The position numbers and the translations under genes are program-made. A DNA stretch of 64,000 nucleotides from an uncultured delta proteobacterium (lineage in GTDB: Bacteria; Desulfobacterota; Binatia; UBA9968): NCBI GenBank assembly GCA_963727625.1, contig CAVSHR010000006.1, positions 292,782-356,781 of the forward strand. The letters are read 5' to 3'. Shown here piece after piece: positions 1-64,000 of this stretch (position 1 is the first letter of the stretch; each line of letters begins with the position of its first letter). The notes under the pieces are model-generated. The model saw nothing but the letters and a program-made list of their open reading frames with translations. It was not told the origin of the DNA and made no database searches.

Positions 1-2195
<2,195 letters not shown>

Positions 2196-2235
2196 GTATA
2201 ACTCGCTCGTCCGATTTGCTTGAGAATTTTAAGTG

Positions 2236-2280
2236 TTCAAACGACTTGAACGTTTGGAACTATTTGAACGGTCTAAACCC
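2236..2280. repeat. Degenerate 9-bp tandem repeat in the gyrB-gyrA spacer
   Basis: ttcaaacga/cttgaacgt/ttggaacta/tttgaacgg/tctaaaccc. Confidence 0.55.
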
Positions 2281-2286
2281 TTTTCT

Positions 2287-4722
<2,436 letters not shown>

Positions 4723-4952
4723 CTAGCGCAATTTTGATATTTTTACTGTAAAGTTCCGGGGTTAGAAAGATTTACCAGCATCTTAAATCGTACCTGAAAC
4801 GGGGCCAAAAGTAAAGCGCCAACTGTTTCTCAAGTATTTGAAATTTATAGACAATTTTCCCCTTCTTGGGATTCCTGAGAAAACCGCGCGAAAAGCTGCT
4901 GTTTTTCCGCCAACAGTTGACAGCATAGGGCCTGTAAGCGAAAAGGAATGCC

Positions 4953-5660
4953 GTGCAAACTCTATCGGCGGCCTTTAAATATTTGACGATTTGGAGCTAC
5001 TTTGCCGCCGTTCAACCGGCTCTAGCAACCGTTGGCAAGGCAGCGGTTTTTTTTCCTTTGGTCGGATTGGCGGTCGGCTTGACGCTGGCGTTTTCTAACT
5101 ATCTTCTCGCGCCTTATCTTCATCCGGAAATTTTAAGCGTCTCCCTTGTGACCCTGTTAATCGCGGCCACCGGTGCTCGTCATCTCGAAGGATTACGACG
5201 CACGTTCGCCGCTAGCGCGGCCAAATCCACAAGCCAAGACGGCCGAGAAAATGACAGCTTGGGTTTTGCCGTACTCTTGGTGGTGATTCTTTTCAAGATC
5301 GCCGCCGCCGGCAGCATCGATGAAAAACTCGCGTTGAGCTTGTTACTCACGCCGCTTTTCGCGCGCTGGGGGTTGGTCATTTTTCTCTACGGCTACCAGA
5401 CCCGCTTCGACGAGACGCTCAGACTCATCGCCGCGCAGATTCGACTACGGCATTTACTGATCAGCACTTTGACAACTCTTGCTCTGGCGGTCTATTTTCT
5501 CGGCCGCAGAGGGCTCCGGATCGGCCTAGTGCTGTCGCTTTTTGCTCTGCTGACGCGCAGCCTGCTCCATCGACGCCATGGCGTTCTCACGCACGACCAC
5601 GTCGGCGCCATTGTCGAGCTTGGCGAAGCGCTCAGCTTGGTTCTGCTAGCTTCGCTCTGA
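4953..5660 (+). CDS. cobS: Adenosylcobinamide-GDP ribazoletransferase-like membrane protein (divergent)
   Basis: FFPLVGLAVG, TGARHLEGL and GVLTHDHVGAIVELGE align with CobS motifs; B12 gene context. Confidence 0.75.
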   Translation: MQTLSAAFKYLTIWSYFAAVQPALATVGKAAVFFPLVGLAVGLTLAFSNYLLAPYLHPEILSVSLVTLLIAATGARHLEGLRRTFAASAAKSTSQDGRENDSLGFAVLLVVILFKIAAAGSIDEKLALSLLLTPLFARWGLVIFLYGYQTRFDETLRLIAAQIRLRHLLISTLTTLALAVYFLGRRGLRIGLVLSLFALLTRSLLHRRHGVLTHDHVGAIVELGEALSLVLLASL

Positions 5661-5685
5661 ACCACAACCCCCGCGCTCTTTGGAC

Positions 5686-6561
5686 ATGGAACTATTCAAG
5701 CCCCTCTCTCCCGTTATTCCGGTATTTCTGTTGATCGGGTTGGGATTCGCTTTTGCCCACTGGAAAAAGATCAGCCTCACATCCGTAACCGAGATTATCG
5801 TTTACTTGGGCACGCCCTCCTTGGTGTTCGGGTCGCTTGCGAGCAAGCCGCTTTTTGCCGCCGATATCGCCGTATTGTTTTGCGGCATTTTCGTTATCTT
5901 CGCACTCGTCGGCTTGCTCGTGGGGGTGTATTTTTTTTGTTTTGGATTTGTCTCGCGCGGTTTCGCGCTTCCCTCACTGTTCATGAACGCTGGAAACATG
6001 GGCATTCCGCTGGCGTTGTTCGCATTCGGTCAAGCCGGTTTTCAGCGTGCAACGTTGATGTTCGTGATGCTCACATTTCTGCAATATTCGTTGGGCATTT
6101 ATATCTTGAACGGGCGCGGCAACTGGGCGGAAATATTTCGCCTGCCTTTGATTTATGCGGCGATGGCGGGGCTCGCGGTCAATCTCGCCCAGGTCAAGAT
6201 TCCCGAGCTGCTCATGCAACCAATCGTGATGCTCGGCCAAGCAACGATCCCGATCATGCTCATCAGTCTCGGTTACCGCCTGCATCAAGTGGAATCCCTG
6301 CAGTGGGGACATGCGGTGGGCGGCGCGCTGGTCCGCATTCTGGGAGGCTTTACCGCCGCCAATGTCGCGGTGCTTTTGATCGGCGCCCAGGGCGTCAACC
6401 GCCAGGTCTTGCTGCTTTACGGCGCCCTTCCCGCCGCCGTCATCAACTTCGTCTTGACCGAGAAGTATAAACAAGATCCGGCCTTGGCCGCGTCGATCGT
6501 CGTGATCAGCACATTTATCTCGGTTTTCACAACCCCGATCGTATTTTGGATTATCCTTTAA
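5686..6561 (+). CDS. AEC (auxin efflux carrier) family transporter
   Basis: Multi-TM protein with NAGNMGIPL, ATIPIMLISLG and LPAAVINFVL motifs. Confidence 0.88.
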   Translation: MELFKPLSPVIPVFLLIGLGFAFAHWKKISLTSVTEIIVYLGTPSLVFGSLASKPLFAADIAVLFCGIFVIFALVGLLVGVYFFCFGFVSRGFALPSLFMNAGNMGIPLALFAFGQAGFQRATLMFVMLTFLQYSLGIYILNGRGNWAEIFRLPLIYAAMAGLAVNLAQVKIPELLMQPIVMLGQATIPIMLISLGYRLHQVESLQWGHAVGGALVRILGGFTAANVAVLLIGAQGVNRQVLLLYGALPAAVINFVLTEKYKQDPALAASIVVISTFISVFTTPIVFWIIL

Positions 6562-6614
6562 ACCCGAAATTTTTCAGTCGAAACCAACGCATCGGCGCGC
6601 CGCCCGAGAAACTC

Positions 6615-6643
6615 TTGACAGCATACTTCGTCCGTTATAGTTT
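6615..6643 (+). promoter_or_regulatory. Sigma70-type promoter
   Basis: TTGACA (6615-6620), 17 bp, TAGTTT, just upstream of the riboswitch. Confidence 0.6.
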
Positions 6644-6654
6644 TCGCCTACATT

Positions 6655-6815
6655 AGTCCAAGGCTCTGGGATCAAAGGGAAGTCCGGTGCAAATCCGGCG
6701 CGGTCCCGCCACTGTGACGGCTACGAAAGCCGCAAGCAGCCACTGTCCTAAGCGTCGTTGAAGGATGGGAAGGCGCGGCGAGTAGAAAAAAGCCTAAGTC
6801 AGGAAACCTGCCCAG
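6655..6815 (+). promoter_or_regulatory. Cobalamin riboswitch (upstream of tonB)
   Basis: AAAGGGAAgtCCGGTGCAAATCCGGCGCGGTCCCGCCACTGT...GCCACTG...GGGAAGG...AGTCAGGAAACCTGCC (B12 box). Confidence 0.95.
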
Positions 6816-6896
6816 AGCGTAACGACCGGCCTCTCCGGAGAAGAGAGAAAGGTACCTTTACTTTCCCTTTGGGTTTGAGGCCGGCAGTATAAGGCT

Positions 6897-7658
6897 ATGC
6901 GATCGGCCGTATTTTTTATTCTATCGTTGGCGTTGCATATCGGCGCACTGCTCTACCCGCTTTCTTTTGCCGTGCCGGCGCGGGAACGATTGATCCCCGT
7001 GACGATTGTCGCCGCGGAACGAGCGCCGATCGGAGCGCTGGATGTTCTAAAGAGCGGCGCCGGGAAAGCTAGTGATAGTTTACAATCGGCCCCGCCGCGC
7101 CCGTTGGCGCAGCCAATTGCAAGAAGACTTTTCGATGATTTGCCGACGACGCCGGATCCCCCTTCCGAACTGGATGCCACAGCACCTAATGAAAGCCCGA
7201 TCGCGCTCGTCAGCGAAGTGTCACAGGCCGCGAAAATCAACAGCCGTACGGTCTTCGGTTCGGCGCCAAACGCCTTGGCTCGCTACGGCGGAAATGTCGG
7301 AGGCTCAACGCAGGGTGGCGGAAGGGGAGCGGGCTCGGGAAGCGGCCGCGGTAAAGCCGCGGGTGGCATCGTCCTTAGCCAAGCCCGATTGAACGAAACG
7401 CCGCGGCCGGTATATCCGGAAAGCGCCCGGCGCGAGGGCCTGGAAGGACGGGTTTTGCTAAGGGTCCTAGTCGACGATCGAGGTCGTGCGAAAACCGTAG
7501 AAATAAACACAAGCTCTGGAAATGAAGTGCTGGACCGCGCCGCCGCCGAAGCGATAAAGCGCTGGCGTTTTTACCCGGCGCGCTACGGCGATCGCGCGGT
7601 TGAAAGTTGGGTTAAGATTCCGATCGAGTTCGCGCTGGCAAATGCCAACGCGCGATAG
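6897..7658 (+). CDS. tonB: Energy transducer TonB
   Basis: N-terminal TM with SLALH, Pro/Gly-rich linker, C-terminal PVYPESARREGLEGRV...WRFYPA. Confidence 0.9.
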   Translation: MRSAVFFILSLALHIGALLYPLSFAVPARERLIPVTIVAAERAPIGALDVLKSGAGKASDSLQSAPPRPLAQPIARRLFDDLPTTPDPPSELDATAPNESPIALVSEVSQAAKINSRTVFGSAPNALARYGGNVGGSTQGGGRGAGSGSGRGKAAGGIVLSQARLNETPRPVYPESARREGLEGRVLLRVLVDDRGRAKTVEINTSSGNEVLDRAAAEAIKRWRFYPARYGDRAVESWVKIPIEFALANANAR

Positions 7659-7732
7659 TCATTCCAAGAAAGGAGGTTTACGAAGCAAGCAGCTATAATT
7701 AACCGCAGGCGGATATAAGGGAAAGGGGTGAC

Positions 7733-7811
7733 TCCGTAAAGGATAAAGGCAGAAGGCGAAAGGATGGAAAATGATTTCATCCTTTATCCCTTATTCTTCA
7801 TCCTTTCCGGA
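7733..7811. repeat. Heptamer-repeat hairpin (AAAGGAT-like x4 / ATCCTTT-like x4)
   Basis: aaaggat aaaggca gaaggcg aaaggat ... atccttt atccctt attcttc atccttt, closed by tccg/cgga. Confidence 0.8.
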
Positions 7812-7872
7812 AATTCCCCTGCTGCCCCGCAACTGTAAGAGCTACGAAAGCCGCAGAACACTGCCACTGCTC

Positions 7873-7945
7873 AAATTGATTTGCGAATTTGGGTTTTTGA
7901 ATTTGGCCTCAATCCAAAATCGGCAATCTGAAATCCAAAATCGAC
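7873..7945. repeat. Heptamer-repeat hairpin (AAATCCA-like)
   Basis: ttgattt gcgaatt tgggttt ttgaatt ... caatcca aaatcgg caatctg aaatcca aaatcga. Confidence 0.75.
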
Positions 7946-8040
7946 GGGTGGGAAGGCGCGGCAAGTAGGTTTGAAGCTCAAGCCAGGAGACCTATCCGGT
8001 CTGCGCCAACGACTCCCCTTTCGCGGGAAAAGGAGATTTT

Positions 8041-10113
8041 ATGCGGTTCGGTTTTGTCTTTTTGGTCTTAGTTCTGTTGGCGCCCGTCGAACTGCGCGGC
8101 GCCGAAACACCTGAAGTTACGTTTCCGACGGTTTTCGTAAATTCCACACGTCTGCGCGACGTCGAACAGCCGGAAACCCAGGTGCCCGGCAAGGTCATCG
8201 TTCTCACCGCCGATGACATCGAAAAATCGGGCGCCAAGACCGTTCAGGAAGTTCTGCAATACCAAACCGGCATCGTGCTCTACGATCCGATCGGCAACGA
8301 GTTTCAACAGACCATCGATTTGCGCGGCTTTAACGGCCAGCCGGTGACCTCCACCAGCGTATTCGTCGACGGCGTGCGCATCAACGAGCCCGATTTCAAC
8401 ACGATCAATTTCGATTTAGTTCCTGCCGAGGATATCGAGCGCATTGAGATCATGCCAGGCACGGCGACGGTCTTCGGCCGCAACGCCCTCGGCGGCGTAA
8501 TCAACATCACGACCAAACGCGGGCGACGCGACCGGCCGCATGTCGGAATCGATATCGGCAGCGGCAGCTACGCGCGGCAGAGGTATTCATTCACTACCGA
8601 CGGTCCTTTGCCGCTGGCGAATCTAGACTATTACTTCGGTGTGACGCGCGAGTTGAGCAATGGCTTCAGGGAGGAAAACGGCGACCGCATGGCCGGAGCG
8701 AGAATTACCCGGCTGGCGGCGAAACTTGGCTACCGCCTCGGCGACGCCACCGATGCGACGCTGTCGTATACCCATGTGCTGGATCATCTCAGCCAAGCCG
8801 GTTCGTTGCCGGCCAGCCGGCTCCGTATCGACCGCAACGACAATCTCACGCCCGGAGATGTTTCGGCGAGCAACCTCGATCTGGTTGTCCTGAACGTTCG
8901 GCAAAAACTGCCCGTCGGCTTTTCCCTCGCCTTAAACGGCTTCGTTCGTAATAATCAACAAAAGCTTTTTGTCAGAGGCGTGACCACCGAGTCGACGCTG
9001 CGCACCGATATTGTATCCGGCGGCACGACGGCTCAGCTAACCCATGAGGGAAATATCTTGCGCCGAAGAAACCTCGCCACCGCCGGTTTCGAGTTCAGCC
9101 GTAACCAATTCGACATCCAAAACTCCGGAGTTTTTTTTCCAGCCTTTTCATTCCTGTCACGCCAAGCCACGGCAGACAATGTTCTGGGCGCTTACCTCAC
9201 CGATAATTTTAATCTCTTCGAATCGTTGGTGCTCAATGCCGGCTTTCGCTACGATTGGGATAGCCTCGATTTCACCGACAAGCTCGATTCGAGTTTGGAT
9301 GGCAAAATCAAGTTCAGCCGTTTCAGTCCTAAAGCGGGCCTGGTCTATTCTCCGGTCAAGAATTGGCAAGCCTCCTTCAGCTATTCCGAAGGGATTCGCA
9401 TCCCGACGGTAACCGAAATATTTGCCCAAGGCCCCTTCGGCTCGAACCCCGATCTGGTGCCTATGAAAAGCCGCAACTTCGAACTCGGCGTCAAAGGGCG
9501 ACCGACCGACTGGCTAGAAGCTTCGCTGGCGGTTTTTTACATGCCGGTGCGCGACGAGATCTTTTTTATCGCTACCAATCCGCTCGACCCCTTTTCGGGC
9601 CGCAACGAGAACATCGATAAGACTCTGCGCAGAGGCATCGAGCTCGCGCTCAACGCCCGCTACGACAAGTGGCTCGACGGTTTTATCAACTATACTTTTA
9701 CGAAGGCGACTTTCGACGGCGATTTCTTCGTGCCGGGAATCGATTTTCTCGATCCGCCGCGCTTGGTCAAAAAAGGCGACGAGCTGCCCCTGGTGCCGCG
9801 CCACCGGATCGGAGTGGGCATCAATACCAGGCCCTTAGCAGGGCTGAAGCTCTCGCTCTTCGGTAGCTACGTCGGCGAACAGTTTCAGCTGCGCGACGAG
9901 CCCAATCAGGCCAAGAAACTGGCGAGTTATTTTGTTTTGAACAGCCGGATCGCCTATCAATGGCGCGAATGGACCGCCCACGTCGAGCTCAACAATCTCA
10001 CCGACCGCAAGTATTCGACTTCGGGGATTCTCGTCGGCGCGCCTTTCAATGAGTCCTTCCGCGTTCCAGCGCCGGGATTTAATCTATTCGCGGGGTTGTC
10101 GTTTAAGTATTGA
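8041..10113 (+). CDS. btuB: TonB-dependent receptor, probable cobalamin transporter (BtuB-like)
   Basis: Signal peptide; plug motifs IDLRGF, VFVDGVRIN, IERIEIMPG, ALGGVINITTK; aromatic C-terminus; under a B12 riboswitch. Confidence 0.85.
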   Translation: MRFGFVFLVLVLLAPVELRGAETPEVTFPTVFVNSTRLRDVEQPETQVPGKVIVLTADDIEKSGAKTVQEVLQYQTGIVLYDPIGNEFQQTIDLRGFNGQPVTSTSVFVDGVRINEPDFNTINFDLVPAEDIERIEIMPGTATVFGRNALGGVINITTKRGRRDRPHVGIDIGSGSYARQRYSFTTDGPLPLANLDYYFGVTRELSNGFREENGDRMAGARITRLAAKLGYRLGDATDATLSYTHVLDHLSQAGSLPASRLRIDRNDNLTPGDVSASNLDLVVLNVRQKLPVGFSLALNGFVRNNQQKLFVRGVTTESTLRTDIVSGGTTAQLTHEGNILRRRNLATAGFEFSRNQFDIQNSGVFFPAFSFLSRQATADNVLGAYLTDNFNLFESLVLNAGFRYDWDSLDFTDKLDSSLDGKIKFSRFSPKAGLVYSPVKNWQASFSYSEGIRIPTVTEIFAQGPFGSNPDLVPMKSRNFELGVKGRPTDWLEASLAVFYMPVRDEIFFIATNPLDPFSGRNENIDKTLRRGIELALNARYDKWLDGFINYTFTKATFDGDFFVPGIDFLDPPRLVKKGDELPLVPRHRIGVGINTRPLAGLKLSLFGSYVGEQFQLRDEPNQAKKLASYFVLNSRIAYQWREWTAHVELNNLTDRKYSTSGILVGAPFNESFRVPAPGFNLFAGLSFKY

Positions 10114-10123
10114 GGGAAAGCCC

Positions 10124-11686
10124 ATGGCCAAAGCGATCATGGTGATGGGGACGGCGTCCGATGTCGGCAAGAGCGTCATCGCCGCGGGTCTGTGCCGTCT
10201 GCTTTACCGCAAGGGTATTCACGTCGCGCCATTCAAGGCGCAGAACATGTCGCTCAACTCCTTTGTTACCCTTGACGGCGGCGAGATGGGACGCGCCCAG
10301 GTGCTCCAGGCCGAGGCCTGCGGCCTCTCGCCTCACGTCGACATGAATCCGATCTTGCTCAAGCCTGAGAGCGACACCTGCTCGCAAGTCATCGTGCATG
10401 GAAAAGTTTGGGCCAAGCATGACGCGAGAAAGTATTTCGCGCGCCATGAGGAATTGGTAGGATTTATCGAAGCAAGTTACCGGCGGCTCGCACGCGCTCA
10501 TGAAGTGATAGTTATCGAAGGCGCCGGCAGTGCCGCGGAAGTCAATCTGCGCGATAAGGATCTGGTAAACTGGCCCGTGGCCGAGATGGCGAACGCGGAC
10601 GTGCTCCTGGTCGCTGACATCGACCGCGGCGGCGTGTTCGCCCAAGTGATCGGCACCTTGGACCTGCTCGGGCCGGCCGAGCGACGCCGTGTGGTTGGCG
10701 TCATCATCAATAAGTTCCGTGGCGATCGTTCATTATTCGCTGACGGCGTCGTCTTTCTGGAAAATCGCACGGGACTGCCAATCATCGGAGTGATCCCGTT
10801 CGACCGCGATCTAAGGCTCGATCAGGAAGACAGTTTGGAGATCGAGCGCTACCGCCACACGCCGTTTACCGCGAATACGGTGAACATCGCCGTCGTGTTA
10901 CTGCCGCATATGAGCAACTTCACCGACTTCAACGCGCTGGCGGCGGAACCGGATGTCGCACTGCGCTACGTCGCGGCGCCGTCGGAGCTGCGCGGGACCG
11001 ATGCGGTTATTTTACCGGGGAGCAAGAATACCATCGCGAATCTCGATGATTTGCTCGATCGGGGATTCGACGCGGCCCTCGACGATCATCTCAAAGCAGG
11101 CGGCGAGCTCGCCGGGATCTGCGCCGGCTTGCAAATGCTCGGACGCGCCATCGCCGATCCGCATGGCGTCGAGAGCGGCGGAGAACGGCGCGCCCTGGGT
11201 TTGCTTGATGTGATCACGGAGCTCGCCGAGACCAAGCACACCGCGCAGGTCGTGGCCCGCCCGATCAATGAATTCGTCTCAGGCGCTGGTAACGTCAGGG
11301 GCTACGAAATCCACATGGGACGAACTGAAAGAGGAGCCGATTCCCCTTGTTTTGAGATTCTCCAACGCACTGGCAGCACAAAAGAATTTGCTAACGTGGC
11401 CAATGAGCTTCTTGACGGGGCGGTTAGCGGCAACGGACTGGTCTGGGGCACTTATATCCACGGCGTTTTCGACAGTCCGGGTTTTCGTCGCCAATGGTTG
11501 AATCGGATTCGCGCGCGAAAGGTTCTCGAACCGCTCGCCGTCAGCGTGTCGGAAAGGGTCAGCGCGCGGCTCACGGCCACCATTGACCGTTGGGCGAATC
11601 ATCTCGAGCGCCACCTAAACATGACGCCGATTCTTTCCGGCATCGCCGCCGCGCATCCGTGTAGCGCCGCTGCGACTGATTTGTAA
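10124..11686 (+). CDS. cobQ: Cobyric acid synthase
   Basis: MAKAIMVMGTASDVGKS, PFKAQNMSLN, EGAGSAAEVNL, GICAGLQMLG, GYEIHMG, GTYIHGVFD; ATG 10124 follows a GAGG RBS. Confidence 0.96.
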   Translation: MAKAIMVMGTASDVGKSVIAAGLCRLLYRKGIHVAPFKAQNMSLNSFVTLDGGEMGRAQVLQAEACGLSPHVDMNPILLKPESDTCSQVIVHGKVWAKHDARKYFARHEELVGFIEASYRRLARAHEVIVIEGAGSAAEVNLRDKDLVNWPVAEMANADVLLVADIDRGGVFAQVIGTLDLLGPAERRRVVGVIINKFRGDRSLFADGVVFLENRTGLPIIGVIPFDRDLRLDQEDSLEIERYRHTPFTANTVNIAVVLLPHMSNFTDFNALAAEPDVALRYVAAPSELRGTDAVILPGSKNTIANLDDLLDRGFDAALDDHLKAGGELAGICAGLQMLGRAIADPHGVESGGERRALGLLDVITELAETKHTAQVVARPINEFVSGAGNVRGYEIHMGRTERGADSPCFEILQRTGSTKEFANVANELLDGAVSGNGLVWGTYIHGVFDSPGFRRQWLNRIRARKVLEPLAVSVSERVSARLTATIDRWANHLERHLNMTPILSGIAAAHPCSAAATDL

Positions 11687-11733
11687 GAAAATTGGAAACC
11701 TGGTAATTAACAAACCCACTAACGGAGGTCCTT

Positions 11734-12249
11734 ATGAAACCACGCGCCGTACTGTTACTCGCAATTATTTTTGGAGCGGTCGCTTTACGCCTCTTGCCCC
11801 ACCCCTCGAATTTTACGCCCATCGGCGCTCTGGCTTTGTTCGCCGGGGCCCATTTCGACGATAAACGCCGGGCTTTCGTCCTGCCGCTGGCGGCGATGCT
11901 GTTAAGCGATCTCTTGATCGGATTCCACGGCCAGATGCCGATTATTTACGGCGCCTTTGCAGTCATCGTCGGCATGGGCTTTCTGCTGCGTGAAAAAAGG
12001 ACCGCGCCGCGCGTCGCTGCGGCATCGGTCGGCGCGGCGACATTCTTCTTTTTCGTATCTAATTTTGCCGTGTGGGCGTTTGACGGGCTCTATCCGATGA
12101 CCATCCAGGGCTTGGTCACCTGCTACATCGCCGCCATTCCGTTTTTTCAGAACTGGCTGCTCGGCACGCTCTTTTTCGCCGCGGTACTTTTCGGCGGCTT
12201 CTCCCTCGCTGAAAGAAAGATTTCCGTTCTCGCTCCGGCTCGCGCGTGA
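11734..12249 (+). CDS. DUF6580-like putative transport membrane protein
   Basis: RLLPHPSNFTPIGALALFAGA and SNFAVW...CYIAAIPFF motifs; last gene of the B12 operon. Confidence 0.75.
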   Translation: MKPRAVLLLAIIFGAVALRLLPHPSNFTPIGALALFAGAHFDDKRRAFVLPLAAMLLSDLLIGFHGQMPIIYGAFAVIVGMGFLLREKRTAPRVAAASVGAATFFFFVSNFAVWAFDGLYPMTIQGLVTCYIAAIPFFQNWLLGTLFFAAVLFGGFSLAERKISVLAPARA

Positions 12250-12283
12250 CGCTTTAATCTCTCAATTCGTCGTCGAATCAGCT

Positions 12284-12318
12284 GAATCGCTGAGTGGCTA
12301 AATGCTGCTCAGCGATTC
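12284..12318. terminator. Inverted repeat between convergent genes
   Basis: gaatcgctgag / ctcagcgattc, a perfect 11-bp stem. Confidence 0.5.
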
Positions 12319-13460
12319 GCTTTTCTATACCCCAGCGCATCCTGGGCGATGATCATCTTCTGCACGTTCGAAGAGCCCTCGACGATCTGGTAGGACTTCG
12401 CGTCGCGGTAGTAGCGTTCGACTGGAAATTCGGTGGAGTAACCATAGGCGCCGAGAATTTTCATCGCCGCATCGGCGGCGTAATTGGCGGCCTCGGCGGC
12501 GGCGTATTTGCCGATCGAGGTTTCCAGGTTGTTCGGCTTTTTTTGGTCGGCCAACCAAGCGGCGCGATAGACGAGCAGCCGCGCCGCTTCTTCGTGCGCG
12601 ATCATTTGTGCGATCAAATCCTGGTTCATCTGAAACTCGCCGATCTTCTGGCCGAACTGGACTCTTTGGTTGCAGTAACTCACTGCCGCGTCCTTGGCCG
12701 CGCGCGCTACTCCCAGTGCACCGGCGGCACAATTGAGACGCGTTTGATTGAGTTGCCACATGCAGATCTTGAAACCGTCGCCTTCGTTGCCGAGCCGGTT
12801 CGCAGCCGGAATGCGAAAATTGTCGAAGGTCAGTTCGCCAAGCGGAGAGCAATGAGCGCCTAGAGTTTCCAGTGTCTTGCGGGTTAATCCGGGTGAGTTC
12901 CAATCAGTATAAAAAGCCGTCATGCCGCGATGTTTCTGCGAGCGATCGGTATAGGCATAAACCAAGCCGCCGGTGGTCACCGGCCCGTTGGAAATCCAGA
13001 GCTTGCTGCCGTTGAGCAAGTAGGTGTCGCCGTCTTTGGTTGCGGTGGTGCGAAGCGCCGCGACATCTGATCCAGCATCAGCCTCGGTGATCGCGAAGCA
13101 GCCGATGGTTTCGCCGGACACCAGCCCTGGAATAAATTTCTTCTTCTGCTCCTCCGTGCCGAATTGAAACAGCGTCAAAGCCGGACCGATCTGCATGTTG
13201 ATCGCCACGCGCATGGCGCTGTGCACCCGGGCGATTTCTTCGGTGATCAGCACCATGGCGAGAAACCCGAGACCGTTGCCGTCGTAGGTTTCTGGAATCA
13301 TCGTGCCGTAGAAACCTAATTCGCCCATTTTTCTGACGAGATCGCCGCGAAAAGTTTTTTCCTTGTCATCCTTGGCCGCCGTGGGCGCGATCTCCTTCTC
13401 GGCAAACTCCCGCGCCAGATCGCGCACCGCAACTAACTCTTCCGATAGTTCAAAATCCAT
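12309..13460 (-). CDS. Acyl-CoA dehydrogenase
   Basis: GCFAITEADAGSD, LNGSKLWISNG, RVQFGQKIGEFQ, GAYGYSTEFPVERYYRDAK, IVEGSSNVQ. Confidence 0.95.
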   Translation of the reverse strand: MDFELSEELVAVRDLAREFAEKEIAPTAAKDDKEKTFRGDLVRKMGELGFYGTMIPETYDGNGLGFLAMVLITEEIARVHSAMRVAINMQIGPALTLFQFGTEEQKKKFIPGLVSGETIGCFAITEADAGSDVAALRTTATKDGDTYLLNGSKLWISNGPVTTGGLVYAYTDRSQKHRGMTAFYTDWNSPGLTRKTLETLGAHCSPLGELTFDNFRIPAANRLGNEGDGFKICMWQLNQTRLNCAAGALGVARAAKDAAVSYCNQRVQFGQKIGEFQMNQDLIAQMIAHEEAARLLVYRAAWLADQKKPNNLETSIGKYAAAEAANYAADAAMKILGAYGYSTEFPVERYYRDAKSYQIVEGSSNVQKMIIAQDALGYRKANR

Positions 13461-13539
13461 TCGTCCTCCTTGGGAAAGCGAGGGCAGACGAAAAAATTCC
13501 AGCTCATGCCGTCCGCCTCGCGCCTAGTATCTTCCGTAG

Positions 13540-13880
13540 TTTCCGCCCTATGACCAACTTTTAAATTCCCGATATGACTTCGTGAATCGGCAGCACGCCG
13601 ACATCGCGGTAAAGCTGCTCCAAGAAGCTGCCCGGCAAGCGTGGTTGTATCGCTGCCGAGCGCCTCCAGCGCAAACATCGTACCCGCCGGCGTGTCGCCG
13701 CGCCAACTCTTCACACAAGTTGCACCGACTGCGCGCTTGGATGGTCGGGTGAGCGCGTAAAGTTCTTCGGGCACCCTATGCTTGAGAAATCCGCCGGCAC
13801 CAAGCTCACGCACCCATCCTACGACACTTAGATCCAAAACGAAGTCCCGTCAACGAAGCAAAACAAACTTTACCTCGAGC
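13540..13880 (-). pseudogene. Eroded NAD-dependent epimerase/Rossmann-fold gene remnant
   Basis: VRELGAGG..ELYALTRPSKR..WRGD..LEALGSDTTTLAG resembles an extended-SDR N-terminus; broken start, no C-terminal half. Confidence 0.4.
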
Positions 13881-13969
13881 CAATTACGCGTGGTCGGACA
13901 AAAGAAGTCGATCCGGGTCAAAGAACAATAAAACGCGAACTATATACCGGGATTCTGGATTCGCTACCC

Positions 13970-14550
13970 TACACCCATCACGGGGACGCCATTGCCGCTT
14001 ACTGCTTGTCCGTTCTTATAGCCGAGCTTTCCGACGCCGCAGGAAACGCAAGAAAGCCAATCTCATCTGGTGCGATCGAGCAATTCTGCGGCGCGCCGGC
14101 GGCGAACGATTGCAAAACCCCGCTGGCGCTGTTGACGATTCCGCCCCCCCGGCTTGGAGTATGGACGGCAAAAACTCTTACAGAAAGTCGGTGCTCCGGT
14201 CGGACGGGTTTCCCGGTTTCGTCTCAGAGATCGTCAGCCCGACCCGTAAAGTTTACAGCAAGCGCCATAGCGGTGTTATCGACCAAAGTATGCACGGTGC
14301 TCCAGCGCGCAAGAATCTGTTCGTTCTTGCTCCATGCTTGATATCTGCGGCAGATATCCCACCGTAACGCGAGGGTCTGCGCGCTCTTATACGCCATCTT
14401 TTCCGCAGCGGCCAGGAGCTGTGATGTCTCGCGTACTTCAAAAATATCGCGGCATCCCTGCTTGGCAAAGGCTTCAGCTAGGGCGCGGCCCAAGCCGCGG
14501 CTGGCGCCGGTGACCAGAACAATTTGCGGTCCAAGCCGAGCATCGTGCAA
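13970..14550 (-). pseudogene. Short-chain dehydrogenase (FabG-like) pseudogene
   Basis: IVLVTGASRGLGRALAEAFAKQG; in-frame TGA at 14224-14226; the frame then continues GGGIVNSAS...PDEIGFLAFPAAS; the YxxxK segment is missing. Confidence 0.75.
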
Positions 14551-14656
14551 AGAATACCAGATCCATCGGCCTAAAACCCAATCGCGCCGCCGCGCGCTTG
14601 TTCTGTTAAAAACTTTTCGATAAAGGGAATGCAGCTAGAATTCCCGGAGGCGTAAA

Positions 14657-15730
14657 GTGAAATTTTTAGCGATTGTGATGTTCAGTATTCTTGCGCTGGT
14701 GCCTGCCCGGTTGCAGGCGCAAGACCAGCCGTCCACCGTGCCCTCGTTCACGTGGCGCGACGCCCCTTCCGGGCGGGGCAATTCAGAGCTCGACCGGCTC
14801 AATCAAGCTTTTGTCCGATTGGCCGATCAGGCACGGCCCGCGATCGTGCAGATACGGACTACCACGCCGGACCCCCAGAGCCATTCGGGGCAAGCTAGCG
14901 GCAGCCGCGGTTCCGGTTTCATCATCGACCCGCGCGGGTATGTGTTGACTGCCCAGCATGTGATCGATAAGGCCAAAGAGATCGAAATCAGGTTGGCCGA
15001 CTCACATCGACTGCCGGCGAAAGTGATTGCCGCCGACAGCCAGATTGATATTGCGATTCTTAAAATTTCAACCGAGCGCGAGTTGCCGATCTTGTACCTA
15101 GGCGATTCCGACGCGATCCGCGTCGGCGAGCTGGCGGTGCTCTTCGGTTATCCCTTCGGCCGCGAAAGCTCGATGAATCTGGGCGTTGTCAGCCGCGCCG
15201 GGCGAAGTTATCCCGACTCGGCGAGCTTCGAGTTCATCCAGACCGACGCCGGCGGCTATCCCGGCGGCAGCGGCGGCCCACTGCTCAACAGCAAGGGTGA
15301 CGTGATCGGCATGATCACGATGGCTTCGGAGCGCGGCAACATGGGTTTTGCGACACCCGTCAACGTGATCAAGCGGATCGTGCCACGCCTGGCCAACGGT
15401 GAAAAATTTGTCTGGGGCTGGCTAGGCGTCCAGATGTCAAACATTTCTCTCGAACATGCGGCCCATCTGGGAATTTTGCCCGCAAAGGGCGTCGTCGTCA
15501 GTTCGGTATTGCCCGGCCACCCCGCGGCGCGCGGCGGGGTGCAAAAACAGGACATCATCTTATCGATCAACCAAACTCAGGTTGAAAGCCCGCGCGACGT
15601 GGCGCGCATGATTGGTGGCCTCGAGGCCGGCAGAGTGGTGCAATTGACTATCCTGCGCAGAGGGAAAACCGTGCAGATTTCCGTGCCGCTGGGCACCCGG
15701 CCCGAGTCGACCAAGGCGCGCGAAGGTTAG
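14657..15730 (+). CDS. HtrA/DegP-family serine protease with one PDZ domain
   Basis: Signal peptide, GSGFII, TAQHV, DIAIL, PGGSGGPL, WLGVQ PDZ. Confidence 0.9.
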   Translation: MKFLAIVMFSILALVPARLQAQDQPSTVPSFTWRDAPSGRGNSELDRLNQAFVRLADQARPAIVQIRTTTPDPQSHSGQASGSRGSGFIIDPRGYVLTAQHVIDKAKEIEIRLADSHRLPAKVIAADSQIDIAILKISTERELPILYLGDSDAIRVGELAVLFGYPFGRESSMNLGVVSRAGRSYPDSASFEFIQTDAGGYPGGSGGPLLNSKGDVIGMITMASERGNMGFATPVNVIKRIVPRLANGEKFVWGWLGVQMSNISLEHAAHLGILPAKGVVVSSVLPGHPAARGGVQKQDIILSINQTQVESPRDVARMIGGLEAGRVVQLTILRRGKTVQISVPLGTRPESTKAREG

Positions 15731-18198
15731 CGGTCGGTCTCTTCAGCGTGCGCGCTGGAGTTTCTATGATCGGCGAATGAGCTCAATTTTTTTTGCAGCT
15801 CGGTGAACTGTTGTAATTTCTTTTGGACAGCGTAATTGACCGTTCCTTCCGGATATCGCCCCTCGCCGTCCCGTTCGCCAGCTGCAACACCGGTCAGGAC
15901 TTCGATGCCTTCGTCGATGGTGCCCACGGCATAAAGATGAAATTTGTTTTCCTTAACCGCCTCGACGACATCGGGCCTGAGCATGAGATGGCGCAGGTTG
16001 GAGCGCGGAATCATCACGCCCTGCTCCCCGGTCAGACCCTTGAGCCGGCAAACGTCGTAGTGACCCTCGACCTTTTGGTTGACGCCGCCGATCGCTTGAA
16101 CTTCGCCGTTTTGATTGACCGAACCGGTCACGGCGATGCCTTGTTTGATCGGGATCTCGGACAGGCTCGATAAAATCGCGTAGAGCTCGGTGGACGAGGC
16201 GCTGTCGCCATCGACGCCGTCGTAGGACTGTTCGAAACAGATCGTGCTCGCCAATGACAACGGGCTCTCCTGCGCGTACTTGCCGCCCAAATAGCCGCCG
16301 AGAATCAACACACCCTTGTCATGCGTTTTGCCGCTGAGCTTGGACTCCCGTTCGATGTTGGTGATGCCGCCGCGTCCCATGAATGTTTTTGCCGTGATGC
16401 GCGACGGCTTGCCGAAGCTAAAATCACCCATCGAGTACACCGCCAAACCGTTCACCTGACCGGTGACAGTGCCATCGACATCCACGAGCACGGTTCCCTC
16501 GGTGATCATTTCTTGCAGGTGTTTTTCGATGAGGTTGAGTCGAAAGGTTTTTTCCGTCACCGCCCGCTCGACATGCTTCCCGGCCACCAGTTGAGCATTT
16601 TCCTTTTCCGCCCAATAATCCGACTCGATCAGCAGATCGACCATATCACTGAAGCGGGTGGAAAGTTTATTTTGGTCCTCGATCTGTCTAGCGCACTGTT
16701 CGATGACGCGTGCGACGGCTTCGGTATCGAAGTGGCGAAGCTTCTCTCGATTGCAATAGTCGGCGATAAAACAAGCCAACGCGGTAATATTTTCCTGGTT
16801 GCGATCGATTTCAAAATTAAAATCGGCCTTGACTTTGAAGGTCTCGCGGAAATCCGGATCGATGGAAGCCAAAGTACGGTATAAATATGGGTCGCCGATC
16901 ATGATGACTTTGGTGTCGGTCGGAATCGGCTCGGGGCGCAGCCCCTGGGGCGGAACAAATCCGAAGAACGCGCCGGGCTCCTCGATGCGCAGCTCGCGGT
17001 TTTTGATCACGCGCTGCAACGCTTCCCAAACCCCCGCGTTGGAGAGCACGTCGCGATCGTAGAGCACCAGGTAGCCGCCGTTGGCGCGGCTGATGGACCC
17101 CGGCTTGATCAGTGTGAAGTCGGTAAAATAACCGCCCGCAATCGGCTTTTTTTCGACCACGCCGATCAAATTGTGATAGGTGGGATTGGTCTCGACGATG
17201 ATCGGCGGCCCTTGACTATCGCTATTGTCGACGAACACGTTCACTCTATACGGCAAGAACGGATCGCCCGGCGGCTCGCCAAACAACATCGGTCCCATGG
17301 GGGTCATCGCCGGCGCGGCTTCGGCGCCTTTAAAGCGCTGCAAATTTTTTAGAATGTGATCGTGCACCAAGTCGAGGTAGGCCAGCACCTTGGGGTAGTC
17401 GCGGTATTTTTCTTTGAGATCGGCGAGCGGGATGCGCACGAGATAATCCGCCGTTTGGGTTTCCGCAGCTCCCAGTTTTTCGGCAATCTCCCGCTCGAGT
17501 TTTTTGCCTTCGCGCAGGGTAGCTTCGACTTTTTTTTCGATCTCGCCGCGGCTCTCTTCAAGCCGTTTCTTTTCCTCCTGAGATAATGCCAAATACTCGG
17601 CTTCTTGCATGGGCTTGCCGTCCTTGGTCGGCAAAAGCACGATACCGGAGGGCGTCATTCGCAGGGAAAAGCCCTTTTGGCTCGCCTCCTGCATCAACGA
17701 TTCCATCATCTCTTGCTGCTTTTTTTGTAATTGTTCAACCATCTCCTGGCGTTGACGCGCGTAGTCGTCGCTCTCGAACATTTTCTTGGCTTCGGCCAGA
17801 AGATTTTTAATCAGATGTTCCATATCGGTTCGAAGAACCTTGCCCCAACCGCGACGAATTTTGAGCGCCTGAGGCCGATCGGGATCATTGAAATTGTATA
17901 CGTAGCACCAGTCTTCGGGGCTCGCCGAGTCGATTGAAGGCGTCGCCTTTTGGCTGGTAATTTTTTTCAAGAACGCCTTGATGATGCTGGTCTTCCCAGT
18001 GCCCGTAAGACCGGTGACGAAGATATTGAAACCCGGCTTGTCGATTCCCAGGCCCAATTCAATGGCCCGGATCGCGCGCTCTTGGCCGATAAAGTCCTCC
18101 AGCGGCGTCATCTCCGCCGTGCAGGTAAACGGAAGATACGAGAGATCGCAGCGCCAAGCGAGCTTGTCGTGCGGCACTTCAAATTTCTTCGACATCAT
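15727..18198 (-). CDS. Lon-like (LonC/LonB-type, S16) protease with AAA-like domain
   Basis: FIGQERA, GLTGTGKT, GQVNGL, EQSYDGVDGDSASS, IAVTGSVNQ, IGGVNQKVEG. Confidence 0.92.
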   Translation of the reverse strand: MMSKKFEVPHDKLAWRCDLSYLPFTCTAEMTPLEDFIGQERAIRAIELGLGIDKPGFNIFVTGLTGTGKTSIIKAFLKKITSQKATPSIDSASPEDWCYVYNFNDPDRPQALKIRRGWGKVLRTDMEHLIKNLLAEAKKMFESDDYARQRQEMVEQLQKKQQEMMESLMQEASQKGFSLRMTPSGIVLLPTKDGKPMQEAEYLALSQEEKKRLEESRGEIEKKVEATLREGKKLEREIAEKLGAAETQTADYLVRIPLADLKEKYRDYPKVLAYLDLVHDHILKNLQRFKGAEAAPAMTPMGPMLFGEPPGDPFLPYRVNVFVDNSDSQGPPIIVETNPTYHNLIGVVEKKPIAGGYFTDFTLIKPGSISRANGGYLVLYDRDVLSNAGVWEALQRVIKNRELRIEEPGAFFGFVPPQGLRPEPIPTDTKVIMIGDPYLYRTLASIDPDFRETFKVKADFNFEIDRNQENITALACFIADYCNREKLRHFDTEAVARVIEQCARQIEDQNKLSTRFSDMVDLLIESDYWAEKENAQLVAGKHVERAVTEKTFRLNLIEKHLQEMITEGTVLVDVDGTVTGQVNGLAVYSMGDFSFGKPSRITAKTFMGRGGITNIERESKLSGKTHDKGVLILGGYLGGKYAQESPLSLASTICFEQSYDGVDGDSASSTELYAILSSLSEIPIKQGIAVTGSVNQNGEVQAIGGVNQKVEGHYDVCRLKGLTGEQGVMIPRSNLRHLMLRPDVVEAVKENKFHLYAVGTIDEGIEVLTGVAAGERDGEGRYPEGTVNYAVQKKLQQFTELQKKLSSFADHRNSSAHAEETDR

Positions 18199-18319
18199 TG
18201 TACCTCGAGTTGATTGAATTAGCCGAGAGGATAGGGTCTCGCTGGTCCCTCGTCAACTCCCGCGGTGCGATTAAGAACCGGCTATTGAACGCTCATCAAC
18301 CACTCTCTATACTTCATCA

Positions 18320-19747
18320 ATGATATTCGGAGCAGGCGAACCGAAGCGTGGCACGGTGCTGTGCGCGCTGATGCTAGTTGCGGCGATTCTTCTCGTGAGC
18401 TGCGGTTCGTTGCCCGCCGACTTACCATCGGTTCCCGGTTTAAGTCCGCCGAGCGAGGACGAAGAAACCAGAATCAGTCGCGAATTCCGTCGCGAGGCCA
18501 AGAAAGAGTTAAAATTTGTCAATCATCCCGAAGTCGAGCGCTACATCGACCGTATCGGGCGCCGTATTTTAGCGGTCAGTGGTCCGCAATCCTTCGATTA
18601 CCGCTTTTTTGTAGTAGAGGACAATCAGCTTAATGCTTTTGCCGTTCCGGGCGGATCCATCTACGTTTATTCCGGACTGATCGAACGCGCAAAAACCACG
18701 GATGAACTTGCAGGTGTCTTGGGTCACGAAATTACCCATATCAAAGGCCATCACATGGTCCGTTCCTCGGGGCCCGACCCAATTTCGATTCTGAGCCTCC
18801 TGGCGATGGTAGCGTTGGCGAAAAGCGGCAGCGGCGGTCAAGCCGTTGGCATGGTAGGTCAAGCCGTCGCCGCGACCCGTCAATTGGCGTACAGCCGCCA
18901 GCTCGAAATGGAAGCCGACACGCTTGGAACGCGATACATGGCGGCGGCGGGATATAACCCGCAGGGCACGATCGCCTTCCTTAAGATGATGGACCAGGAA
19001 CGTAGTCTCAACCCGGTCGATGTTCCAGCATATGTTTTAAGCCATCCACTCAGCCAAGAGCGCATCGCCAATGCACAACTCGTTGTAAAATCGCTCGGCG
19101 AGACCCCTATACGCCCCGACGAGCCGGACGCCTTGAAAAAAGTACAAATCGTTATCCGCATGGATCGCCCCCCCCGTAACGAAGTGGTTGCCGAGTACGA
19201 AAAGCTGGTTCAACAGAACCCGCGAGATCCCGATCTGCTCTATTTGCTCGGTTTTGCCCTGCAACTTCAGGGGCGCGCAGCTGAGGCCCAGAAGCGTTAC
19301 GAGCAGTCTCGTCAGCTAAAGCCCAACAACCCCGGCTTGCAGCGCGACCTAGGCCGCCTCTATGGGGAAATGGCTGACTTTAAGGCCGCCAGGGAGGCGT
19401 TCGACCGTTCACTGGTTCTAGTGCCAGACGAGCCGCTCACTTATCTCTATCTCGGTGAGATGCTGGAAAAATCAGGTGATCTGAGAAGTGCGGCCGGCGC
19501 CTATCTTAACGCCCAGCGTTTGGCCCCGCTTTGGGATCGGCCGCCGTACCGGCTAGGGTTAGTCTATGGCAAACTCGATCGGCGCGGCGACGGTTACTAC
19601 TATCTCGGACGTTCGTATTTGCTCCAAGACGAAGACGAACGAGCCATCGCCGACTACCAGCAGGCGATCAAAGCCCTGGGCGAAAACTCGCCCCGCGCAC
19701 AGGTGATCAAGGACGAGCTAAGTAATTTAAAGAAAAGGAGAAAGTAG
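18320..19747 (+). CDS. M48 metalloprotease with TPR repeats (BepA/YfgC-like lipoprotein)
   Basis: Lipobox LVSC, NAFAVPGG, HEITH, YSRQLEMEAD, SHP, C-terminal TPRs. Confidence 0.9.
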   Translation: MIFGAGEPKRGTVLCALMLVAAILLVSCGSLPADLPSVPGLSPPSEDEETRISREFRREAKKELKFVNHPEVERYIDRIGRRILAVSGPQSFDYRFFVVEDNQLNAFAVPGGSIYVYSGLIERAKTTDELAGVLGHEITHIKGHHMVRSSGPDPISILSLLAMVALAKSGSGGQAVGMVGQAVAATRQLAYSRQLEMEADTLGTRYMAAAGYNPQGTIAFLKMMDQERSLNPVDVPAYVLSHPLSQERIANAQLVVKSLGETPIRPDEPDALKKVQIVIRMDRPPRNEVVAEYEKLVQQNPRDPDLLYLLGFALQLQGRAAEAQKRYEQSRQLKPNNPGLQRDLGRLYGEMADFKAAREAFDRSLVLVPDEPLTYLYLGEMLEKSGDLRSAAGAYLNAQRLAPLWDRPPYRLGLVYGKLDRRGDGYYYLGRSYLLQDEDERAIADYQQAIKALGENSPRAQVIKDELSNLKKRRK

Positions 19748-19749
19748 TC

Positions 19750-20124
19750 TTATGGCTGACCGCGCATGGCAGCCAGCGAAAGCACTTTCTGGCGTACCGG
19801 CTTGGTATAGCGATTTTCCCGCTTGAGCAGAACTTCCCGCAGATAATCCGGGTCGAATCCTAGTAAGTCACAGATATTATTGAAGGAAAATAGCCAATCG
19901 TTGCTGCTGTCCTCGACCCATTCGAGGGCGTTCTGGTATTGGCTCTGGCCAGCGCTACTAGGCGAAGCGCGATATTTCTCCAAACATTCCACCGCGTCTT
20001 TCAAGACAGCGATCATCAGCCGCTTTTCACCCTCTAGTTTGCGTGATAACGCACCCGAGCCGTAAAACTGCGAGGGCAGAAAAATATCAGGCTCGAGAAT
20101 TCTTGCTAGAAAATCGTCGTACAT
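19750..20124 (-). CDS. Hypothetical protein, paralog of 27905-28369
   Basis: GAGGAG RBS; motifs shared with the paralog: PDI..QF, EKRLMIAVLKDAV, FSFNNICDLLGFDPDYLR. Confidence 0.85.
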   Translation of the reverse strand: MYDDFLARILEPDIFLPSQFYGSGALSRKLEGEKRLMIAVLKDAVECLEKYRASPSSAGQSQYQNALEWVEDSSNDWLFSFNNICDLLGFDPDYLREVLLKRENRYTKPVRQKVLSLAAMRGQP

Positions 20125-20271
20125 TTGTGGAAAAACTCCTCGGTGGCTTAAAATTGATCCTATACCACAAGGTCATCGTAGCCTGCAACAAAAAACGAAA
20201 ACCCCTTTAGGTATTAGATATGAGGAGAGTCTGAGCTTTCTTATCAAGAATGACAAAAAACCAATGTATGA

Positions 20272-20347
20272 AAAACCCTGCAACAAGGATCTTGTAGACG
20301 GTTGCCCCGTGCCGGCTCGGCCGCTTTGACCGGGGGCACAGGGTTTT
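20272..20347 (-). terminator. Probable terminator of the class II aldolase gene
   Basis: aaaaccctg/cagggtttt outer stem with tgcccc/ggggca inner stem; U-tract on the minus strand. Confidence 0.45.
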
Positions 20348-20381
20348 GAGATAGGTGATTGAGAATGACGCCAGGGCGGGT

Positions 20382-21092
20382 TTAGATCCCGCCCATCAGG
20401 CCTTCGAGCTTGGTCTTGGCGACATTGTGGTCCCAGACTTTTTTCACCACGGAATCTTTGCGCCGCTGTTTCATCACGCGCTGCGTTTCATCCTCGTTGT
20501 ACACCAGCACTGGACCGAGTAGGGAAGCTTTGTAGTAGCGCGACGCGGCTTCCTCTAAATCGACGCAACCGGCAAAAACCCATTCTATGGAATGAGCCAC
20601 AACCATCGAGCCGTGCCCGCGAAGCATGACCGCATCAGCTTTGCCGAGCGCTCTAGCGACCGCGTCGCCCTGCTCAACGGTGTGGATGAGCGCGGGGTCC
20701 ATGTATTTCGGCAATGGGCCGGGACCGAAGAAGGCTCCAGGATTAGACGATGCCGGGTAAAATGGCTTATCGACCATCGACAGCGTAGCGACCATGTGGT
20801 TATGCAGATGGGCCACGCTCTGAATGTCGCTACGTGCTTTATACGCCCGCGCATGCATGTTGACTTCCGACGGGGCTTTGTATTTGCCTTCGATCAGCTT
20901 GCCTTCGAAGTCCGTGATCACCATATCGTCCGGCTGCACCGTGGCGCGACTGACGGGATGCGGCAGGATGACCAGGTGATCCGATCCGGGGACCCGCGCG
21001 CTGATATGTCCGCTGTAGTCCACCAATCCGGCGTTGAACAGCATGCGCGACGCCATGGCGAGTTTAATTTTGAGTTCCGATAATTCCGACAC
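20382..21092 (-). CDS. Class II aldolase/adducin family protein
   Basis: SGHISAR, PSEVNMH, VAHLHN, MLRGHG. Confidence 0.9.
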   Translation of the reverse strand: MSELSELKIKLAMASRMLFNAGLVDYSGHISARVPGSDHLVILPHPVSRATVQPDDMVITDFEGKLIEGKYKAPSEVNMHARAYKARSDIQSVAHLHNHMVATLSMVDKPFYPASSNPGAFFGPGPLPKYMDPALIHTVEQGDAVARALGKADAVMLRGHGSMVVAHSIEWVFAGCVDLEEAASRYYKASLLGPVLVYNEDETQRVMKQRRKDSVVKKVWDHNVAKTKLEGLMGGI

Positions 21093-21184
21093 GATAGGGC
21101 TCCTCTCTTACGACCGGGTTTTTTTGTGCTATATCTTTCCTGCCATCATAGTTCAACAGCAGCGTCAGCCACAGCCAACGTCTC

Positions 21185-21583
21185 ATGGCGGAAATGCTTT
21201 GGAAACCCTTCGCCAAACCGGAATCGGACAAGGAATACGTCGCCGTTTTGACCTACCTGCCGCTCAAAAGCCTGTGGGCTTTACCGCAGTTTTTTTATTA
21301 CAGCCGGCGCATTCAAACTCAATTGAAATCGGCACCGGGTCTGATTGGCTATTCGCTGCTGGCTCATGTCTTAGCGAAGCGATTTTGGACCTTGTCGGTT
21401 TGGGAAAATGAGGTCGCGCTGGCGAAATTCATCCATAAACACCCACACCAGGAAGCTATGGTGATCATGCGCCGCTTCATGGGCGGCAGTGAATTCATCC
21501 GTTGGCGCGTGAAAGGCAACGCGGTGCCGCCGCGCTGGCAGGAAGCGATGCGGCGCTTTCATGAGCACGAGCCCGCCGAGTAA
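21185..21583 (+). CDS. DUF3291-like dimeric alpha-beta barrel protein
   Basis: APGLIGYSL..FWTLSVWE..F.H..PH.EAM pattern. Confidence 0.65.
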   Translation: MAEMLWKPFAKPESDKEYVAVLTYLPLKSLWALPQFFYYSRRIQTQLKSAPGLIGYSLLAHVLAKRFWTLSVWENEVALAKFIHKHPHQEAMVIMRRFMGGSEFIRWRVKGNAVPPRWQEAMRRFHEHEPAE

Positions 21584-21628
21584 CGTCGGCGCTGCTCTCC
21601 CAGGCAAAACCATAGGAACAGGATTTCG

Positions 21629-23416
21629 ATGGCAACCAACAGCGCGGCAGGCATGACTTGGAATTTAAGCGATCTCTTCGCGGCCCACGATGATCCCAAG
21701 ATCGCGGCGACCCTTGACGACTGTCACGTGGGCGCCGAACGGTTCGCTCGACGATTCCGGCCGCTGATGCAGAATCCGGAAAGCCTCAGCGCCGGCGTGA
21801 TCCGACAGGCGCTCGAGGAACTTGAAATAATTTACGAGGCTATGGGCCGCGTCGACAGTTACGCGGGCCTGCTCTACGCCGCCGATACGACAAACCCGGA
21901 ATATCAAAACTTCGAGCAACGAGTCGAGCAGCGCTCCACGGAGATTCGCAATCTGCTGCTGTTTTTCGAGCTCGAATGGCTCAAGCTTGACGCTATGATC
22001 GCGGATCGGCTGCTCGCCGACCCGGCGCTGAAAAATTTTCAGCATTATCTCGCAAGCCTAAGGCGTTACCGGCCGCACACCCTGACGGAACCGGAAGAAA
22101 AAATCATCAATGAAAGGGATAACACCGGACGCAACGCCTTTGGCCGGTTATTTTCCGAGGTCACCTCATCGCTGACCTTCAAGTTAGAAAAAGACGGTAC
22201 ACAAGAAGAGCTAAATCTCAGCCAGATACTTTCTTTGCTGCACGAACCCAACCGCGCGCTGCGCCAACACGCTATGGAGACGCTCTATGAGGGGCTTTCG
22301 CAGCACGGCCAGGTGCTGACTTTCATCTATGACACGCTCATCCAAGATAATCTGACCATGGACCGGCTGCGCAAATATCCCGACCCGATGGCCCAGCGCC
22401 ATCTGTTTAATGAAATTGACAGCGCGGCGGTCAAAACCATGATGGCCGTGGCAGAAAATAACTACGGCCTGGCGCAAGATTACTTTCGGCTCAAAGCAAA
22501 ACTGCTCAAGCTGCCGCGCCTGGCGCTTTACGACCAGTACGCCCCGGTCGGCAAAGAGGTGAGACCGTTCCCATACCAGCAAGCCCGGCAGGTGATTCTC
22601 GAAGCCTTCGAGGCCTTCGACCCAACCTTTCGGCAAATTGCCACGGAGTTTTTCGCTAAGAACTGGATCGATGCCGAGATTCGCAAAGGCAAGCGCGGCG
22701 GCGCCTTCTGCTCTTCGCCTTCGCCAAAGCTGCATCCCTACATCCTGTGTAACTACGACGACAACCTGCGCGACGTCATGACCGTCGCCCATGAGCTCGG
22801 TCATGGGCTGCACGGCTGGCTGAGCCGCAAGCAAAATTATTTCAATTACGACACGACGCTGACCACCGCCGAAACCGCCTCGGTGTTCGGCGAGATGCTC
22901 GTTTTCGATTATCTGCTTAAGCAGCAAACCGATCCGCAGGTGCAGATTGCGCTCCTCGCCGGCAAGCTCGAAGATCTCTTCGCCACCGTGTTTCGCCAGA
23001 ACGTGTTGACGCGCTTCGAAGAGTCGGTCTTCGCGGCGCGAAAGGAAAAACGACTGACGCCCGACACCCTAGGCAGGCTTTGGCTCGACGCCAACGGTAA
23101 ATACTACGGTGACGCTGTCGACCTGTCCGACGGCTATCGCTGGGGCTGGTCCTACATCCCGCACTTCATCCACTCGCGCTTTTACTGCTACAGCTACGTC
23201 TTCGGCCAGCTCTTGGTCCTTGCACTCTACCGAATCTACAAAGACGAAGGAGAAAGCTTCGTCCCGAAGTATTGTGCGCTCCTGGAAGCCGGCGGCGCGG
23301 ATTCGCCGGAGGCGCTGCTTCATCCGCTGGGCGTGAAGATTCACTCTGCCGAGTTTTGGCAGAAAGGATTCGAAGAAATCAAGTCTTTGCTCGCGCGGCT
23401 CCAGAAGTTAATTTAA
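21629..23416 (+). CDS. pepF: M3B oligoendopeptidase F
   Basis: WNLSDLF, GKRGGAFC, AHELGHGLH, AETASVFGE, WSYIPHF, YCYSYVFG. Confidence 0.93.
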   Translation: MATNSAAGMTWNLSDLFAAHDDPKIAATLDDCHVGAERFARRFRPLMQNPESLSAGVIRQALEELEIIYEAMGRVDSYAGLLYAADTTNPEYQNFEQRVEQRSTEIRNLLLFFELEWLKLDAMIADRLLADPALKNFQHYLASLRRYRPHTLTEPEEKIINERDNTGRNAFGRLFSEVTSSLTFKLEKDGTQEELNLSQILSLLHEPNRALRQHAMETLYEGLSQHGQVLTFIYDTLIQDNLTMDRLRKYPDPMAQRHLFNEIDSAAVKTMMAVAENNYGLAQDYFRLKAKLLKLPRLALYDQYAPVGKEVRPFPYQQARQVILEAFEAFDPTFRQIATEFFAKNWIDAEIRKGKRGGAFCSSPSPKLHPYILCNYDDNLRDVMTVAHELGHGLHGWLSRKQNYFNYDTTLTTAETASVFGEMLVFDYLLKQQTDPQVQIALLAGKLEDLFATVFRQNVLTRFEESVFAARKEKRLTPDTLGRLWLDANGKYYGDAVDLSDGYRWGWSYIPHFIHSRFYCYSYVFGQLLVLALYRIYKDEGESFVPKYCALLEAGGADSPEALLHPLGVKIHSAEFWQKGFEEIKSLLARLQKLI

Positions 23417-23524
23417 GCGGCCCTGGCGGCTATGCGATGGCGCGCAATTGCAGCAGCATGGCGGCGAACTTCCGTTGCCCGTTAACATGCCCACCCGTGG
23501 GATTAAACCGGCTTTTCGCTTGTC

Positions 23525-24967
23525 TCACTTAATCTTAAAAGTCGGCGGCACCACTTCATCAACCGTCTTTCCCGTCCAGTGCCACTTGGGCACACTGTCC
23601 CAAACCTGTTCGCCTTTGGTTTGAACTTTATCCAGCAACTCCTGCTCGTCTAGCCGCAGGTACTTGCCATTGTCGACCAGCGTTTCGCCGTCGACGATGA
23701 CCGTGCGAACGTCGCGGCTCACGGCGGTTTCCATCAGCGAGCGGATCGGATCGTGCACGGCGCCGAAGGCGATGTCGCGCAGGTTGATCATTGAAATGTC
23801 GGCCTTCGCGCCTTTTTGCAGCCGGCCGAGATCGTCGCGGCCAAGCATTTTGGCGCCGCCGAGGGTAATCGCGTTGAACACGTCGCGCGGGTGGCCGGCA
23901 AGAAAACTTTTGTCGGCGACTCTCGACGCGATCGCCGCATAGCGCATATCGGATAAAATATCTTTGGGAAAAGTGTCCGTGCCGATGCCCATATTGATGC
24001 CGGCCTGGCGATATTTATCGAAAGACTCCATCAAAATCCCGAGTTTTAAATATTTCAGCGGGCTGTAGGCCACCGACGCGCCGGAGTCGGCGATGATTTT
24101 AAGATCGTCGCCGTAGGGATAGGCGAGCCAGCTGTGGCCGCTGACGAAGATACAATGGGACAGGGACACTTCGGGATCGAGAAAGCCGATCTTTTTGAGC
24201 AGCTCGATGGGCGTGCAACGCTCGCGCTGCATCACGGTATGAAATTCAAAAAGGTTGATCGTCGCGTGTATCTGCACGCGCACGCCGAGTTCCTTGGCCG
24301 CGTTGCGGGTGTCTTTCAAAAGCGCCGGCGTGCAGGAGTCGACATGGCCCGGAAACAGCAACGTCGTCATGCGCCCGCCACACGCGCCGTTGAACTTCCT
24401 GGCGAAGTCGACGGCTCTCTTGAGGCCATCGCTGCCCCGCGTATCGTCCCAGTCATACTCCCATCGGCCTTCGCGATCGTGGAAAAAATTGACGTTCTTG
24501 TAGCTCGGACCGGCGGCGCAACGAATGCCCACTTGATCGATCATGTCGACGTAGCGCTCCGGTTCGCCGCCGGCACCGCCAATATCGAACGTGGTGGTCA
24601 CACCGCTCTTCAAGACGTGAATCAAGGAAAAGCGCTGGCCGATATCGACGTCCTTCAAATGCGCCGAGTGCGCGCCCTCGCGCGTCGGTCCGCCGTGGGC
24701 CAAATAATTGGAAGCGAAAAAATCGGTCTTGGTCGAGTCGTTGAGTAAATAGTCGCTAGCGTTGATGCCGGAGTGAAAATGGGTGTCGACAAAACCCGGC
24801 GAAACCAGGCAGCCCGTGGCATCGATTTTTTTTTCTACCGGCTGCGCATATTCCTTGCCCACAAACTCCACGCGATCGCTGTCGAACACCACGACGCCGT
24901 TTTTGATTATTTCATGCTCATTCCCGTCGAAACCGACGACGTAACCGCCTTGGATCAGTGTTTTCAT
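23525..24967 (-). CDS. Amidohydrolase (chlorohydrolase/deaminase-like)
   Basis: PGFVDTHFH, QIHA, SHCI, GIGTD, GRDDLGRLQKGAKAD. Confidence 0.9.
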   Translation of the reverse strand: MKTLIQGGYVVGFDGNEHEIIKNGVVVFDSDRVEFVGKEYAQPVEKKIDATGCLVSPGFVDTHFHSGINASDYLLNDSTKTDFFASNYLAHGGPTREGAHSAHLKDVDIGQRFSLIHVLKSGVTTTFDIGGAGGEPERYVDMIDQVGIRCAAGPSYKNVNFFHDREGRWEYDWDDTRGSDGLKRAVDFARKFNGACGGRMTTLLFPGHVDSCTPALLKDTRNAAKELGVRVQIHATINLFEFHTVMQRERCTPIELLKKIGFLDPEVSLSHCIFVSGHSWLAYPYGDDLKIIADSGASVAYSPLKYLKLGILMESFDKYRQAGINMGIGTDTFPKDILSDMRYAAIASRVADKSFLAGHPRDVFNAITLGGAKMLGRDDLGRLQKGAKADISMINLRDIAFGAVHDPIRSLMETAVSRDVRTVIVDGETLVDNGKYLRLDEQELLDKVQTKGEQVWDSVPKWHWTGKTVDEVVPPTFKIK

Positions 24968-25117
24968 CCCTCAGGCCTTTCGGATTTAGTTAGATTGTCG
25001 AGCAGAGGCAGGACTAACAAAAGACTTGAATCAAGACAAGCGTGCCATTGCGCTAAAGCAATTGCACCTTTAAGAAACGCCCTCGAAGAAATGAGTGACC
25101 GGCGCAAGACCGCCCGA

Positions 25118-26152
25118 CTAAACGGCAAAACGGAAATGGATAATGTCAGCATCCTTGACGACGTACTCTTTGCCTTCGAGACGCAGCTTGCCGGCTTCTT
25201 TGCATTTGGCTTCGCTTTCATGAACGATGAAATCTTCGTAGGCGACGACCTCGGCGCGAATGAAGCCGCGCTCGATATCGCTGTGGATCTTTCCCGCGGC
25301 TTTTTTGGCGACAGTCCCCTGGGCAATCGTCCAGGCGCGCACCTCGTCTTCTCCCGCGGTGAAAAAACTGATCAGATCCATGAGCGCGTAGGACGCGCGA
25401 ATGAAGCGCTCCCGCGCCGGCTCTTGGACGCCAATTTCCCGCAGGAAGGCGGCGCGATCGCTTTCGTCGAGCTGCGTGATCTCCATCTCGACTTTTCCGG
25501 AGAGCGCCAGTCCTCGCAATCCCCGGCGGGTGAGTTCCTCTCGATGGGCAGCATTAAGCGGCTGTCCGGCTTTCTCCTCGGACTGGTTGAAAATCACCAG
25601 CACGGGCTTGCGGCTGAGAAAACCGAAGCCGGAGGCCAGGTTTTCTTCGTCTACACTGAAGCCAAGATTTCTGAGACTCTCTTCGTTCTCCAGCGCCGCA
25701 GCACAGCGCGCGAGCAACGCTTCTTCCTGCGGCCTGGCTTTTTCTTTTTTGATCCGGTTGCGCCGGTTTTCGACCACGGTAAGATCGGCCAGAATCATCT
25801 CGGTGAGGAGCGCGTTCAACTCTTTTAATGGTGTGGCGTCAGCATTGTAATCGCCGAGCACGAGCGTGATTGCTTCGACTTCGCGCATTTGAGTCACCAG
25901 CGCGTTATTCGACTTGAAATCCTCTTCGCCTTGGCTCGGCGGAAAATCGGTGAAGCGTATTTCCGCGAAGGTGGTCTTTTTCGGCTTAAAGATCTTCGAC
26001 AGCTTGTCGATGCGCGAGTCGGGGACCTTGATAACACCGAGGTGAACTTCTTCCTTGCCGCCGAAACCGCCGATCTGTGCCTGAAGCCCCGTGAGCATGT
26101 TGAAAATGGTGGTTTTCCCCGCGCCCCGATGGCCGATCAATCCTACTTTCAT
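25118..26152 (-). CDS. ychF: YchF/Obg-like P-loop NTPase with TGS/DUF933 domain
   Basis: GHRGAGKTT, VPDSRIDKL, FFTAGEDEVRAW, AAGKIHSDIERGFIRAEV, EGKEYVVKD. Confidence 0.85.
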   Translation of the reverse strand: MKVGLIGHRGAGKTTIFNMLTGLQAQIGGFGGKEEVHLGVIKVPDSRIDKLSKIFKPKKTTFAEIRFTDFPPSQGEEDFKSNNALVTQMREVEAITLVLGDYNADATPLKELNALLTEMILADLTVVENRRNRIKKEKARPQEEALLARCAAALENEESLRNLGFSVDEENLASGFGFLSRKPVLVIFNQSEEKAGQPLNAAHREELTRRGLRGLALSGKVEMEITQLDESDRAAFLREIGVQEPARERFIRASYALMDLISFFTAGEDEVRAWTIAQGTVAKKAAGKIHSDIERGFIRAEVVAYEDFIVHESEAKCKEAGKLRLEGKEYVVKDADIIHFRFAV

Positions 26153-26261
26153 GGAAGGAATCTCCCAATGCTGAAATCAAAAAAATCAGTCTAGCAGGAA
26201 ACGGCGGAGGAATAAATTGCGGCTGGCAATTGATCGGCCGAAAAATATCGGCTGGCGGAGT

Positions 26262-26314
26262 AAACAAAAAACACCCAGCTTCAGTGCCACGATGATGACA
26301 AACCCGAAGCTGGG
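26262..26314 (-). terminator. Rho-independent terminator after degQ
   Basis: cccagcttc/gaagctggg stem followed by a U-tract on the minus strand. Confidence 0.65.
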
Positions 26315-26342
26315 CGGTACCGAACCTGACTTCGATCTAGAA

Positions 26343-27815
26343 TCAGCGTTTCAAGGCTAGGAACAGGCTGGATTGTCCCCGTTGAACCAAAAAGAGCACC
26401 GATTTTCCTTTTTCGTTGCGGTTCAATTCACGGTTATAATCCGCCAGGTTATTGACCGAACGGCGGTTGACCTGGGTGATCACGTCGCCCGATCGTAATC
26501 CCGCTTCCTCAGCGGCGCTGTCGGGGCTAACCGCCGTGACGACGATTCCCTGGGCACGATCCAAGCCCAGGCTCCGGGCGATCTCAGGTGTTACCGGTTG
26601 CACGGTTAAACCTAAATCGCCCTCCTGCCCGGAGGCGACGATCTCATTTTCTTTCATTTCGCCGACCGTGATCGGCAGGGAAATTTCCTTGCCGTCGCGC
26701 ATAACTTTGAGCTGTACGGTGGTGCCGGGGGTGACGCGCGCGACTACGGTAGGCAGATCGGAAGAATCCTTGATCTCTTTGCGGTTGAACTCGATGATGA
26801 TGTCGCCCGTCTTGATGCCGGCGCGCTCCGCCGGGCCGCCTTTCACGACATCCGCTACCAAGGCGCCGTTATTGTGCTTTAGACCGAGCGACTCGGCGAT
26901 TTCAGGCGTGATCTTCTGCACGGTCGTGCCGAGGAAGCCGCGAACCACTCGGCCTTTTTCTCTCAACTGCGGCAATAACTCTTTGACTGAATTGGTCGGA
27001 ATCGCGAAGCCGATGCCGATGTTGCCGCCTGACTGACTAAAAATCGCCGTGTTGATGCCGACCACCTCGCCGCGCAAATTGATCAAAGGACCACCGGAGT
27101 TACCCGGATTGATCGAGGCGTCGGTTTGAATGAAATTATCGTAGGGTCCGGAGCCGATCTGACGCCCTTTAGCGCTGACGATACCGGAGGTCACCGTGTG
27201 GTCGAGGCCAAAGGGATTACCGATCGCCATGACCCACTCGCCAACTTCCAAGCGGTCCGAGTCGCCGAGAGTGACCGCCGGGAGATTCTGTCCGGCGTCG
27301 ATTTTGATCACCGCGATATCAGATTTTTGGTCTTTTCCGATCACCTTGGCGTCATAATTTTTACCGTCTGATAATGTCACGACGATCTTCTGGGCGCCGT
27401 CGACGACGTGATAGTTGGTAAGGATTGTGCCGTTTTTATCGATGATAAAGCCTGAGCCCACGCCGTTCATGCGTTGCTGTCCGCCTGGTACTCGACCGCC
27501 GAAGAATCTTTGCCAGAACTGACTCATGGGGTCGTCGCTATCGAAAGGAAACGGAGAGCCCTGTGCGGTTTTGCGAATCTGCGTCGTCGAGACGTTGACG
27601 ACCGAAGGGCCCACCCGCTTTGCCAAGGTGGCAAAATCCGGCAAACCCTGAGTCACCGCCGGCGCCGCATTGGCGACCGGCGTCGTGCCGCCGCCCGATT
27701 GGAAGTGATCGATTGCGCCGCTGATGCCGACGCCGGCAAACACGCATAGCGCGCTGCTCACGAGCATCCATGAGACGGTGAACCCCCTTTGTTTTAATTT
27801 TGATTCCGTTGCCAT
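26343..27815 (-). CDS. degP: DegP/DegQ serine endoprotease with two PDZ domains
   Basis: GSGFII, TNYHVV, IQTDASINPGNSGGPL, two PDZ domains; ATG 27815 follows AGGAG. Confidence 0.93.
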   Translation of the reverse strand: MATESKLKQRGFTVSWMLVSSALCVFAGVGISGAIDHFQSGGGTTPVANAAPAVTQGLPDFATLAKRVGPSVVNVSTTQIRKTAQGSPFPFDSDDPMSQFWQRFFGGRVPGGQQRMNGVGSGFIIDKNGTILTNYHVVDGAQKIVVTLSDGKNYDAKVIGKDQKSDIAVIKIDAGQNLPAVTLGDSDRLEVGEWVMAIGNPFGLDHTVTSGIVSAKGRQIGSGPYDNFIQTDASINPGNSGGPLINLRGEVVGINTAIFSQSGGNIGIGFAIPTNSVKELLPQLREKGRVVRGFLGTTVQKITPEIAESLGLKHNNGALVADVVKGGPAERAGIKTGDIIIEFNRKEIKDSSDLPTVVARVTPGTTVQLKVMRDGKEISLPITVGEMKENEIVASGQEGDLGLTVQPVTPEIARSLGLDRAQGIVVTAVSPDSAAEEAGLRSGDVITQVNRRSVNNLADYNRELNRNEKGKSVLFLVQRGQSSLFLALKR

Positions 27816-27904
27816 GTGATTAATACTCCTTAGTTCCGGGCGCCGGCGGAAAATCCGCTCGCCCATTGTTTTGTTGCTTTATGAGCGAACAATCGCCATC
27901 ATTT

Positions 27905-28369
27905 TTACGTGCCCACGCGACCAATCATCTGGTGCGCGAACGACTCGCTGCCACGCTCCAGCCTCGCCCGCTTCCAGCGCAACAGTCCGTCACGCATGTA
28001 GTTGGCATCGTAGCCCAACGCTTCGCAGACGTTTTCAAAGGAGAACAGATAGGATCGATCTTTGTTTAATACCCATTCCTCGGCTTCGAGGTGCATGGTC
28101 TGCTTGCGCTTGCATTTCGCCGTCACGTTCTCCTGAAAACACATCACGGCATCCTGCAAAACCGCCAGCATGAGCACTCTTTCGGGATCGAGATGAAAGC
28201 GCCTTCGATAGGTAGACTGAAATTGCGCACCGACAAGGATGTCGGGCTGGAAGAGCGTCATCACCTTGTCTTCCACCGCAACGTTGCGCGGCTGCAAGCC
28301 TTGTACCCAAAAGGGTGCCCGTCCTTGATGACTCGATGCCACCGCTTTGGCCTGTTTTTTACCGATCAT
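27905..28369 (-). CDS. Hypothetical protein, paralog of 19750-20124
   Basis: GGAGG RBS before ATG 28369; LFQPDIL..QF, ERVLMLAVLQDAV, FSFENVCEALGYDANYMR. Confidence 0.85.
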   Translation of the reverse strand: MIGKKQAKAVASSHQGRAPFWVQGLQPRNVAVEDKVMTLFQPDILVGAQFQSTYRRRFHLDPERVLMLAVLQDAVMCFQENVTAKCKRKQTMHLEAEEWVLNKDRSYLFSFENVCEALGYDANYMRDGLLRWKRARLERGSESFAHQMIGRVGT

Positions 28370-28579
28370 GGATGTACCTCCGTTAACCTTAGACAAATCA
28401 ATTGTCGGAATTGTTCCAGATTTACGCGGCGACCTGAAAACCACGATGTCGCCCAACCACAAGAATGCTGCCGAACCGATCAACGATAGCGCCGATCCCA
28501 ACAGTCAGGTAATTTTTCTACCCATGGGGAGAATTTATCGACCGATCAATAAACGGAGCAGCGCGTTGAGGACGAAAGA

Positions 28580-28927
28580 CTAGATCAAGAGAATAGAATC
28601 GAGCAGATGCAGTGGGACTTTTCGGGTTAGTGGCCCGCCAGATCTTGCCACAGGACCTGGCCCGCAAAGCGGCATAGCAAGCACCAAGACCCCCTGTGCC
28701 CGCGCAAAGAAAGCCGGAACATTGCCAGTTTCGGCACTTAAGCCGAGACGGAGAGTGTAACTATCAGGCTGCGAGGTTTTTGCCGGCAGGCTACGGTGCC
28801 AGCCGTGAGCGGAAACGGGTCCGAGCGGCAAACTGTCTTGTGCCCGACTCACGGCGACGACGCCGAGAATGAAAGCCAGCAACAGACCGACGACCGCTAT
28901 GGTGCTTTTAATTTTGTGAATCTGCAC
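28580..28927 (-). CDS. Hypothetical exported protein
   Basis: Signal-peptide-like N-terminus; no recognised domain. Confidence 0.4.
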   Translation of the reverse strand: MQIHKIKSTIAVVGLLLAFILGVVAVSRAQDSLPLGPVSAHGWHRSLPAKTSQPDSYTLRLGLSAETGNVPAFFARAQGVLVLAMPLCGPGPVARSGGPLTRKVPLHLLDSILLI

Positions 28928-29142
28928 GTTGTTTGTTTATTTACGCTAACACCCTAAAGTCGAAAGTCAATATGACCATTTTTGACTGAAGAGTTACGCC
29001 ATGTTGGGCGCCGGGGGGGGAGCGATTTGACGGCGCGCCAAACGCGATCCACGCGCGCTCGGCGGTTTTGGCGCACGCGAAATCCTTTGGCCACGCCGCT
29101 TGCCGGTTGACGGCTTAGGTCAAGATGGTAAAGTGGTTGCCC

Positions 29143-30321
29143 ATGCCGCTTGCCACCATTGAAGAAGCGATCGACGATATCCGACGCGGCCGTATGGTCA
29201 TTCTGATGGATGACAAGGACCGTGAGAACGAGGGCGACCTCTGCATGGCCGCGGAGAAGGTCACGCCGGAAGCGATCAATTTCATGGCGACCTACGGGCG
29301 CGGCTTGATCTGCTTGCCGCTGACCGAGGAGAGTGTTCGACACTTAGGCTTATCGATGATGGTGTCTGAAAATACTTCTCCATTTGGCACGGCGTTTACC
29401 GTTTCGGTCGATTCAGCCGTTGGGATCACTACGGGAATTTCCGCCGCCGATCGCGCCAAAACCATTCTCGACGCCATCGCCGACGATGCCAAACCTCAGG
29501 ACTTGGTCATCCCCGGCCATATTTTTCCGTTGCGGGCCCGCAACGGCGGCGTGTTGGTTCGCGCCGGACAGACCGAAGGTTCGGTAGACCTGGCCAGGCT
29601 TGCCGGCTTAAAACCCGCCGGTGTGATTTGCGAGATCATGAAAAACGACGGCACCATGGCGCGCCAGCCGGACCTGATGCGCTTCGCAAAAAAACATAAA
29701 CTCAAAGTAGTGACCACCGCAGACCTTATTCAACACCGCTTGAACTACGACTCGCTGGTTTACAAGGCCGCCTCCGCGCCGCTGCCGACTCGGATCGGCG
29801 GCATGTTCCAGGCGGTGGTCTACAATACCCACGTCGACCAGAGTGAACATCTGGCGTTAATCAAGGGCACCATTTCACCCAAGGAAGAAACACTGGTGCG
29901 CGTCCACACCAAATATGTCCCCGGCGATGTTTTCGGTTTTGAATTGCTCAACACCAACGCGGTGATTCAGCGCTCTATGGAAATCATCGCCAAGGCCGGC
30001 AAGGGCGTCATTCTCTACCTCCGACCAGAGCTCAAAGGGCTGCGACCGGCGATGGTTGCTTACCCGAAGGTTGAAGGCAAACAACAGCGCGACATGAACC
30101 GTTCGTTCGTCTACCAAGCAGACTTCAAGGAGTATGGCATCGGCGCGCAAATTCTGCGCGACATCGGTGTGGGCAAGATGCGCCTGCTGACCAACAACAA
30201 AAAACACCTTGTCGGGCTGCGCGGTTACGGCTTGGAAGTCACCGCCCTGGAGCCGATTCCGCGCGACCATCCGCTGCGCGAAGCCGCCAAACAAAAGAAA
30301 GCCAAAACCCAACGAGCCTAA
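29143..30321 (+). CDS. ribB: DHBP synthase fused to a degenerate GTP cyclohydrolase II domain (RibBX-type)
   Basis: [34 protein letters not shown] intact; the C-domain [13 protein letters not shown] lacks the Zn cysteines. Confidence 0.9.
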
Positions 30322-30368
30322 ATCATTTCGCCAGGTCAAACTCCGTAGGCAGAGCCGCGCGAGGAACC

Positions 30369-30581
30369 ATGCCGATTTTTGAATACACCTGCCGCCGCTG
30401 TAATCATCGGTTCGAAACTATCGTGCAATCCGCGCGCGAAAAAATCGCCTGCCCGAAATGCCGAAGCAAGACGGTGGACAAACAACTATCGGTGTTTAGC
30501 TCGCCCGCGACAGCGAAGGAAGCCGGCCCGGCGTCCGGCGCCGGTTGCGCCTACACACCGCAAACCTGCGGCTGCCATTAA
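30369..30581 (+). CDS. FmdB family zinc-ribbon protein
   Basis: MPIFEYTCRRCNHRFE...CPKC. Confidence 0.88.
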   Translation: MPIFEYTCRRCNHRFETIVQSAREKIACPKCRSKTVDKQLSVFSSPATAKEAGPASGAGCAYTPQTCGCH

Positions 30582-31102
30582 GGATCTTTCGGCGGATTCA
30601 AATAGCGTGCTAGTTCGGGGCGGATTCTCTTTAACGCCTCGCCCATGTTTGAGTAGACTCGCTCGTCAATCAATTGACCGTTTACCCAAAAATCCAAGGA
30701 CGGGGAATCGGTGAAGTTGATATCGACGTAGCGCTCACCTACCGGCTCGCCGGTGATAATCACCCGGACGGAATATCCAGCGTCGATAACGATGCCTCTC
30801 GTGCCTGCGGGCAGGGGCAGGCCGCTCTTGATCTTGGCGAGCTTCTCTGAAGGATAGGTGCCCACTTCGAGTGAGTAGTAACCCCATTCACCGGTGTTGA
30901 CGGAGATGCCATTGAGCAGCTTAGGGTTGATATCGACGAGATTCTTAGCCGCTTGGTCTTGATTATAATTCTTCAGCAGCTCATACGCCCAGTTCTCAAC
31001 GATGCCCTTGACCGGGGTCGCGGGCTTCTCGCGCTCCTTGACCGGACCGCGGTCGATCCACCACTTGGTTTCTTCGAATGTCGGGCTCTTATCTTCGGCC
31101 AT
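30578..31102 (-). CDS. Hypothetical protein
   Basis: 174-aa ORF with natural composition; no recognised motif. Confidence 0.7.
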   Translation of the reverse strand: MAEDKSPTFEETKWWIDRGPVKEREKPATPVKGIVENWAYELLKNYNQDQAAKNLVDINPKLLNGISVNTGEWGYYSLEVGTYPSEKLAKIKSGLPLPAGTRGIVIDAGYSVRVIITGEPVGERYVDINFTDSPSLDFWVNGQLIDERVYSNMGEALKRIRPELARYLNPPKDP

Positions 31103-31150
31103 GGAATCTACAATTTACTGTGAGTTTCTAGAGAACCACACTGCATAATT

Positions 31151-32143
31151 TTAGATCTTGAATTCCTCCAGTGTGCTTTTGGCAAATAGTGAATCGACTT
31201 CGAGGCGCTTGCTGATCAGACCCTGCTCATAGGTGTACTGCACCAAAGTCTCGATCACATGGCGATTGGCCTCCAAGCCGTAAGCCCAAGGGTCGGGGCC
31301 GAGCGCTTCGCGTTCTTTTTCCATCTCATCGATGGACCACGCGAGCATATATTTGAGCGCCGAGAACTCGTACATCGCTTCCTGGCACAGCCGCTTTGAC
31401 TCTTCGAAGGCCTTGAAAAGACTCTGGGCGATCCATGGGTGTTTTTCGTAGAATTCTTCGCGAACGACGATCGTATGCATGATCGGAAAAATCTTCGTGC
31501 GCTTGAAATATTCCTGTTCCACTGCGCGGAAGTTGGGGATCAAGCGCTGCACCTTCGGATGGCGGCGCACGAACGGTGACGGTATATGTGCCGAGATCAT
31601 GGCGTCGATTTCGCCGCGTTCGAGCATGGCCGAGAGCGTCCTGTCCGCCGGAATCGGGTGAATGTCGATATTCGGCGGCAGGTTATGTTTCACCTTGTCC
31701 TGACGGCCGGGATGCTCTTCCCCGCCGGTGAACCATTTCATTTGTTCCGGCGCCACACCGTACTCGTGCTGCAGTATGCCGCGCGCCCAAGTCGCCATGG
31801 TGATTTGGTATTCGGGAACCCCCACTCGTTTGCCGGCCATATCAGCGGGCTTATTAATCCCCGAGTCGGTGTTGATGTAGATACACGAATGACGAAAGGT
31901 CTTCGACGGAAAAACCGGGATGCCGATCAAGCGCGGCGCTCCCTTGTCGCGCGACATCAAAAAAGAACCCGTCGACATTTCCGCGACGTCGAACTCACCG
32001 TAGCGCAGCATGCGCCAGAAAGTCTCTTCAACGCGCAGCGGCAGATAAGTCAGATCCACGCCCTCCACCTCGACCCGGCCGTCCTGCAACGCGCGCGTGC
32101 GGTCGTAATCCCAACAGGCCAATGTCAAACGGACTTTTCCCAT
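31151..32143 (-). CDS. 4,5-dihydroxyphthalate decarboxylase-like / PBP2-fold protein
   Basis: LACWDYDRTRAL, FPSKTFRHS, GVPEYQITMATW, IFPIMH, PWAYGLEANR. Confidence 0.85.
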   Translation of the reverse strand: MGKVRLTLACWDYDRTRALQDGRVEVEGVDLTYLPLRVEETFWRMLRYGEFDVAEMSTGSFLMSRDKGAPRLIGIPVFPSKTFRHSCIYINTDSGINKPADMAGKRVGVPEYQITMATWARGILQHEYGVAPEQMKWFTGGEEHPGRQDKVKHNLPPNIDIHPIPADRTLSAMLERGEIDAMISAHIPSPFVRRHPKVQRLIPNFRAVEQEYFKRTKIFPIMHTIVVREEFYEKHPWIAQSLFKAFEESKRLCQEAMYEFSALKYMLAWSIDEMEKEREALGPDPWAYGLEANRHVIETLVQYTYEQGLISKRLEVDSLFAKSTLEEFKI

Positions 32144-32190
32144 GCTGTTGCTCCTTCGCTAACTTCTTTCGATGCGCGCTTCTCGAGTTC

Positions 32191-32391
32191 TTAACTTTGG
32201 ACGCCGCGGAGAAACTCCTCGGCACCGATCATAAACTGTTCCTTGTCACCCTGTAACACAACCGCCGCCTCGCCGGAAGCCAGCGTGGTTCGCCGTTGAA
32301 TCGTGTAGGGCTTGCCCTTAAACATGACTTGCTGCCCTGGAGGAAAGCGGCTCAAATGCTCGTGATCACTTTGCGGGTCGATTTTTTCCAT
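32191..32391 (-). CDS. Small hypothetical protein
   Basis: 66-aa ORF co-oriented with the downstream gene, beta-rich pattern. Confidence 0.6.
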   Translation of the reverse strand: MEKIDPQSDHEHLSRFPPGQQVMFKGKPYTIQRRTTLASGEAAVVLQGDKEQFMIGAEEFLRGVQS

Positions 32392-32492
32392 CGTTTGCTC
32401 TCATAGCATATCGTGGTGCAAAGCTTAAACCGCCGGTAAATTTGACATCGCCCACACCCGAGAATAAAGTCACGCCGAGTTGAGAGAATCTT

Positions 32493-33422
32493 ATGCGTAT
32501 CGCGATCATGGGCAGTGGCGCCGTGGGCGGTTATTTCGGCGCGAAGCTGGTTGAGGCTGGACACGACGTGGTTTTTATCGCGCGCGGCGGGCATTTAGAG
32601 GCCATGCGCAAGACAGGTTTACGCATCCTTAGCCCGAATGGCGATCTGCATATTCAACGGGCGACCTATACCGATAGTCCCACCGAGGCCAAGGCCGTTG
32701 ATCTCGTGCTTTTCTGCGTCAAGTCCTATGACACGGAAACGGCCGCGGCAACGATGGACCCGCTGATCGGCGCCGCTACGATAATCCTATCGTTGCAGAA
32801 CGGCGTCGACAATCCAGCAAAGCTCGCCGGATTATGGGGCACAGAGCGAATCCTTGCCGGAGTTGCCTATATCGGCGCGCAGCTCGATTCTCCCGGCGTT
32901 ATTCGTCACTCCACTGGCGGCAAGATTATCTTTGGTCCGCTGGACGGTGCGATCAACGCAGCTGCGCATGTGATCGAACGAACCCTGTCCGCCGCCGAAA
33001 TTACCTGCGCGATCAGCGACAATATTCAGACCGTCCAATGGGCCAAGCTATTATGGAATGCACCGTTTTGCGCAATCAGCTGTCTAGCCCGGGTCAATAC
33101 GCAACAAATCGTCGAGTCCGAGGCCTTGACCCAACTCGCCGTTGACTGCATGGCGGAAGTACGAGCCGCGGCGCTCGTCCAAGGCATTGAATTGTCGCCC
33201 GCGCTGTTCCGCGAGACCACCGCGTTCTCGCGCGGCTTGGGTCCCTTCAAACCTTCCATGCTGCAAGACTTGGAAGCCGGCAAGGCGCTTGAGCACGAAG
33301 CCTTTAACGGAATTGTTGTGCAACTATTGGAGCAAGTCGGCCAACCGGCGCCGATCAATCGCGCCTTTTTAGCTTTACTGGAGCAATTGAATAAAAGCAC
33401 TGGTAAGGACACCGCCCGCTGA
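32493..33422 (+). CDS. panE: 2-dehydropantoate 2-reductase family
   Basis: GSGAVGGYFG, CVKSYD, LQNG, WAKLLWN, PSMLQD. Confidence 0.9.
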   Translation: MRIAIMGSGAVGGYFGAKLVEAGHDVVFIARGGHLEAMRKTGLRILSPNGDLHIQRATYTDSPTEAKAVDLVLFCVKSYDTETAAATMDPLIGAATIILSLQNGVDNPAKLAGLWGTERILAGVAYIGAQLDSPGVIRHSTGGKIIFGPLDGAINAAAHVIERTLSAAEITCAISDNIQTVQWAKLLWNAPFCAISCLARVNTQQIVESEALTQLAVDCMAEVRAAALVQGIELSPALFRETTAFSRGLGPFKPSMLQDLEAGKALEHEAFNGIVVQLLEQVGQPAPINRAFLALLEQLNKSTGKDTAR

Positions 33423-33426
33423 CGCC

Positions 33427-34338
33427 ATGTTTAGGCCTCATCTACTCCATGCGCTTAAGCTTCTAGCCATCAGTTGCCTGAGTGTCTGCGCGCTTTTTCA
33501 GGGCGTCGCCCAGAGTCAACCAGTCAGCGATGAATTGGTCGCCAAAGGCCAGTATATTTTTGCTCTCGCCGGCGGGTGCGCCTGCCATACGGTCCCGAAA
33601 GGAACCCCAAACGCCGGCGCGCGTGCTTTTCCCATTCCCTTCGGCACGGTTTACAGCACCAACATGACCCAGGACAAAGAAACCGGCTTGGGCGGCTGGA
33701 CAGATCGACAAATTATCGACGCCGTAATCAAAGGGATTCGCCGCGACGGCAGCCGGATTCTGCCGGTGATGCCCTATGAAAAATATTCGGGCATGGCGCA
33801 GGAGGATTTGACCGCGCTGGTCGCCTTTCTCAAAACCCTAAAGCCTGCGCGTAAAGCGACTCCCGCGCTTAAGACCTGGGTACCGTTCATGCGCAGTCTG
33901 GGAACTTTTGTTTATCTCAAATTATTCGGGCATTTCAGCAACTCGACGGCGCAGGCGCCGAAAAGCGGCATCGAACGCGGCCGCTACTTGGTGGATCATG
34001 TTGCGCTTTGCGGCGACTGCCACACGCCGCGGAATTCGATCGGCGTCCCGCAGCAATCGCTTTATCTTTCCGGCGCCGGCGAAAAAATCGGCCCGTTAGG
34101 CGAGGCCGTGCCAAACATCACGCCGGACAAGGAAACCGGTATCGGAGATTGGAAACGCGAAGATATCGCCGAACTGCTTATCACCGCCACCAAACCCGAC
34201 CTCGACAACGTCCAGGGACTCATGTACGAAGTGATTCAGGGTACGCCGCACGGCTACAAAGACATGAAAAAAGAGGACGCGCTGGCGATCGCGGATTACT
34301 TGAAATCGATCCCGCCGGTGAAAAACAAGGTCAAATAA
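33427..34338 (+). CDS. Diheme cytochrome c (first motif CxCH, second CxxCH)
   Basis: Signal peptide; GGCACHT, NMTQDKETGLG.W, PVMPY, CGDCHTPRN, PNITPDKETGIG. Confidence 0.9.
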   Translation: MFRPHLLHALKLLAISCLSVCALFQGVAQSQPVSDELVAKGQYIFALAGGCACHTVPKGTPNAGARAFPIPFGTVYSTNMTQDKETGLGGWTDRQIIDAVIKGIRRDGSRILPVMPYEKYSGMAQEDLTALVAFLKTLKPARKATPALKTWVPFMRSLGTFVYLKLFGHFSNSTAQAPKSGIERGRYLVDHVALCGDCHTPRNSIGVPQQSLYLSGAGEKIGPLGEAVPNITPDKETGIGDWKREDIAELLITATKPDLDNVQGLMYEVIQGTPHGYKDMKKEDALAIADYLKSIPPVKNKVK

Positions 34339-34370
34339 AACCGAGCGTAATCGACCGCAATGAGCGGCGG

Positions 34371-35357
34371 CTAGTTCCGCGGCACTTGATTAACGATCTC
34401 GCCGATCACTTGATCCGCCGTGATATTCTCGGCTTCGGCCTGGAAGTTGAAGATGATGCGGTGGCGCAGCGCGGCAAAAACGATCTGTTCAACATCTTCG
34501 TAGCTCACATGCACGCGGTTTTCGGCCAGGGCCTTGCCCTTAGCGCCGAGAATGATCGCCTGCGCGCCGCGCGGGCTGGAACCGAATCGGATATATTGCT
34601 TCACCGCTGCCTGGGCCGGGCCACCGTTGGGCGTTTCAGGTTGGGTCGCGTGCACTAAACGGACGACGTAGTCCTCGATCGGCGGCGCAATCATGACTTG
34701 CCGCAGCAGCTGTTTCATGTCGCGGACCAATTTGCCGCCGTCATCGGGCAGCACTTTTGAAATCTCTCCGGTGGCCGTGCCGGTGGTGCGCTTGAGAATT
34801 TCCTTGAGTTCGGCCGGCTCCGGCGATGTCACCAAGAGCTTGAAAAAAAATCGATCGAGCTGCGCTTCGGGCAATGGATAGGTGCCTTCCAGCTCGATGG
34901 GATTCTGCGTCGCCAGAACCATGAAAGGCGATTCAAGGATATGGGAGTCGCCGAATACCGTCACTTGCTTCTCTTCCATCGCCTCCAGCACTGCCGATTG
35001 CGTTTTTGGTGTCGCCCGGTTAATCTCGTCGGCCAGCACCACATGCGCGAAAATCGGTCCCTGCTTGAACTGAAATTCGCGCCGCCCGTTGGTTTCGGTG
35101 AGCACTTCGGTACCGACGATATCCGACGGCATCAAGTCCGGCGTGAATTGAATCCGTTTGAACGACATTCCCAGCGCTTGGCTCAAGGATTTGACCAAGA
35201 GCGTTTTGCCTAAGCCGGGCACGCCTTCGAGCAACACATGTCCGCCAGCGAAAAAAGCGATCAAGACTTTGCGAATGATCTCATCGTGGCCGACGATGAC
35301 TTTCTGCACCTCCGCTTCGATACGCTTGAAAGTAGCTTGAAATTGGTCCGGTTCCAT
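34371..35357 (-). CDS. moxR: MoxR family AAA+ ATPase
   Basis: LLEGVPGLGKT, RIQFTPDLMPSD, LADEINRA, ATQNPIE.EGTYPLPEAQLDRF, GSSPR. Confidence 0.95.
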   Translation of the reverse strand: MEPDQFQATFKRIEAEVQKVIVGHDEIIRKVLIAFFAGGHVLLEGVPGLGKTLLVKSLSQALGMSFKRIQFTPDLMPSDIVGTEVLTETNGRREFQFKQGPIFAHVVLADEINRATPKTQSAVLEAMEEKQVTVFGDSHILESPFMVLATQNPIELEGTYPLPEAQLDRFFFKLLVTSPEPAELKEILKRTTGTATGEISKVLPDDGGKLVRDMKQLLRQVMIAPPIEDYVVRLVHATQPETPNGGPAQAAVKQYIRFGSSPRGAQAIILGAKGKALAENRVHVSYEDVEQIVFAALRHRIIFNFQAEAENITADQVIGEIVNQVPRN

Positions 35358-35373
35358 CACACTCCTTTTCACG

Positions 35374-36759
35374 TCAACGAATGATGCCGCGGTATTCGAT
35401 GGGCAACGGTTGCTTTTCGGTCGGGGCGTTGGGCACATGGGCGGGCAGGGGCACGTTGCTGACCGGAACTTGGGTTTTAGTCCGGTTGTTTTTCGACTCT
35501 TTGGTGGCGCGGGTCTCGCCCTTGGTATCTGCGACGACGTCCTCGGGCAGTTGCACGGTCACGTAACGCGCACCCTTGAGGCCGTCCTTCCCTTCGCCGG
35601 GCCGGTAGAAACGTTCGGCCGGCGGCCCGCCTTGCGGCGGCGCTTCCGCAGCGGCTTGTTCCTTGCCGGCGCCTTCTTTCGAACCGCCTTGAGTCTTGCC
35701 GGCTTTTTCACGCGAATCTTTGCCCGGTTGGTTTGGATCCGGTTGATTGTTTTTGCCGTCACCCTGACGATTCTTGTCTTGTCCCGGTTCTTTGGGATTG
35801 CCTTGCGCGGATTTCCCTTGATCCATATCCTGGCCCAACTGGGTGGTTGATTCACCTTTACTCTCGCCGCTGCCGCCTTGGCTTTGCTTGCTTTCCCCCT
35901 GGCCTTCTTGTTGTGCGTTGGTTTGTAGTCCGCCGCCGCCCTTTTCTTGGTCTTTTTTCTGTTCCTGTCCGCTCGCCGACTGCTGTTGCTCTGTGCCACT
36001 GAGTGCGCTCGCCGCTTGACCGAGCAGATCCCGATTATCCTTCTGCTCTTCTTTCTTTTGCTGCTCCGCGATTTTTTGCTCGAGCTTCTGCACCAGCGTT
36101 TGTTTCTCATTGGCTGAGGTTTTCGGATCCTCGATCTTGGCGGCGAGCGCTTCGAGTTCTTTAGCCAAGGCCTTGAGATCGGGTTTTTTCGCCAGCTCGC
36201 GCGCGACTTCGCGCAATTGCTGCGAGAGCGTCGCCGGATGGCGCGCCGACTGCGCTACGGGCAAGAACAAATACAGCAAAAGAACCGCGACCAGCGAGCC
36301 TCCAGCAGACCAATAAGCCGATCGTTTGAAGCGATAGGGAAAATCGCGCTTGAGCTCAATACGTCCGAGATAACCGCTGGTTTGTTGACGGAGCCGCGCC
36401 AAAAACGAATTCGGTTGATACGCCGAATCGACCGTTGTCAGAGTGAGAAAGTGGTCCTTCGCCCCCGTCTGGCGATCCGCCAAGCGTGCGGCCACAGGGA
36501 TATTCGCTATCCTCGAACGCTGGCGCAGCCAAACGGCGAGCAGCGCTAATCCGAGGGCGAGCGTAACCGTGAGAATAGCGGCGACCGGGCTCAACCACGA
36601 CGCCGAGAAAAGCATGGCCACGGCGAAAGTCCACGCGGCGACCGGCGGCAAGAAAATCAGCAGCGAATCCCAAAGCCAATGGCGGTTCAGACGAGCAGCC
36701 AAGCGCCGGATTAGACTTTCGGGCCGTTCGTGATCTGGAAGACGCGAAGACTCCTGCAT
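35374..36759 (-). CDS. Membrane protein with coiled coil and Gln/Gly-rich low-complexity tail (MoxR-associated)
   Basis: Three N-terminal TMs, coiled coil, QG-rich tail ending LPIEYRGIIR. Confidence 0.8.
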   Translation of the reverse strand: MQESSRLPDHERPESLIRRLAARLNRHWLWDSLLIFLPPVAAWTFAVAMLFSASWLSPVAAILTVTLALGLALLAVWLRQRSRIANIPVAARLADRQTGAKDHFLTLTTVDSAYQPNSFLARLRQQTSGYLGRIELKRDFPYRFKRSAYWSAGGSLVAVLLLYLFLPVAQSARHPATLSQQLREVARELAKKPDLKALAKELEALAAKIEDPKTSANEKQTLVQKLEQKIAEQQKKEEQKDNRDLLGQAASALSGTEQQQSASGQEQKKDQEKGGGGLQTNAQQEGQGESKQSQGGSGESKGESTTQLGQDMDQGKSAQGNPKEPGQDKNRQGDGKNNQPDPNQPGKDSREKAGKTQGGSKEGAGKEQAAAEAPPQGGPPAERFYRPGEGKDGLKGARYVTVQLPEDVVADTKGETRATKESKNNRTKTQVPVSNVPLPAHVPNAPTEKQPLPIEYRGIIR

Positions 36760-36802
36760 CGCCGAACTATAACATGTTGATTACGGACGCTGAAGCTCGC
36801 CT

Positions 36803-37837
36803 CTAGCGGCGTCCGTGAGCCCTGGAACGGCCGGCCGACGATGCGCGAACGGGTTGGTAAATCTTTACCGCTTTGTTGTGCGCCTCGATGGTCTCGGAGA
36901 ATAGATGAGTTCCGTCATTCTTGGATACAAAGTAGAGGTAAGGAACTTGCGCCGGATCCAGCGCGGCGCGGATGGAAGCCAGACTCGGATTGCAGATCGG
37001 CCCGGGCGGCAACGCAGCGATCTTATAAGTATTGTAGGGAGTCGGCTCATTCAAATGCTTTCGCGTCAGGTTGCCGTCGAAATTCTTCAGGCCGTAAATC
37101 ACGGTCGGATCGCTTTGCAGTGGCATTTGCAGTTTCAGCCGGTTGTGAAATACAGCCGACACCAAGGGTCGCTCGGCGTCGATGCCCGTTTCTTTCTCAA
37201 TGACCGAGGCAAGCGTGAGAATTTCACGGGGAGCCAATCCATTTTTCCTGTCGCCTTGGAGCAATAGCGGCAAGGACACTTTGCGGAACTGCTCGACCAT
37301 GGTCAGGATTATGTCTTTCTCCGGAGTTGACGGCGTGAAGTTATAGGTGCTGGGAAACAGATAGCCTTCGAGTCCTTTGCCTTGCAAACCGAGGGTCGCG
37401 AGCAAATTGGGATCGGCGGCTTCGGCAAGAAATTTGTCCTTGCTGGCGATCTCCATCTTTTCCAACAGCTCGGCGATCTCCTGCACCGTCATGCCCTCCG
37501 GAATCGTGACGGTTTGGAAGACGCCCCTGCCGGTGACCAGTCGGTCGAGAATCTCCCGCGGCGCAACACTGCTCTCGAAGCGATAAAGGCCCGGATGGAC
37601 CTTTTTTTCGGCGCCGCTCAAACGGGCCCAGAGGGAAAACAAAAAACCGTTGGAGATGATGTTCTGATTGCGCAGCTTGCGTACCACGGAGGCCAACGAA
37701 TCGCCCTGCTCGACACGGATCTCGGCCGGATATAAACCCGCTGCCGGTGTGAAATAAAAAATATGGTAAACCAGTAAGCCCGCCGGCAAAGCGACGCAAA
37801 GGAGAATAACGATGACAATGGAACGTACGATTTTCAC
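36803..37837 (-). CDS. mltG: Endolytic transglycosylase
   Basis: TIPEG, LEGYLFPSTY, LASVIEKE, LQSDPTV, PYNTY, LPPGPICNP, YLYFV; GTG start at 37837 inferred. Confidence 0.93.
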   Translation of the reverse strand: MKIVRSIVIVILLCVALPAGLLVYHIFYFTPAAGLYPAEIRVEQGDSLASVVRKLRNQNIISNGFLFSLWARLSGAEKKVHPGLYRFESSVAPREILDRLVTGRGVFQTVTIPEGMTVQEIAELLEKMEIASKDKFLAEAADPNLLATLGLQGKGLEGYLFPSTYNFTPSTPEKDIILTMVEQFRKVSLPLLLQGDRKNGLAPREILTLASVIEKETGIDAERPLVSAVFHNRLKLQMPLQSDPTVIYGLKNFDGNLTRKHLNEPTPYNTYKIAALPPGPICNPSLASIRAALDPAQVPYLYFVSKNDGTHLFSETIEAHNKAVKIYQPVRASSAGRSRAHGRR

Positions 37838-37893
37838 GATCGGCAGTCGGGATGTGACGGGGGAGTTAGGTAGGCTTCGAAATCGACGGCAAC

Positions 37894-38460
37894 TTAGTTT
37901 TCGGTGATATTCACTTTCATCCAACCCTCGATTTGGCGCACAAAACCGGCGAACGGGTCTTCTCCCGGCGCCGTGGCGAAATAGGCCTTCCGTGTGTAAT
38001 CCAGGGCACCGGAATAATATTCGAATTTTTTCGACAGCTCTTGATAGAGAAAATAGCCGGTGCGATACAGTGAAAGGTCGAGTTCGGATACCGTCCAATA
38101 GGAGCGACTACCCTCCCGGATGTAATAATCGAGGGAACCGATTCCCTCCACATAATTGCGAAAAATCCCGCTCATGAACAGGGCATAATCGCCGGTATAT
38201 TTCCGCAATGAGCGTTCTCTAAGAACATCTTTGTCTTCACCGGCGTCGGCCGGCCGCGCCAGTATTTCCACCACGCGGTCGACTCTACGGCCGGCGCGAC
38301 CACGAAATTTATACAGGTTGTCCGCCCGGGCAAAATCCGCCAACACATCGGCGACATAGCTCGCCACCGTGGCATCGTAGATCCCCAACTGCCAGAAGCT
38401 CTGGCGCACGACGTCAAGAAAGAATTTCTGCAACCGGTTGTCCGATGTCTTAGTTTCCAT
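37894..38460 (-). CDS. Conserved-looking hypothetical protein
   Basis: Helical protein with YVADVLADF and GDYALFMSGIF..YYIREG..Y motifs. Confidence 0.8.
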   Translation of the reverse strand: METKTSDNRLQKFFLDVVRQSFWQLGIYDATVASYVADVLADFARADNLYKFRGRAGRRVDRVVEILARPADAGEDKDVLRERSLRKYTGDYALFMSGIFRNYVEGIGSLDYYIREGSRSYWTVSELDLSLYRTGYFLYQELSKKFEYYSGALDYTRKAYFATAPGEDPFAGFVRQIEGWMKVNITEN

Positions 38461-38741
38461 CGTCCTGGCGTGATCATACCAAAGTTACGCCTGCGTGAAA
38501 AGATTTTTCATACGCCCCCTCTTATCGCCGGGGAAACCGGACTTCGGATTGTCGTGATTTCTCCGGTCAAGGCTATGATATATATAATGTCAAGGGAAGA
38601 CAGTCCGCCGGATTGACGGATTCCACGGCAAATTTGCTAGGCTCGAGCGAGCAGGTGAGTTAAGTTAATGAAGGACATCGTCACGCGATCTATGCGGTGT
38701 ATTTATCGTAGCGACCGGCGTGCCGGGGACGTTCGGACCGA

Positions 38742-39587
38742 ATGTTAAGATCAGAAACGCGCCTCTGGCGCGCGGTTTTTCTTGTGGCTTTTTTCTCTTT
38801 ACCCGCGGGTTGTAGAATTGAAGATCGCTTGATCTTTCAACCGAGCCCGACCGTCGAACACACGCCCCGAACCGCCGGGCTTGAATTTCAAGATCTGTTT
38901 TTCACGGCCCGGGATGGCGTCCGGCTCCATGGCTGGCATATCCCTCATCGCGAAGCCCGTTCCACACTGGTCTGGTTTCATGGCAATGCCGGCAACATCA
39001 GTCACCGGATCGACAATATAAAACGGCTGCATGACAAGGTCGCGGTAAATATTTTTATCTTCGACTACCGGGGCTACGGCCGCAGCGCAGGCATTGCGTC
39101 CGAGGAAGGCACTTATCTGGACGGTGAAGCCGCGCTCGATTTGGTTCGCAAAGAACTCGCTGCCGAGCCCGGTAAAACGGTTCTCTTCGGGCGCTCTCTT
39201 GGGGCCGCCATCGCCGCCGAGATGGCCAACCGCTACGCTGTTCAGGCGTTGATTTTGGAGAGTCCGTTTATTTCCATACCCGAGATGGCCCGCGTCGTGC
39301 TGCCGTTTCTACCGATCGGACCTTTGCTGCAAACTCGCTACGATACCCGGGCAAAAATTCAAAGCGTCACCGTGCCGGTTCTGGTGCTCCACGGCGACCG
39401 TGACGAAGTCGTGCCCTTTGCGCAGGGCAAAAAAGTCTTCGATGCGGCCCCCGAACCAAAAAAGTTTTTCAAAATTGTCGGCGCCGGGCACAACGACACC
39501 TATGAAGTCGGCGGCGAAGTTTATTTTCAGCAGCTCAAAGGATTTATCGACTGGACGACATCCCGGGTGCATCGTCCCGGCGGCTGA
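38742..39587 (+). CDS. Alpha/beta hydrolase (ABHD13/BEM46-like)
   Basis: FHGNAGN, FDYRGYG, GRSLG, HGDRDEVVP, GAGHND. Confidence 0.92.
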   Translation: MLRSETRLWRAVFLVAFFSLPAGCRIEDRLIFQPSPTVEHTPRTAGLEFQDLFFTARDGVRLHGWHIPHREARSTLVWFHGNAGNISHRIDNIKRLHDKVAVNIFIFDYRGYGRSAGIASEEGTYLDGEAALDLVRKELAAEPGKTVLFGRSLGAAIAAEMANRYAVQALILESPFISIPEMARVVLPFLPIGPLLQTRYDTRAKIQSVTVPVLVLHGDRDEVVPFAQGKKVFDAAPEPKKFFKIVGAGHNDTYEVGGEVYFQQLKGFIDWTTSRVHRPGG

Positions 39588-39632
39588 GCCAGCGACACCG
39601 ATTAACCGAGGCGGGGATAATTATCGAGAGAC

Positions 39633-41360
39633 TCAATCTAACGGCCGGATGACGCAGCCGCCGCTTTGGGCGTAGCCGTTTCTTACGTACTGCGAAATCA
39701 TCCGTTGGGTGTTAAAGAACGACGCGTTCAACGCGATCGACCCACGCATCACTTCGGCATATTTTTCCGGTTCCTTGTAAAAGATCGGCAAAATGACATG
39801 TTCGAGCTTTTCATATAGCGAGGCTGCTTCTGCGACGGAATTATTTTCAGTCTCGGCGGCGGCGCCGATCGACCAGCCGGTCACTCCTTCGACATGACCT
39901 TCGATCCACCAACCGTCGAGAATGCTGAAGCTCGGCACACCGTTGAGCGCCGCCTTCATGCCGCTGGTGCCCGAGGCCTCCTGCGGCCGAAGGGGCGTGT
40001 TGAGCCAGATATCAACGCCGGAACAGAGCAGTTTTCCTAGCGCCATATCGTAATTTTCCAGGTACACGATCCGCACTTCGTTGGCGAGCGCCGCGGCCGC
40101 CTCGAAAATATGCCGGATAATTTCCTTGCCGCCCTCATCGCGCGGATGTGCCTTACCGGCATAGATCAGCTGGATTGGACCCGCTTGGCGGGCGATTTGT
40201 TTAAGCAGATCGAGATCCGTGAAGAGCAGGTCGCCGCGCTTGTAGGCCGTAGCGCGCCGGGCAAAACCGACGGTAAAAACCTTCTGATCGAGTTGATTGC
40301 CGGTACGCCAACGAACCTGGCGCAGGAGTTCTTTTTTGGCGTCCTCATGGGCGGCGCGGATTTCGCCCAGCGGTATACCGACCGCGTAACGCAAATAGCA
40401 ATTGTCGCTGCGCCAACCGTTCATGTGTCGATCGTATAACGCGGCCAATGGAGCGGCCGCCCAAGTGGCCGCATGTACGCCGTTGGTAATCGCGCTGATC
40501 CGATAATTGGGAAACATATTGCGCGTCACCTCGCCATGACGCATCGAGACGCCGTTGACAAAGCCGGAGAACCGCAGCGCCAATTCGGTCATGTTCAACG
40601 AGCCGTTTAGGAGCTGCAAGCGGGCCAACATGTTGGCCCGGCTATCACCGAGAACTTGATAGATCAAACCGGTATCGAAACGGTCATGGCCGGCCGGGAC
40701 CGGCGTGTGCGTCGTGAATGCGCAACGGCCTCGCAGCGCTTCGACGTCAGGTTCCGAAAAGCTTCGTTCGGGCCGGGATCCGATCTGTTCTTCAAGCAGC
40801 GCCAGTGTGGCTAAGGCGGAATGGCCCTCGTTCATATGGAAAACCTGCAGCTCGGCATATCCCAGTACGCGCAACATCGCCACGCCGCCCAATCCCAAAA
40901 TCGCTTCTTGGCAGAGCCGGTAGCGCTGATCGCCGCCATAAAGGAAATCGGTCAAACCCCGATCCGCCGGGCTGTTTTCGGCAAGGTCCGTGTCGAGAAG
41001 GAGCAACGGCACGGCATGACCGGTGATACCGGAAAACAGATATTGCCAGGCGGCGACCCGAACTTCCCGGCCTTCGATGGATACCGAAACTATCGGTTCG
41101 AGTCGTAGGAGGCGCTTTTCCGGCGACCACTCGGCGGGGCTTTCCAACTGGTTGCCTTGGGAGTCGAGCCGTTGATTGAAATAGCCCTTGCGGTGAACCA
41201 GTGAAACCGCAATCATGGGAATTTCAAGATCGGCAGCTGAGCGCAGCATGTCCCCGGCCAAAACACCCAGCCCGCCGCTATAGGTCGGGATCCCGGAATC
41301 GACGGCGACGTCCATCGAGAAATAGGCAACGGTCCCCATACGGGGCAAGGCATTACTCAT
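39633..41360 (-). CDS. glgP: Alpha-glucan (glycogen) phosphorylase, short form
   Basis: YSGGLGVLAGD, HMNEGH, FTTHTPVPAG, ITNGVH, FARRATAYKR, EASGTSGMKA. Confidence 0.95.
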   Translation of the reverse strand: MSNALPRMGTVAYFSMDVAVDSGIPTYSGGLGVLAGDMLRSAADLEIPMIAVSLVHRKGYFNQRLDSQGNQLESPAEWSPEKRLLRLEPIVSVSIEGREVRVAAWQYLFSGITGHAVPLLLLDTDLAENSPADRGLTDFLYGGDQRYRLCQEAILGLGGVAMLRVLGYAELQVFHMNEGHSALATLALLEEQIGSRPERSFSEPDVEALRGRCAFTTHTPVPAGHDRFDTGLIYQVLGDSRANMLARLQLLNGSLNMTELALRFSGFVNGVSMRHGEVTRNMFPNYRISAITNGVHAATWAAAPLAALYDRHMNGWRSDNCYLRYAVGIPLGEIRAAHEDAKKELLRQVRWRTGNQLDQKVFTVGFARRATAYKRGDLLFTDLDLLKQIARQAGPIQLIYAGKAHPRDEGGKEIIRHIFEAAAALANEVRIVYLENYDMALGKLLCSGVDIWLNTPLRPQEASGTSGMKAALNGVPSFSILDGWWIEGHVEGVTGWSIGAAAETENNSVAEAASLYEKLEHVILPIFYKEPEKYAEVMRGSIALNASFFNTQRMISQYVRNGYAQSGGCVIRPLD

Positions 41361-41654
41361 AACGCTTCTTTTTTGACGATGCTAAGAATCACTCGATAAT
41401 GGCTGGATCGCGCAGCGCAGACTTCTGGCATTCATCGATCATAGTAAGCGATAGCATAACGCTGTTCCGCCGGCAATTAACCTCACGCGAAGTTCTTCTG
41501 CCATAGCCAACCAAACGCAAAGCTGAAGCCAGCGGCAATCAATCCTAGGATTGTCGAACTACCAGGAAACCGTCGGACAAATTGGCGGCCTCAGGCGCTG
41601 CGGTACTGGGCAACGCTGTTTTTTTGAACACCCAATCTTTTATTTTAGAGTGTC

Positions 41655-42374
41655 CTAGCGCAAACTGAAGGCGTCCCGCACCTCCTCCCAGGAACGGTAA
41701 CCCCCTAAGCTGCGCAATACCGCCACGGTGGGCGGCATTATACGAAAATTATCTGCTTGGCCTCGCTCAAGGGCGGCGTCGGGAGTAATCCATAAACTTT
41801 CCGAAACTTCCTCTGAGGCGTGGAGCGGGCTTTGATCCGGCGGCAGCGCGGCGAGATAAAAATACGTGTCGAACCGGACAGAATAATGCTCCGGCGTGAC
41901 CCGATGAAAAAAATATCTTAGTCGCGCCACGTCGCAACACAGCCCCTCGGTGGCCAAGAGCTTCGGCAAATTGATTTCGCCTCGTTGCAGCGCCGCCCGC
42001 TGACTGGCCAGGCGCTCGAATAATTTCTTTCGTGACGTGTCGAAACCCTCGTCGGTGTTAGATACAAAAAATTGGATGCCCGCCTCTTCGAAAAGCTCCC
42101 GCACCGCCGCCACCCAGTAGCCCAGACAAATTTCGCCTTGCAGCTCCGAGCCAAGTTTCTGCTGCGCTTCGGCGGCGGTAAGCCCACGAGTCAGACCGAT
42201 CATTTCGCTTGAATAGTCACTCTCCTCGACTCTACCGCCGGGAAATACATAAACGCCGGCATAAGTATCCATTTTTTCGGGTCGGCGATTCAAGTAGATT
42301 TCGAAATTGCCTTGGCGGTCGGGCCGGATGAGGACCACAGTCGACGCTGCTTGGGGAGTTGCGGGATGCGGCAT
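41655..42374 (-). CDS. NUDIX hydrolase (NUDT19-like)
   Basis: VFPGGRVE, AAVRELFEEAG, RFDTYFY, IMPPT. Confidence 0.9.
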   Translation of the reverse strand: MPHPATPQAASTVVLIRPDRQGNFEIYLNRRPEKMDTYAGVYVFPGGRVEESDYSSEMIGLTRGLTAAEAQQKLGSELQGEICLGYWVAAVRELFEEAGIQFFVSNTDEGFDTSRKKLFERLASQRAALQRGEINLPKLLATEGLCCDVARLRYFFHRVTPEHYSVRFDTYFYLAALPPDQSPLHASEEVSESLWITPDAALERGQADNFRIMPPTVAVLRSLGGYRSWEEVRDAFSLR

Positions 42375-42456
42375 GGTGTTGTGAGTGCTCGCGAATTCAG
42401 TGTGACGTTGCCAGTTCCGGTTTCGTGGAGTTGTCCTCGAATGGTGGAGCGCCGAT

Positions 42457-43230
42457 TCAGAACCGGGTCGACGGCTTGCCGATATGAATATGAGCCCCCG
42501 TAGCCGCTCCGGGAACCGCGTTTCTGAAGGCGATGAAGGGAATTCCCGCCTGGCGCAGGTAACTCAACAAGACCTGTCCTTCCTTACTACCCGGATGGAG
42601 TGCAACATCCATGGCGTCGCGATGATCAAAGCGCAAGCGGTCATGGGTCGGGGTTTGCCCGAGCGCGCTGATCGGCAGCGCGTGGCCAAAAGTTTCAGAA
42701 AAAAACTTTTCGATCTTTGCCGCCTGCGCCAGCGACCACAATGAGCCCCCGTTAAAACGCAGTAGCGTTGTCGTCTCGCTGTAGCCACCGACGGCGAGGC
42801 CCGGTAAGCGCAGCAGCTCATCGCGCATGTTGGCTTCGGTGATCGCCATATTGGTTTCGTTGATCCAGCGCTTGTCCTCATCGACCCGCCGCATAGCCTC
42901 AATCAACTCGTGCTCGGCTTGGAGCACTTCGTTGCGCGCGATCAAACCTTTGGAATAAAGATCACGACGCTGTTGATAATCATCGGCACGGCGCTGTCGC
43001 TCGGTTTCATGTAACGCCAAAAGTTTTTCCGCGCCGGCTCGGGTATCGTTAATTTTCTCGATGACATCGGCGCGCGCCTTTAAAAGTTCGGACTCGCTTG
43101 GATTGATCCGGCGGCTTAACGTTGATCGAACCGGCGCCCGCTTGCCCCACTCTTGCGCGTTGCCGAGGTGGGAGCTAAGCAACAGCGTTGCAACCAAAAC
43201 CGCTAAACCCTTCCCTGTTAATAATGCCAT
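42457..43230 (-). CDS. Exported coiled-coil protein with C-terminal putative Zn-peptidase (H..D..HxH) domain
   Basis: Signal peptide; coiled coil; THDRLRFDHRDAMDVALHP...ATGAHIHIG. Confidence 0.75.
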   Translation of the reverse strand: MALLTGKGLAVLVATLLLSSHLGNAQEWGKRAPVRSTLSRRINPSESELLKARADVIEKINDTRAGAEKLLALHETERQRRADDYQQRRDLYSKGLIARNEVLQAEHELIEAMRRVDEDKRWINETNMAITEANMRDELLRLPGLAVGGYSETTTLLRFNGGSLWSLAQAAKIEKFFSETFGHALPISALGQTPTHDRLRFDHRDAMDVALHPGSKEGQVLLSYLRQAGIPFIAFRNAVPGAATGAHIHIGKPSTRF

Positions 43231-43401
43231 TCGGTAATCTCAACGCCGCGATGAAGAGCTAGACGGAGTCTAGGAATTTACCTCGCCGCGGTCAAGAAGG
43301 CATATTGGTTGAAAAGCGCGCCCCGCCGTTGTGGCCGGGTTATCGGCGCGATAAAATTGCCATCGAGAAGTTGGTTCATTGAAGGTTGGAATAGAGCGAC
43401 G

Positions 43402-44187
43402 ATGAAACGGCGAAGAACGGGGTTTTGGTTTGTGTTTTTTGCCATGGTCTTCCTGCCGGACCTTGTTGCTATCGCCGGGGGAACCGACAACCTCCCGGAA
43501 ACAATTGAAAAAATTAAGCCGTCGATCGTCGGGATCGGCACTTTTCAGCGGACCCGCCGCCCGCCGTCGATCTTTCGCGGCACTGGGTTCGTCGTCGCGG
43601 ACGGGCTTCACGTTGCCACCAACGCACATGTGTTATCCGAAAAAGTCGACAGCGACAAGCGTGAGATCATCGCCATATTCTCGGGAAAATCCAACGCGAT
43701 TGAAATCCGCGAAGCGACTATAGTTGCCGAAGATCTTGACCACGATATGGGCATCCTCAGAATCACTGGGCGACCGTTACCCGCGATGCCGTTGGGTGAT
43801 CCTGATCGGGTACGCGAAGGTGAAACGTACGCGTTTACCGGCTTCCCGATCGGGATGGTGCTCGGTCTGAACGCGGTCACCCACGTGGCGATTATTTCTT
43901 CGATCACCCCCATCGTCATTCCTCAGTTCTCCGGCCAGCAATTGGACAAAAAGGTCTTAATGCGGCTTACCGCGCCTTATAATGTCTTTCAGCTCGACGC
44001 CACCGCTTATCCCGGCAACAGCGGGAGTCCGCTTTATCATCCCGACACCGGCCAGGTCGTGGGTGTTATCAATAAAGTTTTCATCCAGGAGACCAAGGAG
44101 ACCGTGATCCAGAAACCCAGCGGCATTTCCTATGCGATCCCGATCGGTTACTTAAAAAACCTGCTCAAAAAATACGGTATTGAATAG
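43402..44187 (+). CDS. Trypsin-like (S1) serine protease without PDZ
   Basis: Signal peptide; GTGFVV, TNAHV, HDMGIL, YPGNSGSPL. Confidence 0.9.
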   Translation: MKRRRTGFWFVFFAMVFLPDLVAIAGGTDNLPETIEKIKPSIVGIGTFQRTRRPPSIFRGTGFVVADGLHVATNAHVLSEKVDSDKREIIAIFSGKSNAIEIREATIVAEDLDHDMGILRITGRPLPAMPLGDPDRVREGETYAFTGFPIGMVLGLNAVTHVAIISSITPIVIPQFSGQQLDKKVLMRLTAPYNVFQLDATAYPGNSGSPLYHPDTGQVVGVINKVFIQETKETVIQKPSGISYAIPIGYLKNLLKKYGIE

Positions 44188-44529
44188 ACTATTTTTCAAG
44201 TTCACCACCCGCAGGAGTGGGAAATTTTGGATTTCCTGAAAAATTTTTAGAGCCTAAAAATCACAAGCGTAAAAACTCGTCCTAAAGCTAGTCGCTTCAG
44301 CTGCTGAATTGCCGCAGTAAAGGTTTCTTTTCCTGCGGCGAATGCGGCAACCCGTTTATAGGGGATGAGCGACAAGAGCGTGGCCCCAAAGATAAACTCG
44401 GAGATTGCCACCCCGATTCTCGATTTGCTCGATACGCCGTAGCTGGGAATCGCGTCATTGACAGGTGGCGACACCTGCGTTTGTTCACCGGTCGCCTTTC
44501 AATTCTTCCAGGGAGTCTACGATTAAGTC

Positions 44530-45294
44530 TCAGGATGCCAGTCGGCTCGAGGGTTTACCGATATGAATATGCGGGCCCGTAGACGCGCCGGCGACGGCGC
44601 TGCGAAAAGCAATAAACGGTATGCCGCTCTTGCGCAGGTGTTCCATGAGCGCTCTCCCTTCGACACTGTCGGGGTGAAGCCCGACATCCATCGAGTCGCG
44701 ATGATCGAAATGCAGGCGATTATGAGTCTCCGATTGGCCTAGAGCAGTGATCGGCAGCCGCCGTCCGAAGGTTCGAGAGAAATACTTCTCGATACTGGGT
44801 GCTTCTTTGAGCGACCATTTAAATCCACCGTTGAAGCGCGCCAGATCTTTCGTCTCGCTGTAACCATTTACCGACAGCGCCGGCAGACGCTCGACCTTCT
44901 CGCCCAACACCGCTTCGGTGATGGCAATGTCGGTCTCAATCACCGAGTGACGCATTTCATACACCCGTTTGAGTGCGGCGATAAAAGCTTGCTCCGTTTC
45001 CTGGACCTCCGCTTTCGCGATCTGGCCGGCTTGGAAAAGTTTGCGTCGCCTAATCACGTCCGCCCGCAACTTGGCCTGCTCTCGTTCATAGCCAGCTAAG
45101 AGACTGCGGTCTTTTGCCAAAAGATCTCTCATATTTGAAAGCGAATCCCCGCTGCCAGATTGATTGCCCACCCGGATCAGAGCAAGCGGCTGGCCGCGCT
45201 GGAGCGTTATTAAACCTGCAAGCAGCACCGGGAGAATGACCGCGGTGATGAGAAAAGTCCGAGACTTTGACAGATGGGCGAGCATCAACCTCAA
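44530..45294 (-). CDS. Membrane-anchored paralog of 42457-43230
   Basis: N-terminal TM, coiled coil, THNRLHFDHRDSMDVGLHP...STGPHIHIG. Confidence 0.75.
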   Translation of the reverse strand: MRLMLAHLSKSRTFLITAVILPVLLAGLITLQRGQPLALIRVGNQSGSGDSLSNMRDLLAKDRSLLAGYEREQAKLRADVIRRRKLFQAGQIAKAEVQETEQAFIAALKRVYEMRHSVIETDIAITEAVLGEKVERLPALSVNGYSETKDLARFNGGFKWSLKEAPSIEKYFSRTFGRRLPITALGQSETHNRLHFDHRDSMDVGLHPDSVEGRALMEHLRKSGIPFIAFRSAVAGASTGPHIHIGKPSSRLAS

Positions 45295-45455
45295 AGTTTA
45301 AGGGCTTGCGCCGAAACGGTCAAGCCGCAAGAAACTTTGTTGCGAGGCGGTAGGCGAGGAGCCATCAGCCAGCGCGCTTTTGTTATGGGAGCAGCTTTCG
45401 GAGCCGCCGCTGCGCCGACTTGTCGCTGGCATGGTGCTAACCGGGCCATTAAGCC

Positions 45456-46181
45456 TCAGTGAATCGCCTGCCAGCGATAACAGAAAATCGGCGCGGCGCC
45501 ACCCTCGACGACCAGCGCGCCTTGATACCCATCGCCCGGATCGAGTTCCGTCAACGACCAGCCGGGCACGGCAGCGTTGATCTCGACGCGGTTTCCGGCG
45601 CCGTAGGTGATATCTACCTCGTCAAGTGCGCCGGATAAGCCGACACCCTTGGCCTTTAAGAACGCTTCCTTGCCGGTCCAACACTTATAAAACACCTGGC
45701 GCTGCTGCGCCCGAGGCAACCCCGTCAACGCCGCCACTTCGCGTTTGGTGAAGAAGTGATTGGCGACCTCGTAAAACGCGAAATTACTTTTCACAAATTC
45801 GACGTCCACGCCGAGGATCCGACCTCGACTCACCGCAATCAAAGCTTTCTCATGAGAATGAGAAAGGTTAAATTCAAGGGCGCTTTCGACAAGCGCCTCA
45901 GTCAATCTCGGTTTACCGTTCTCCCCTTCACTGAACGGTAAATTTTCGCCGCTAACCTTTAAGTAATCGCCTAATATGGCGCGCAGCGCGACATGGGCGA
46001 CGATATAACGCCGGCGATCATGAGCGAATTTGAATCGATCGGCGCGTTCTTGCTCATCAGGCGAAAGCCGCCTCGGCCACTGAATGACATCGAAGGCCGC
46101 GTCGTTCAAGTGCACCGCCCAGACATGGACATTGCCGTCAAGCGGCGGCAGCGGATCGGGCGCAGCGGGCCAGCAAGTCAT
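45456..46181 (-). CDS. Sfp-type 4'-phosphopantetheinyl transferase
   Basis: NGKP, FNLSHS, GVDVE, WTGKEAFLKAKGVGL. Confidence 0.93.
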   Translation of the reverse strand: MTCWPAAPDPLPPLDGNVHVWAVHLNDAAFDVIQWPRRLSPDEQERADRFKFAHDRRRYIVAHVALRAILGDYLKVSGENLPFSEGENGKPRLTEALVESALEFNLSHSHEKALIAVSRGRILGVDVEFVKSNFAFYEVANHFFTKREVAALTGLPRAQQRQVFYKCWTGKEAFLKAKGVGLSGALDEVDITYGAGNRVEINAAVPGWSLTELDPGDGYQGALVVEGGAAPIFCYRWQAIH

Positions 46182-46408
46182 GGTTGCTCCGCCACATGGA
46201 TTGCTAATTTTCGGCTCGCCTCGGCGGGTCGAGTCACACCGAACCCTCGCCTGCCGCCCGCGGATAAATCCACCGTTCGGGTGTGCGTCAGATCGCCTTC
46301 GAAGGACACTTCGATCGGGTTGCGGTTTTCGCTGACAGAGGGGACGATGTCGGCGGCGTTTTGAGTCGCAGCAATCAGTTTTTCTCCGCCCGTCGTTTCG
46401 CCGGCCAT
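46178..46408 (-). pseudogene. Degenerate acyl carrier protein lacking the DSL serine
   Basis: 76 aa between the ligase and the PPTase, with ATGA overlap; SFEGDL...VDL...FGVT..AE..KL follows the ACP pattern but GADSL is replaced by THTRT. Confidence 0.6.
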
Positions 46409-46420
46409 GAGCGCACCCGG

Positions 46421-47950
46421 CTACCTCGCCAGTAGGGTTGCCGCATCGCGGATGATTTTGCCTGAAGAAGTGCGCGGCAACGCTTCGCGGATGACGATTC
46501 GATCGGGCACTTTGAAATTGGCCAGATTGGCGCGCAAAAACATCAATAGCTCCTTTTTATTCACGCTCGCGCCGGGCCGTGGCACGATCGCGGCACCGAT
46601 CACCTGGCCGCGTTTGACGTCGGCAATCGCGAAAACGATGGTCTCCTGCACACCGGGATAGGTGTAAATCAAATTCTCCACCTCGGCGGGATAGACGTTT
46701 AGACCGCCGGTGATGATCATGTCGTCGCGCCGGCCGAGGTGGTAGAAATAACCGTCGGCGCCGCGTTTGCCGATGTCGCCGGTGTAAAGCCAGCCGTCGC
46801 GAATGCGCTGCGCCGTCGCTTCGGGCCTGCGGAAGTAACCTTTCATCACATGCGGCCCGCGCGTAATGATCTCGCCCGGCTCGTCGACTCCTAACTCCGT
46901 ATGATTCCCATCGATAATCTTGACCTCAACTCCGGGCACCGCGATGCCGATGCTACCGATCTTGGCTTGGGCTCGGGCCGGCTCGACTAAAGTGATCAAC
47001 GGCGACGTCTCGGTCAGACCATAGCCTTGAATCACCTTGATCTGCGGCTGTGCTGTTTGAAAGGCACGCAACAGCGGCAGCGGAATGCTGGTTCCCATCA
47101 TCGCGGCGATCTTCATACTGCTGGTGTCGTAACTGGCGAGATTCTTTACGCCGAGCACCAGTTGAAACACAATCGGCACGCTTTCGAAAACAGTGACGCG
47201 ATACTTTTGAATGCCTTCGAGCAGTGTAACCGGGTTGATCTGATCGAAGATCACCAGCGTATAGCCTTTTTCGGCCAACTCATTGCACACCACCGGGCCG
47301 ACGATATGCGACATCGGTAAGATGCAGCCGCGTATCGTCGAGGCATCCGTGATGCCCATCTCCCCCATAACCCGCGGATACTGGACGAGATTGCGGTAAG
47401 TAAGCACCACGCCCTTGGGCTCGCCGGTAGTGCCCGACGTGTAGAGAATCAAAGCATCGTCGTCGGCATTCAAGCTCGGCAGTGAAACCCTCCGAGCTGG
47501 CGCCGAGAATCGTTTCTCGAAGCTTTGTTCTGCCGCGCCATTGACGATCCATACCGGGACGGCCGCCATCTCTTTGAACACTTCATCGACTTCCGCATAT
47601 AATTGATTGTGCACGATCAAGAGCTTAAGGTCGGCGTCTTTCAAGACGTTCCGCAGCTCTTTTCCCTTGAGCCGGGCATCGAGGATGACGCTCACCGCGC
47701 CGATTTTCTGCGTCGCAAAATAACTCAAGGGGATCGCCGTGGAGTTGGGCAGCAACAACCCGACGCGATCGCCTTGGCGCGTGCCTTCCTGTTGCAAGTG
47801 CCCCGCCAGCGCGTGAACCCGCATGTTTAACGCCGCGAAGGTCAACTCTTCGTCCTTGGTGATGACCGCGGTTTTTTGCGGTTGCCGCGCCGCGGTCTGT
47901 TCTAGAACTTCGGCGGCGAAAAAGCCTACTGAACCGGTATCGTTTGCCAT
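46421..47950 (-). CDS. Class I adenylate-forming enzyme (long-chain acyl-CoA/ACP ligase-like)
   Basis: YTSGTTGEPKG, QGYGLTETSP, YTGD, RRDDMIITGGLNVYPAEVE, LPRTSSGK. Confidence 0.93.
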   Translation of the reverse strand: MANDTGSVGFFAAEVLEQTAARQPQKTAVITKDEELTFAALNMRVHALAGHLQQEGTRQGDRVGLLLPNSTAIPLSYFATQKIGAVSVILDARLKGKELRNVLKDADLKLLIVHNQLYAEVDEVFKEMAAVPVWIVNGAAEQSFEKRFSAPARRVSLPSLNADDDALILYTSGTTGEPKGVVLTYRNLVQYPRVMGEMGITDASTIRGCILPMSHIVGPVVCNELAEKGYTLVIFDQINPVTLLEGIQKYRVTVFESVPIVFQLVLGVKNLASYDTSSMKIAAMMGTSIPLPLLRAFQTAQPQIKVIQGYGLTETSPLITLVEPARAQAKIGSIGIAVPGVEVKIIDGNHTELGVDEPGEIITRGPHVMKGYFRRPEATAQRIRDGWLYTGDIGKRGADGYFYHLGRRDDMIITGGLNVYPAEVENLIYTYPGVQETIVFAIADVKRGQVIGAAIVPRPGASVNKKELLMFLRANLANFKVPDRIVIREALPRTSSGKIIRDAATLLAR

Positions 47951-48924
47951 ATCACAAATGCCCTATGAAATGGTTTGTACCAGCGCGACAGCTGCGCCAG
48001 TTCACCGCGCAGAAGTTTGAGCTTGCCCTGCTGGGTGGCCAGAAAGGCGTCGATGCGGTTGCTGAAAACCGCGCGCCACCACTCAGCCTTGCCGCCGATC
48101 AAGAATTCGCCGTTATTCGATTGATTGAGCGCCGTGATCTCGCCGCCATTGAATTGCACCGTCCACGCTGCCTTGGACTCATCGAGGAATAGCGTGAGCG
48201 ACGTAGTCAGACCGGTTTCGGCGCCCTGGGAGCGGAACAGGGGGTCTTGATTGGCGCTCTTCACCAGCGCCTGCATATGTTCTTGGGAAAACAAGACATA
48301 ACGCTCGCCGGATTGCTGCACCGCCGTCTGCCGCTCGGCTTGAGGTGCGCTGCTCAACGGCGGTGAGCCGCTCGCGCGCTCTTTGAAGAATTGGCAATGC
48401 GCCGCCTCTTCGAGCAAATCGGTCAGCAAAAACGCCTCTAGAAAATTCTTGCCGATCGCTACGGTGCCATGGCCTTTTATAATCACTACCGGATGATACT
48501 TGAGCTCTTCCACGACGAGTTCCGGTTTGGTCACCGTCGGCGTGTCCTGGGCAATGATCGGCACTTCGCCGATGGTGTATTTCTCTTCGAAGCTCAGCGG
48601 CACAAAACTCTCGTGAGTCAAGGAAAAAGCCAGCACCATGGGCGGGTGAACATGGACGATGGCTTGGGCTTCGGTGCCGGCGTAAACCGCCATGTGCATG
48701 GGCGTTTCGCTGGAGGCGTGCTGATCTTTCTTCATCGGCTTGCCGGCGGCGGTGATTTTTACCAAATCCTTTGCGCTAAGAAAGCCCAGCGGCGCATGCT
48801 GCCCGGTGATTAAGAATTGATTTTTGCCAAGCCGGCAACTCAAATTACCGCCCCAGCCGCTGATCAAGCGGCGCTCGAAGAGCGTTTCGCCCCACTGGAT
48901 TATTTCACGTTCGAGCCGGGTCAT
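47926..48924 (-). CDS. Class II aldolase (FucA/Ald2/MtnB-like) fused to a C-terminal SCP2-like domain
   Basis: GGNLSCR, SSETPMH, IVHVHP, IKGHG; C-terminal IDAFLATQQGKLKLLRGEL SCP2-like motif. Confidence 0.85.
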   Translation of the reverse strand: MTRLEREIIQWGETLFERRLISGWGGNLSCRLGKNQFLITGQHAPLGFLSAKDLVKITAAGKPMKKDQHASSETPMHMAVYAGTEAQAIVHVHPPMVLAFSLTHESFVPLSFEEKYTIGEVPIIAQDTPTVTKPELVVEELKYHPVVIIKGHGTVAIGKNFLEAFLLTDLLEEAAHCQFFKERASGSPPLSSAPQAERQTAVQQSGERYVLFSQEHMQALVKSANQDPLFRSQGAETGLTTSLTLFLDESKAAWTVQFNGGEITALNQSNNGEFLIGGKAEWWRAVFSNRIDAFLATQQGKLKLLRGELAQLSRWYKPFHRAFVIWQTIPVQ

Positions 48925-48931
48925 CGTTTTC

Positions 48932-50449
48932 TCAAGATTTAAAGAGTGACCAGGGAATCACTTCGGCGCCAACCGTGCGCGCGGTAACTCCGGGCGGGCA
49001 GATATTGCGGCCGAGAAATGTCCTCACATCGGCGTCCTGGGTTGCCTCCGGCTGCACCGCGCCCGTGAACAATTCGACGGCTACGCCGTGCAGACGCGCC
49101 AAACGCGCCGCGAGCAGGGAGCCGCAAATCGCCTTCGGCCCCGCTTCGGTCAAGTCGTCGTAGAACAAGCAGAGTTTGCGAATTTCACCCTGCGCGAACA
49201 GGGTTCCCATCGCGTTGTCGGAGATCAGCGTCACAGGGATTTGGCGATCGAGGAGTTCCCGCGCCACCACTTGCGCGCCCCAAAGTTGCGGGCGCATTTC
49301 CGGTACCAGCACACTCTCAGCTTGCTCAGCTTTCAAGGCGCTGAGCAAAAAGGCGTACTGATTCTTCGGCGGCACGCCGTAAACCAAGACGTACTTGCCG
49401 CCAGGATCGGAACGGGTAGTTTGACCGGCAGGTTGGGTCTGGTATTTCCGCCGAAACGTTTCCGGCGTATAGAGCGCATCAAATCCGATCAGTTGAGTCA
49501 CCAACGTCGCCGGCGTCAGGTCGAACGAGGGGTAGCGGGCGTTTAAGCCTTGCCCGCTGCCGGCGACCAGGGGATGACCTTGAAATATCAGCAATTCCTT
49601 CGCCGGGCGTTCTTCGATCGCTACGTCGGCGCCCGTCGCCAACGAGCGCGGATCCTGAACCAAAGCATGAAACGGCACGCCATACTCTTTAGCCATGAGC
49701 GCCAGCGGATAGGTTCCGACTTTGTTGATAATATCGCCGTTCTGCGCGACCCGGTCGGCTCCGACGATGATCGCGTCGACGTCGCCGTCGGCAAGCACTT
49801 GTGCCACCGCGCAATCGGGGATCAACGACACCGGCACCCCCGCTTGCGCCAGCTCCCACGCGGTCAAGCGCGCGCCCTGGAGATAGGGGCGGGTTTCGCT
49901 GGCGATCACGGAAAACTCTTTTCCCGCTGCTTTACAATACTGCGCCACTGCAACCAATTCGCCGCTGACGTTGCAATGGGTCAGCAGCCTTGTCGGATTC
50001 GGCAAAATCGACGCTGCCAATTGCGCTCGCACCAGCCGGCCACGAATGATCTGCCGGCCGAACTCTCGAGCTTGTTTGGCGATTGTCGCTCCAGCCGGCA
50101 CGCCGGCGGGTAATTTTTGCAACCGCTCGTCGAAGAAATCTCCCAAACCGGCGAAATCGAAAGTCGGCCGGGCGGCGCAAAACTGTTGGGTCATTTCGGC
50201 CACGCGACAGCGCAGCGCGTCGACATCGTCCTGCACGTGGTTTTGCGCCACCAACGCGCCGCTGTAAAGAAAGGTCAGCACCTGGCCGAATGCGCGGGTT
50301 TTCATGTCGCGCACGGCGTCGATCGCTTGGGAAACGGCGCTCACCTCGATGTAGGAAACCGCGTCGGGCAGAAGAATTTCGTCGAGAATTTTGAATCCCC
50401 CGTCCTGCCACAGGACGGGTTCGAATAGCGGGCTTTGCGCGATGCTCAT
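48932..50449 (-). CDS. mtnA: Methylthioribose-1-phosphate isomerase-like protein with a duplicated C-terminal eIF2B-like domain
   Basis: ARPT, LTHCN, ETRPYLQGARLTAWEL, VGADRVAQNGDIINKVGTY, IEERP, FDLTP; second copy EMRPQLWGAQVVAREL. Confidence 0.85.
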   Translation of the reverse strand: MSIAQSPLFEPVLWQDGGFKILDEILLPDAVSYIEVSAVSQAIDAVRDMKTRAFGQVLTFLYSGALVAQNHVQDDVDALRCRVAEMTQQFCAARPTFDFAGLGDFFDERLQKLPAGVPAGATIAKQAREFGRQIIRGRLVRAQLAASILPNPTRLLTHCNVSGELVAVAQYCKAAGKEFSVIASETRPYLQGARLTAWELAQAGVPVSLIPDCAVAQVLADGDVDAIIVGADRVAQNGDIINKVGTYPLALMAKEYGVPFHALVQDPRSLATGADVAIEERPAKELLIFQGHPLVAGSGQGLNARYPSFDLTPATLVTQLIGFDALYTPETFRRKYQTQPAGQTTRSDPGGKYVLVYGVPPKNQYAFLLSALKAEQAESVLVPEMRPQLWGAQVVARELLDRQIPVTLISDNAMGTLFAQGEIRKLCLFYDDLTEAGPKAICGSLLAARLARLHGVAVELFTGAVQPEATQDADVRTFLGRNICPPGVTARTVGAEVIPWSLFKS

Positions 50450-50476
50450 GATTCGCTAAAAACCGATAGCGGAGGG

Positions 50477-51214
50477 CTAGAGATATTGCAGCGCTTTGCG
50501 CGCGACTTCGATGGTGTTTTTCTCCGCCTCGAAAAACCGCGGCTCGCGAAAACCAAACTTTCCGTGCAGGCACTCGTCGGAAACCGCGAGCACCGCGCCG
50601 GCCTTTTTGCCGCGAACCTGCGCGATGGTGAGAAAGGTCGAAGTCACCATATCGATGCTCGATATATTTTGCTCGTTGAGCTGCTGAATCAGCTCGGGGG
50701 TTTCTTGAAACAGCGCGTCGGTGGTGAAAATCCAGCCGAGATGATAGCGGACCTTCAAGCTATCGGCGGCTTTCTTGAGCGCGTTGACGACATCGCCGTG
50801 CGCGGTGGTGGAAAAATTCTCCGCCACGTAGTAACGCGACGTGCCGTCGCCGCGCAACGCCCCGGTAACGATGACGAGGTCACCGATCTTGACCTCTTCC
50901 TGGAGCGATCCGCAACTCCCGACGCGGATCAGCGCCTGCGCGCCGGCGCCGCAGAGAATCTCCGTCGTAATCGCCGTGTCCGGCGCGTAGCGCCCGCCGT
51001 TGCCGACGGTGACGCGTTTGCCGTCCAAGGTGCCGGTGTACATCTCGTAGTCGAGAAACGTGAAGTTTTTTTGCGAACTTTCCAAAGCCTTTAGAATCAA
51101 TTCGCTGCGCTCTTTCGGACCGGGAATCAGTGCGTAGGGTCCCAGCGAGTCCGGCTTGAGGCCGAGCATGGACAATACTCTTTGCGGCGTAAAGTGGGCT
51201 TCTTTGAGCATCAT
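50477..51214 (-). CDS. Nucleoside phosphorylase (PNP/UDP family)
   Basis: LIPGPKER, LIRVGSCGSL, ALRGDGTS, TTDALFQE, IDM, VLAVSD. Confidence 0.9.
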   Translation of the reverse strand: MMLKEAHFTPQRVLSMLGLKPDSLGPYALIPGPKERSELILKALESSQKNFTFLDYEMYTGTLDGKRVTVGNGGRYAPDTAITTEILCGAGAQALIRVGSCGSLQEEVKIGDLVIVTGALRGDGTSRYYVAENFSTTAHGDVVNALKKAADSLKVRYHLGWIFTTDALFQETPELIQQLNEQNISSIDMVTSTFLTIAQVRGKKAGAVLAVSDECLHGKFGFREPRFFEAEKNTIEVARKALQYL

Positions 51215-52438
51215 CTAAAGTGCCTGCTGGACAAATTCGAGCAGGTCTTGCACGGCGAGCGCCGGCTGTTTGAGCTCCGTAAAAGAACGCTGGCAGAGCG
51301 CGCTGCTCGTGAGCATGAGCTCGGCGCCGGTCGCCGCCGCCTCCGTCATTCGGTCGCGGGCGCTCCATTCGGCCAGCGCGGGGTCGGCCTCAGGCACGCC
51401 GCCGCCGCCGCCGCAACACCACGCCCAGCGCAGATTGCGTTCCATTTCGACCAGCTCGACTCCCGGTATCGCGTTGAGAATTCTGCGCGGCGCGTCGTAG
51501 ACCCCGGCACCGCGCCCGAGATGGCAAGAGTCGTGATAGGTAACCCGTCGGTTCACCGGCTTGGCGAACTTAATCCGCCCCGCGTGAATTAACTGGTCGA
51601 CGTATTCGACGCCATGAAGCGTCTGGAAATCAAGTTCGCCCGTCTTTGTGTATTCGCGCCATATTCGAAGACAGCTGCCGCATGCAATAACGACTTTTTT
51701 GATGCCGGCGGCACGAAGGGTCGTCAGATTGGTTTCTTTCAAGCGTTCATACTCGCGCCGAAAGCCTAAATCGAAGGCGTAAAGGCCGCAGCATTTTTCT
51801 TCGTCGCCGAGAATGACGAAATCTTCTCCGGCCCTTTGCATGATGCCGGCGAGCGCAATCGCGCCGCTGCGGCCGCTGGCGCGGTCGGCCGAGCAACCCG
51901 CGAACAACAGCGTCGTCGCGCCCGACTCGCCCAATTTCTTGAGTCCGAGACCCGTTGCCCAACCGCCCCGTAGGCTTTTCGGCAGGGCAAAAGGATGGTC
52001 ATGCTGCTGCAAGCCTTCATAGATCGGCCGGTGCGCGTCGATGGGACCCTCTTTCTCTGAGATTTCCTCGCGCATCGCCACGGTGATGTCCCACGGCCCG
52101 TAACCGTCGTCGCGCACACCGCAGAGCTCCTGGCACTGGAGACAGTTGCTGCACGCGTAGATCACTTCCTTGAGCTCAGGCGTGATCGGATCGAGACCGT
52201 GAAAAACCCGCTGAGCCATCAGCCATCGTGATTTCGGAGTGTGGCGTTGAAAGCGATAAAACTCATAGGGCGGGCACTTTTCTTTCGGTCCCGGAGCATC
52301 CTCCATCGGATTGGCCGGACCATGGCCGTAGCAAGAGCCGCATAGAACACAGCCGCTGCTGCGCTCGTCAAGTCGTTTGGCGTAAAGCCATTTTTTGACT
52401 CGCTCGAGCCCGAGCAAGATTTTATCGTCGTTTTTCAC
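51215..52438 (-). CDS. GlpC/HdrD-like Fe-S protein with CCG domains
   Basis: CVLCGSC..CP, CSNCLQCQELC, FAGC, EKCCG, CGSC, TYHDSCHLGR, WCCGGGGG. Confidence 0.9.
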   Translation of the reverse strand: MKNDDKILLGLERVKKWLYAKRLDERSSGCVLCGSCYGHGPANPMEDAPGPKEKCPPYEFYRFQRHTPKSRWLMAQRVFHGLDPITPELKEVIYACSNCLQCQELCGVRDDGYGPWDITVAMREEISEKEGPIDAHRPIYEGLQQHDHPFALPKSLRGGWATGLGLKKLGESGATTLLFAGCSADRASGRSGAIALAGIMQRAGEDFVILGDEEKCCGLYAFDLGFRREYERLKETNLTTLRAAGIKKVVIACGSCLRIWREYTKTGELDFQTLHGVEYVDQLIHAGRIKFAKPVNRRVTYHDSCHLGRGAGVYDAPRRILNAIPGVELVEMERNLRWAWCCGGGGGVPEADPALAEWSARDRMTEAAATGAELMLTSSALCQRSFTELKQPALAVQDLLEFVQQAL

Positions 52439-52461
52439 GGAATTGAGAATTTATAGAATTA

Positions 52462-52504
52462 GTTAAGGTTTTAACCTTTATAGCTCGCCAATAGCCGCTG
52501 TCAA
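52462..52504 (-). promoter_or_regulatory. Sigma70 promoter with overlapping palindromic operator (likely MarR site)
   Basis: Minus strand TTGACA (52504-52499), 16 bp, TATAAA (52482-52477); palindromes GTTAA-N4-TTAAC and AAGGTT-TT-AACCTT at 52462-52478. Confidence 0.6.
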
Positions 52505-52625
52505 CTAATTCCGGCGAAAACTGCCAGCTGCGAAAGATATCGAAGAAGCTTGCGCCAAGCCCGCAATTACAGCATGGCGTCGACCGGCCCGGAGGCTCGG
52601 CACCGAGGTGTTTTACTTCGCCGGC

Positions 52626-53093
52626 TCAGTGGCCCTTCGGCGCAGGGGTCGAGGATTCTTGATTGAGCTTGCGCAACAGCGCCGACAGTTCTTTCTGTTC
52701 GGGGCTGTCGAGTGTGGAGAAAATTTGCGCGATGGTTTTTTCAAATAACGGTATCGTAGTCTTGTGCAGCCTCGCCCCTTTGTCGGTCAGCACGACATGG
52801 ACGACGCGACGGTCGTTTTCGTCGCGCCTGCGCAGAACCAGTTTTTTCTCTTCGAGACGATCAACGATTCCCGTGAGGTTGCTGACGGTGACCATCATCT
52901 TGGCGCCGATTTCGCCGAAGGGCAATCCGCCCGCATAGCCGATGGTCGCCAACACGTAAAACTGCGGTGGCGTAAGCCCGGCTTTAGCTAAATCGTCTTC
53001 CAGCTTTTTGTAAGACTGCAAACCAAAGCGGAGAAAACGAACCCAAAGACTGGTCGTGTAGGATGAAAAGAACGGTCGCTTAAAAACAGCCAC
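52626..53093 (-). CDS. MarR family transcriptional regulator
   Basis: GLTPPQFYVL, SNLTGIVDRLEEKKLV.R...DRR...V.LTDKG; start uncertain (53093 GTG or 53129 TTG). Confidence 0.92.
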   Translation of the reverse strand: MAVFKRPFFSSYTTSLWVRFLRFGLQSYKKLEDDLAKAGLTPPQFYVLATIGYAGGLPFGEIGAKMMVTVSNLTGIVDRLEEKKLVLRRRDENDRRVVHVVLTDKGARLHKTTIPLFEKTIAQIFSTLDSPEQKELSALLRKLNQESSTPAPKGH

Positions 53094-53245
53094 GATGCTT
53101 ACTCTAGTCACCCCGGGGTGAAAAAGCAACTTTGCTTGCGCCCCTTGCGGTTGTTTTGGAATGCGAGCGAAAACCCGCGTTGCAACGGTTTTGCCATAGT
53201 GTTAATCCGGCCTTAGCAAATCGCACCCTGCGACGCCAAGAATAT

Positions 53246-53980
53246 ATGCGGCTGTACATACTCGGTTGCGGCGATGCCTTCGGCAGCGGCGGCCGCCAAC
53301 AAAGCGCCTATTTGGTTCAAGCGAGCGACCGTCTATTTCTCTTGGATTGCGGCCCAACGGCGTTGCTGGCAATGAAACGTTACGGCTTTGACCCGCGGTT
53401 CCTCGACGCGATTCTATTGAGCCATCTGCACGGTGATCACTTTGGCGGCGTGCCGTTCTTTTTCATCGATGATACTTACCGAAAGCCGCGGCACAAGCCG
53501 TTAATTATCGCGGGGCCGCCGGGCACGGAGGATCGAATTCGCCAACTGTCCGGGATCATGTACGGCAGCGGGCGGACCCTGGCAGAAAATCCGCTGCATG
53601 TGTTCCAAGTGCTGAGGCCGGATGAATCGCAACAGGTCGCGGCCGTCGAAGTCTTTCCCTTTCGCGTGCCGCATCAGACCCATGATATCTCGTTCGGGTT
53701 TAAAATCGCGTATGAGGGCAAACGTATTCTTTTTTCCGGCGATTCGGCGTGGACCGAGCTTTTTATTGATCAAGCCCGCGGCGTGGATTTGTTTCTCTGC
53801 GAGTGTTCGTTTTACCGCGAACAACCCGGTATGCATGTCAATTACCAAGAATTGCGGGTGAATTTACCCCGCCTGGAATGCCGGCGAGTCGTGCTCACGC
53901 ATCTGGGTGAAGAGATGCTCGCGCGCAAGGATGAACTAGAATTAACCGTTGCGGAAGATGGGATGGTGATCGAGATTTGA
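53246..53980 (+). CDS. MBL-fold metallo-hydrolase (RNase Z-like subgroup)
   Basis: LGCGDAFGSGGR, LDCG, SHLHGDHFGG, FSGDS, LTHL. Confidence 0.9.
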   Translation: MRLYILGCGDAFGSGGRQQSAYLVQASDRLFLLDCGPTALLAMKRYGFDPRFLDAILLSHLHGDHFGGVPFFFIDDTYRKPRHKPLIIAGPPGTEDRIRQLSGIMYGSGRTLAENPLHVFQVLRPDESQQVAAVEVFPFRVPHQTHDISFGFKIAYEGKRILFSGDSAWTELFIDQARGVDLFLCECSFYREQPGMHVNYQELRVNLPRLECRRVVLTHLGEEMLARKDELELTVAEDGMVIEI

Positions 53981-54003
53981 CTTGCGCGAGAACTCGAGCG
54001 GCT

Positions 54004-55233
54004 TTAGCTTTGATCGCTCGGCTCCTGCCGCCAGGAATGTATGGGCAGGATCAAAGCGCGGTAACCGCTCTTGGTCAAAATTGCCTGCGCGGTTTCCTGA
54101 GCCGCGAGCAGTTCGGCGTAGGGGCCGACGCGCACGCGATACGCCGTTTCACCGGCACCGAGCGACGTTGTTTCGATGAACGCGTCGAAACCCTTAGCTG
54201 TAATTTGACGAGAGATCGATTCGGCGCGCTCCCGTTCCTGGAACGACCCCAATTGCAAAACGTAGCCCTCCGAAGCCTTGCCTGGATCGTTTTCTTGCGG
54301 CGCCCCGACCGCGGCCGGGGCCCGCTCCCCGCCTGCACCGACCTGCTGTTCGCTCGACGTGCCCCTGCCGCCCGGCAGTGACGCTTTTAAATTTTCATAG
54401 TTCTCGAAGCCGTATTCCAAGAGCCGCTTGGTGTCGCCCCACTGGTCGCGCGCGCCGAGAATCGCCACGATCAACGTCGTGCCGTTGCGCTGCACGGCGC
54501 CCACAAAACACTTCTGCGCGGCGTGGGTATAGCCGGTCTTGCCGCCGATGGCGCCGTCAAAATTCCACAGCAAGCGGTTATGATTACGCAGCGAAATACG
54601 CCGCGGCACGACTTTCTTTCGCACCACCGCGGTAGTATTCACCGAGCTGAACTTGGTTTGCACGATCTCGCGAAAAGTCGGGTTCTTCATCGCATAGCGA
54701 AAAAGAATCGCTAAATCTCTGGCGGTGGAATAATGATTCGGCGCCGTCAAGCCGTGCGGATTGGTAAAATGAGTGTTGATGGCGCCGATCTGATGCGCTT
54801 TCTTTGTCATCAGCTCGGCGAATCGCTCCACCGAGCCGCCGATGCCCTCGGCAAGCACCATGCTGGCGTCATTCGCCGAAGCCAGCATGATGCCGTAAAG
54901 CAACTCTTCGATCGGCACCGATTGCCCCGGGCGCAAGTAAAGCTTTGATGCTGGAACGCGGGTCGCTTCTTTCGAAACCGTGAGAGAATCGTGAAGATTG
55001 CGGCCGCTTTCTAAAGTCAAAATCGCGGTTACTACCTTGGTAGTACTCGCCGGCGGTAAACGTAGGTCGGGTTCCTTTTGATAGATAATTTTGCCCGTCG
55101 CCGCATCCATCAGCACTGCAGCGCGCGCCGTGAGATCCTCGTCGGGAGAGAAAGCCCAGGTCGAAGTTCCCAGAATTGTGATATAGAAAATGGCTAGAAC
55201 TAGGCTAACCGAAGTCGAATTGCGAAAGCGCAG
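54004..55233 (-). CDS. D-alanyl-D-alanine carboxypeptidase (S11) with C-terminal SPOR domain
   Basis: PPASTTK, SAND, NPHGL, GKTGYT; SPOR LQLGSF..YRVRVGPY; CTG start at 55233 inferred. Confidence 0.9.
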   Translation of the reverse strand: MRFRNSTSVSLVLAIFYITILGTSTWAFSPDEDLTARAAVLMDAATGKIIYQKEPDLRLPPASTTKVVTAILTLESGRNLHDSLTVSKEATRVPASKLYLRPGQSVPIEELLYGIMLASANDASMVLAEGIGGSVERFAELMTKKAHQIGAINTHFTNPHGLTAPNHYSTARDLAILFRYAMKNPTFREIVQTKFSSVNTTAVVRKKVVPRRISLRNHNRLLWNFDGAIGGKTGYTHAAQKCFVGAVQRNGTTLIVAILGARDQWGDTKRLLEYGFENYENLKASLPGGRGTSSEQQVGAGGERAPAAVGAPQENDPGKASEGYVLQLGSFQERERAESISRQITAKGFDAFIETTSLGAGETAYRVRVGPYAELLAAQETAQAILTKSGYRALILPIHSWRQEPSDQS

Positions 55234-55425
55234 TGTTGCTAACCTCCTGCCGCTAATCAGAATTTTCCGGCGGTCATGGGTTCCAAGCCCATTTCGCTAA
55301 CATTGAATAAAACTGATTTATATCTCGCTTGTAGCTTGAATACGACTCTTTCGCAAGCCAAATTAGCCCTTTTGAAAAGTCGCGGCCGAGGGCCCCTGGC
55401 AACGCTGCAAGCTTCGGAAAACTCT

Positions 55426-55605
55426 CTATTTTTTTACTGGGGTTACGCCATGTCGATTCAGCTCGCGGTCGGCGCCTTCGCTAACCCGCGCCTGCTCGCC
55501 CATCGCTTCCCGGCGAATCCGGTCTTGGCAGGCTTGGCAAATACCGCCCTTCAAAACCATTACCGCTTTGGCGCACACCATGCATTTTTTCGCGCTTTGG
55601 CTCAT
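55426..55605 (-). CDS. 59-aa CxxC...CxxC zinc-finger protein (not in the ORF track)
   Basis: MSQSAKKCMVCAKAVMVLKGGICQACQDRIRREAMGEQARVSEGADRELNRHGVTPVKK; AAGGAG RBS upstream. Confidence 0.75.
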   Translation of the reverse strand: MSQSAKKCMVCAKAVMVLKGGICQACQDRIRREAMGEQARVSEGADRELNRHGVTPVKK

Positions 55606-55637
55606 GCCGATTCGGTACTCCTTGCTGTGAGTAGGAA

Positions 55638-56165
55638 TTAGTTGACGACCTTAATCTGCTTGGGATGTTCGAGGATAATTTCCAAGCCGTATTGTGGATG
55701 ATCCTTGACCAAGCCGACAATTTCCACTTCGCGATTCTCAAACTGCTTTAGCGACTGGTTATTCTTTTCGAAAAGTTCCACTACGGAACTGAAAATTACC
55801 GCGGTAAGAGACTCGCGTGAAGGGCCAAAGTTGAGAAAGTAGGTGTTGCTCTTGGCGGCATGGCCGACGCGGAAAACCCGGCCGTAAACACGTGCCTGCC
55901 GACCGGTTAAGGAGCGGATCTTTTCGACGTCTCGCGCGACGATTTTTTCAAGTTCTTTCGCTTTCTCGCCATCGGTGGGTTTGGCAGACAGAGGTACGAA
56001 ACTTACCCGGTAGCTTTGCGATTCAGCGCCGACCGGTATCCCGCTAGTCGGTTCGGACCTTTCCGAAACCGCCGGGTTCCAACGTTGGTAAAGCACATGG
56101 GCGAATACGCCGGCTAAAAACGCGACTGAAATCGCCATCGCTCGACCGGTGGAAATTCGCATCAC
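55638..56165 (-). CDS. Membrane-anchored OB-fold protein
   Basis: N-terminal TM; VYGRVFRV...TYFLNFG...LTAVIF..EVEIVGLV..YGLEIILEHP.QI. Confidence 0.75.
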   Translation of the reverse strand: MMRISTGRAMAISVAFLAGVFAHVLYQRWNPAVSERSEPTSGIPVGAESQSYRVSFVPLSAKPTDGEKAKELEKIVARDVEKIRSLTGRQARVYGRVFRVGHAAKSNTYFLNFGPSRESLTAVIFSSVVELFEKNNQSLKQFENREVEIVGLVKDHPQYGLEIILEHPKQIKVVN

Positions 56166-56704
56166 TGCTTACGCTCCCATAAGCGCAAGAAGGCTTGGCG
56201 ATATGCCTCAGCCAAGGGGCCCGCATCGCGAAATATCAGCAGGTTTTCATCATTGCGGTTGTCAGCCGAACGGGTCCAATTGTAAGAGCCGGTGAAAACA
56301 ATACGGCGATCGATCACCGCGAATTTTTGGTGCATCAACCCCGGTTCTTTCTTGACCCTTTGCGTCGGGGCAGCGGAGACGCGCCGCAGGGGAATTTTCT
56401 GCGCGTCGAGAAACTTGCCCTTGGAATTGTCGTTAGCCCGGTCAAATTCCCGATCGATGACAACTTGGACGACCACGCCGCGCTTTTTTGCTTGCACCAG
56501 AGCACCGGCCAAGTCATCGCTGGTGAAAGCATAGACGGCGACGAGTAACTCCTCCTTGGCCATTTCGATTTCGCGCAATATATGCGCCGAGCACTTTCCT
56601 TGCGGACTGAAACAAGCCTGGACGACTATTTCTGCGCCCGCTTTGACATCGAGTAGAAGAAAACTAAAAAAAACCGCTCCGGCAAAGAGCGTCGCCCGAC
56701 TCAT
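56162..56704 (-). CDS. Phospholipase D family Nuc-like endonuclease, exported
   Basis: Signal peptide, FSP, AVYAFT, MHQKFAVID, TGSYNWT..A..RNDEN (single HKD); ATGA overlap with holA. Confidence 0.9.
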   Translation of the reverse strand: MSRATLFAGAVFFSFLLLDVKAGAEIVVQACFSPQGKCSAHILREIEMAKEELLVAVYAFTSDDLAGALVQAKKRGVVVQVVIDREFDRANDNSKGKFLDAQKIPLRRVSAAPTQRVKKEPGLMHQKFAVIDRRIVFTGSYNWTRSADNRNDENLLIFRDAGPLAEAYRQAFLRLWERKQ

Positions 56705-58068
56705 GATCCAATCCTCGCTCGCCGATGCCCGGTGTTTTTGCGTAAACCGAGGCACAATTCCAGAACCAGCTTTTCCATCACGATGCGCGGCTGGCTGCCG
56801 CTTGATTTAAGCCGTAGATCGACCTCGAATATACGCGCCATGAAAGCGCTCAGTTCCGCCAGTGAAAACCGTTCGGCCCGTTGGAAGCACATGTAATCGC
56901 CGTACGGGTTACGGGTCAGCAACGGCGCCCCGTGCTTTAATACCGATTGTTGAAACTGCGCGTAGGTCATACCGCGGCGCCACGACTTTGCCAAATCGGT
57001 CGCTAAAAGTTGTCGAGCCGAAAGCAAGCGGCGCACCTCGGCAGCGATAGTTCCTAAAATTTTCAACGGATGCTCCCCTTGGCCGATAAGCCGTGCCATT
57101 TGCAACAGCGCCGCCCGAGCATCGCGCTCACCGATGGCTTTGGTAAGATCGAAAATCCAGCCCTCGCCGCGATCGGCGACGATCAATTCCACATCCTCGG
57201 TCCGGATGGATTCCCGCTCGCCGACAAAAAGCAGCAGTTTTTCTAGTTCTTGCTGCACGCCGCGCAGGTCGTTGCCCGCCCGAGATAGGATCGCTTCTCT
57301 GGCCCGAGAATCGAGATTTTTTCCCGCCTGGCGCAGCCGCCGGCCGATGAAATCCAGCAACACTTCCTGGCTGATCTTGCCGCTACGATCGCGCTCCAAA
57401 CCGAGGTTGAAAACTGCGCCAAGCTCATCGAAGCGTTTGAACAGCCGGGTTCGCCGATCCACCTGAACCGCAGTGAGCAATAAAAAGCTCCATTCAGGCA
57501 GCCCTTTCTCCAACAACGCGTCCAGTCTGTGTCCCTCGGAGCTCTTGCGGACGGACAGCTCTATGGAGCGTGATCTGCAATAGGCAAACAGCGCCTCGGC
57601 GTCGCCCTGCGCATCGCCGCCAGGAGCGTCGAGCAGATCCAAGAATGGCCGCAAAGATCCGCCGTCAAGGCCGTTCCATTGCTCTTGCGTCCAACCCTCG
57701 ACGACCAACAAGTCGAGGAGTAGCTTGACGGCGTCTTCTCTCTTGCCGTCGCGCCACAGGTTGAGAATTTTTTCCCCCAGCTCGCCTTTTTGCTCCCGTG
57801 AGAAAAAATAGGGGGCGTTTTCCACCCACAGCAGTTTTTTTCCGGGGATAAAAGGCGGGGTCATCAACGATCCTTCGATTTGATCCCAACCGGCCGCGCG
57901 GGCATCGAAGCGCTCGAAGTTAAAACCGCGTTGTTCGGCGGGCACCAACGCATCAACAACGGCTTTGCAAGTCTCCGCCACCTGAAGATCGTCGCCGAAA
58001 ACCAGCAAGAGCCGGGGTCCCCGACCAGCCTTAATATCGCCCAGCAAAGTTTTTAAGTCGCGTTTCAC
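56701..58068 (-). CDS. holA: DNA polymerase III subunit delta (long form)
   Basis: LLLVFGDD, FNFERFD, TPPF, ELEKLLLF, IFDLTKAI, EHPLKIL, DLRLKSS. Confidence 0.85.
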   Translation of the reverse strand: MKRDLKTLLGDIKAGRGPRLLLVFGDDLQVAETCKAVVDALVPAEQRGFNFERFDARAAGWDQIEGSLMTPPFIPGKKLLWVENAPYFFSREQKGELGEKILNLWRDGKREDAVKLLLDLLVVEGWTQEQWNGLDGGSLRPFLDLLDAPGGDAQGDAEALFAYCRSRSIELSVRKSSEGHRLDALLEKGLPEWSFLLLTAVQVDRRTRLFKRFDELGAVFNLGLERDRSGKISQEVLLDFIGRRLRQAGKNLDSRAREAILSRAGNDLRGVQQELEKLLLFVGERESIRTEDVELIVADRGEGWIFDLTKAIGERDARAALLQMARLIGQGEHPLKILGTIAAEVRRLLSARQLLATDLAKSWRRGMTYAQFQQSVLKHGAPLLTRNPYGDYMCFQRAERFSLAELSAFMARIFEVDLRLKSSGSQPRIVMEKLVLELCLGLRKNTGHRRARIGS

Positions 58069-58176
58069 GGAACCTGAACTGATCCAGCAACCCAGGGCAA
58101 TGTTACATGCTCAGGCGCCGGCTCGGCGCCCAATCGCGGGTCGAACCAAGGGTGACCCAGCGCCGTCTTTGGTTTA

Positions 58177-58410
58177 TCAACGCTTCGACACCCACATCTG
58201 GCTTTTTTCATTCCAGACATAATCCGATTTCCAAACTTTTAAGCCGATCGTAAATTTGCCGCCGGACTTAGTGACAAAAATTTTCTCCATCGAATGCGGG
58301 ATTTCCGTCCGCGCGATGATCATGACCTTTTTTGAAATGCCCTTGTTGATGAGAATCCGGTCGCCCTCGCGCATAGTCGGGCGACTATCTTTTTTCCGCC
58401 TTGGGTTCAT
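58177..58410 (-). CDS. Small basic hypothetical protein
   Basis: 77-aa ORF filling an intergenic gap. Confidence 0.5.
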   Translation of the reverse strand: MNPRRKKDSRPTMREGDRILINKGISKKVMIIARTEIPHSMEKIFVTKSGGKFTIGLKVWKSDYVWNEKSQMWVSKR

Positions 58411-58588
58411 GGACCAAAGCTAGCATTGCCAAATTCGCCAGGCAAATTACTTTTTTCTCGGCGCTGCGCCGCAAAACGCACTGCCGTCGTCTAGAAAGTT
58501 AGAGAACAGCGGTCAACGACCGTTGCTTCGATCAACTTGACATTCCTCTAGCGCTCCGATAGCTGTCGCTGACATAAGCAAAACACCC

Positions 58589-59105
58589 ATGAATATTGAT
58601 GTCCATGCGCACTATGTTCCTGCGCAGAGCCTTAATATGGCCAGCGAGATCGGCGGCCGTCACGGCTTAAAGCTCGAAAAAAATGCGCGGGGACGCGACC
58701 TCGTCACAAGCAACGGCAGGACCTTTCTCAACCAACTCAAAGCCGAATTTTCCGATCTCGATCTGCGGCTTTCAATCATGGACCATCAGGGCGTGGACTT
58801 GCAGGTGTTGTCGGCCGCCAGCTGCTATTTTTTTTATTGGATGCCGGCCGACGAATCCCTCGAATACGCGCGCAGGCTCAACGATCAGCTGGCCAAAGCC
58901 GTGGCGAATCATCCCGGCCGGTTGGTTGCCTTGGCGTCCGTACCGATGCAGGATGGCGTTGGAATCTTTGGTCGAAAACTTCGGCGCTGAACAGGTATTG
59001 CCGGGCAGCGATTTCCCCTGCGACATGGGCGATTCCGAGCCGCTGGCGGCTTTGAGGGGCAACCCGCTTGAGCGGTGCGCGGATCGCCAACACCAACGCT
59101 TGTAA
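58589..59105 (+). pseudogene. Amidohydrolase-2 (ACMSD-like) pseudogene
   Basis: IDVHAH..MDHQGVDLQVLS..LASVPMQD, then a frameshift straight to the C-terminal FGAEQVLPGSDFPCDMG; central part deleted. Confidence 0.8.
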
Positions 59106-59157
59106 ACTCTTGCGAATCGGCATTTAGATATTGACAAACTTTTTCTTGGAGGCGTCC

Positions 59158-60102
59158 ATGCGACTTGTCACCTTCTCACGCAAAAACCAACAACGGCTCG
59201 GTATGATGGGACCCCAGGAGCAAATGATCGATCTCGCCGAGGTCAACCGGCGTTATCTGAAAGGCGGCAATGCGCCCTTCTTGACGAGCATGCAGGCTTT
59301 CATTGAAGGCGGGGCCAAGTCGCTCCAAGTCGCCCGCAAGGCGGAAAAATATGTCGCCGGCAAAACCGATGATCAGCAGAAAAAGCTGGTCAGCGCCGGC
59401 GCCTTGGTCAAACCCAGCCAGGCAAAAATCATCTCGCCGATCCCGCGGCCTAGAAAGAATTGCATCATGCTCGGCATCAACTACCGCGAGCATGTCGCTG
59501 AAGGCGCGCGCGCTCGTGAACTGGAGATCAAGTATCCCGAGTGGCCGGTCTTTTTCACCAAACCGTCGACCTCCGTGATCGGCCATCTCGGCAAAGTAAT
59601 CAATCATAAATGCACGACCAAACTCGATTGGGAGGTCGAGCTGGCCGTGGTCATAGGCAAAAAGGGTCGCGACATCCCCAAAGATAAAGCTTACGACTAT
59701 GTTTTCGGCTACACAGTGTGTCTCGATATGACCGCGCGCGAGCTGCAGCGCCAACATGGACAATGGTTCAAGGGCAAGTCCCTCGATACTTTTTGTCCGC
59801 TCGGCCCCTGGATCGTGCACAAGAGCGCGCTGCGTGACCCGCAGCAGGTTCGGCTGATCTGCCGGGTAAACGGCGAAGTCATGCAAGACGGCAATACCCG
59901 CGATATGATCTTCGACATTCCGACAACGATCGAAAGTTTGTCCGCCGGCATGACGCTTGAGCCCGGCGATATCATTAGCACCGGCACGCCTTCAGGCGTG
60001 GGGTTTGCCCGAGTGCCGCCGGTATTTCTCAAGCCCGGTGATAAAGTCGAAGGCGCAGTCGAAGGCATCGGCACGCTGGAAGTGGAAATCGTCGCGCCAT
60101 AA
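59158..60102 (+). CDS. Fumarylacetoacetate hydrolase family protein
   Basis: GINYREH, FFTKP, DWEVELAVVIG, GKSLDTFCPLGP, GDIISTGTPSGVG. Confidence 0.95.
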   Translation: MRLVTFSRKNQQRLGMMGPQEQMIDLAEVNRRYLKGGNAPFLTSMQAFIEGGAKSLQVARKAEKYVAGKTDDQQKKLVSAGALVKPSQAKIISPIPRPRKNCIMLGINYREHVAEGARARELEIKYPEWPVFFTKPSTSVIGHLGKVINHKCTTKLDWEVELAVVIGKKGRDIPKDKAYDYVFGYTVCLDMTARELQRQHGQWFKGKSLDTFCPLGPWIVHKSALRDPQQVRLICRVNGEVMQDGNTRDMIFDIPTTIESLSAGMTLEPGDIISTGTPSGVGFARVPPVFLKPGDKVEGAVEGIGTLEVEIVAP

Positions 60103-60121
60103 TGAACGATAGCGGCACCCC

Positions 60122-60967
60122 ATGACCTCTATCAGGACGGCTGCGGTGGCCGGGTCATTCTATCCAGCCGCTGCTCAAAAGCTTAACGCTTTACTCGACG
60201 ACTGCTTTCAAACGAGTCCTCTGGGGCCCCAAGGGGCAGGCAAGCCCAATCCAACGATCGTTGCGGGCATGGTGCCCCATGCCGGGCCGATCTTTTCAGG
60301 TCCCTGCGCGGCGCATTTTTACGCCCGAATTAACCCGGCGGTGCAGACCGTGATCCTGCTTGGCGTCAATCACAGCGCAAAGGGGCATAAGGCTGCGCTC
60401 AGTCCATGGCAGACCTGGCGAACTCCGCTGGGAGATGTTGCGGTCGACGATTCGCTGAGCGATTTTCTCCAAACGCGCGTCAAATTTCTCGCGCGCGACG
60501 CCCAGGCTCATGCTGAGGAGCATAGCATCGAGGTTCAATTGCCGTTTCTCCAGCGCGTGCTCGGTGCGTTCACGTTAGTGCCGATCTCGCTGTCTCATGT
60601 CTCGATCGAAGAATGCGCCGAGCTCGGCGCCGCCATCGCCGCTGCTTACCATGCTGGCGTGATCGCCGGCGTCAAATCGGTCATCTTAGCCAGCAGCGAT
60701 CTAAGCCATTATCTTTCACCCCAAAAGACTCTCCAACTCGACAGCATGGCCTTGGATCAAGTCTTGCGCCTCGACCCCAAGGGATTGCTTCAAGTCGTGG
60801 AAGAACTAGGCATCACCATGTGCGGTGTTCTACCGACGGCCGTGATGCTCTTTGCCGCGCTGGAGTTGGGAGTGCACCAAGCAAGCTTGCTCAAACATTG
60901 CCACTCCGGCGAAGTTAGGCCGATGCGCAAAGTGGTCGGCTATGCCAGTGTGGCGCTGGAATTCTGA
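60122..60967 (+). CDS. amrB: MEMO1 family / AmmeMemoRadiSam system protein B
   Basis: AVAGSFYP, VPHAG, WRTPLG, EHSIEVQLPFLQ, ASSDLSHY, MCG, VVGYA. Confidence 0.9.
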   Translation: MTSIRTAAVAGSFYPAAAQKLNALLDDCFQTSPLGPQGAGKPNPTIVAGMVPHAGPIFSGPCAAHFYARINPAVQTVILLGVNHSAKGHKAALSPWQTWRTPLGDVAVDDSLSDFLQTRVKFLARDAQAHAEEHSIEVQLPFLQRVLGAFTLVPISLSHVSIEECAELGAAIAAAYHAGVIAGVKSVILASSDLSHYLSPQKTLQLDSMALDQVLRLDPKGLLQVVEELGITMCGVLPTAVMLFAALELGVHQASLLKHCHSGEVRPMRKVVGYASVALEF

Positions 60968-61044
60968 CCCAGAGTGCAACTGCGGGATATTTCGGCCAAC
61001 GTGAATTTGACTTGCCGGTATCGCTCTGTTAAGGGTGCACTCGA

Positions 61045-61136
61045 AGCTAGGGGTGTCTGCCGGAGGCGGACTGAGAGCCTGACAAGACCAGGTAACCCTT
61101 CGAACCTGATCCGGGTCGCACCGGCGTAGGGAAGCG
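61045..61136 (+). promoter_or_regulatory. TPP riboswitch
   Basis: CTAGGGGTG...CTGAGA...ACCCTTCGAACCTGATCCGGGTCGCACCGGCGTAGGGAAG upstream of thiSGE. Confidence 0.95.
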
Positions 61137-61180
61137 TGAGAGTCAAAGTCCCTCTGATCAACAATCGCGGGGCAAACTTG

Positions 61181-61231
61181 AAACCGTATTCCCTGGCCAC
61201 TCTTGGTGGCTGTTGTGGATACGGTTTTTTT
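61181..61231 (+). terminator. Terminator/expression platform of the TPP riboswitch
   Basis: aaaccgtat...atacggttt stem followed by a T-run. Confidence 0.7.
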
Positions 61232-61239
61232 AATTATCC

Positions 61240-61440
61240 ATGAAGCTTAAAATCAACGGTGAAGAACAGGAAATCGCCGAGGGGCTGAGCCTCGCCGCAC
61301 TATTGGAGCAGTTACAAATACGTCCGGCTCGGGTCGTCGTGGAACGCAATCGTGACATCGTTGCGCGCGATGCTTATGCGACAACTTTGCTCGCCGCAGG
61401 CGACACCCTGGAAATTGTTCATTTTGTTGGCGGAGGATAA
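61240..61440 (+). CDS. thiS: Sulfur carrier protein ThiS
   Basis: 66 aa ending EIVHFVGGG. Confidence 0.95.
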
Positions 61441-61442
61441 CC

Positions 61443-62216
61443 ATGGAAGACTTCTTACAAATCGCCGGAACGAATTATCGATCCCGCCTGATCGTGGGCA
61501 CTGGAAAATATAAGGATTTCACAGAAACCAAGAAAGCGATCGAAGCTTCGGGCGCCGAGATCGTCACCGTGGCCGTGCGCCGGGTCAACATAACCGACCC
61601 GAACAAGGAGAACCTGCTCGACTACCTAGATCCAAAAAAGTTTACGATCCTGCCCAACACAGCCGGCTGTTACAACGCCGATGATGCCGTACGCACCTGC
61701 CGTCTCGCGCGCGAAGCCGGCGTCGGCAAATTGGTCAAATTAGAAGTCATCGGCGACGACAAGACTCTTTTTCCCGATGTCCCGGCGACCCTGGAAGCCG
61801 CCAAGACTCTGGTCAAAGAAGGGTTCACCGTGCTGCCGTATATTACAGACGACCCGGTTTCTGCGAAAAAGCTTGAAGACATCGGCTGCGCCGCGGTCAT
61901 GCCGTTGGCGGCGCCGATCGGTTCCGGCCTCGGCATCCGCAATCCATACAACATTCGAATCATTTTGGAACATGCCAAGGTCCCAGTCATCGTTGACGCC
62001 GGCGTCGGTACGGCATCCGACGCTGCGATCGCTATGGAGATGGGCTGTCACGGTGTGCTCATGAATACCGCGATCGCCAGCGCCAAGAATCCGATCCTCA
62101 TGGCCGAAGCCATGCGGCTCGGCGTCGAGGCGGGCCGGAAAGCTTATCTGGCCGGGAGGATCCCCAAGAAACTTTATGCCACCGCTTCAAGCCCCCTCGA
62201 CGGGATTTTGAATTAG
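61443..62216 (+). CDS. thiG: Thiazole synthase
   Basis: [40 protein letters not shown]. Confidence 0.97.
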
Positions 62217-62225
62217 CAGCGCCAA

Positions 62226-62852
62226 GTGCCGACTCCCGTTTTTGACCTCTATTTGGTAACCGACCGATCCCAAACTCGCGGCCGAGATCTTCTCTGGGTG
62301 CTGCAACAAGCCCTGGACGGCGGCGTCAATGCGGTTCAGTTGCGCGAAAAGGATCTGGGCGGCAAAGAACTCTTTGAACTCGCCGAGCAAGTTCGCCGTC
62401 TGTGCGACAGCTACAAGGCGGCACTTTACATCAACGACCGTGTCGATGTCGCTCTGGCGGTAGACGCCGCGGGCGTGCAGTTGGGAAAAACCTCGCTGCC
62501 GGTCGCGACCGCGCGCGCGCTGCTCGGTCAGCAAAAATTCATCGGCTATTCGATCCATTCCCTCGAAGAAGGCCAACAAGCCGAACGCAGCGGCGCCGAC
62601 TTCGTCTTATTCGGCCCGGTCTACTTTACCCCTTCTAAAGCGAGTTTCGGCGCGCCGCAGGGGCTCACCGCCCTCAAGAAAACTGTGGAAATCCTCGACC
62701 TCCCCGTCTATGCTATAGGCGGTATTAGGGCGGAAAACGCCATGGAAGTGCAAAGCGCAGGTGCCCGCGGGGTCGCGCTTATTAGCGCGATCATCAGCGC
62801 CGAAAAACCGCGAGACGCCGCGCAGACAATGGTGCAGTTGTTACGGAGGTGA
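62226..62852 (+). CDS. thiE: Thiamine-phosphate synthase
   Basis: LYLVTD, VQLREK, INDRVD, GPVYFTPSK, YAIGGI. Confidence 0.95.
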   Translation: MPTPVFDLYLVTDRSQTRGRDLLWVLQQALDGGVNAVQLREKDLGGKELFELAEQVRRLCDSYKAALYINDRVDVALAVDAAGVQLGKTSLPVATARALLGQQKFIGYSIHSLEEGQQAERSGADFVLFGPVYFTPSKASFGAPQGLTALKKTVEILDLPVYAIGGIRAENAMEVQSAGARGVALISAIISAEKPRDAAQTMVQLLRR

Positions 62853-62856
62853 GCGT

Positions 62857-63162
62857 TTGCAAGAGACCGCTCAGGAAGTTTTTGCCTACCTGCAAGGTAG
62901 TGTTTTGGTATCGCTGGCGCTTGCCTTTGTCGCCGGCCTCGCGGCAGTCAAAACGGTCGCCTATGAGCAGAGAGCAAGCGTAGTCTTATTCTTGATCGTC
63001 GGCGTGCTCGGTTTAATCCTGGGCGAGTTCATGATATTTTGGCTGAAGCTCGACGAATACCTCGAAAAAATCGCCGAACTGCGGATTGTATTCGACTTCG
63101 TCGCCGCGTATGTTGGTTCCTTCGTGATCGCGGCCATCATCCACTTCATTAAACCTACTTGA
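62857..63162 (+). CDS. Small three-TM membrane protein
   Basis: Three hydrophobic segments; TTG start after GGAGG inferred. Confidence 0.7.
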   Translation: MQETAQEVFAYLQGSVLVSLALAFVAGLAAVKTVAYEQRASVVLFLIVGVLGLILGEFMIFWLKLDEYLEKIAELRIVFDFVAAYVGSFVIAAIIHFIKPT

Positions 63163-63966
<804 letters not shown>

Positions 63967-64000
63967 TGATGGTCCGTAGCGGGTCGGACCAAGCTATGTT

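What the first reader, a model, noticed from the sequence alone, without database searches (positions are those of the whole stretch)
45456..53093. MarR-linked operon joining a DHAP-shunt-like nucleoside pathway to lipid-handling enzymes
Seen: seven tightly packed or overlapping minus-strand genes (CCG Fe-S protein, nucleoside phosphorylase, MtnA-like isomerase, class II aldolase-SCP2, acyl-CoA ligase, ACP relic, Sfp PPTase), behind a promoter/operator and a MarR gene. Established: phosphorylase + MtnA + class II aldolase is the DHAP shunt for MTA/5'-deoxyadenosine, and parallels the fluoroacetaldehyde route in Streptomyces cattleya; it yields DHAP plus R-CH2-CHO. Inference: the SCP2 domain, altered MtnA motifs and downstream ligase imply a hydrophobic 5' substituent whose aldehyde is oxidised (Fe-S protein plus an unlinked partner) and activated as a thioester. 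One speculative substrate is adenosylhopane, which would give the C32 bishomohopanal and then bishomohopanoic acid. Other 5'-alkyl(thio)adenosines are equally possible. I know of no described pathway with this gene set.
Basis: partly seen in the sequence, partly recalled or inferred. Interest (0 to 1): 0.85.

Follow-up and report, generated by a model that had tools for sequence, protein, structure and literature searches.

The report
Nucleoside-to-acyl-CoA operon with SCP2 aldolase
A conserved bacterial operon joins the three enzymes that cut a 5'-modified adenosine down to DHAP plus an aldehyde with a lipid-binding domain and an acyl-CoA ligase, which points to an undescribed route that probably handles a greasy adenosine adduct rather than ordinary methionine salvage.

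Summary
The gene set is real. The five-gene core (CCG Fe-S protein, nucleoside phosphorylase, MtnA-like isomerase with an extra C-terminal domain, class II aldolase fused to an SCP2 domain, AMP-forming ligase) has gaps of 0, 27, 7 and -25 nt. It lies behind a conserved TTGACA-16-TATAAA promoter with a GTTAA-N4-TTAAC palindrome and a MarR gene. The "ACP relic" is not supported, and the PPTase lies 239 nt further on.

The core order holds in 10 of 10 same-genus loci. Ligase, phosphorylase, isomerase and aldolase-SCP2 also travel together in Candidatus Omnitrophota and in other families of the window's own phylum. There they sit beside an aldehyde dehydrogenase, a B12-type radical SAM enzyme, and either KAS/ACP genes or an MMPL transporter with a LolA-like protein.

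The genome has a separate canonical MtnA and MTAP. It has no MtnB, RuBisCO-like protein, MtnN, squalene-hopene cyclase or HpnH, so endogenous adenosylhopane is excluded.

Best reading (0.5): an extended DHAP shunt that turns a hydrophobic 5'-substituted deoxyadenosine into DHAP plus an aldehyde, then an acid, then an acyl thioester. Main rival (0.27): plain 5'-deoxyadenosine salvage to DHAP and acetyl-CoA.

I found no published description. Structure prediction and RNA evidence were unavailable.

The parts
52626..53129 (-). MarR-family regulator (longest ORF; true start uncertain)
   Evidence: PF01047 E 4.6e-17. Present upstream of the operon in 9 of 10 same-genus loci and in both f2 loci.
52477..52504 (-). 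Sigma-70-type promoter, TTGACA-16 nt-TATAAA
   Evidence: Read. TTGACA and TATAA are invariant in 10 of 10 aligned same-genus intergenic regions. Not listed by the scanner.
52462..52475 (-). Palindrome GTTAA-AACC-TTAAC directly after the -10 hexamer; candidate MarR operator
   Evidence: The position is conserved in the genus. A TTAAC-AC-GTTAA palindrome lies in the f2 locus L020 intergenic region. Binding is inferred.
51215..52438 (-). HdrD/TfrB-like Fe-S protein (4Fe-4S dicluster plus two CCG domains)
   Evidence: PF02754 E 3e-28 and PF13183. Best NCBIfam match is TfrB at 134.6 bits against a cut-off of 385. In the operon in 10 of 10 same-genus loci, and in 0 of 2 f2 loci and 0 of 80 Omnitrophota loci.
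50477..51214 (-). Hexameric-type nucleoside phosphorylase (PNP_UDP_1)
   Evidence: PF01048 E 2.7e-34. Best NCBIfam match is TIGR01718 at 138 bits against 280; HpnG gives 25.7 bits against 187. It is the only ortholog of the Omnitrophota module phosphorylase in the genome.
49445..50449 (-). MtnA-like aldose-1-P/ketose-1-P isomerase domain (residues 1-335)
   Evidence: TIGR00512 gives 236 bits against a cut-off of 279. Cys159 and Asp232 align with C168 and D248 of human MRI1. There is a 7-residue deletion after THCN.
48932..49417 (-). Extra C-terminal half-IF-2B domain, fused here; a separate ~160-aa gene in most Omnitrophota
   Evidence: PF01008 E 1.8e-7 on the tail alone. Separate ORFs in Omnitrophota. 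Absent in L062, L086 and L103.
48370..48924 (-). Class II (FucA-type) aldolase domain
   Evidence: PF00596 E 3e-37. E73, H91, H93 and H152 are invariant in 26 sequences.
47929..48318 (-). SCP2-fold domain fused to the aldolase
   Evidence: Profile A4 against PDB: all seven hits with E < 0.01 are SCP2 proteins, best 1.3e-6. Atlas TM 0.85-0.87 on homologue P0199. Only 72 clusters carry it in 1.8 billion representatives.
46421..47950 (-). AMP-forming acyl-CoA ligase (ANL family); overlaps the aldolase gene by 25 nt
   Evidence: PF00501 E 5e-83 and PF13193. PRK06187 gives 420 bits against 476. Groups with the ligases of the module in other phyla.
46178..46408 (-). 76-codon ORF in the ligase-PPTase spacer; not an ACP and probably not a gene
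   Evidence: No family at E 10. No alignment to an ACP. Partial tblastn matches in 5 of 10 genus loci.
45456..46181 (-). Sfp/HetI-type 4'-phosphopantetheinyl transferase; conserved neighbour, operon membership uncertain
   Evidence: PF01648 and PF22624. Follows the ligase in 9 of 10 genus loci at 100-1600 nt. One of only two PPTases in the genome.
53132..53980 (+). MBL-fold hydrolase divergent from MarR; conserved neighbour, role unknown
   Evidence: PF00753 E 6e-19. Below all NCBIfam cut-offs. Present in 9 of 10 genus loci.

Best explanation
The operon is the Binatia-like version of a module (ligase, phosphorylase, MtnA-like isomerase, aldolase-SCP2) that is conserved in at least three lineages. 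It works as an extended DHAP shunt.

1. The phosphorylase removes the base from a 5'-substituted 5'-deoxy-nucleoside, giving the sugar 1-phosphate.
2. The MtnA paralog isomerises it to the ketose 1-phosphate.
3. The zinc aldolase cleaves it to DHAP plus R-CH2-CHO.
4. An aldehyde dehydrogenase makes R-CH2-COOH. This enzyme is encoded in the module in other lineages and is unlinked here.
5. The ligase makes the acyl thioester.

R is most likely hydrophobic. The adduct may be made by a B12-type radical SAM enzyme of the family that sits inside the module elsewhere and has two unlinked copies in this genome. MarR represses the operon at the palindrome next to the -10 hexamer.

Shown: gene identities, catalytic residues, synteny, the paralogous relation to canonical MtnA/MTAP, and the SCP2 fold. 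Inferred: every reaction, the nature of R, the role of the radical SAM enzyme, and MarR binding.
For: - Family assignments.
- Catalytic Cys/Asp of the isomerase and Zn/Glu residues of the aldolase are conserved.
- The five-gene core is kept in 10 of 10 same-genus loci. MarR-NP-isomerase-aldolase-ligase is kept in 2 of 2 f2 loci.
- In Omnitrophota loci with enough flank: isomerase 67/67, phosphorylase 58/61, ligase 44/45, ALDH 69/70, B12 radical SAM 40/45, KAS 36/37.
- The ligase changes position but stays in the array (L098-L104).
- Operons with 4-nt overlaps in the window's own phylum read Lig-MMPL-MtnA-ext-rSAM-NP-AldSCP-LolA-like.
- The module ligases form one group, SH-aLRT 94.
- The genome's two related radical SAM genes fall inside the module radical SAM clade, support 97/96.
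- Canonical MtnA and a second phosphorylase exist apart from the module in this genome and in two complete Omnitrophota genomes.
- SCP2 fold.
- The phosphorylase/kinase-isomerase-aldolase trio is an established route for 5-deoxyribose (PMC6079011, passages read).
Against: - No enzyme was assayed and no structure could be modelled.
- The SCP2 tail is missing genome-wide in f2 genus g2, which keeps the operon, so the tail is dispensable there.
- In this window no radical SAM, ALDH, MMPL or KAS gene is linked. The neighbours are housekeeping genes.
- The genome has no homologue of the MMPL, LolA-like or 472-aa proteins.
- Radical SAM enzymes also release plain 5'-deoxyadenosine, so clustering with them fits the rival as well.
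- B12-binding radical SAM enzymes are not known to adenosylate substrates. HpnH lacks that domain, to my recollection.
- The ligase family name 'long-chain' is below cut-off and says little about chain length.
- Co-transcription of the ligase is inferred from a 25-nt overlap only.
Confidence: 0.5

Rival explanations
1. This is plain salvage of the radical SAM by-product 5'-deoxyadenosine, possibly also MTA. It yields DHAP plus acetaldehyde (or methylthioacetaldehyde). The aldehyde is oxidised, and the ligase converts the acid to acetyl-CoA or methylthioacetyl-CoA. The module sits next to radical SAM genes because they are the source of the by-product.
For: - The trio is the known 5-deoxyribose/DHAP-shunt logic, and paralogs of methionine-salvage enzymes do this job in Bacillus (PMC6079011).
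- No MtnN reaches the cut-off in 5 of 5 genomes tested, so a phosphorylase must clear 5'-deoxyadenosine.
- The genome lacks MtnB, RuBisCO/RLP and a clear ARD, so an aldolase is the only visible exit for ketose 1-phosphates.
- The module lies beside a B12 radical SAM gene, or beside RlmN (L098-L104).
- f2 genus g2 keeps the operon without any SCP2 tail.
Against: - The SCP2 domain is fused in three lineages and strongly conserved, with 49% mean column identity across phyla.
- The ligase is of the FadD/MenE-like type, not the acetyl-CoA synthetase type. One locus has three tandem copies.
- The nucleoside genes are wedged with 4-nt overlaps between an MMPL transporter and a LolA-like gene.
- The isomerase loops differ from the canonical MtnA in all module members.
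Confidence: 0.27
2. This is catabolism of ordinary nucleosides: ribose 1-phosphate to ribulose 1-phosphate, then DHAP plus glycolaldehyde, then glycolate, then glycolyl-CoA. The CCG protein would act as a GlcF-like subunit.
For: - The phosphorylase is closest to uridine and purine nucleoside phosphorylases.
- The aldolase has a weak match to the haloarchaeal ribulose-1-phosphate aldolase, 61.6 bits against a cut-off of 300.
- The CCG protein has the GlcF/GlpC architecture.
- An MBL-fold phosphodiesterase-like gene is a conserved neighbour.
Against: - The match to GlcF is only 26.9 bits against 333.
- The SCP2 domain, the lipid transporter and the KAS neighbours are unexplained.
- The isomerase is nearer to MtnA (236 bits) than to ribose-1,5-bisphosphate isomerase (129 bits).
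- To my recollection, no direct ribose-1-phosphate isomerase of this family is known.
Confidence: 0.07
3. In this soil-type lineage the MarR-controlled operon scavenges exogenous adenosylhopane, or similar adenosyl lipids made by other bacteria. It would give C32 bishomohopanoic acid as its CoA ester.
For: - The chemistry fits: C35 minus C3 gives a C32 aldehyde.
- An inducible, MarR-controlled layout without biosynthetic neighbours looks catabolic.
- The SCP2 fold suits a sterol-like ligand.
Against: - There is no positive evidence.
- The module's other carriers are small-genome lineages with biosynthetic and export neighbours and no squalene-hopene cyclase, 0 of 8.
- HpnG similarity is negligible.
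- No uptake system is linked.
Confidence: 0.04
4. The ligase and PPTase are unrelated neighbours of a three-gene DHAP shunt.
For: The PPTase lies 239 nt downstream and at variable distance in relatives. No RNA data are available.
Against: The ligase overlaps the aldolase gene by about 22-25 nt here and in the relatives. It stays with the module in two other lineages despite changes of gene order. It forms one clade.
Confidence: 0.03

Closest known systems
DHAP shunt / 5-deoxyribose salvage (MtnP or MtnK, MtnA or DrdI, Ald2 or DrdA)
   Same: Both have a phosphorylase, an MtnA-family isomerase and a FucA-type class II aldolase clustered together. In both cases these are paralogs of canonical methionine-salvage genes that exist elsewhere in the genome (PMC6079011, passages).
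   Different: - The aldolase carries an SCP2 domain.
- The isomerase has its own loop signature and an extra half-domain or partner protein.
- An AMP-forming ligase is a fixed member, and in other lineages an ALDH is too.
- The phosphorylase is of the hexameric DeoD/Udp type, not MTAP.
- Neighbours elsewhere are lipid-related.

None of these features turned up in the passages of PMC6079011 that I read. A term search of that paper found 0 occurrences of 'SCP2', 'CoA' and 'aldehyde dehydrogenase'.
Hopanoid side-chain pathway (HpnH radical SAM adenosylation, HpnG phosphorylase, HpnJ B12 radical SAM, HpnN MMPL transporter)
   Same: It is the only described case of a lipid extended by a 5'-deoxyadenosyl unit and then trimmed by a PNP-family enzyme (review PMC13459092, passages). 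The module's neighbours elsewhere are distant relatives of HpnJ (168.6 bits against 577.6), HpnN (E 2e-7) and HpnG (25.7 bits).
   Different: - No squalene-hopene cyclase in 9 of 9 module genomes.
- No HpnH above cut-off.
- All Hpn matches are far below cut-off.
- The hopanoid route keeps the five ribose carbons, whereas this module would cut off three as DHAP.
Fluoroacetaldehyde route of Streptomyces cattleya (5'-fluoro-5'-deoxyadenosine phosphorylase, isomerase, aldolase)
   Same: It uses the same three reaction types on a 5'-substituted deoxyadenosine. It is mentioned as a parallel in PMC6079011.
   Different: There is no fluorinase context here, and that route has no SCP2 domain or ligase. 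This comparison rests on recall and on the cited passage only.
SCP2 domains fused to lipid enzymes (SCPx thiolase, MFE-2, alkyl sulfatases)
   Same: The fold is the same. The Atlas neighbours carry PF02036 and PF14864 Alkyl_sulf_C.
   Different: I do not recall a fusion of SCP2 to a class II aldolase being described, and none turned up (0 papers). The role of SCP2 in the named enzymes is recalled from memory, not tested here.

Membership tests
DHAP shunt / 5-deoxyribose salvage trio | [quoted passage not shown] | tested here: met
   Pfam. Gaps of 27 and 7 nt. Conserved in 10 of 10 genus loci.
DHAP shunt / 5-deoxyribose salvage trio | Activity on MTA or 5'-deoxyadenosine, yielding DHAP plus a small aldehyde | not testable with these tools
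   This needs an enzyme assay.
MtnA equivalog (TIGR00512) | Score over the curated cut-off of 279 bits | tested here: not met
   236 bits, or 201.7 bits by genome search. The canonical paralog scores 448 bits. The RGAPAIG and GALATAGYGTAL motifs are replaced or deleted.
MtnA/eIF2B-related isomerases | Catalytic Cys and Asp (C168 and D248 of human MRI1; their roles are recalled) | tested here: met
   C159 and D232 align with them and are invariant in A3.
FucA-type class II aldolase | Three His zinc ligands and the catalytic Glu | tested here: met
   E73, H91, H93 and H152 are invariant in 26 sequences. The residue roles are recalled from E. coli FucA.
SCP2 (PF02036) | Sequence match over the Pfam gathering score | tested here: not met
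   15.1 bits against 21.3, E 0.03.
SCP2 (PF02036) | Profile-level similarity and fold | tested here: met
   Profile A4 hits T. thermophilus SCP2 at E 1.3e-6 and mammalian SCP2 at E 2-4e-3. TM 0.85-0.87 for homologue P0199, not for the window protein itself.
Acyl carrier protein (PF00550), for ORF 46178-46408 | PP-binding domain with the attachment serine motif | tested here: not met
   No match at E 10. No alignment to the ACP of L091.
Hopanoid side-chain system | Squalene-hopene cyclase and HpnH in the genome; HpnG equivalog | tested here: not met
   No shc match (genome 98% complete). Best HpnH match 43.6 bits against 225. HpnG 25.7 bits against 187. None of the 14 control genomes passes the shc cut-off, so there was no positive control.
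Sfp-type PPTase | ACPS domain plus the AASDHPPT N-terminal domain | tested here: met
   PF01648 E 7e-15 and PF22624 E 2e-10. HetI gives 192.9 bits against 370, so it is not the equivalog.
HdrD/GlpC/GlcF-type CCG Fe-S proteins | 4Fe-4S dicluster domain followed by two CCG domains | tested here: met
   PF13183 and two PF02754 stretches. All named equivalogs are far below cut-off.
Futalosine pathway bypass (considered) | The module occurs where MqnB, MqnC and MqnD are missing but MqnA and MqnE are present | tested here: not met
   4 of 4 f46 genomes have two PF02621 genes and an MqnC over cut-off. 2 of 2 Omnitrophota genomes have none.

The most novel reading that the evidence does not exclude
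SAM serves as a two-carbon donor for lipids. A B12-type radical SAM enzyme of the module's own clade would add the 5'-deoxyadenosyl radical to an unactivated carbon of a lipid, not a hopanoid or any other C30/C40 isoprenoid in most carriers. The phosphorylase, the MtnA paralog and the SCP2-aldolase would then trim the ribose, releasing DHAP and leaving a -CH2-CHO handle. That handle is oxidised and CoA-activated for further extension or attachment. In some lineages the product is exported by an MMPL/LolA-like system. The Binatia-like operon would be the trimming half of this chemistry, with the radical SAM genes unlinked.
Probability: 0.3. Interest if true: 0.9.

Novelty: new variant of a known kind. 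Interest (0 to 1): 0.72.

Why it matters
The DHAP shunt is regarded as a disposal route for small SAM by-products. Here the same three reactions are joined to several other components in lineages that are almost entirely uncultivated (Binatia-like bacteria, Omnitrophota and relatives):
- a lipid-binding domain
- an aldehyde dehydrogenase
- an acyl-CoA ligase
- in other lineages, a radical SAM enzyme and lipid synthesis or export genes

If the substrate is a lipid adduct, this would be a second example, after the hopanoid side chain, of adenosyl-radical chemistry building lipids. It would also be the first in which the ribose is cut back to a two-carbon unit.

If the substrate is plain 5'-deoxyadenosine, the module is still a complete route from that by-product to DHAP and acetyl-CoA that I could not find in print.

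Either way it gives testable functions to hundreds of genes now labelled 'L-fuculose-phosphate aldolase'.

Tried and rejected
Ideas rejected:
- **Endogenous adenosylhopane.** No shc or HpnH.
- **C30/C40 isoprenoid as the universal acceptor.** SQS_PSY is present in only 4 of 9 module genomes. It is absent in 4 of 4 f46 genomes and in Velamenicoccus.
- **SAH as substrate.** AhcY is over cut-off in 5 of 5 genomes.
- **The module as a bypass of the futalosine steps MqnB-D**, which would give a meta-succinylbenzoate for a MenE-like ligase. Rejected.
- **My guess that two conserved neighbours (c67, c90) were ETF subunits.** This was wrong. c90 is a Zn alcohol/threonine dehydrogenase type, and the 456-aa protein of L118 is GlmM.
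- **ACP relic**.
- **A stand-alone SCP2 ORF after the ligase in f2.** hhalign probability 0.3%.

Searches that led nowhere:
- No Rfam family at E <= 0.1 in 44000-54500.
- No terminator-like site on the minus strand in the ligase-PPTase or MarR-CCG spacers. The scanner also missed the promoter found by eye.
- No RNA holder listed for the stretch, so co-transcription is untested.
- Omnitrophota cluster proteins sm, SRPBCC, u163, TIGR04076, PadR, c25 and c65, and the MMPL, LolA-like and 472-aa proteins, have no homologue in the window's genome.
- The 472-aa protein has no PDB relative.

Literature:
- Searches found no paper holding this gene set.
- A term search of PMC10066038 (Omnitrophota) found no mention of aldolase, methylthio, radical SAM or acyl-CoA.
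Supplementary Fig. 12 and the cluster tables of PMC6079011 may list phosphorylase-type clusters that I could not see.

Tools unavailable:
- Structure prediction, so fold search was not used either.
- The search of earlier findings.
- The Atlas does not hold the window's own protein.

Rows left out:
- The intergenic alignment left out L017, where no MarR was found, and the two f2 loci.
- The trees used hand-picked subsets: 13 of 58 Omnitrophota radical SAM ORFs and 10 of 57 ligase ORFs. Only four G000 paralogs served as outsiders.
- ORF clusters made of antisense ORFs were ignored.

Full report
**What is in the window**

On the minus strand lie, in order:

| Gene | Coordinates |
|---|---|
| MarR | 52626-53129 |
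| Fe-S protein with a 4Fe-4S dicluster domain and two CCG domains | 51215-52438 |
| PNP_UDP_1 nucleoside phosphorylase | 50477-51214 |
| 505-aa IF-2B/MtnA-like protein | 48932-50449 |
| 332-aa class II aldolase | 47926-48924 |
| AMP-binding ligase | 46421-47950 |
| 76-codon ORF | 46178-46408 |
| Sfp/HetI-type PPTase | 45456-46181 |

Pfam and NCBIfam confirm all of them except the small ORF. No gene reaches an NCBIfam equivalog cut-off:
- phosphorylase, best match TIGR01718: 138 bits against 280
- isomerase, TIGR00512: 236 against 279
- aldolase, PRK08660: 135 against 203
- ligase, PRK06187: 420 against 476

The gaps from the CCG gene to the ligase are 0, 27, 7 and -25 nt. The PPTase starts 239 nt after the ligase. 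The small ORF matches nothing at E 10 and does not align with a true ACP, so it is not an ACP.

Genes further out are housekeeping: YceG, holA, a D-Ala-D-Ala carboxypeptidase, a glucan phosphorylase-like gene and a NUDIX gene.

**Promoter and operator**

The 187-nt spacer between MarR and the CCG gene holds TTGACA (52504-52499), 16 nt, TATAAA (52482-52477). The perfect palindrome GTTAA-AACC-TTAAC (52475-52462) follows directly.

I aligned the window with nine same-genus loci. TTGACA and TATAA are invariant in 10 of 10, and the palindrome region is conserved. L017 and the f2 loci were left out of that alignment. The f2 locus L020 has TTGACA and a TTAAC-AC-GTTAA palindrome. The pattern scanner did not list the site. 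MarR binding there is inferred.

**The two fusions**

The aldolase tail (residues about 203-332) scores below the Pfam SCP2 cut-off (E 0.03), but three other results support an SCP2 fold:
- The tail family is small. It has 72 clusters at E <= 0.001 among 1.84 billion representatives, mostly 320-340-aa proteins of the same architecture.
- A profile of 23 tails from several lineages hits only SCP2 proteins in the PDB at E < 0.01: T. thermophilus SCP2 at 1.3e-6, and rabbit and human SCP2 at 2-4e-3.
- The Atlas model of homologue P0199 superposes on stand-alone SCP2 clusters at TM 0.85-0.87.

The aldolase half keeps E73, H91, H93 and H152 in all 26 aligned sequences.

The isomerase keeps the Cys and Asp that align with C168 and D248 of human MRI1. 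All module isomerases examined (six, from two phyla) differ from the genome's own canonical MtnA in three ways:
- They share THCNVS-GEL, a 7-residue deletion.
- They have MKTRAFGQ in place of RGAPAIG.
- They have a 5-residue deletion after RPT.

The last 170 residues of the isomerase are a degenerate copy of the C-terminal IF-2B subdomain. In most Omnitrophota this is a separate, overlapping gene of about 160 codons, and in some it is absent.

**Synteny**

The 120 best homologues of the aldolase-SCP2 protein are 73-100% identical over at least 98% of its length. The few named ones are called Candidatus Binatia/Binatota, and one is called Chloroflexota.

The full-length fusion is found in 23 of 24 same-genus genomes. 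G018 has it in two pieces. G017, which is 80% complete, lacks it. The tally includes the unpublished genome G005.

In 15 fetched loci:

| Group | Loci | Arrangement |
|---|---|---|
| Same genus | 10 | CCG-NP-isomerase-aldolase-SCP2-ligase in all 10; MarR, the divergent MBL gene and the PPTase each in 9 of 10 |
| Family f2 | 2 | MarR-NP-isomerase-aldolase (no tail)-ligase; no CCG or PPTase |
| Family f3 | 3 | Only NP and aldolase are near each other, next to TctC, amidohydrolase and SDR genes |

A scan of one genome per species with a closer alignment found 204 relatives. The best 80 loci are almost all Candidatus Omnitrophota, including the complete genome of Ca. Velamenicoccus archaeovorus. 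The usual order there is PadR-ligase-NP-isomerase-ext-aldolase-SCP2-ALDH-B12 radical SAM-small protein-SRPBCC-ApbA/PanE-like-TIGR04076-KAS-KAS(-ACP)-cyclase.

Among Omnitrophota loci with enough flank:

| Gene | Present |
|---|---|
| Isomerase | 67/67 |
| Phosphorylase | 58/61 |
| Ligase | 44/45 |
| ALDH | 69/70 |
| Radical SAM | 40/45 |
| KAS | 36/37 |

In L098, L100, L103 and L104 the order is NP-isomerase-aldolase-ALDH-ligase-RlmN. The ligase moves but stays in the array.

A sample of 201 genomes of the window's phylum has the tail domain in 20. Ten carry it as fusions and about ten as stand-alone ORFs of roughly 145 aa. Loci from those genomes show operons with 4-nt overlaps:
- L117: ligase-768-aa protein-isomerase-ext-B12 radical SAM-NP-aldolase-SCP2-291-aa protein-473-aa protein
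- L114: 767-aa protein-radical SAM-NP-isomerase-ext-aldolase-SCP2-ALDH-287-aa protein-472-aa protein-ligase

The 767-aa protein matches MmpL3 and HpnN over its last 100-160 residues (E 4e-10 to 2e-7). It has the 1+5/1+5-like pattern of hydrophobic segments with two large loops. The 287-aa protein matches outer-membrane lipoprotein-sorting (LolA-like) proteins at E 1e-26.

The 20 module-linked ligases form one group (SH-aLRT 94, quick tree) apart from four paralogs of the window's genome.

**Genome context**

The window's genome is 98% complete.

Present:
- a canonical MtnA (448 bits)
- a canonical MTAP (320 bits)
- AhcY

Absent or below cut-off:
- MtnB; the best match is the window aldolase itself at 58.5 bits
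- ARD, only a borderline match
- RuBisCO/RLP
- MtnN
- squalene-hopene cyclase
- HpnH

Two complete Omnitrophota genomes likewise hold a canonical MtnA (408 and 433 bits) and a second PNP_UDP_1 gene apart from the module. The module is therefore a paralogous pathway in both phyla.

The genome has no homologue of the MMPL, LolA-like, SRPBCC, TIGR04076 or PadR proteins. It does have two B12 radical SAM genes, at C9 and C3. In a tree these are sister to the module radical SAM genes of its own phylum (96/95). They lie inside the module clade (97/96), far from two other B12 radical SAM genes of the same genome.

The window PPTase is one of only two PPTases in the genome. The other, an AcpS type, lies next to the canonical MtnA.

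**Interpretation**

The trio of phosphorylase, MtnA paralog and FucA-type aldolase is the established logic of the DHAP shunt and 5-deoxyribose salvage (PMC6079011, passages read). Three things are new here:
- the fixed ligase
- the ALDH in other lineages
- the two fusions

The oxidising enzyme is an ordinary ALDH, not the CCG protein, which belongs to the operon in one genus only.

The nature of the 5' substituent is open. A hydrophobic group is favoured by three observations:
- the SCP2 fold is conserved across phyla
- the ligase is of the FadD/MenE-like type
- the nucleoside genes are embedded between lipid export or lipid synthesis genes

Against a hydrophobic group:
- f2 genus g2 keeps the operon without any tail domain in its genome
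- nothing lipid-related is linked in this window
- clustering with radical SAM genes is equally expected if the substrate is their by-product, 5'-deoxyadenosine

My estimates:

| Reading | Probability |
|---|---|
| Hydrophobic 5'-substituted adenosine | 0.50 |
| Plain 5'-deoxyadenosine/MTA salvage to DHAP plus acetyl-CoA | 0.27 |
| Ordinary nucleosides via glycolaldehyde | 0.07 |
| Scavenging of exogenous adenosylhopane | 0.04 |
| Unrelated adjacency of the ligase | 0.03 |

**Specific ideas tested and rejected**

- Adenosylhopane made by the cell: no shc in 9 of 9 module genomes.
- A C30/C40 isoprenoid acceptor in general: SQS_PSY in 4 of 9 genomes.
- SAH: AhcY is present in 5 of 5 genomes.
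- A futalosine bypass: the full pathway is present in 4 of 4 f46 genomes, and no pathway exists in 2 of 2 Omnitrophota.

**Novelty**

Searches of the held library found no paper with this gene set. A 2026 review of lipid-modifying radical SAM enzymes names only HpnH/HpnG for adenosylated lipids (PMC13459092, passages). A term search of the main Omnitrophota genomics paper found none of aldolase, methylthio, radical SAM or acyl-CoA (PMC10066038). Supplements were closed.

I rate it a new variant of a known kind. If the radical SAM enzyme adenosylates a lipid, it would be a new kind of lipid chemistry.

**Limits**

- There are no structure models, no RNA data and no biochemistry.
- Gene starts are those of the longest ORFs.
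- The MMPL assignment rests on a partial PDB match plus topology.
- Both trees used small, hand-picked sets.
- Relatives are not independent, so the counts show conservation and are not statistics.

Noticed in passing
L112 8412-12275 (G000:C3:94400-98270): A second trio sits in the same genome: aldehyde dehydrogenase, AMP-ligase and a 236-aa class II aldolase, followed by DUF1614. It has no phosphorylase, isomerase or SCP2. The aldolase-ALDH-ligase logic recurs here.
   Followed up: partly
L108 about 9476-9796 (G000:C12:443475-443795): The genome's only AcpS-type PPTase lies about 430 nt upstream of the canonical MtnA on the same strand. The only Sfp-type PPTase lies after the module ligase. 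So a PPTase sits beside an MtnA-family gene twice in one genome.
   Followed up: no
L109 8797-9987 (G000:C4); L098, L100, L103, L104: An RlmN-type radical SAM gene lies directly upstream of the canonical MTAP in the window's genome. Its Omnitrophota homologue (45% identity) lies directly after the module ligase in four loci.
   Followed up: partly
window 53132-53980 (+): An MBL-fold hydrolase is divergent from MarR, with only 2 nt between the longest ORFs. It is conserved in 9 of 10 genus loci and lies within 8 kb in the f3 loci. It is nearest to cyclic-nucleotide phosphodiesterase and RNase Z models but far below their cut-offs.
   Followed up: partly
window 44530-45294 (-): A 254-aa protein with no Pfam or NCBIfam match is conserved downstream of the PPTase. 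It has a second, 43-54% identical copy nearby in several relatives.
   Followed up: no
L110 4308-10140 (G000:C9): One of the genome's two module-clade B12 radical SAM genes heads an operon with an SDR, a FAD_binding_4 oxidase, a TENA/PQQC/haem-oxygenase-like protein and an O-methyltransferase.
   Followed up: partly
L113 172-4570: Three tandem paralogs of the module ligase lie in one locus of a 2.5-Mb genome of the window's phylum.
   Followed up: no
L020 2815-6279; L022 5360-9022; L023 12409-15879: A UvrD/AddA-type helicase-nuclease of about 1150-1220 aa lies directly upstream of the MarR/phosphorylase genes in families f2 and f3, but not in the window's genus. The Pfam check was done on L020 only.
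   Followed up: no
L016 12512-13226; L024 8239-14239: Several module genes match in two pieces in these relatives: the PPTase in L016, and the ligase, aldolase, isomerase, phosphorylase and CCG genes in L024. These are likely frameshifts or assembly errors.
   Followed up: no
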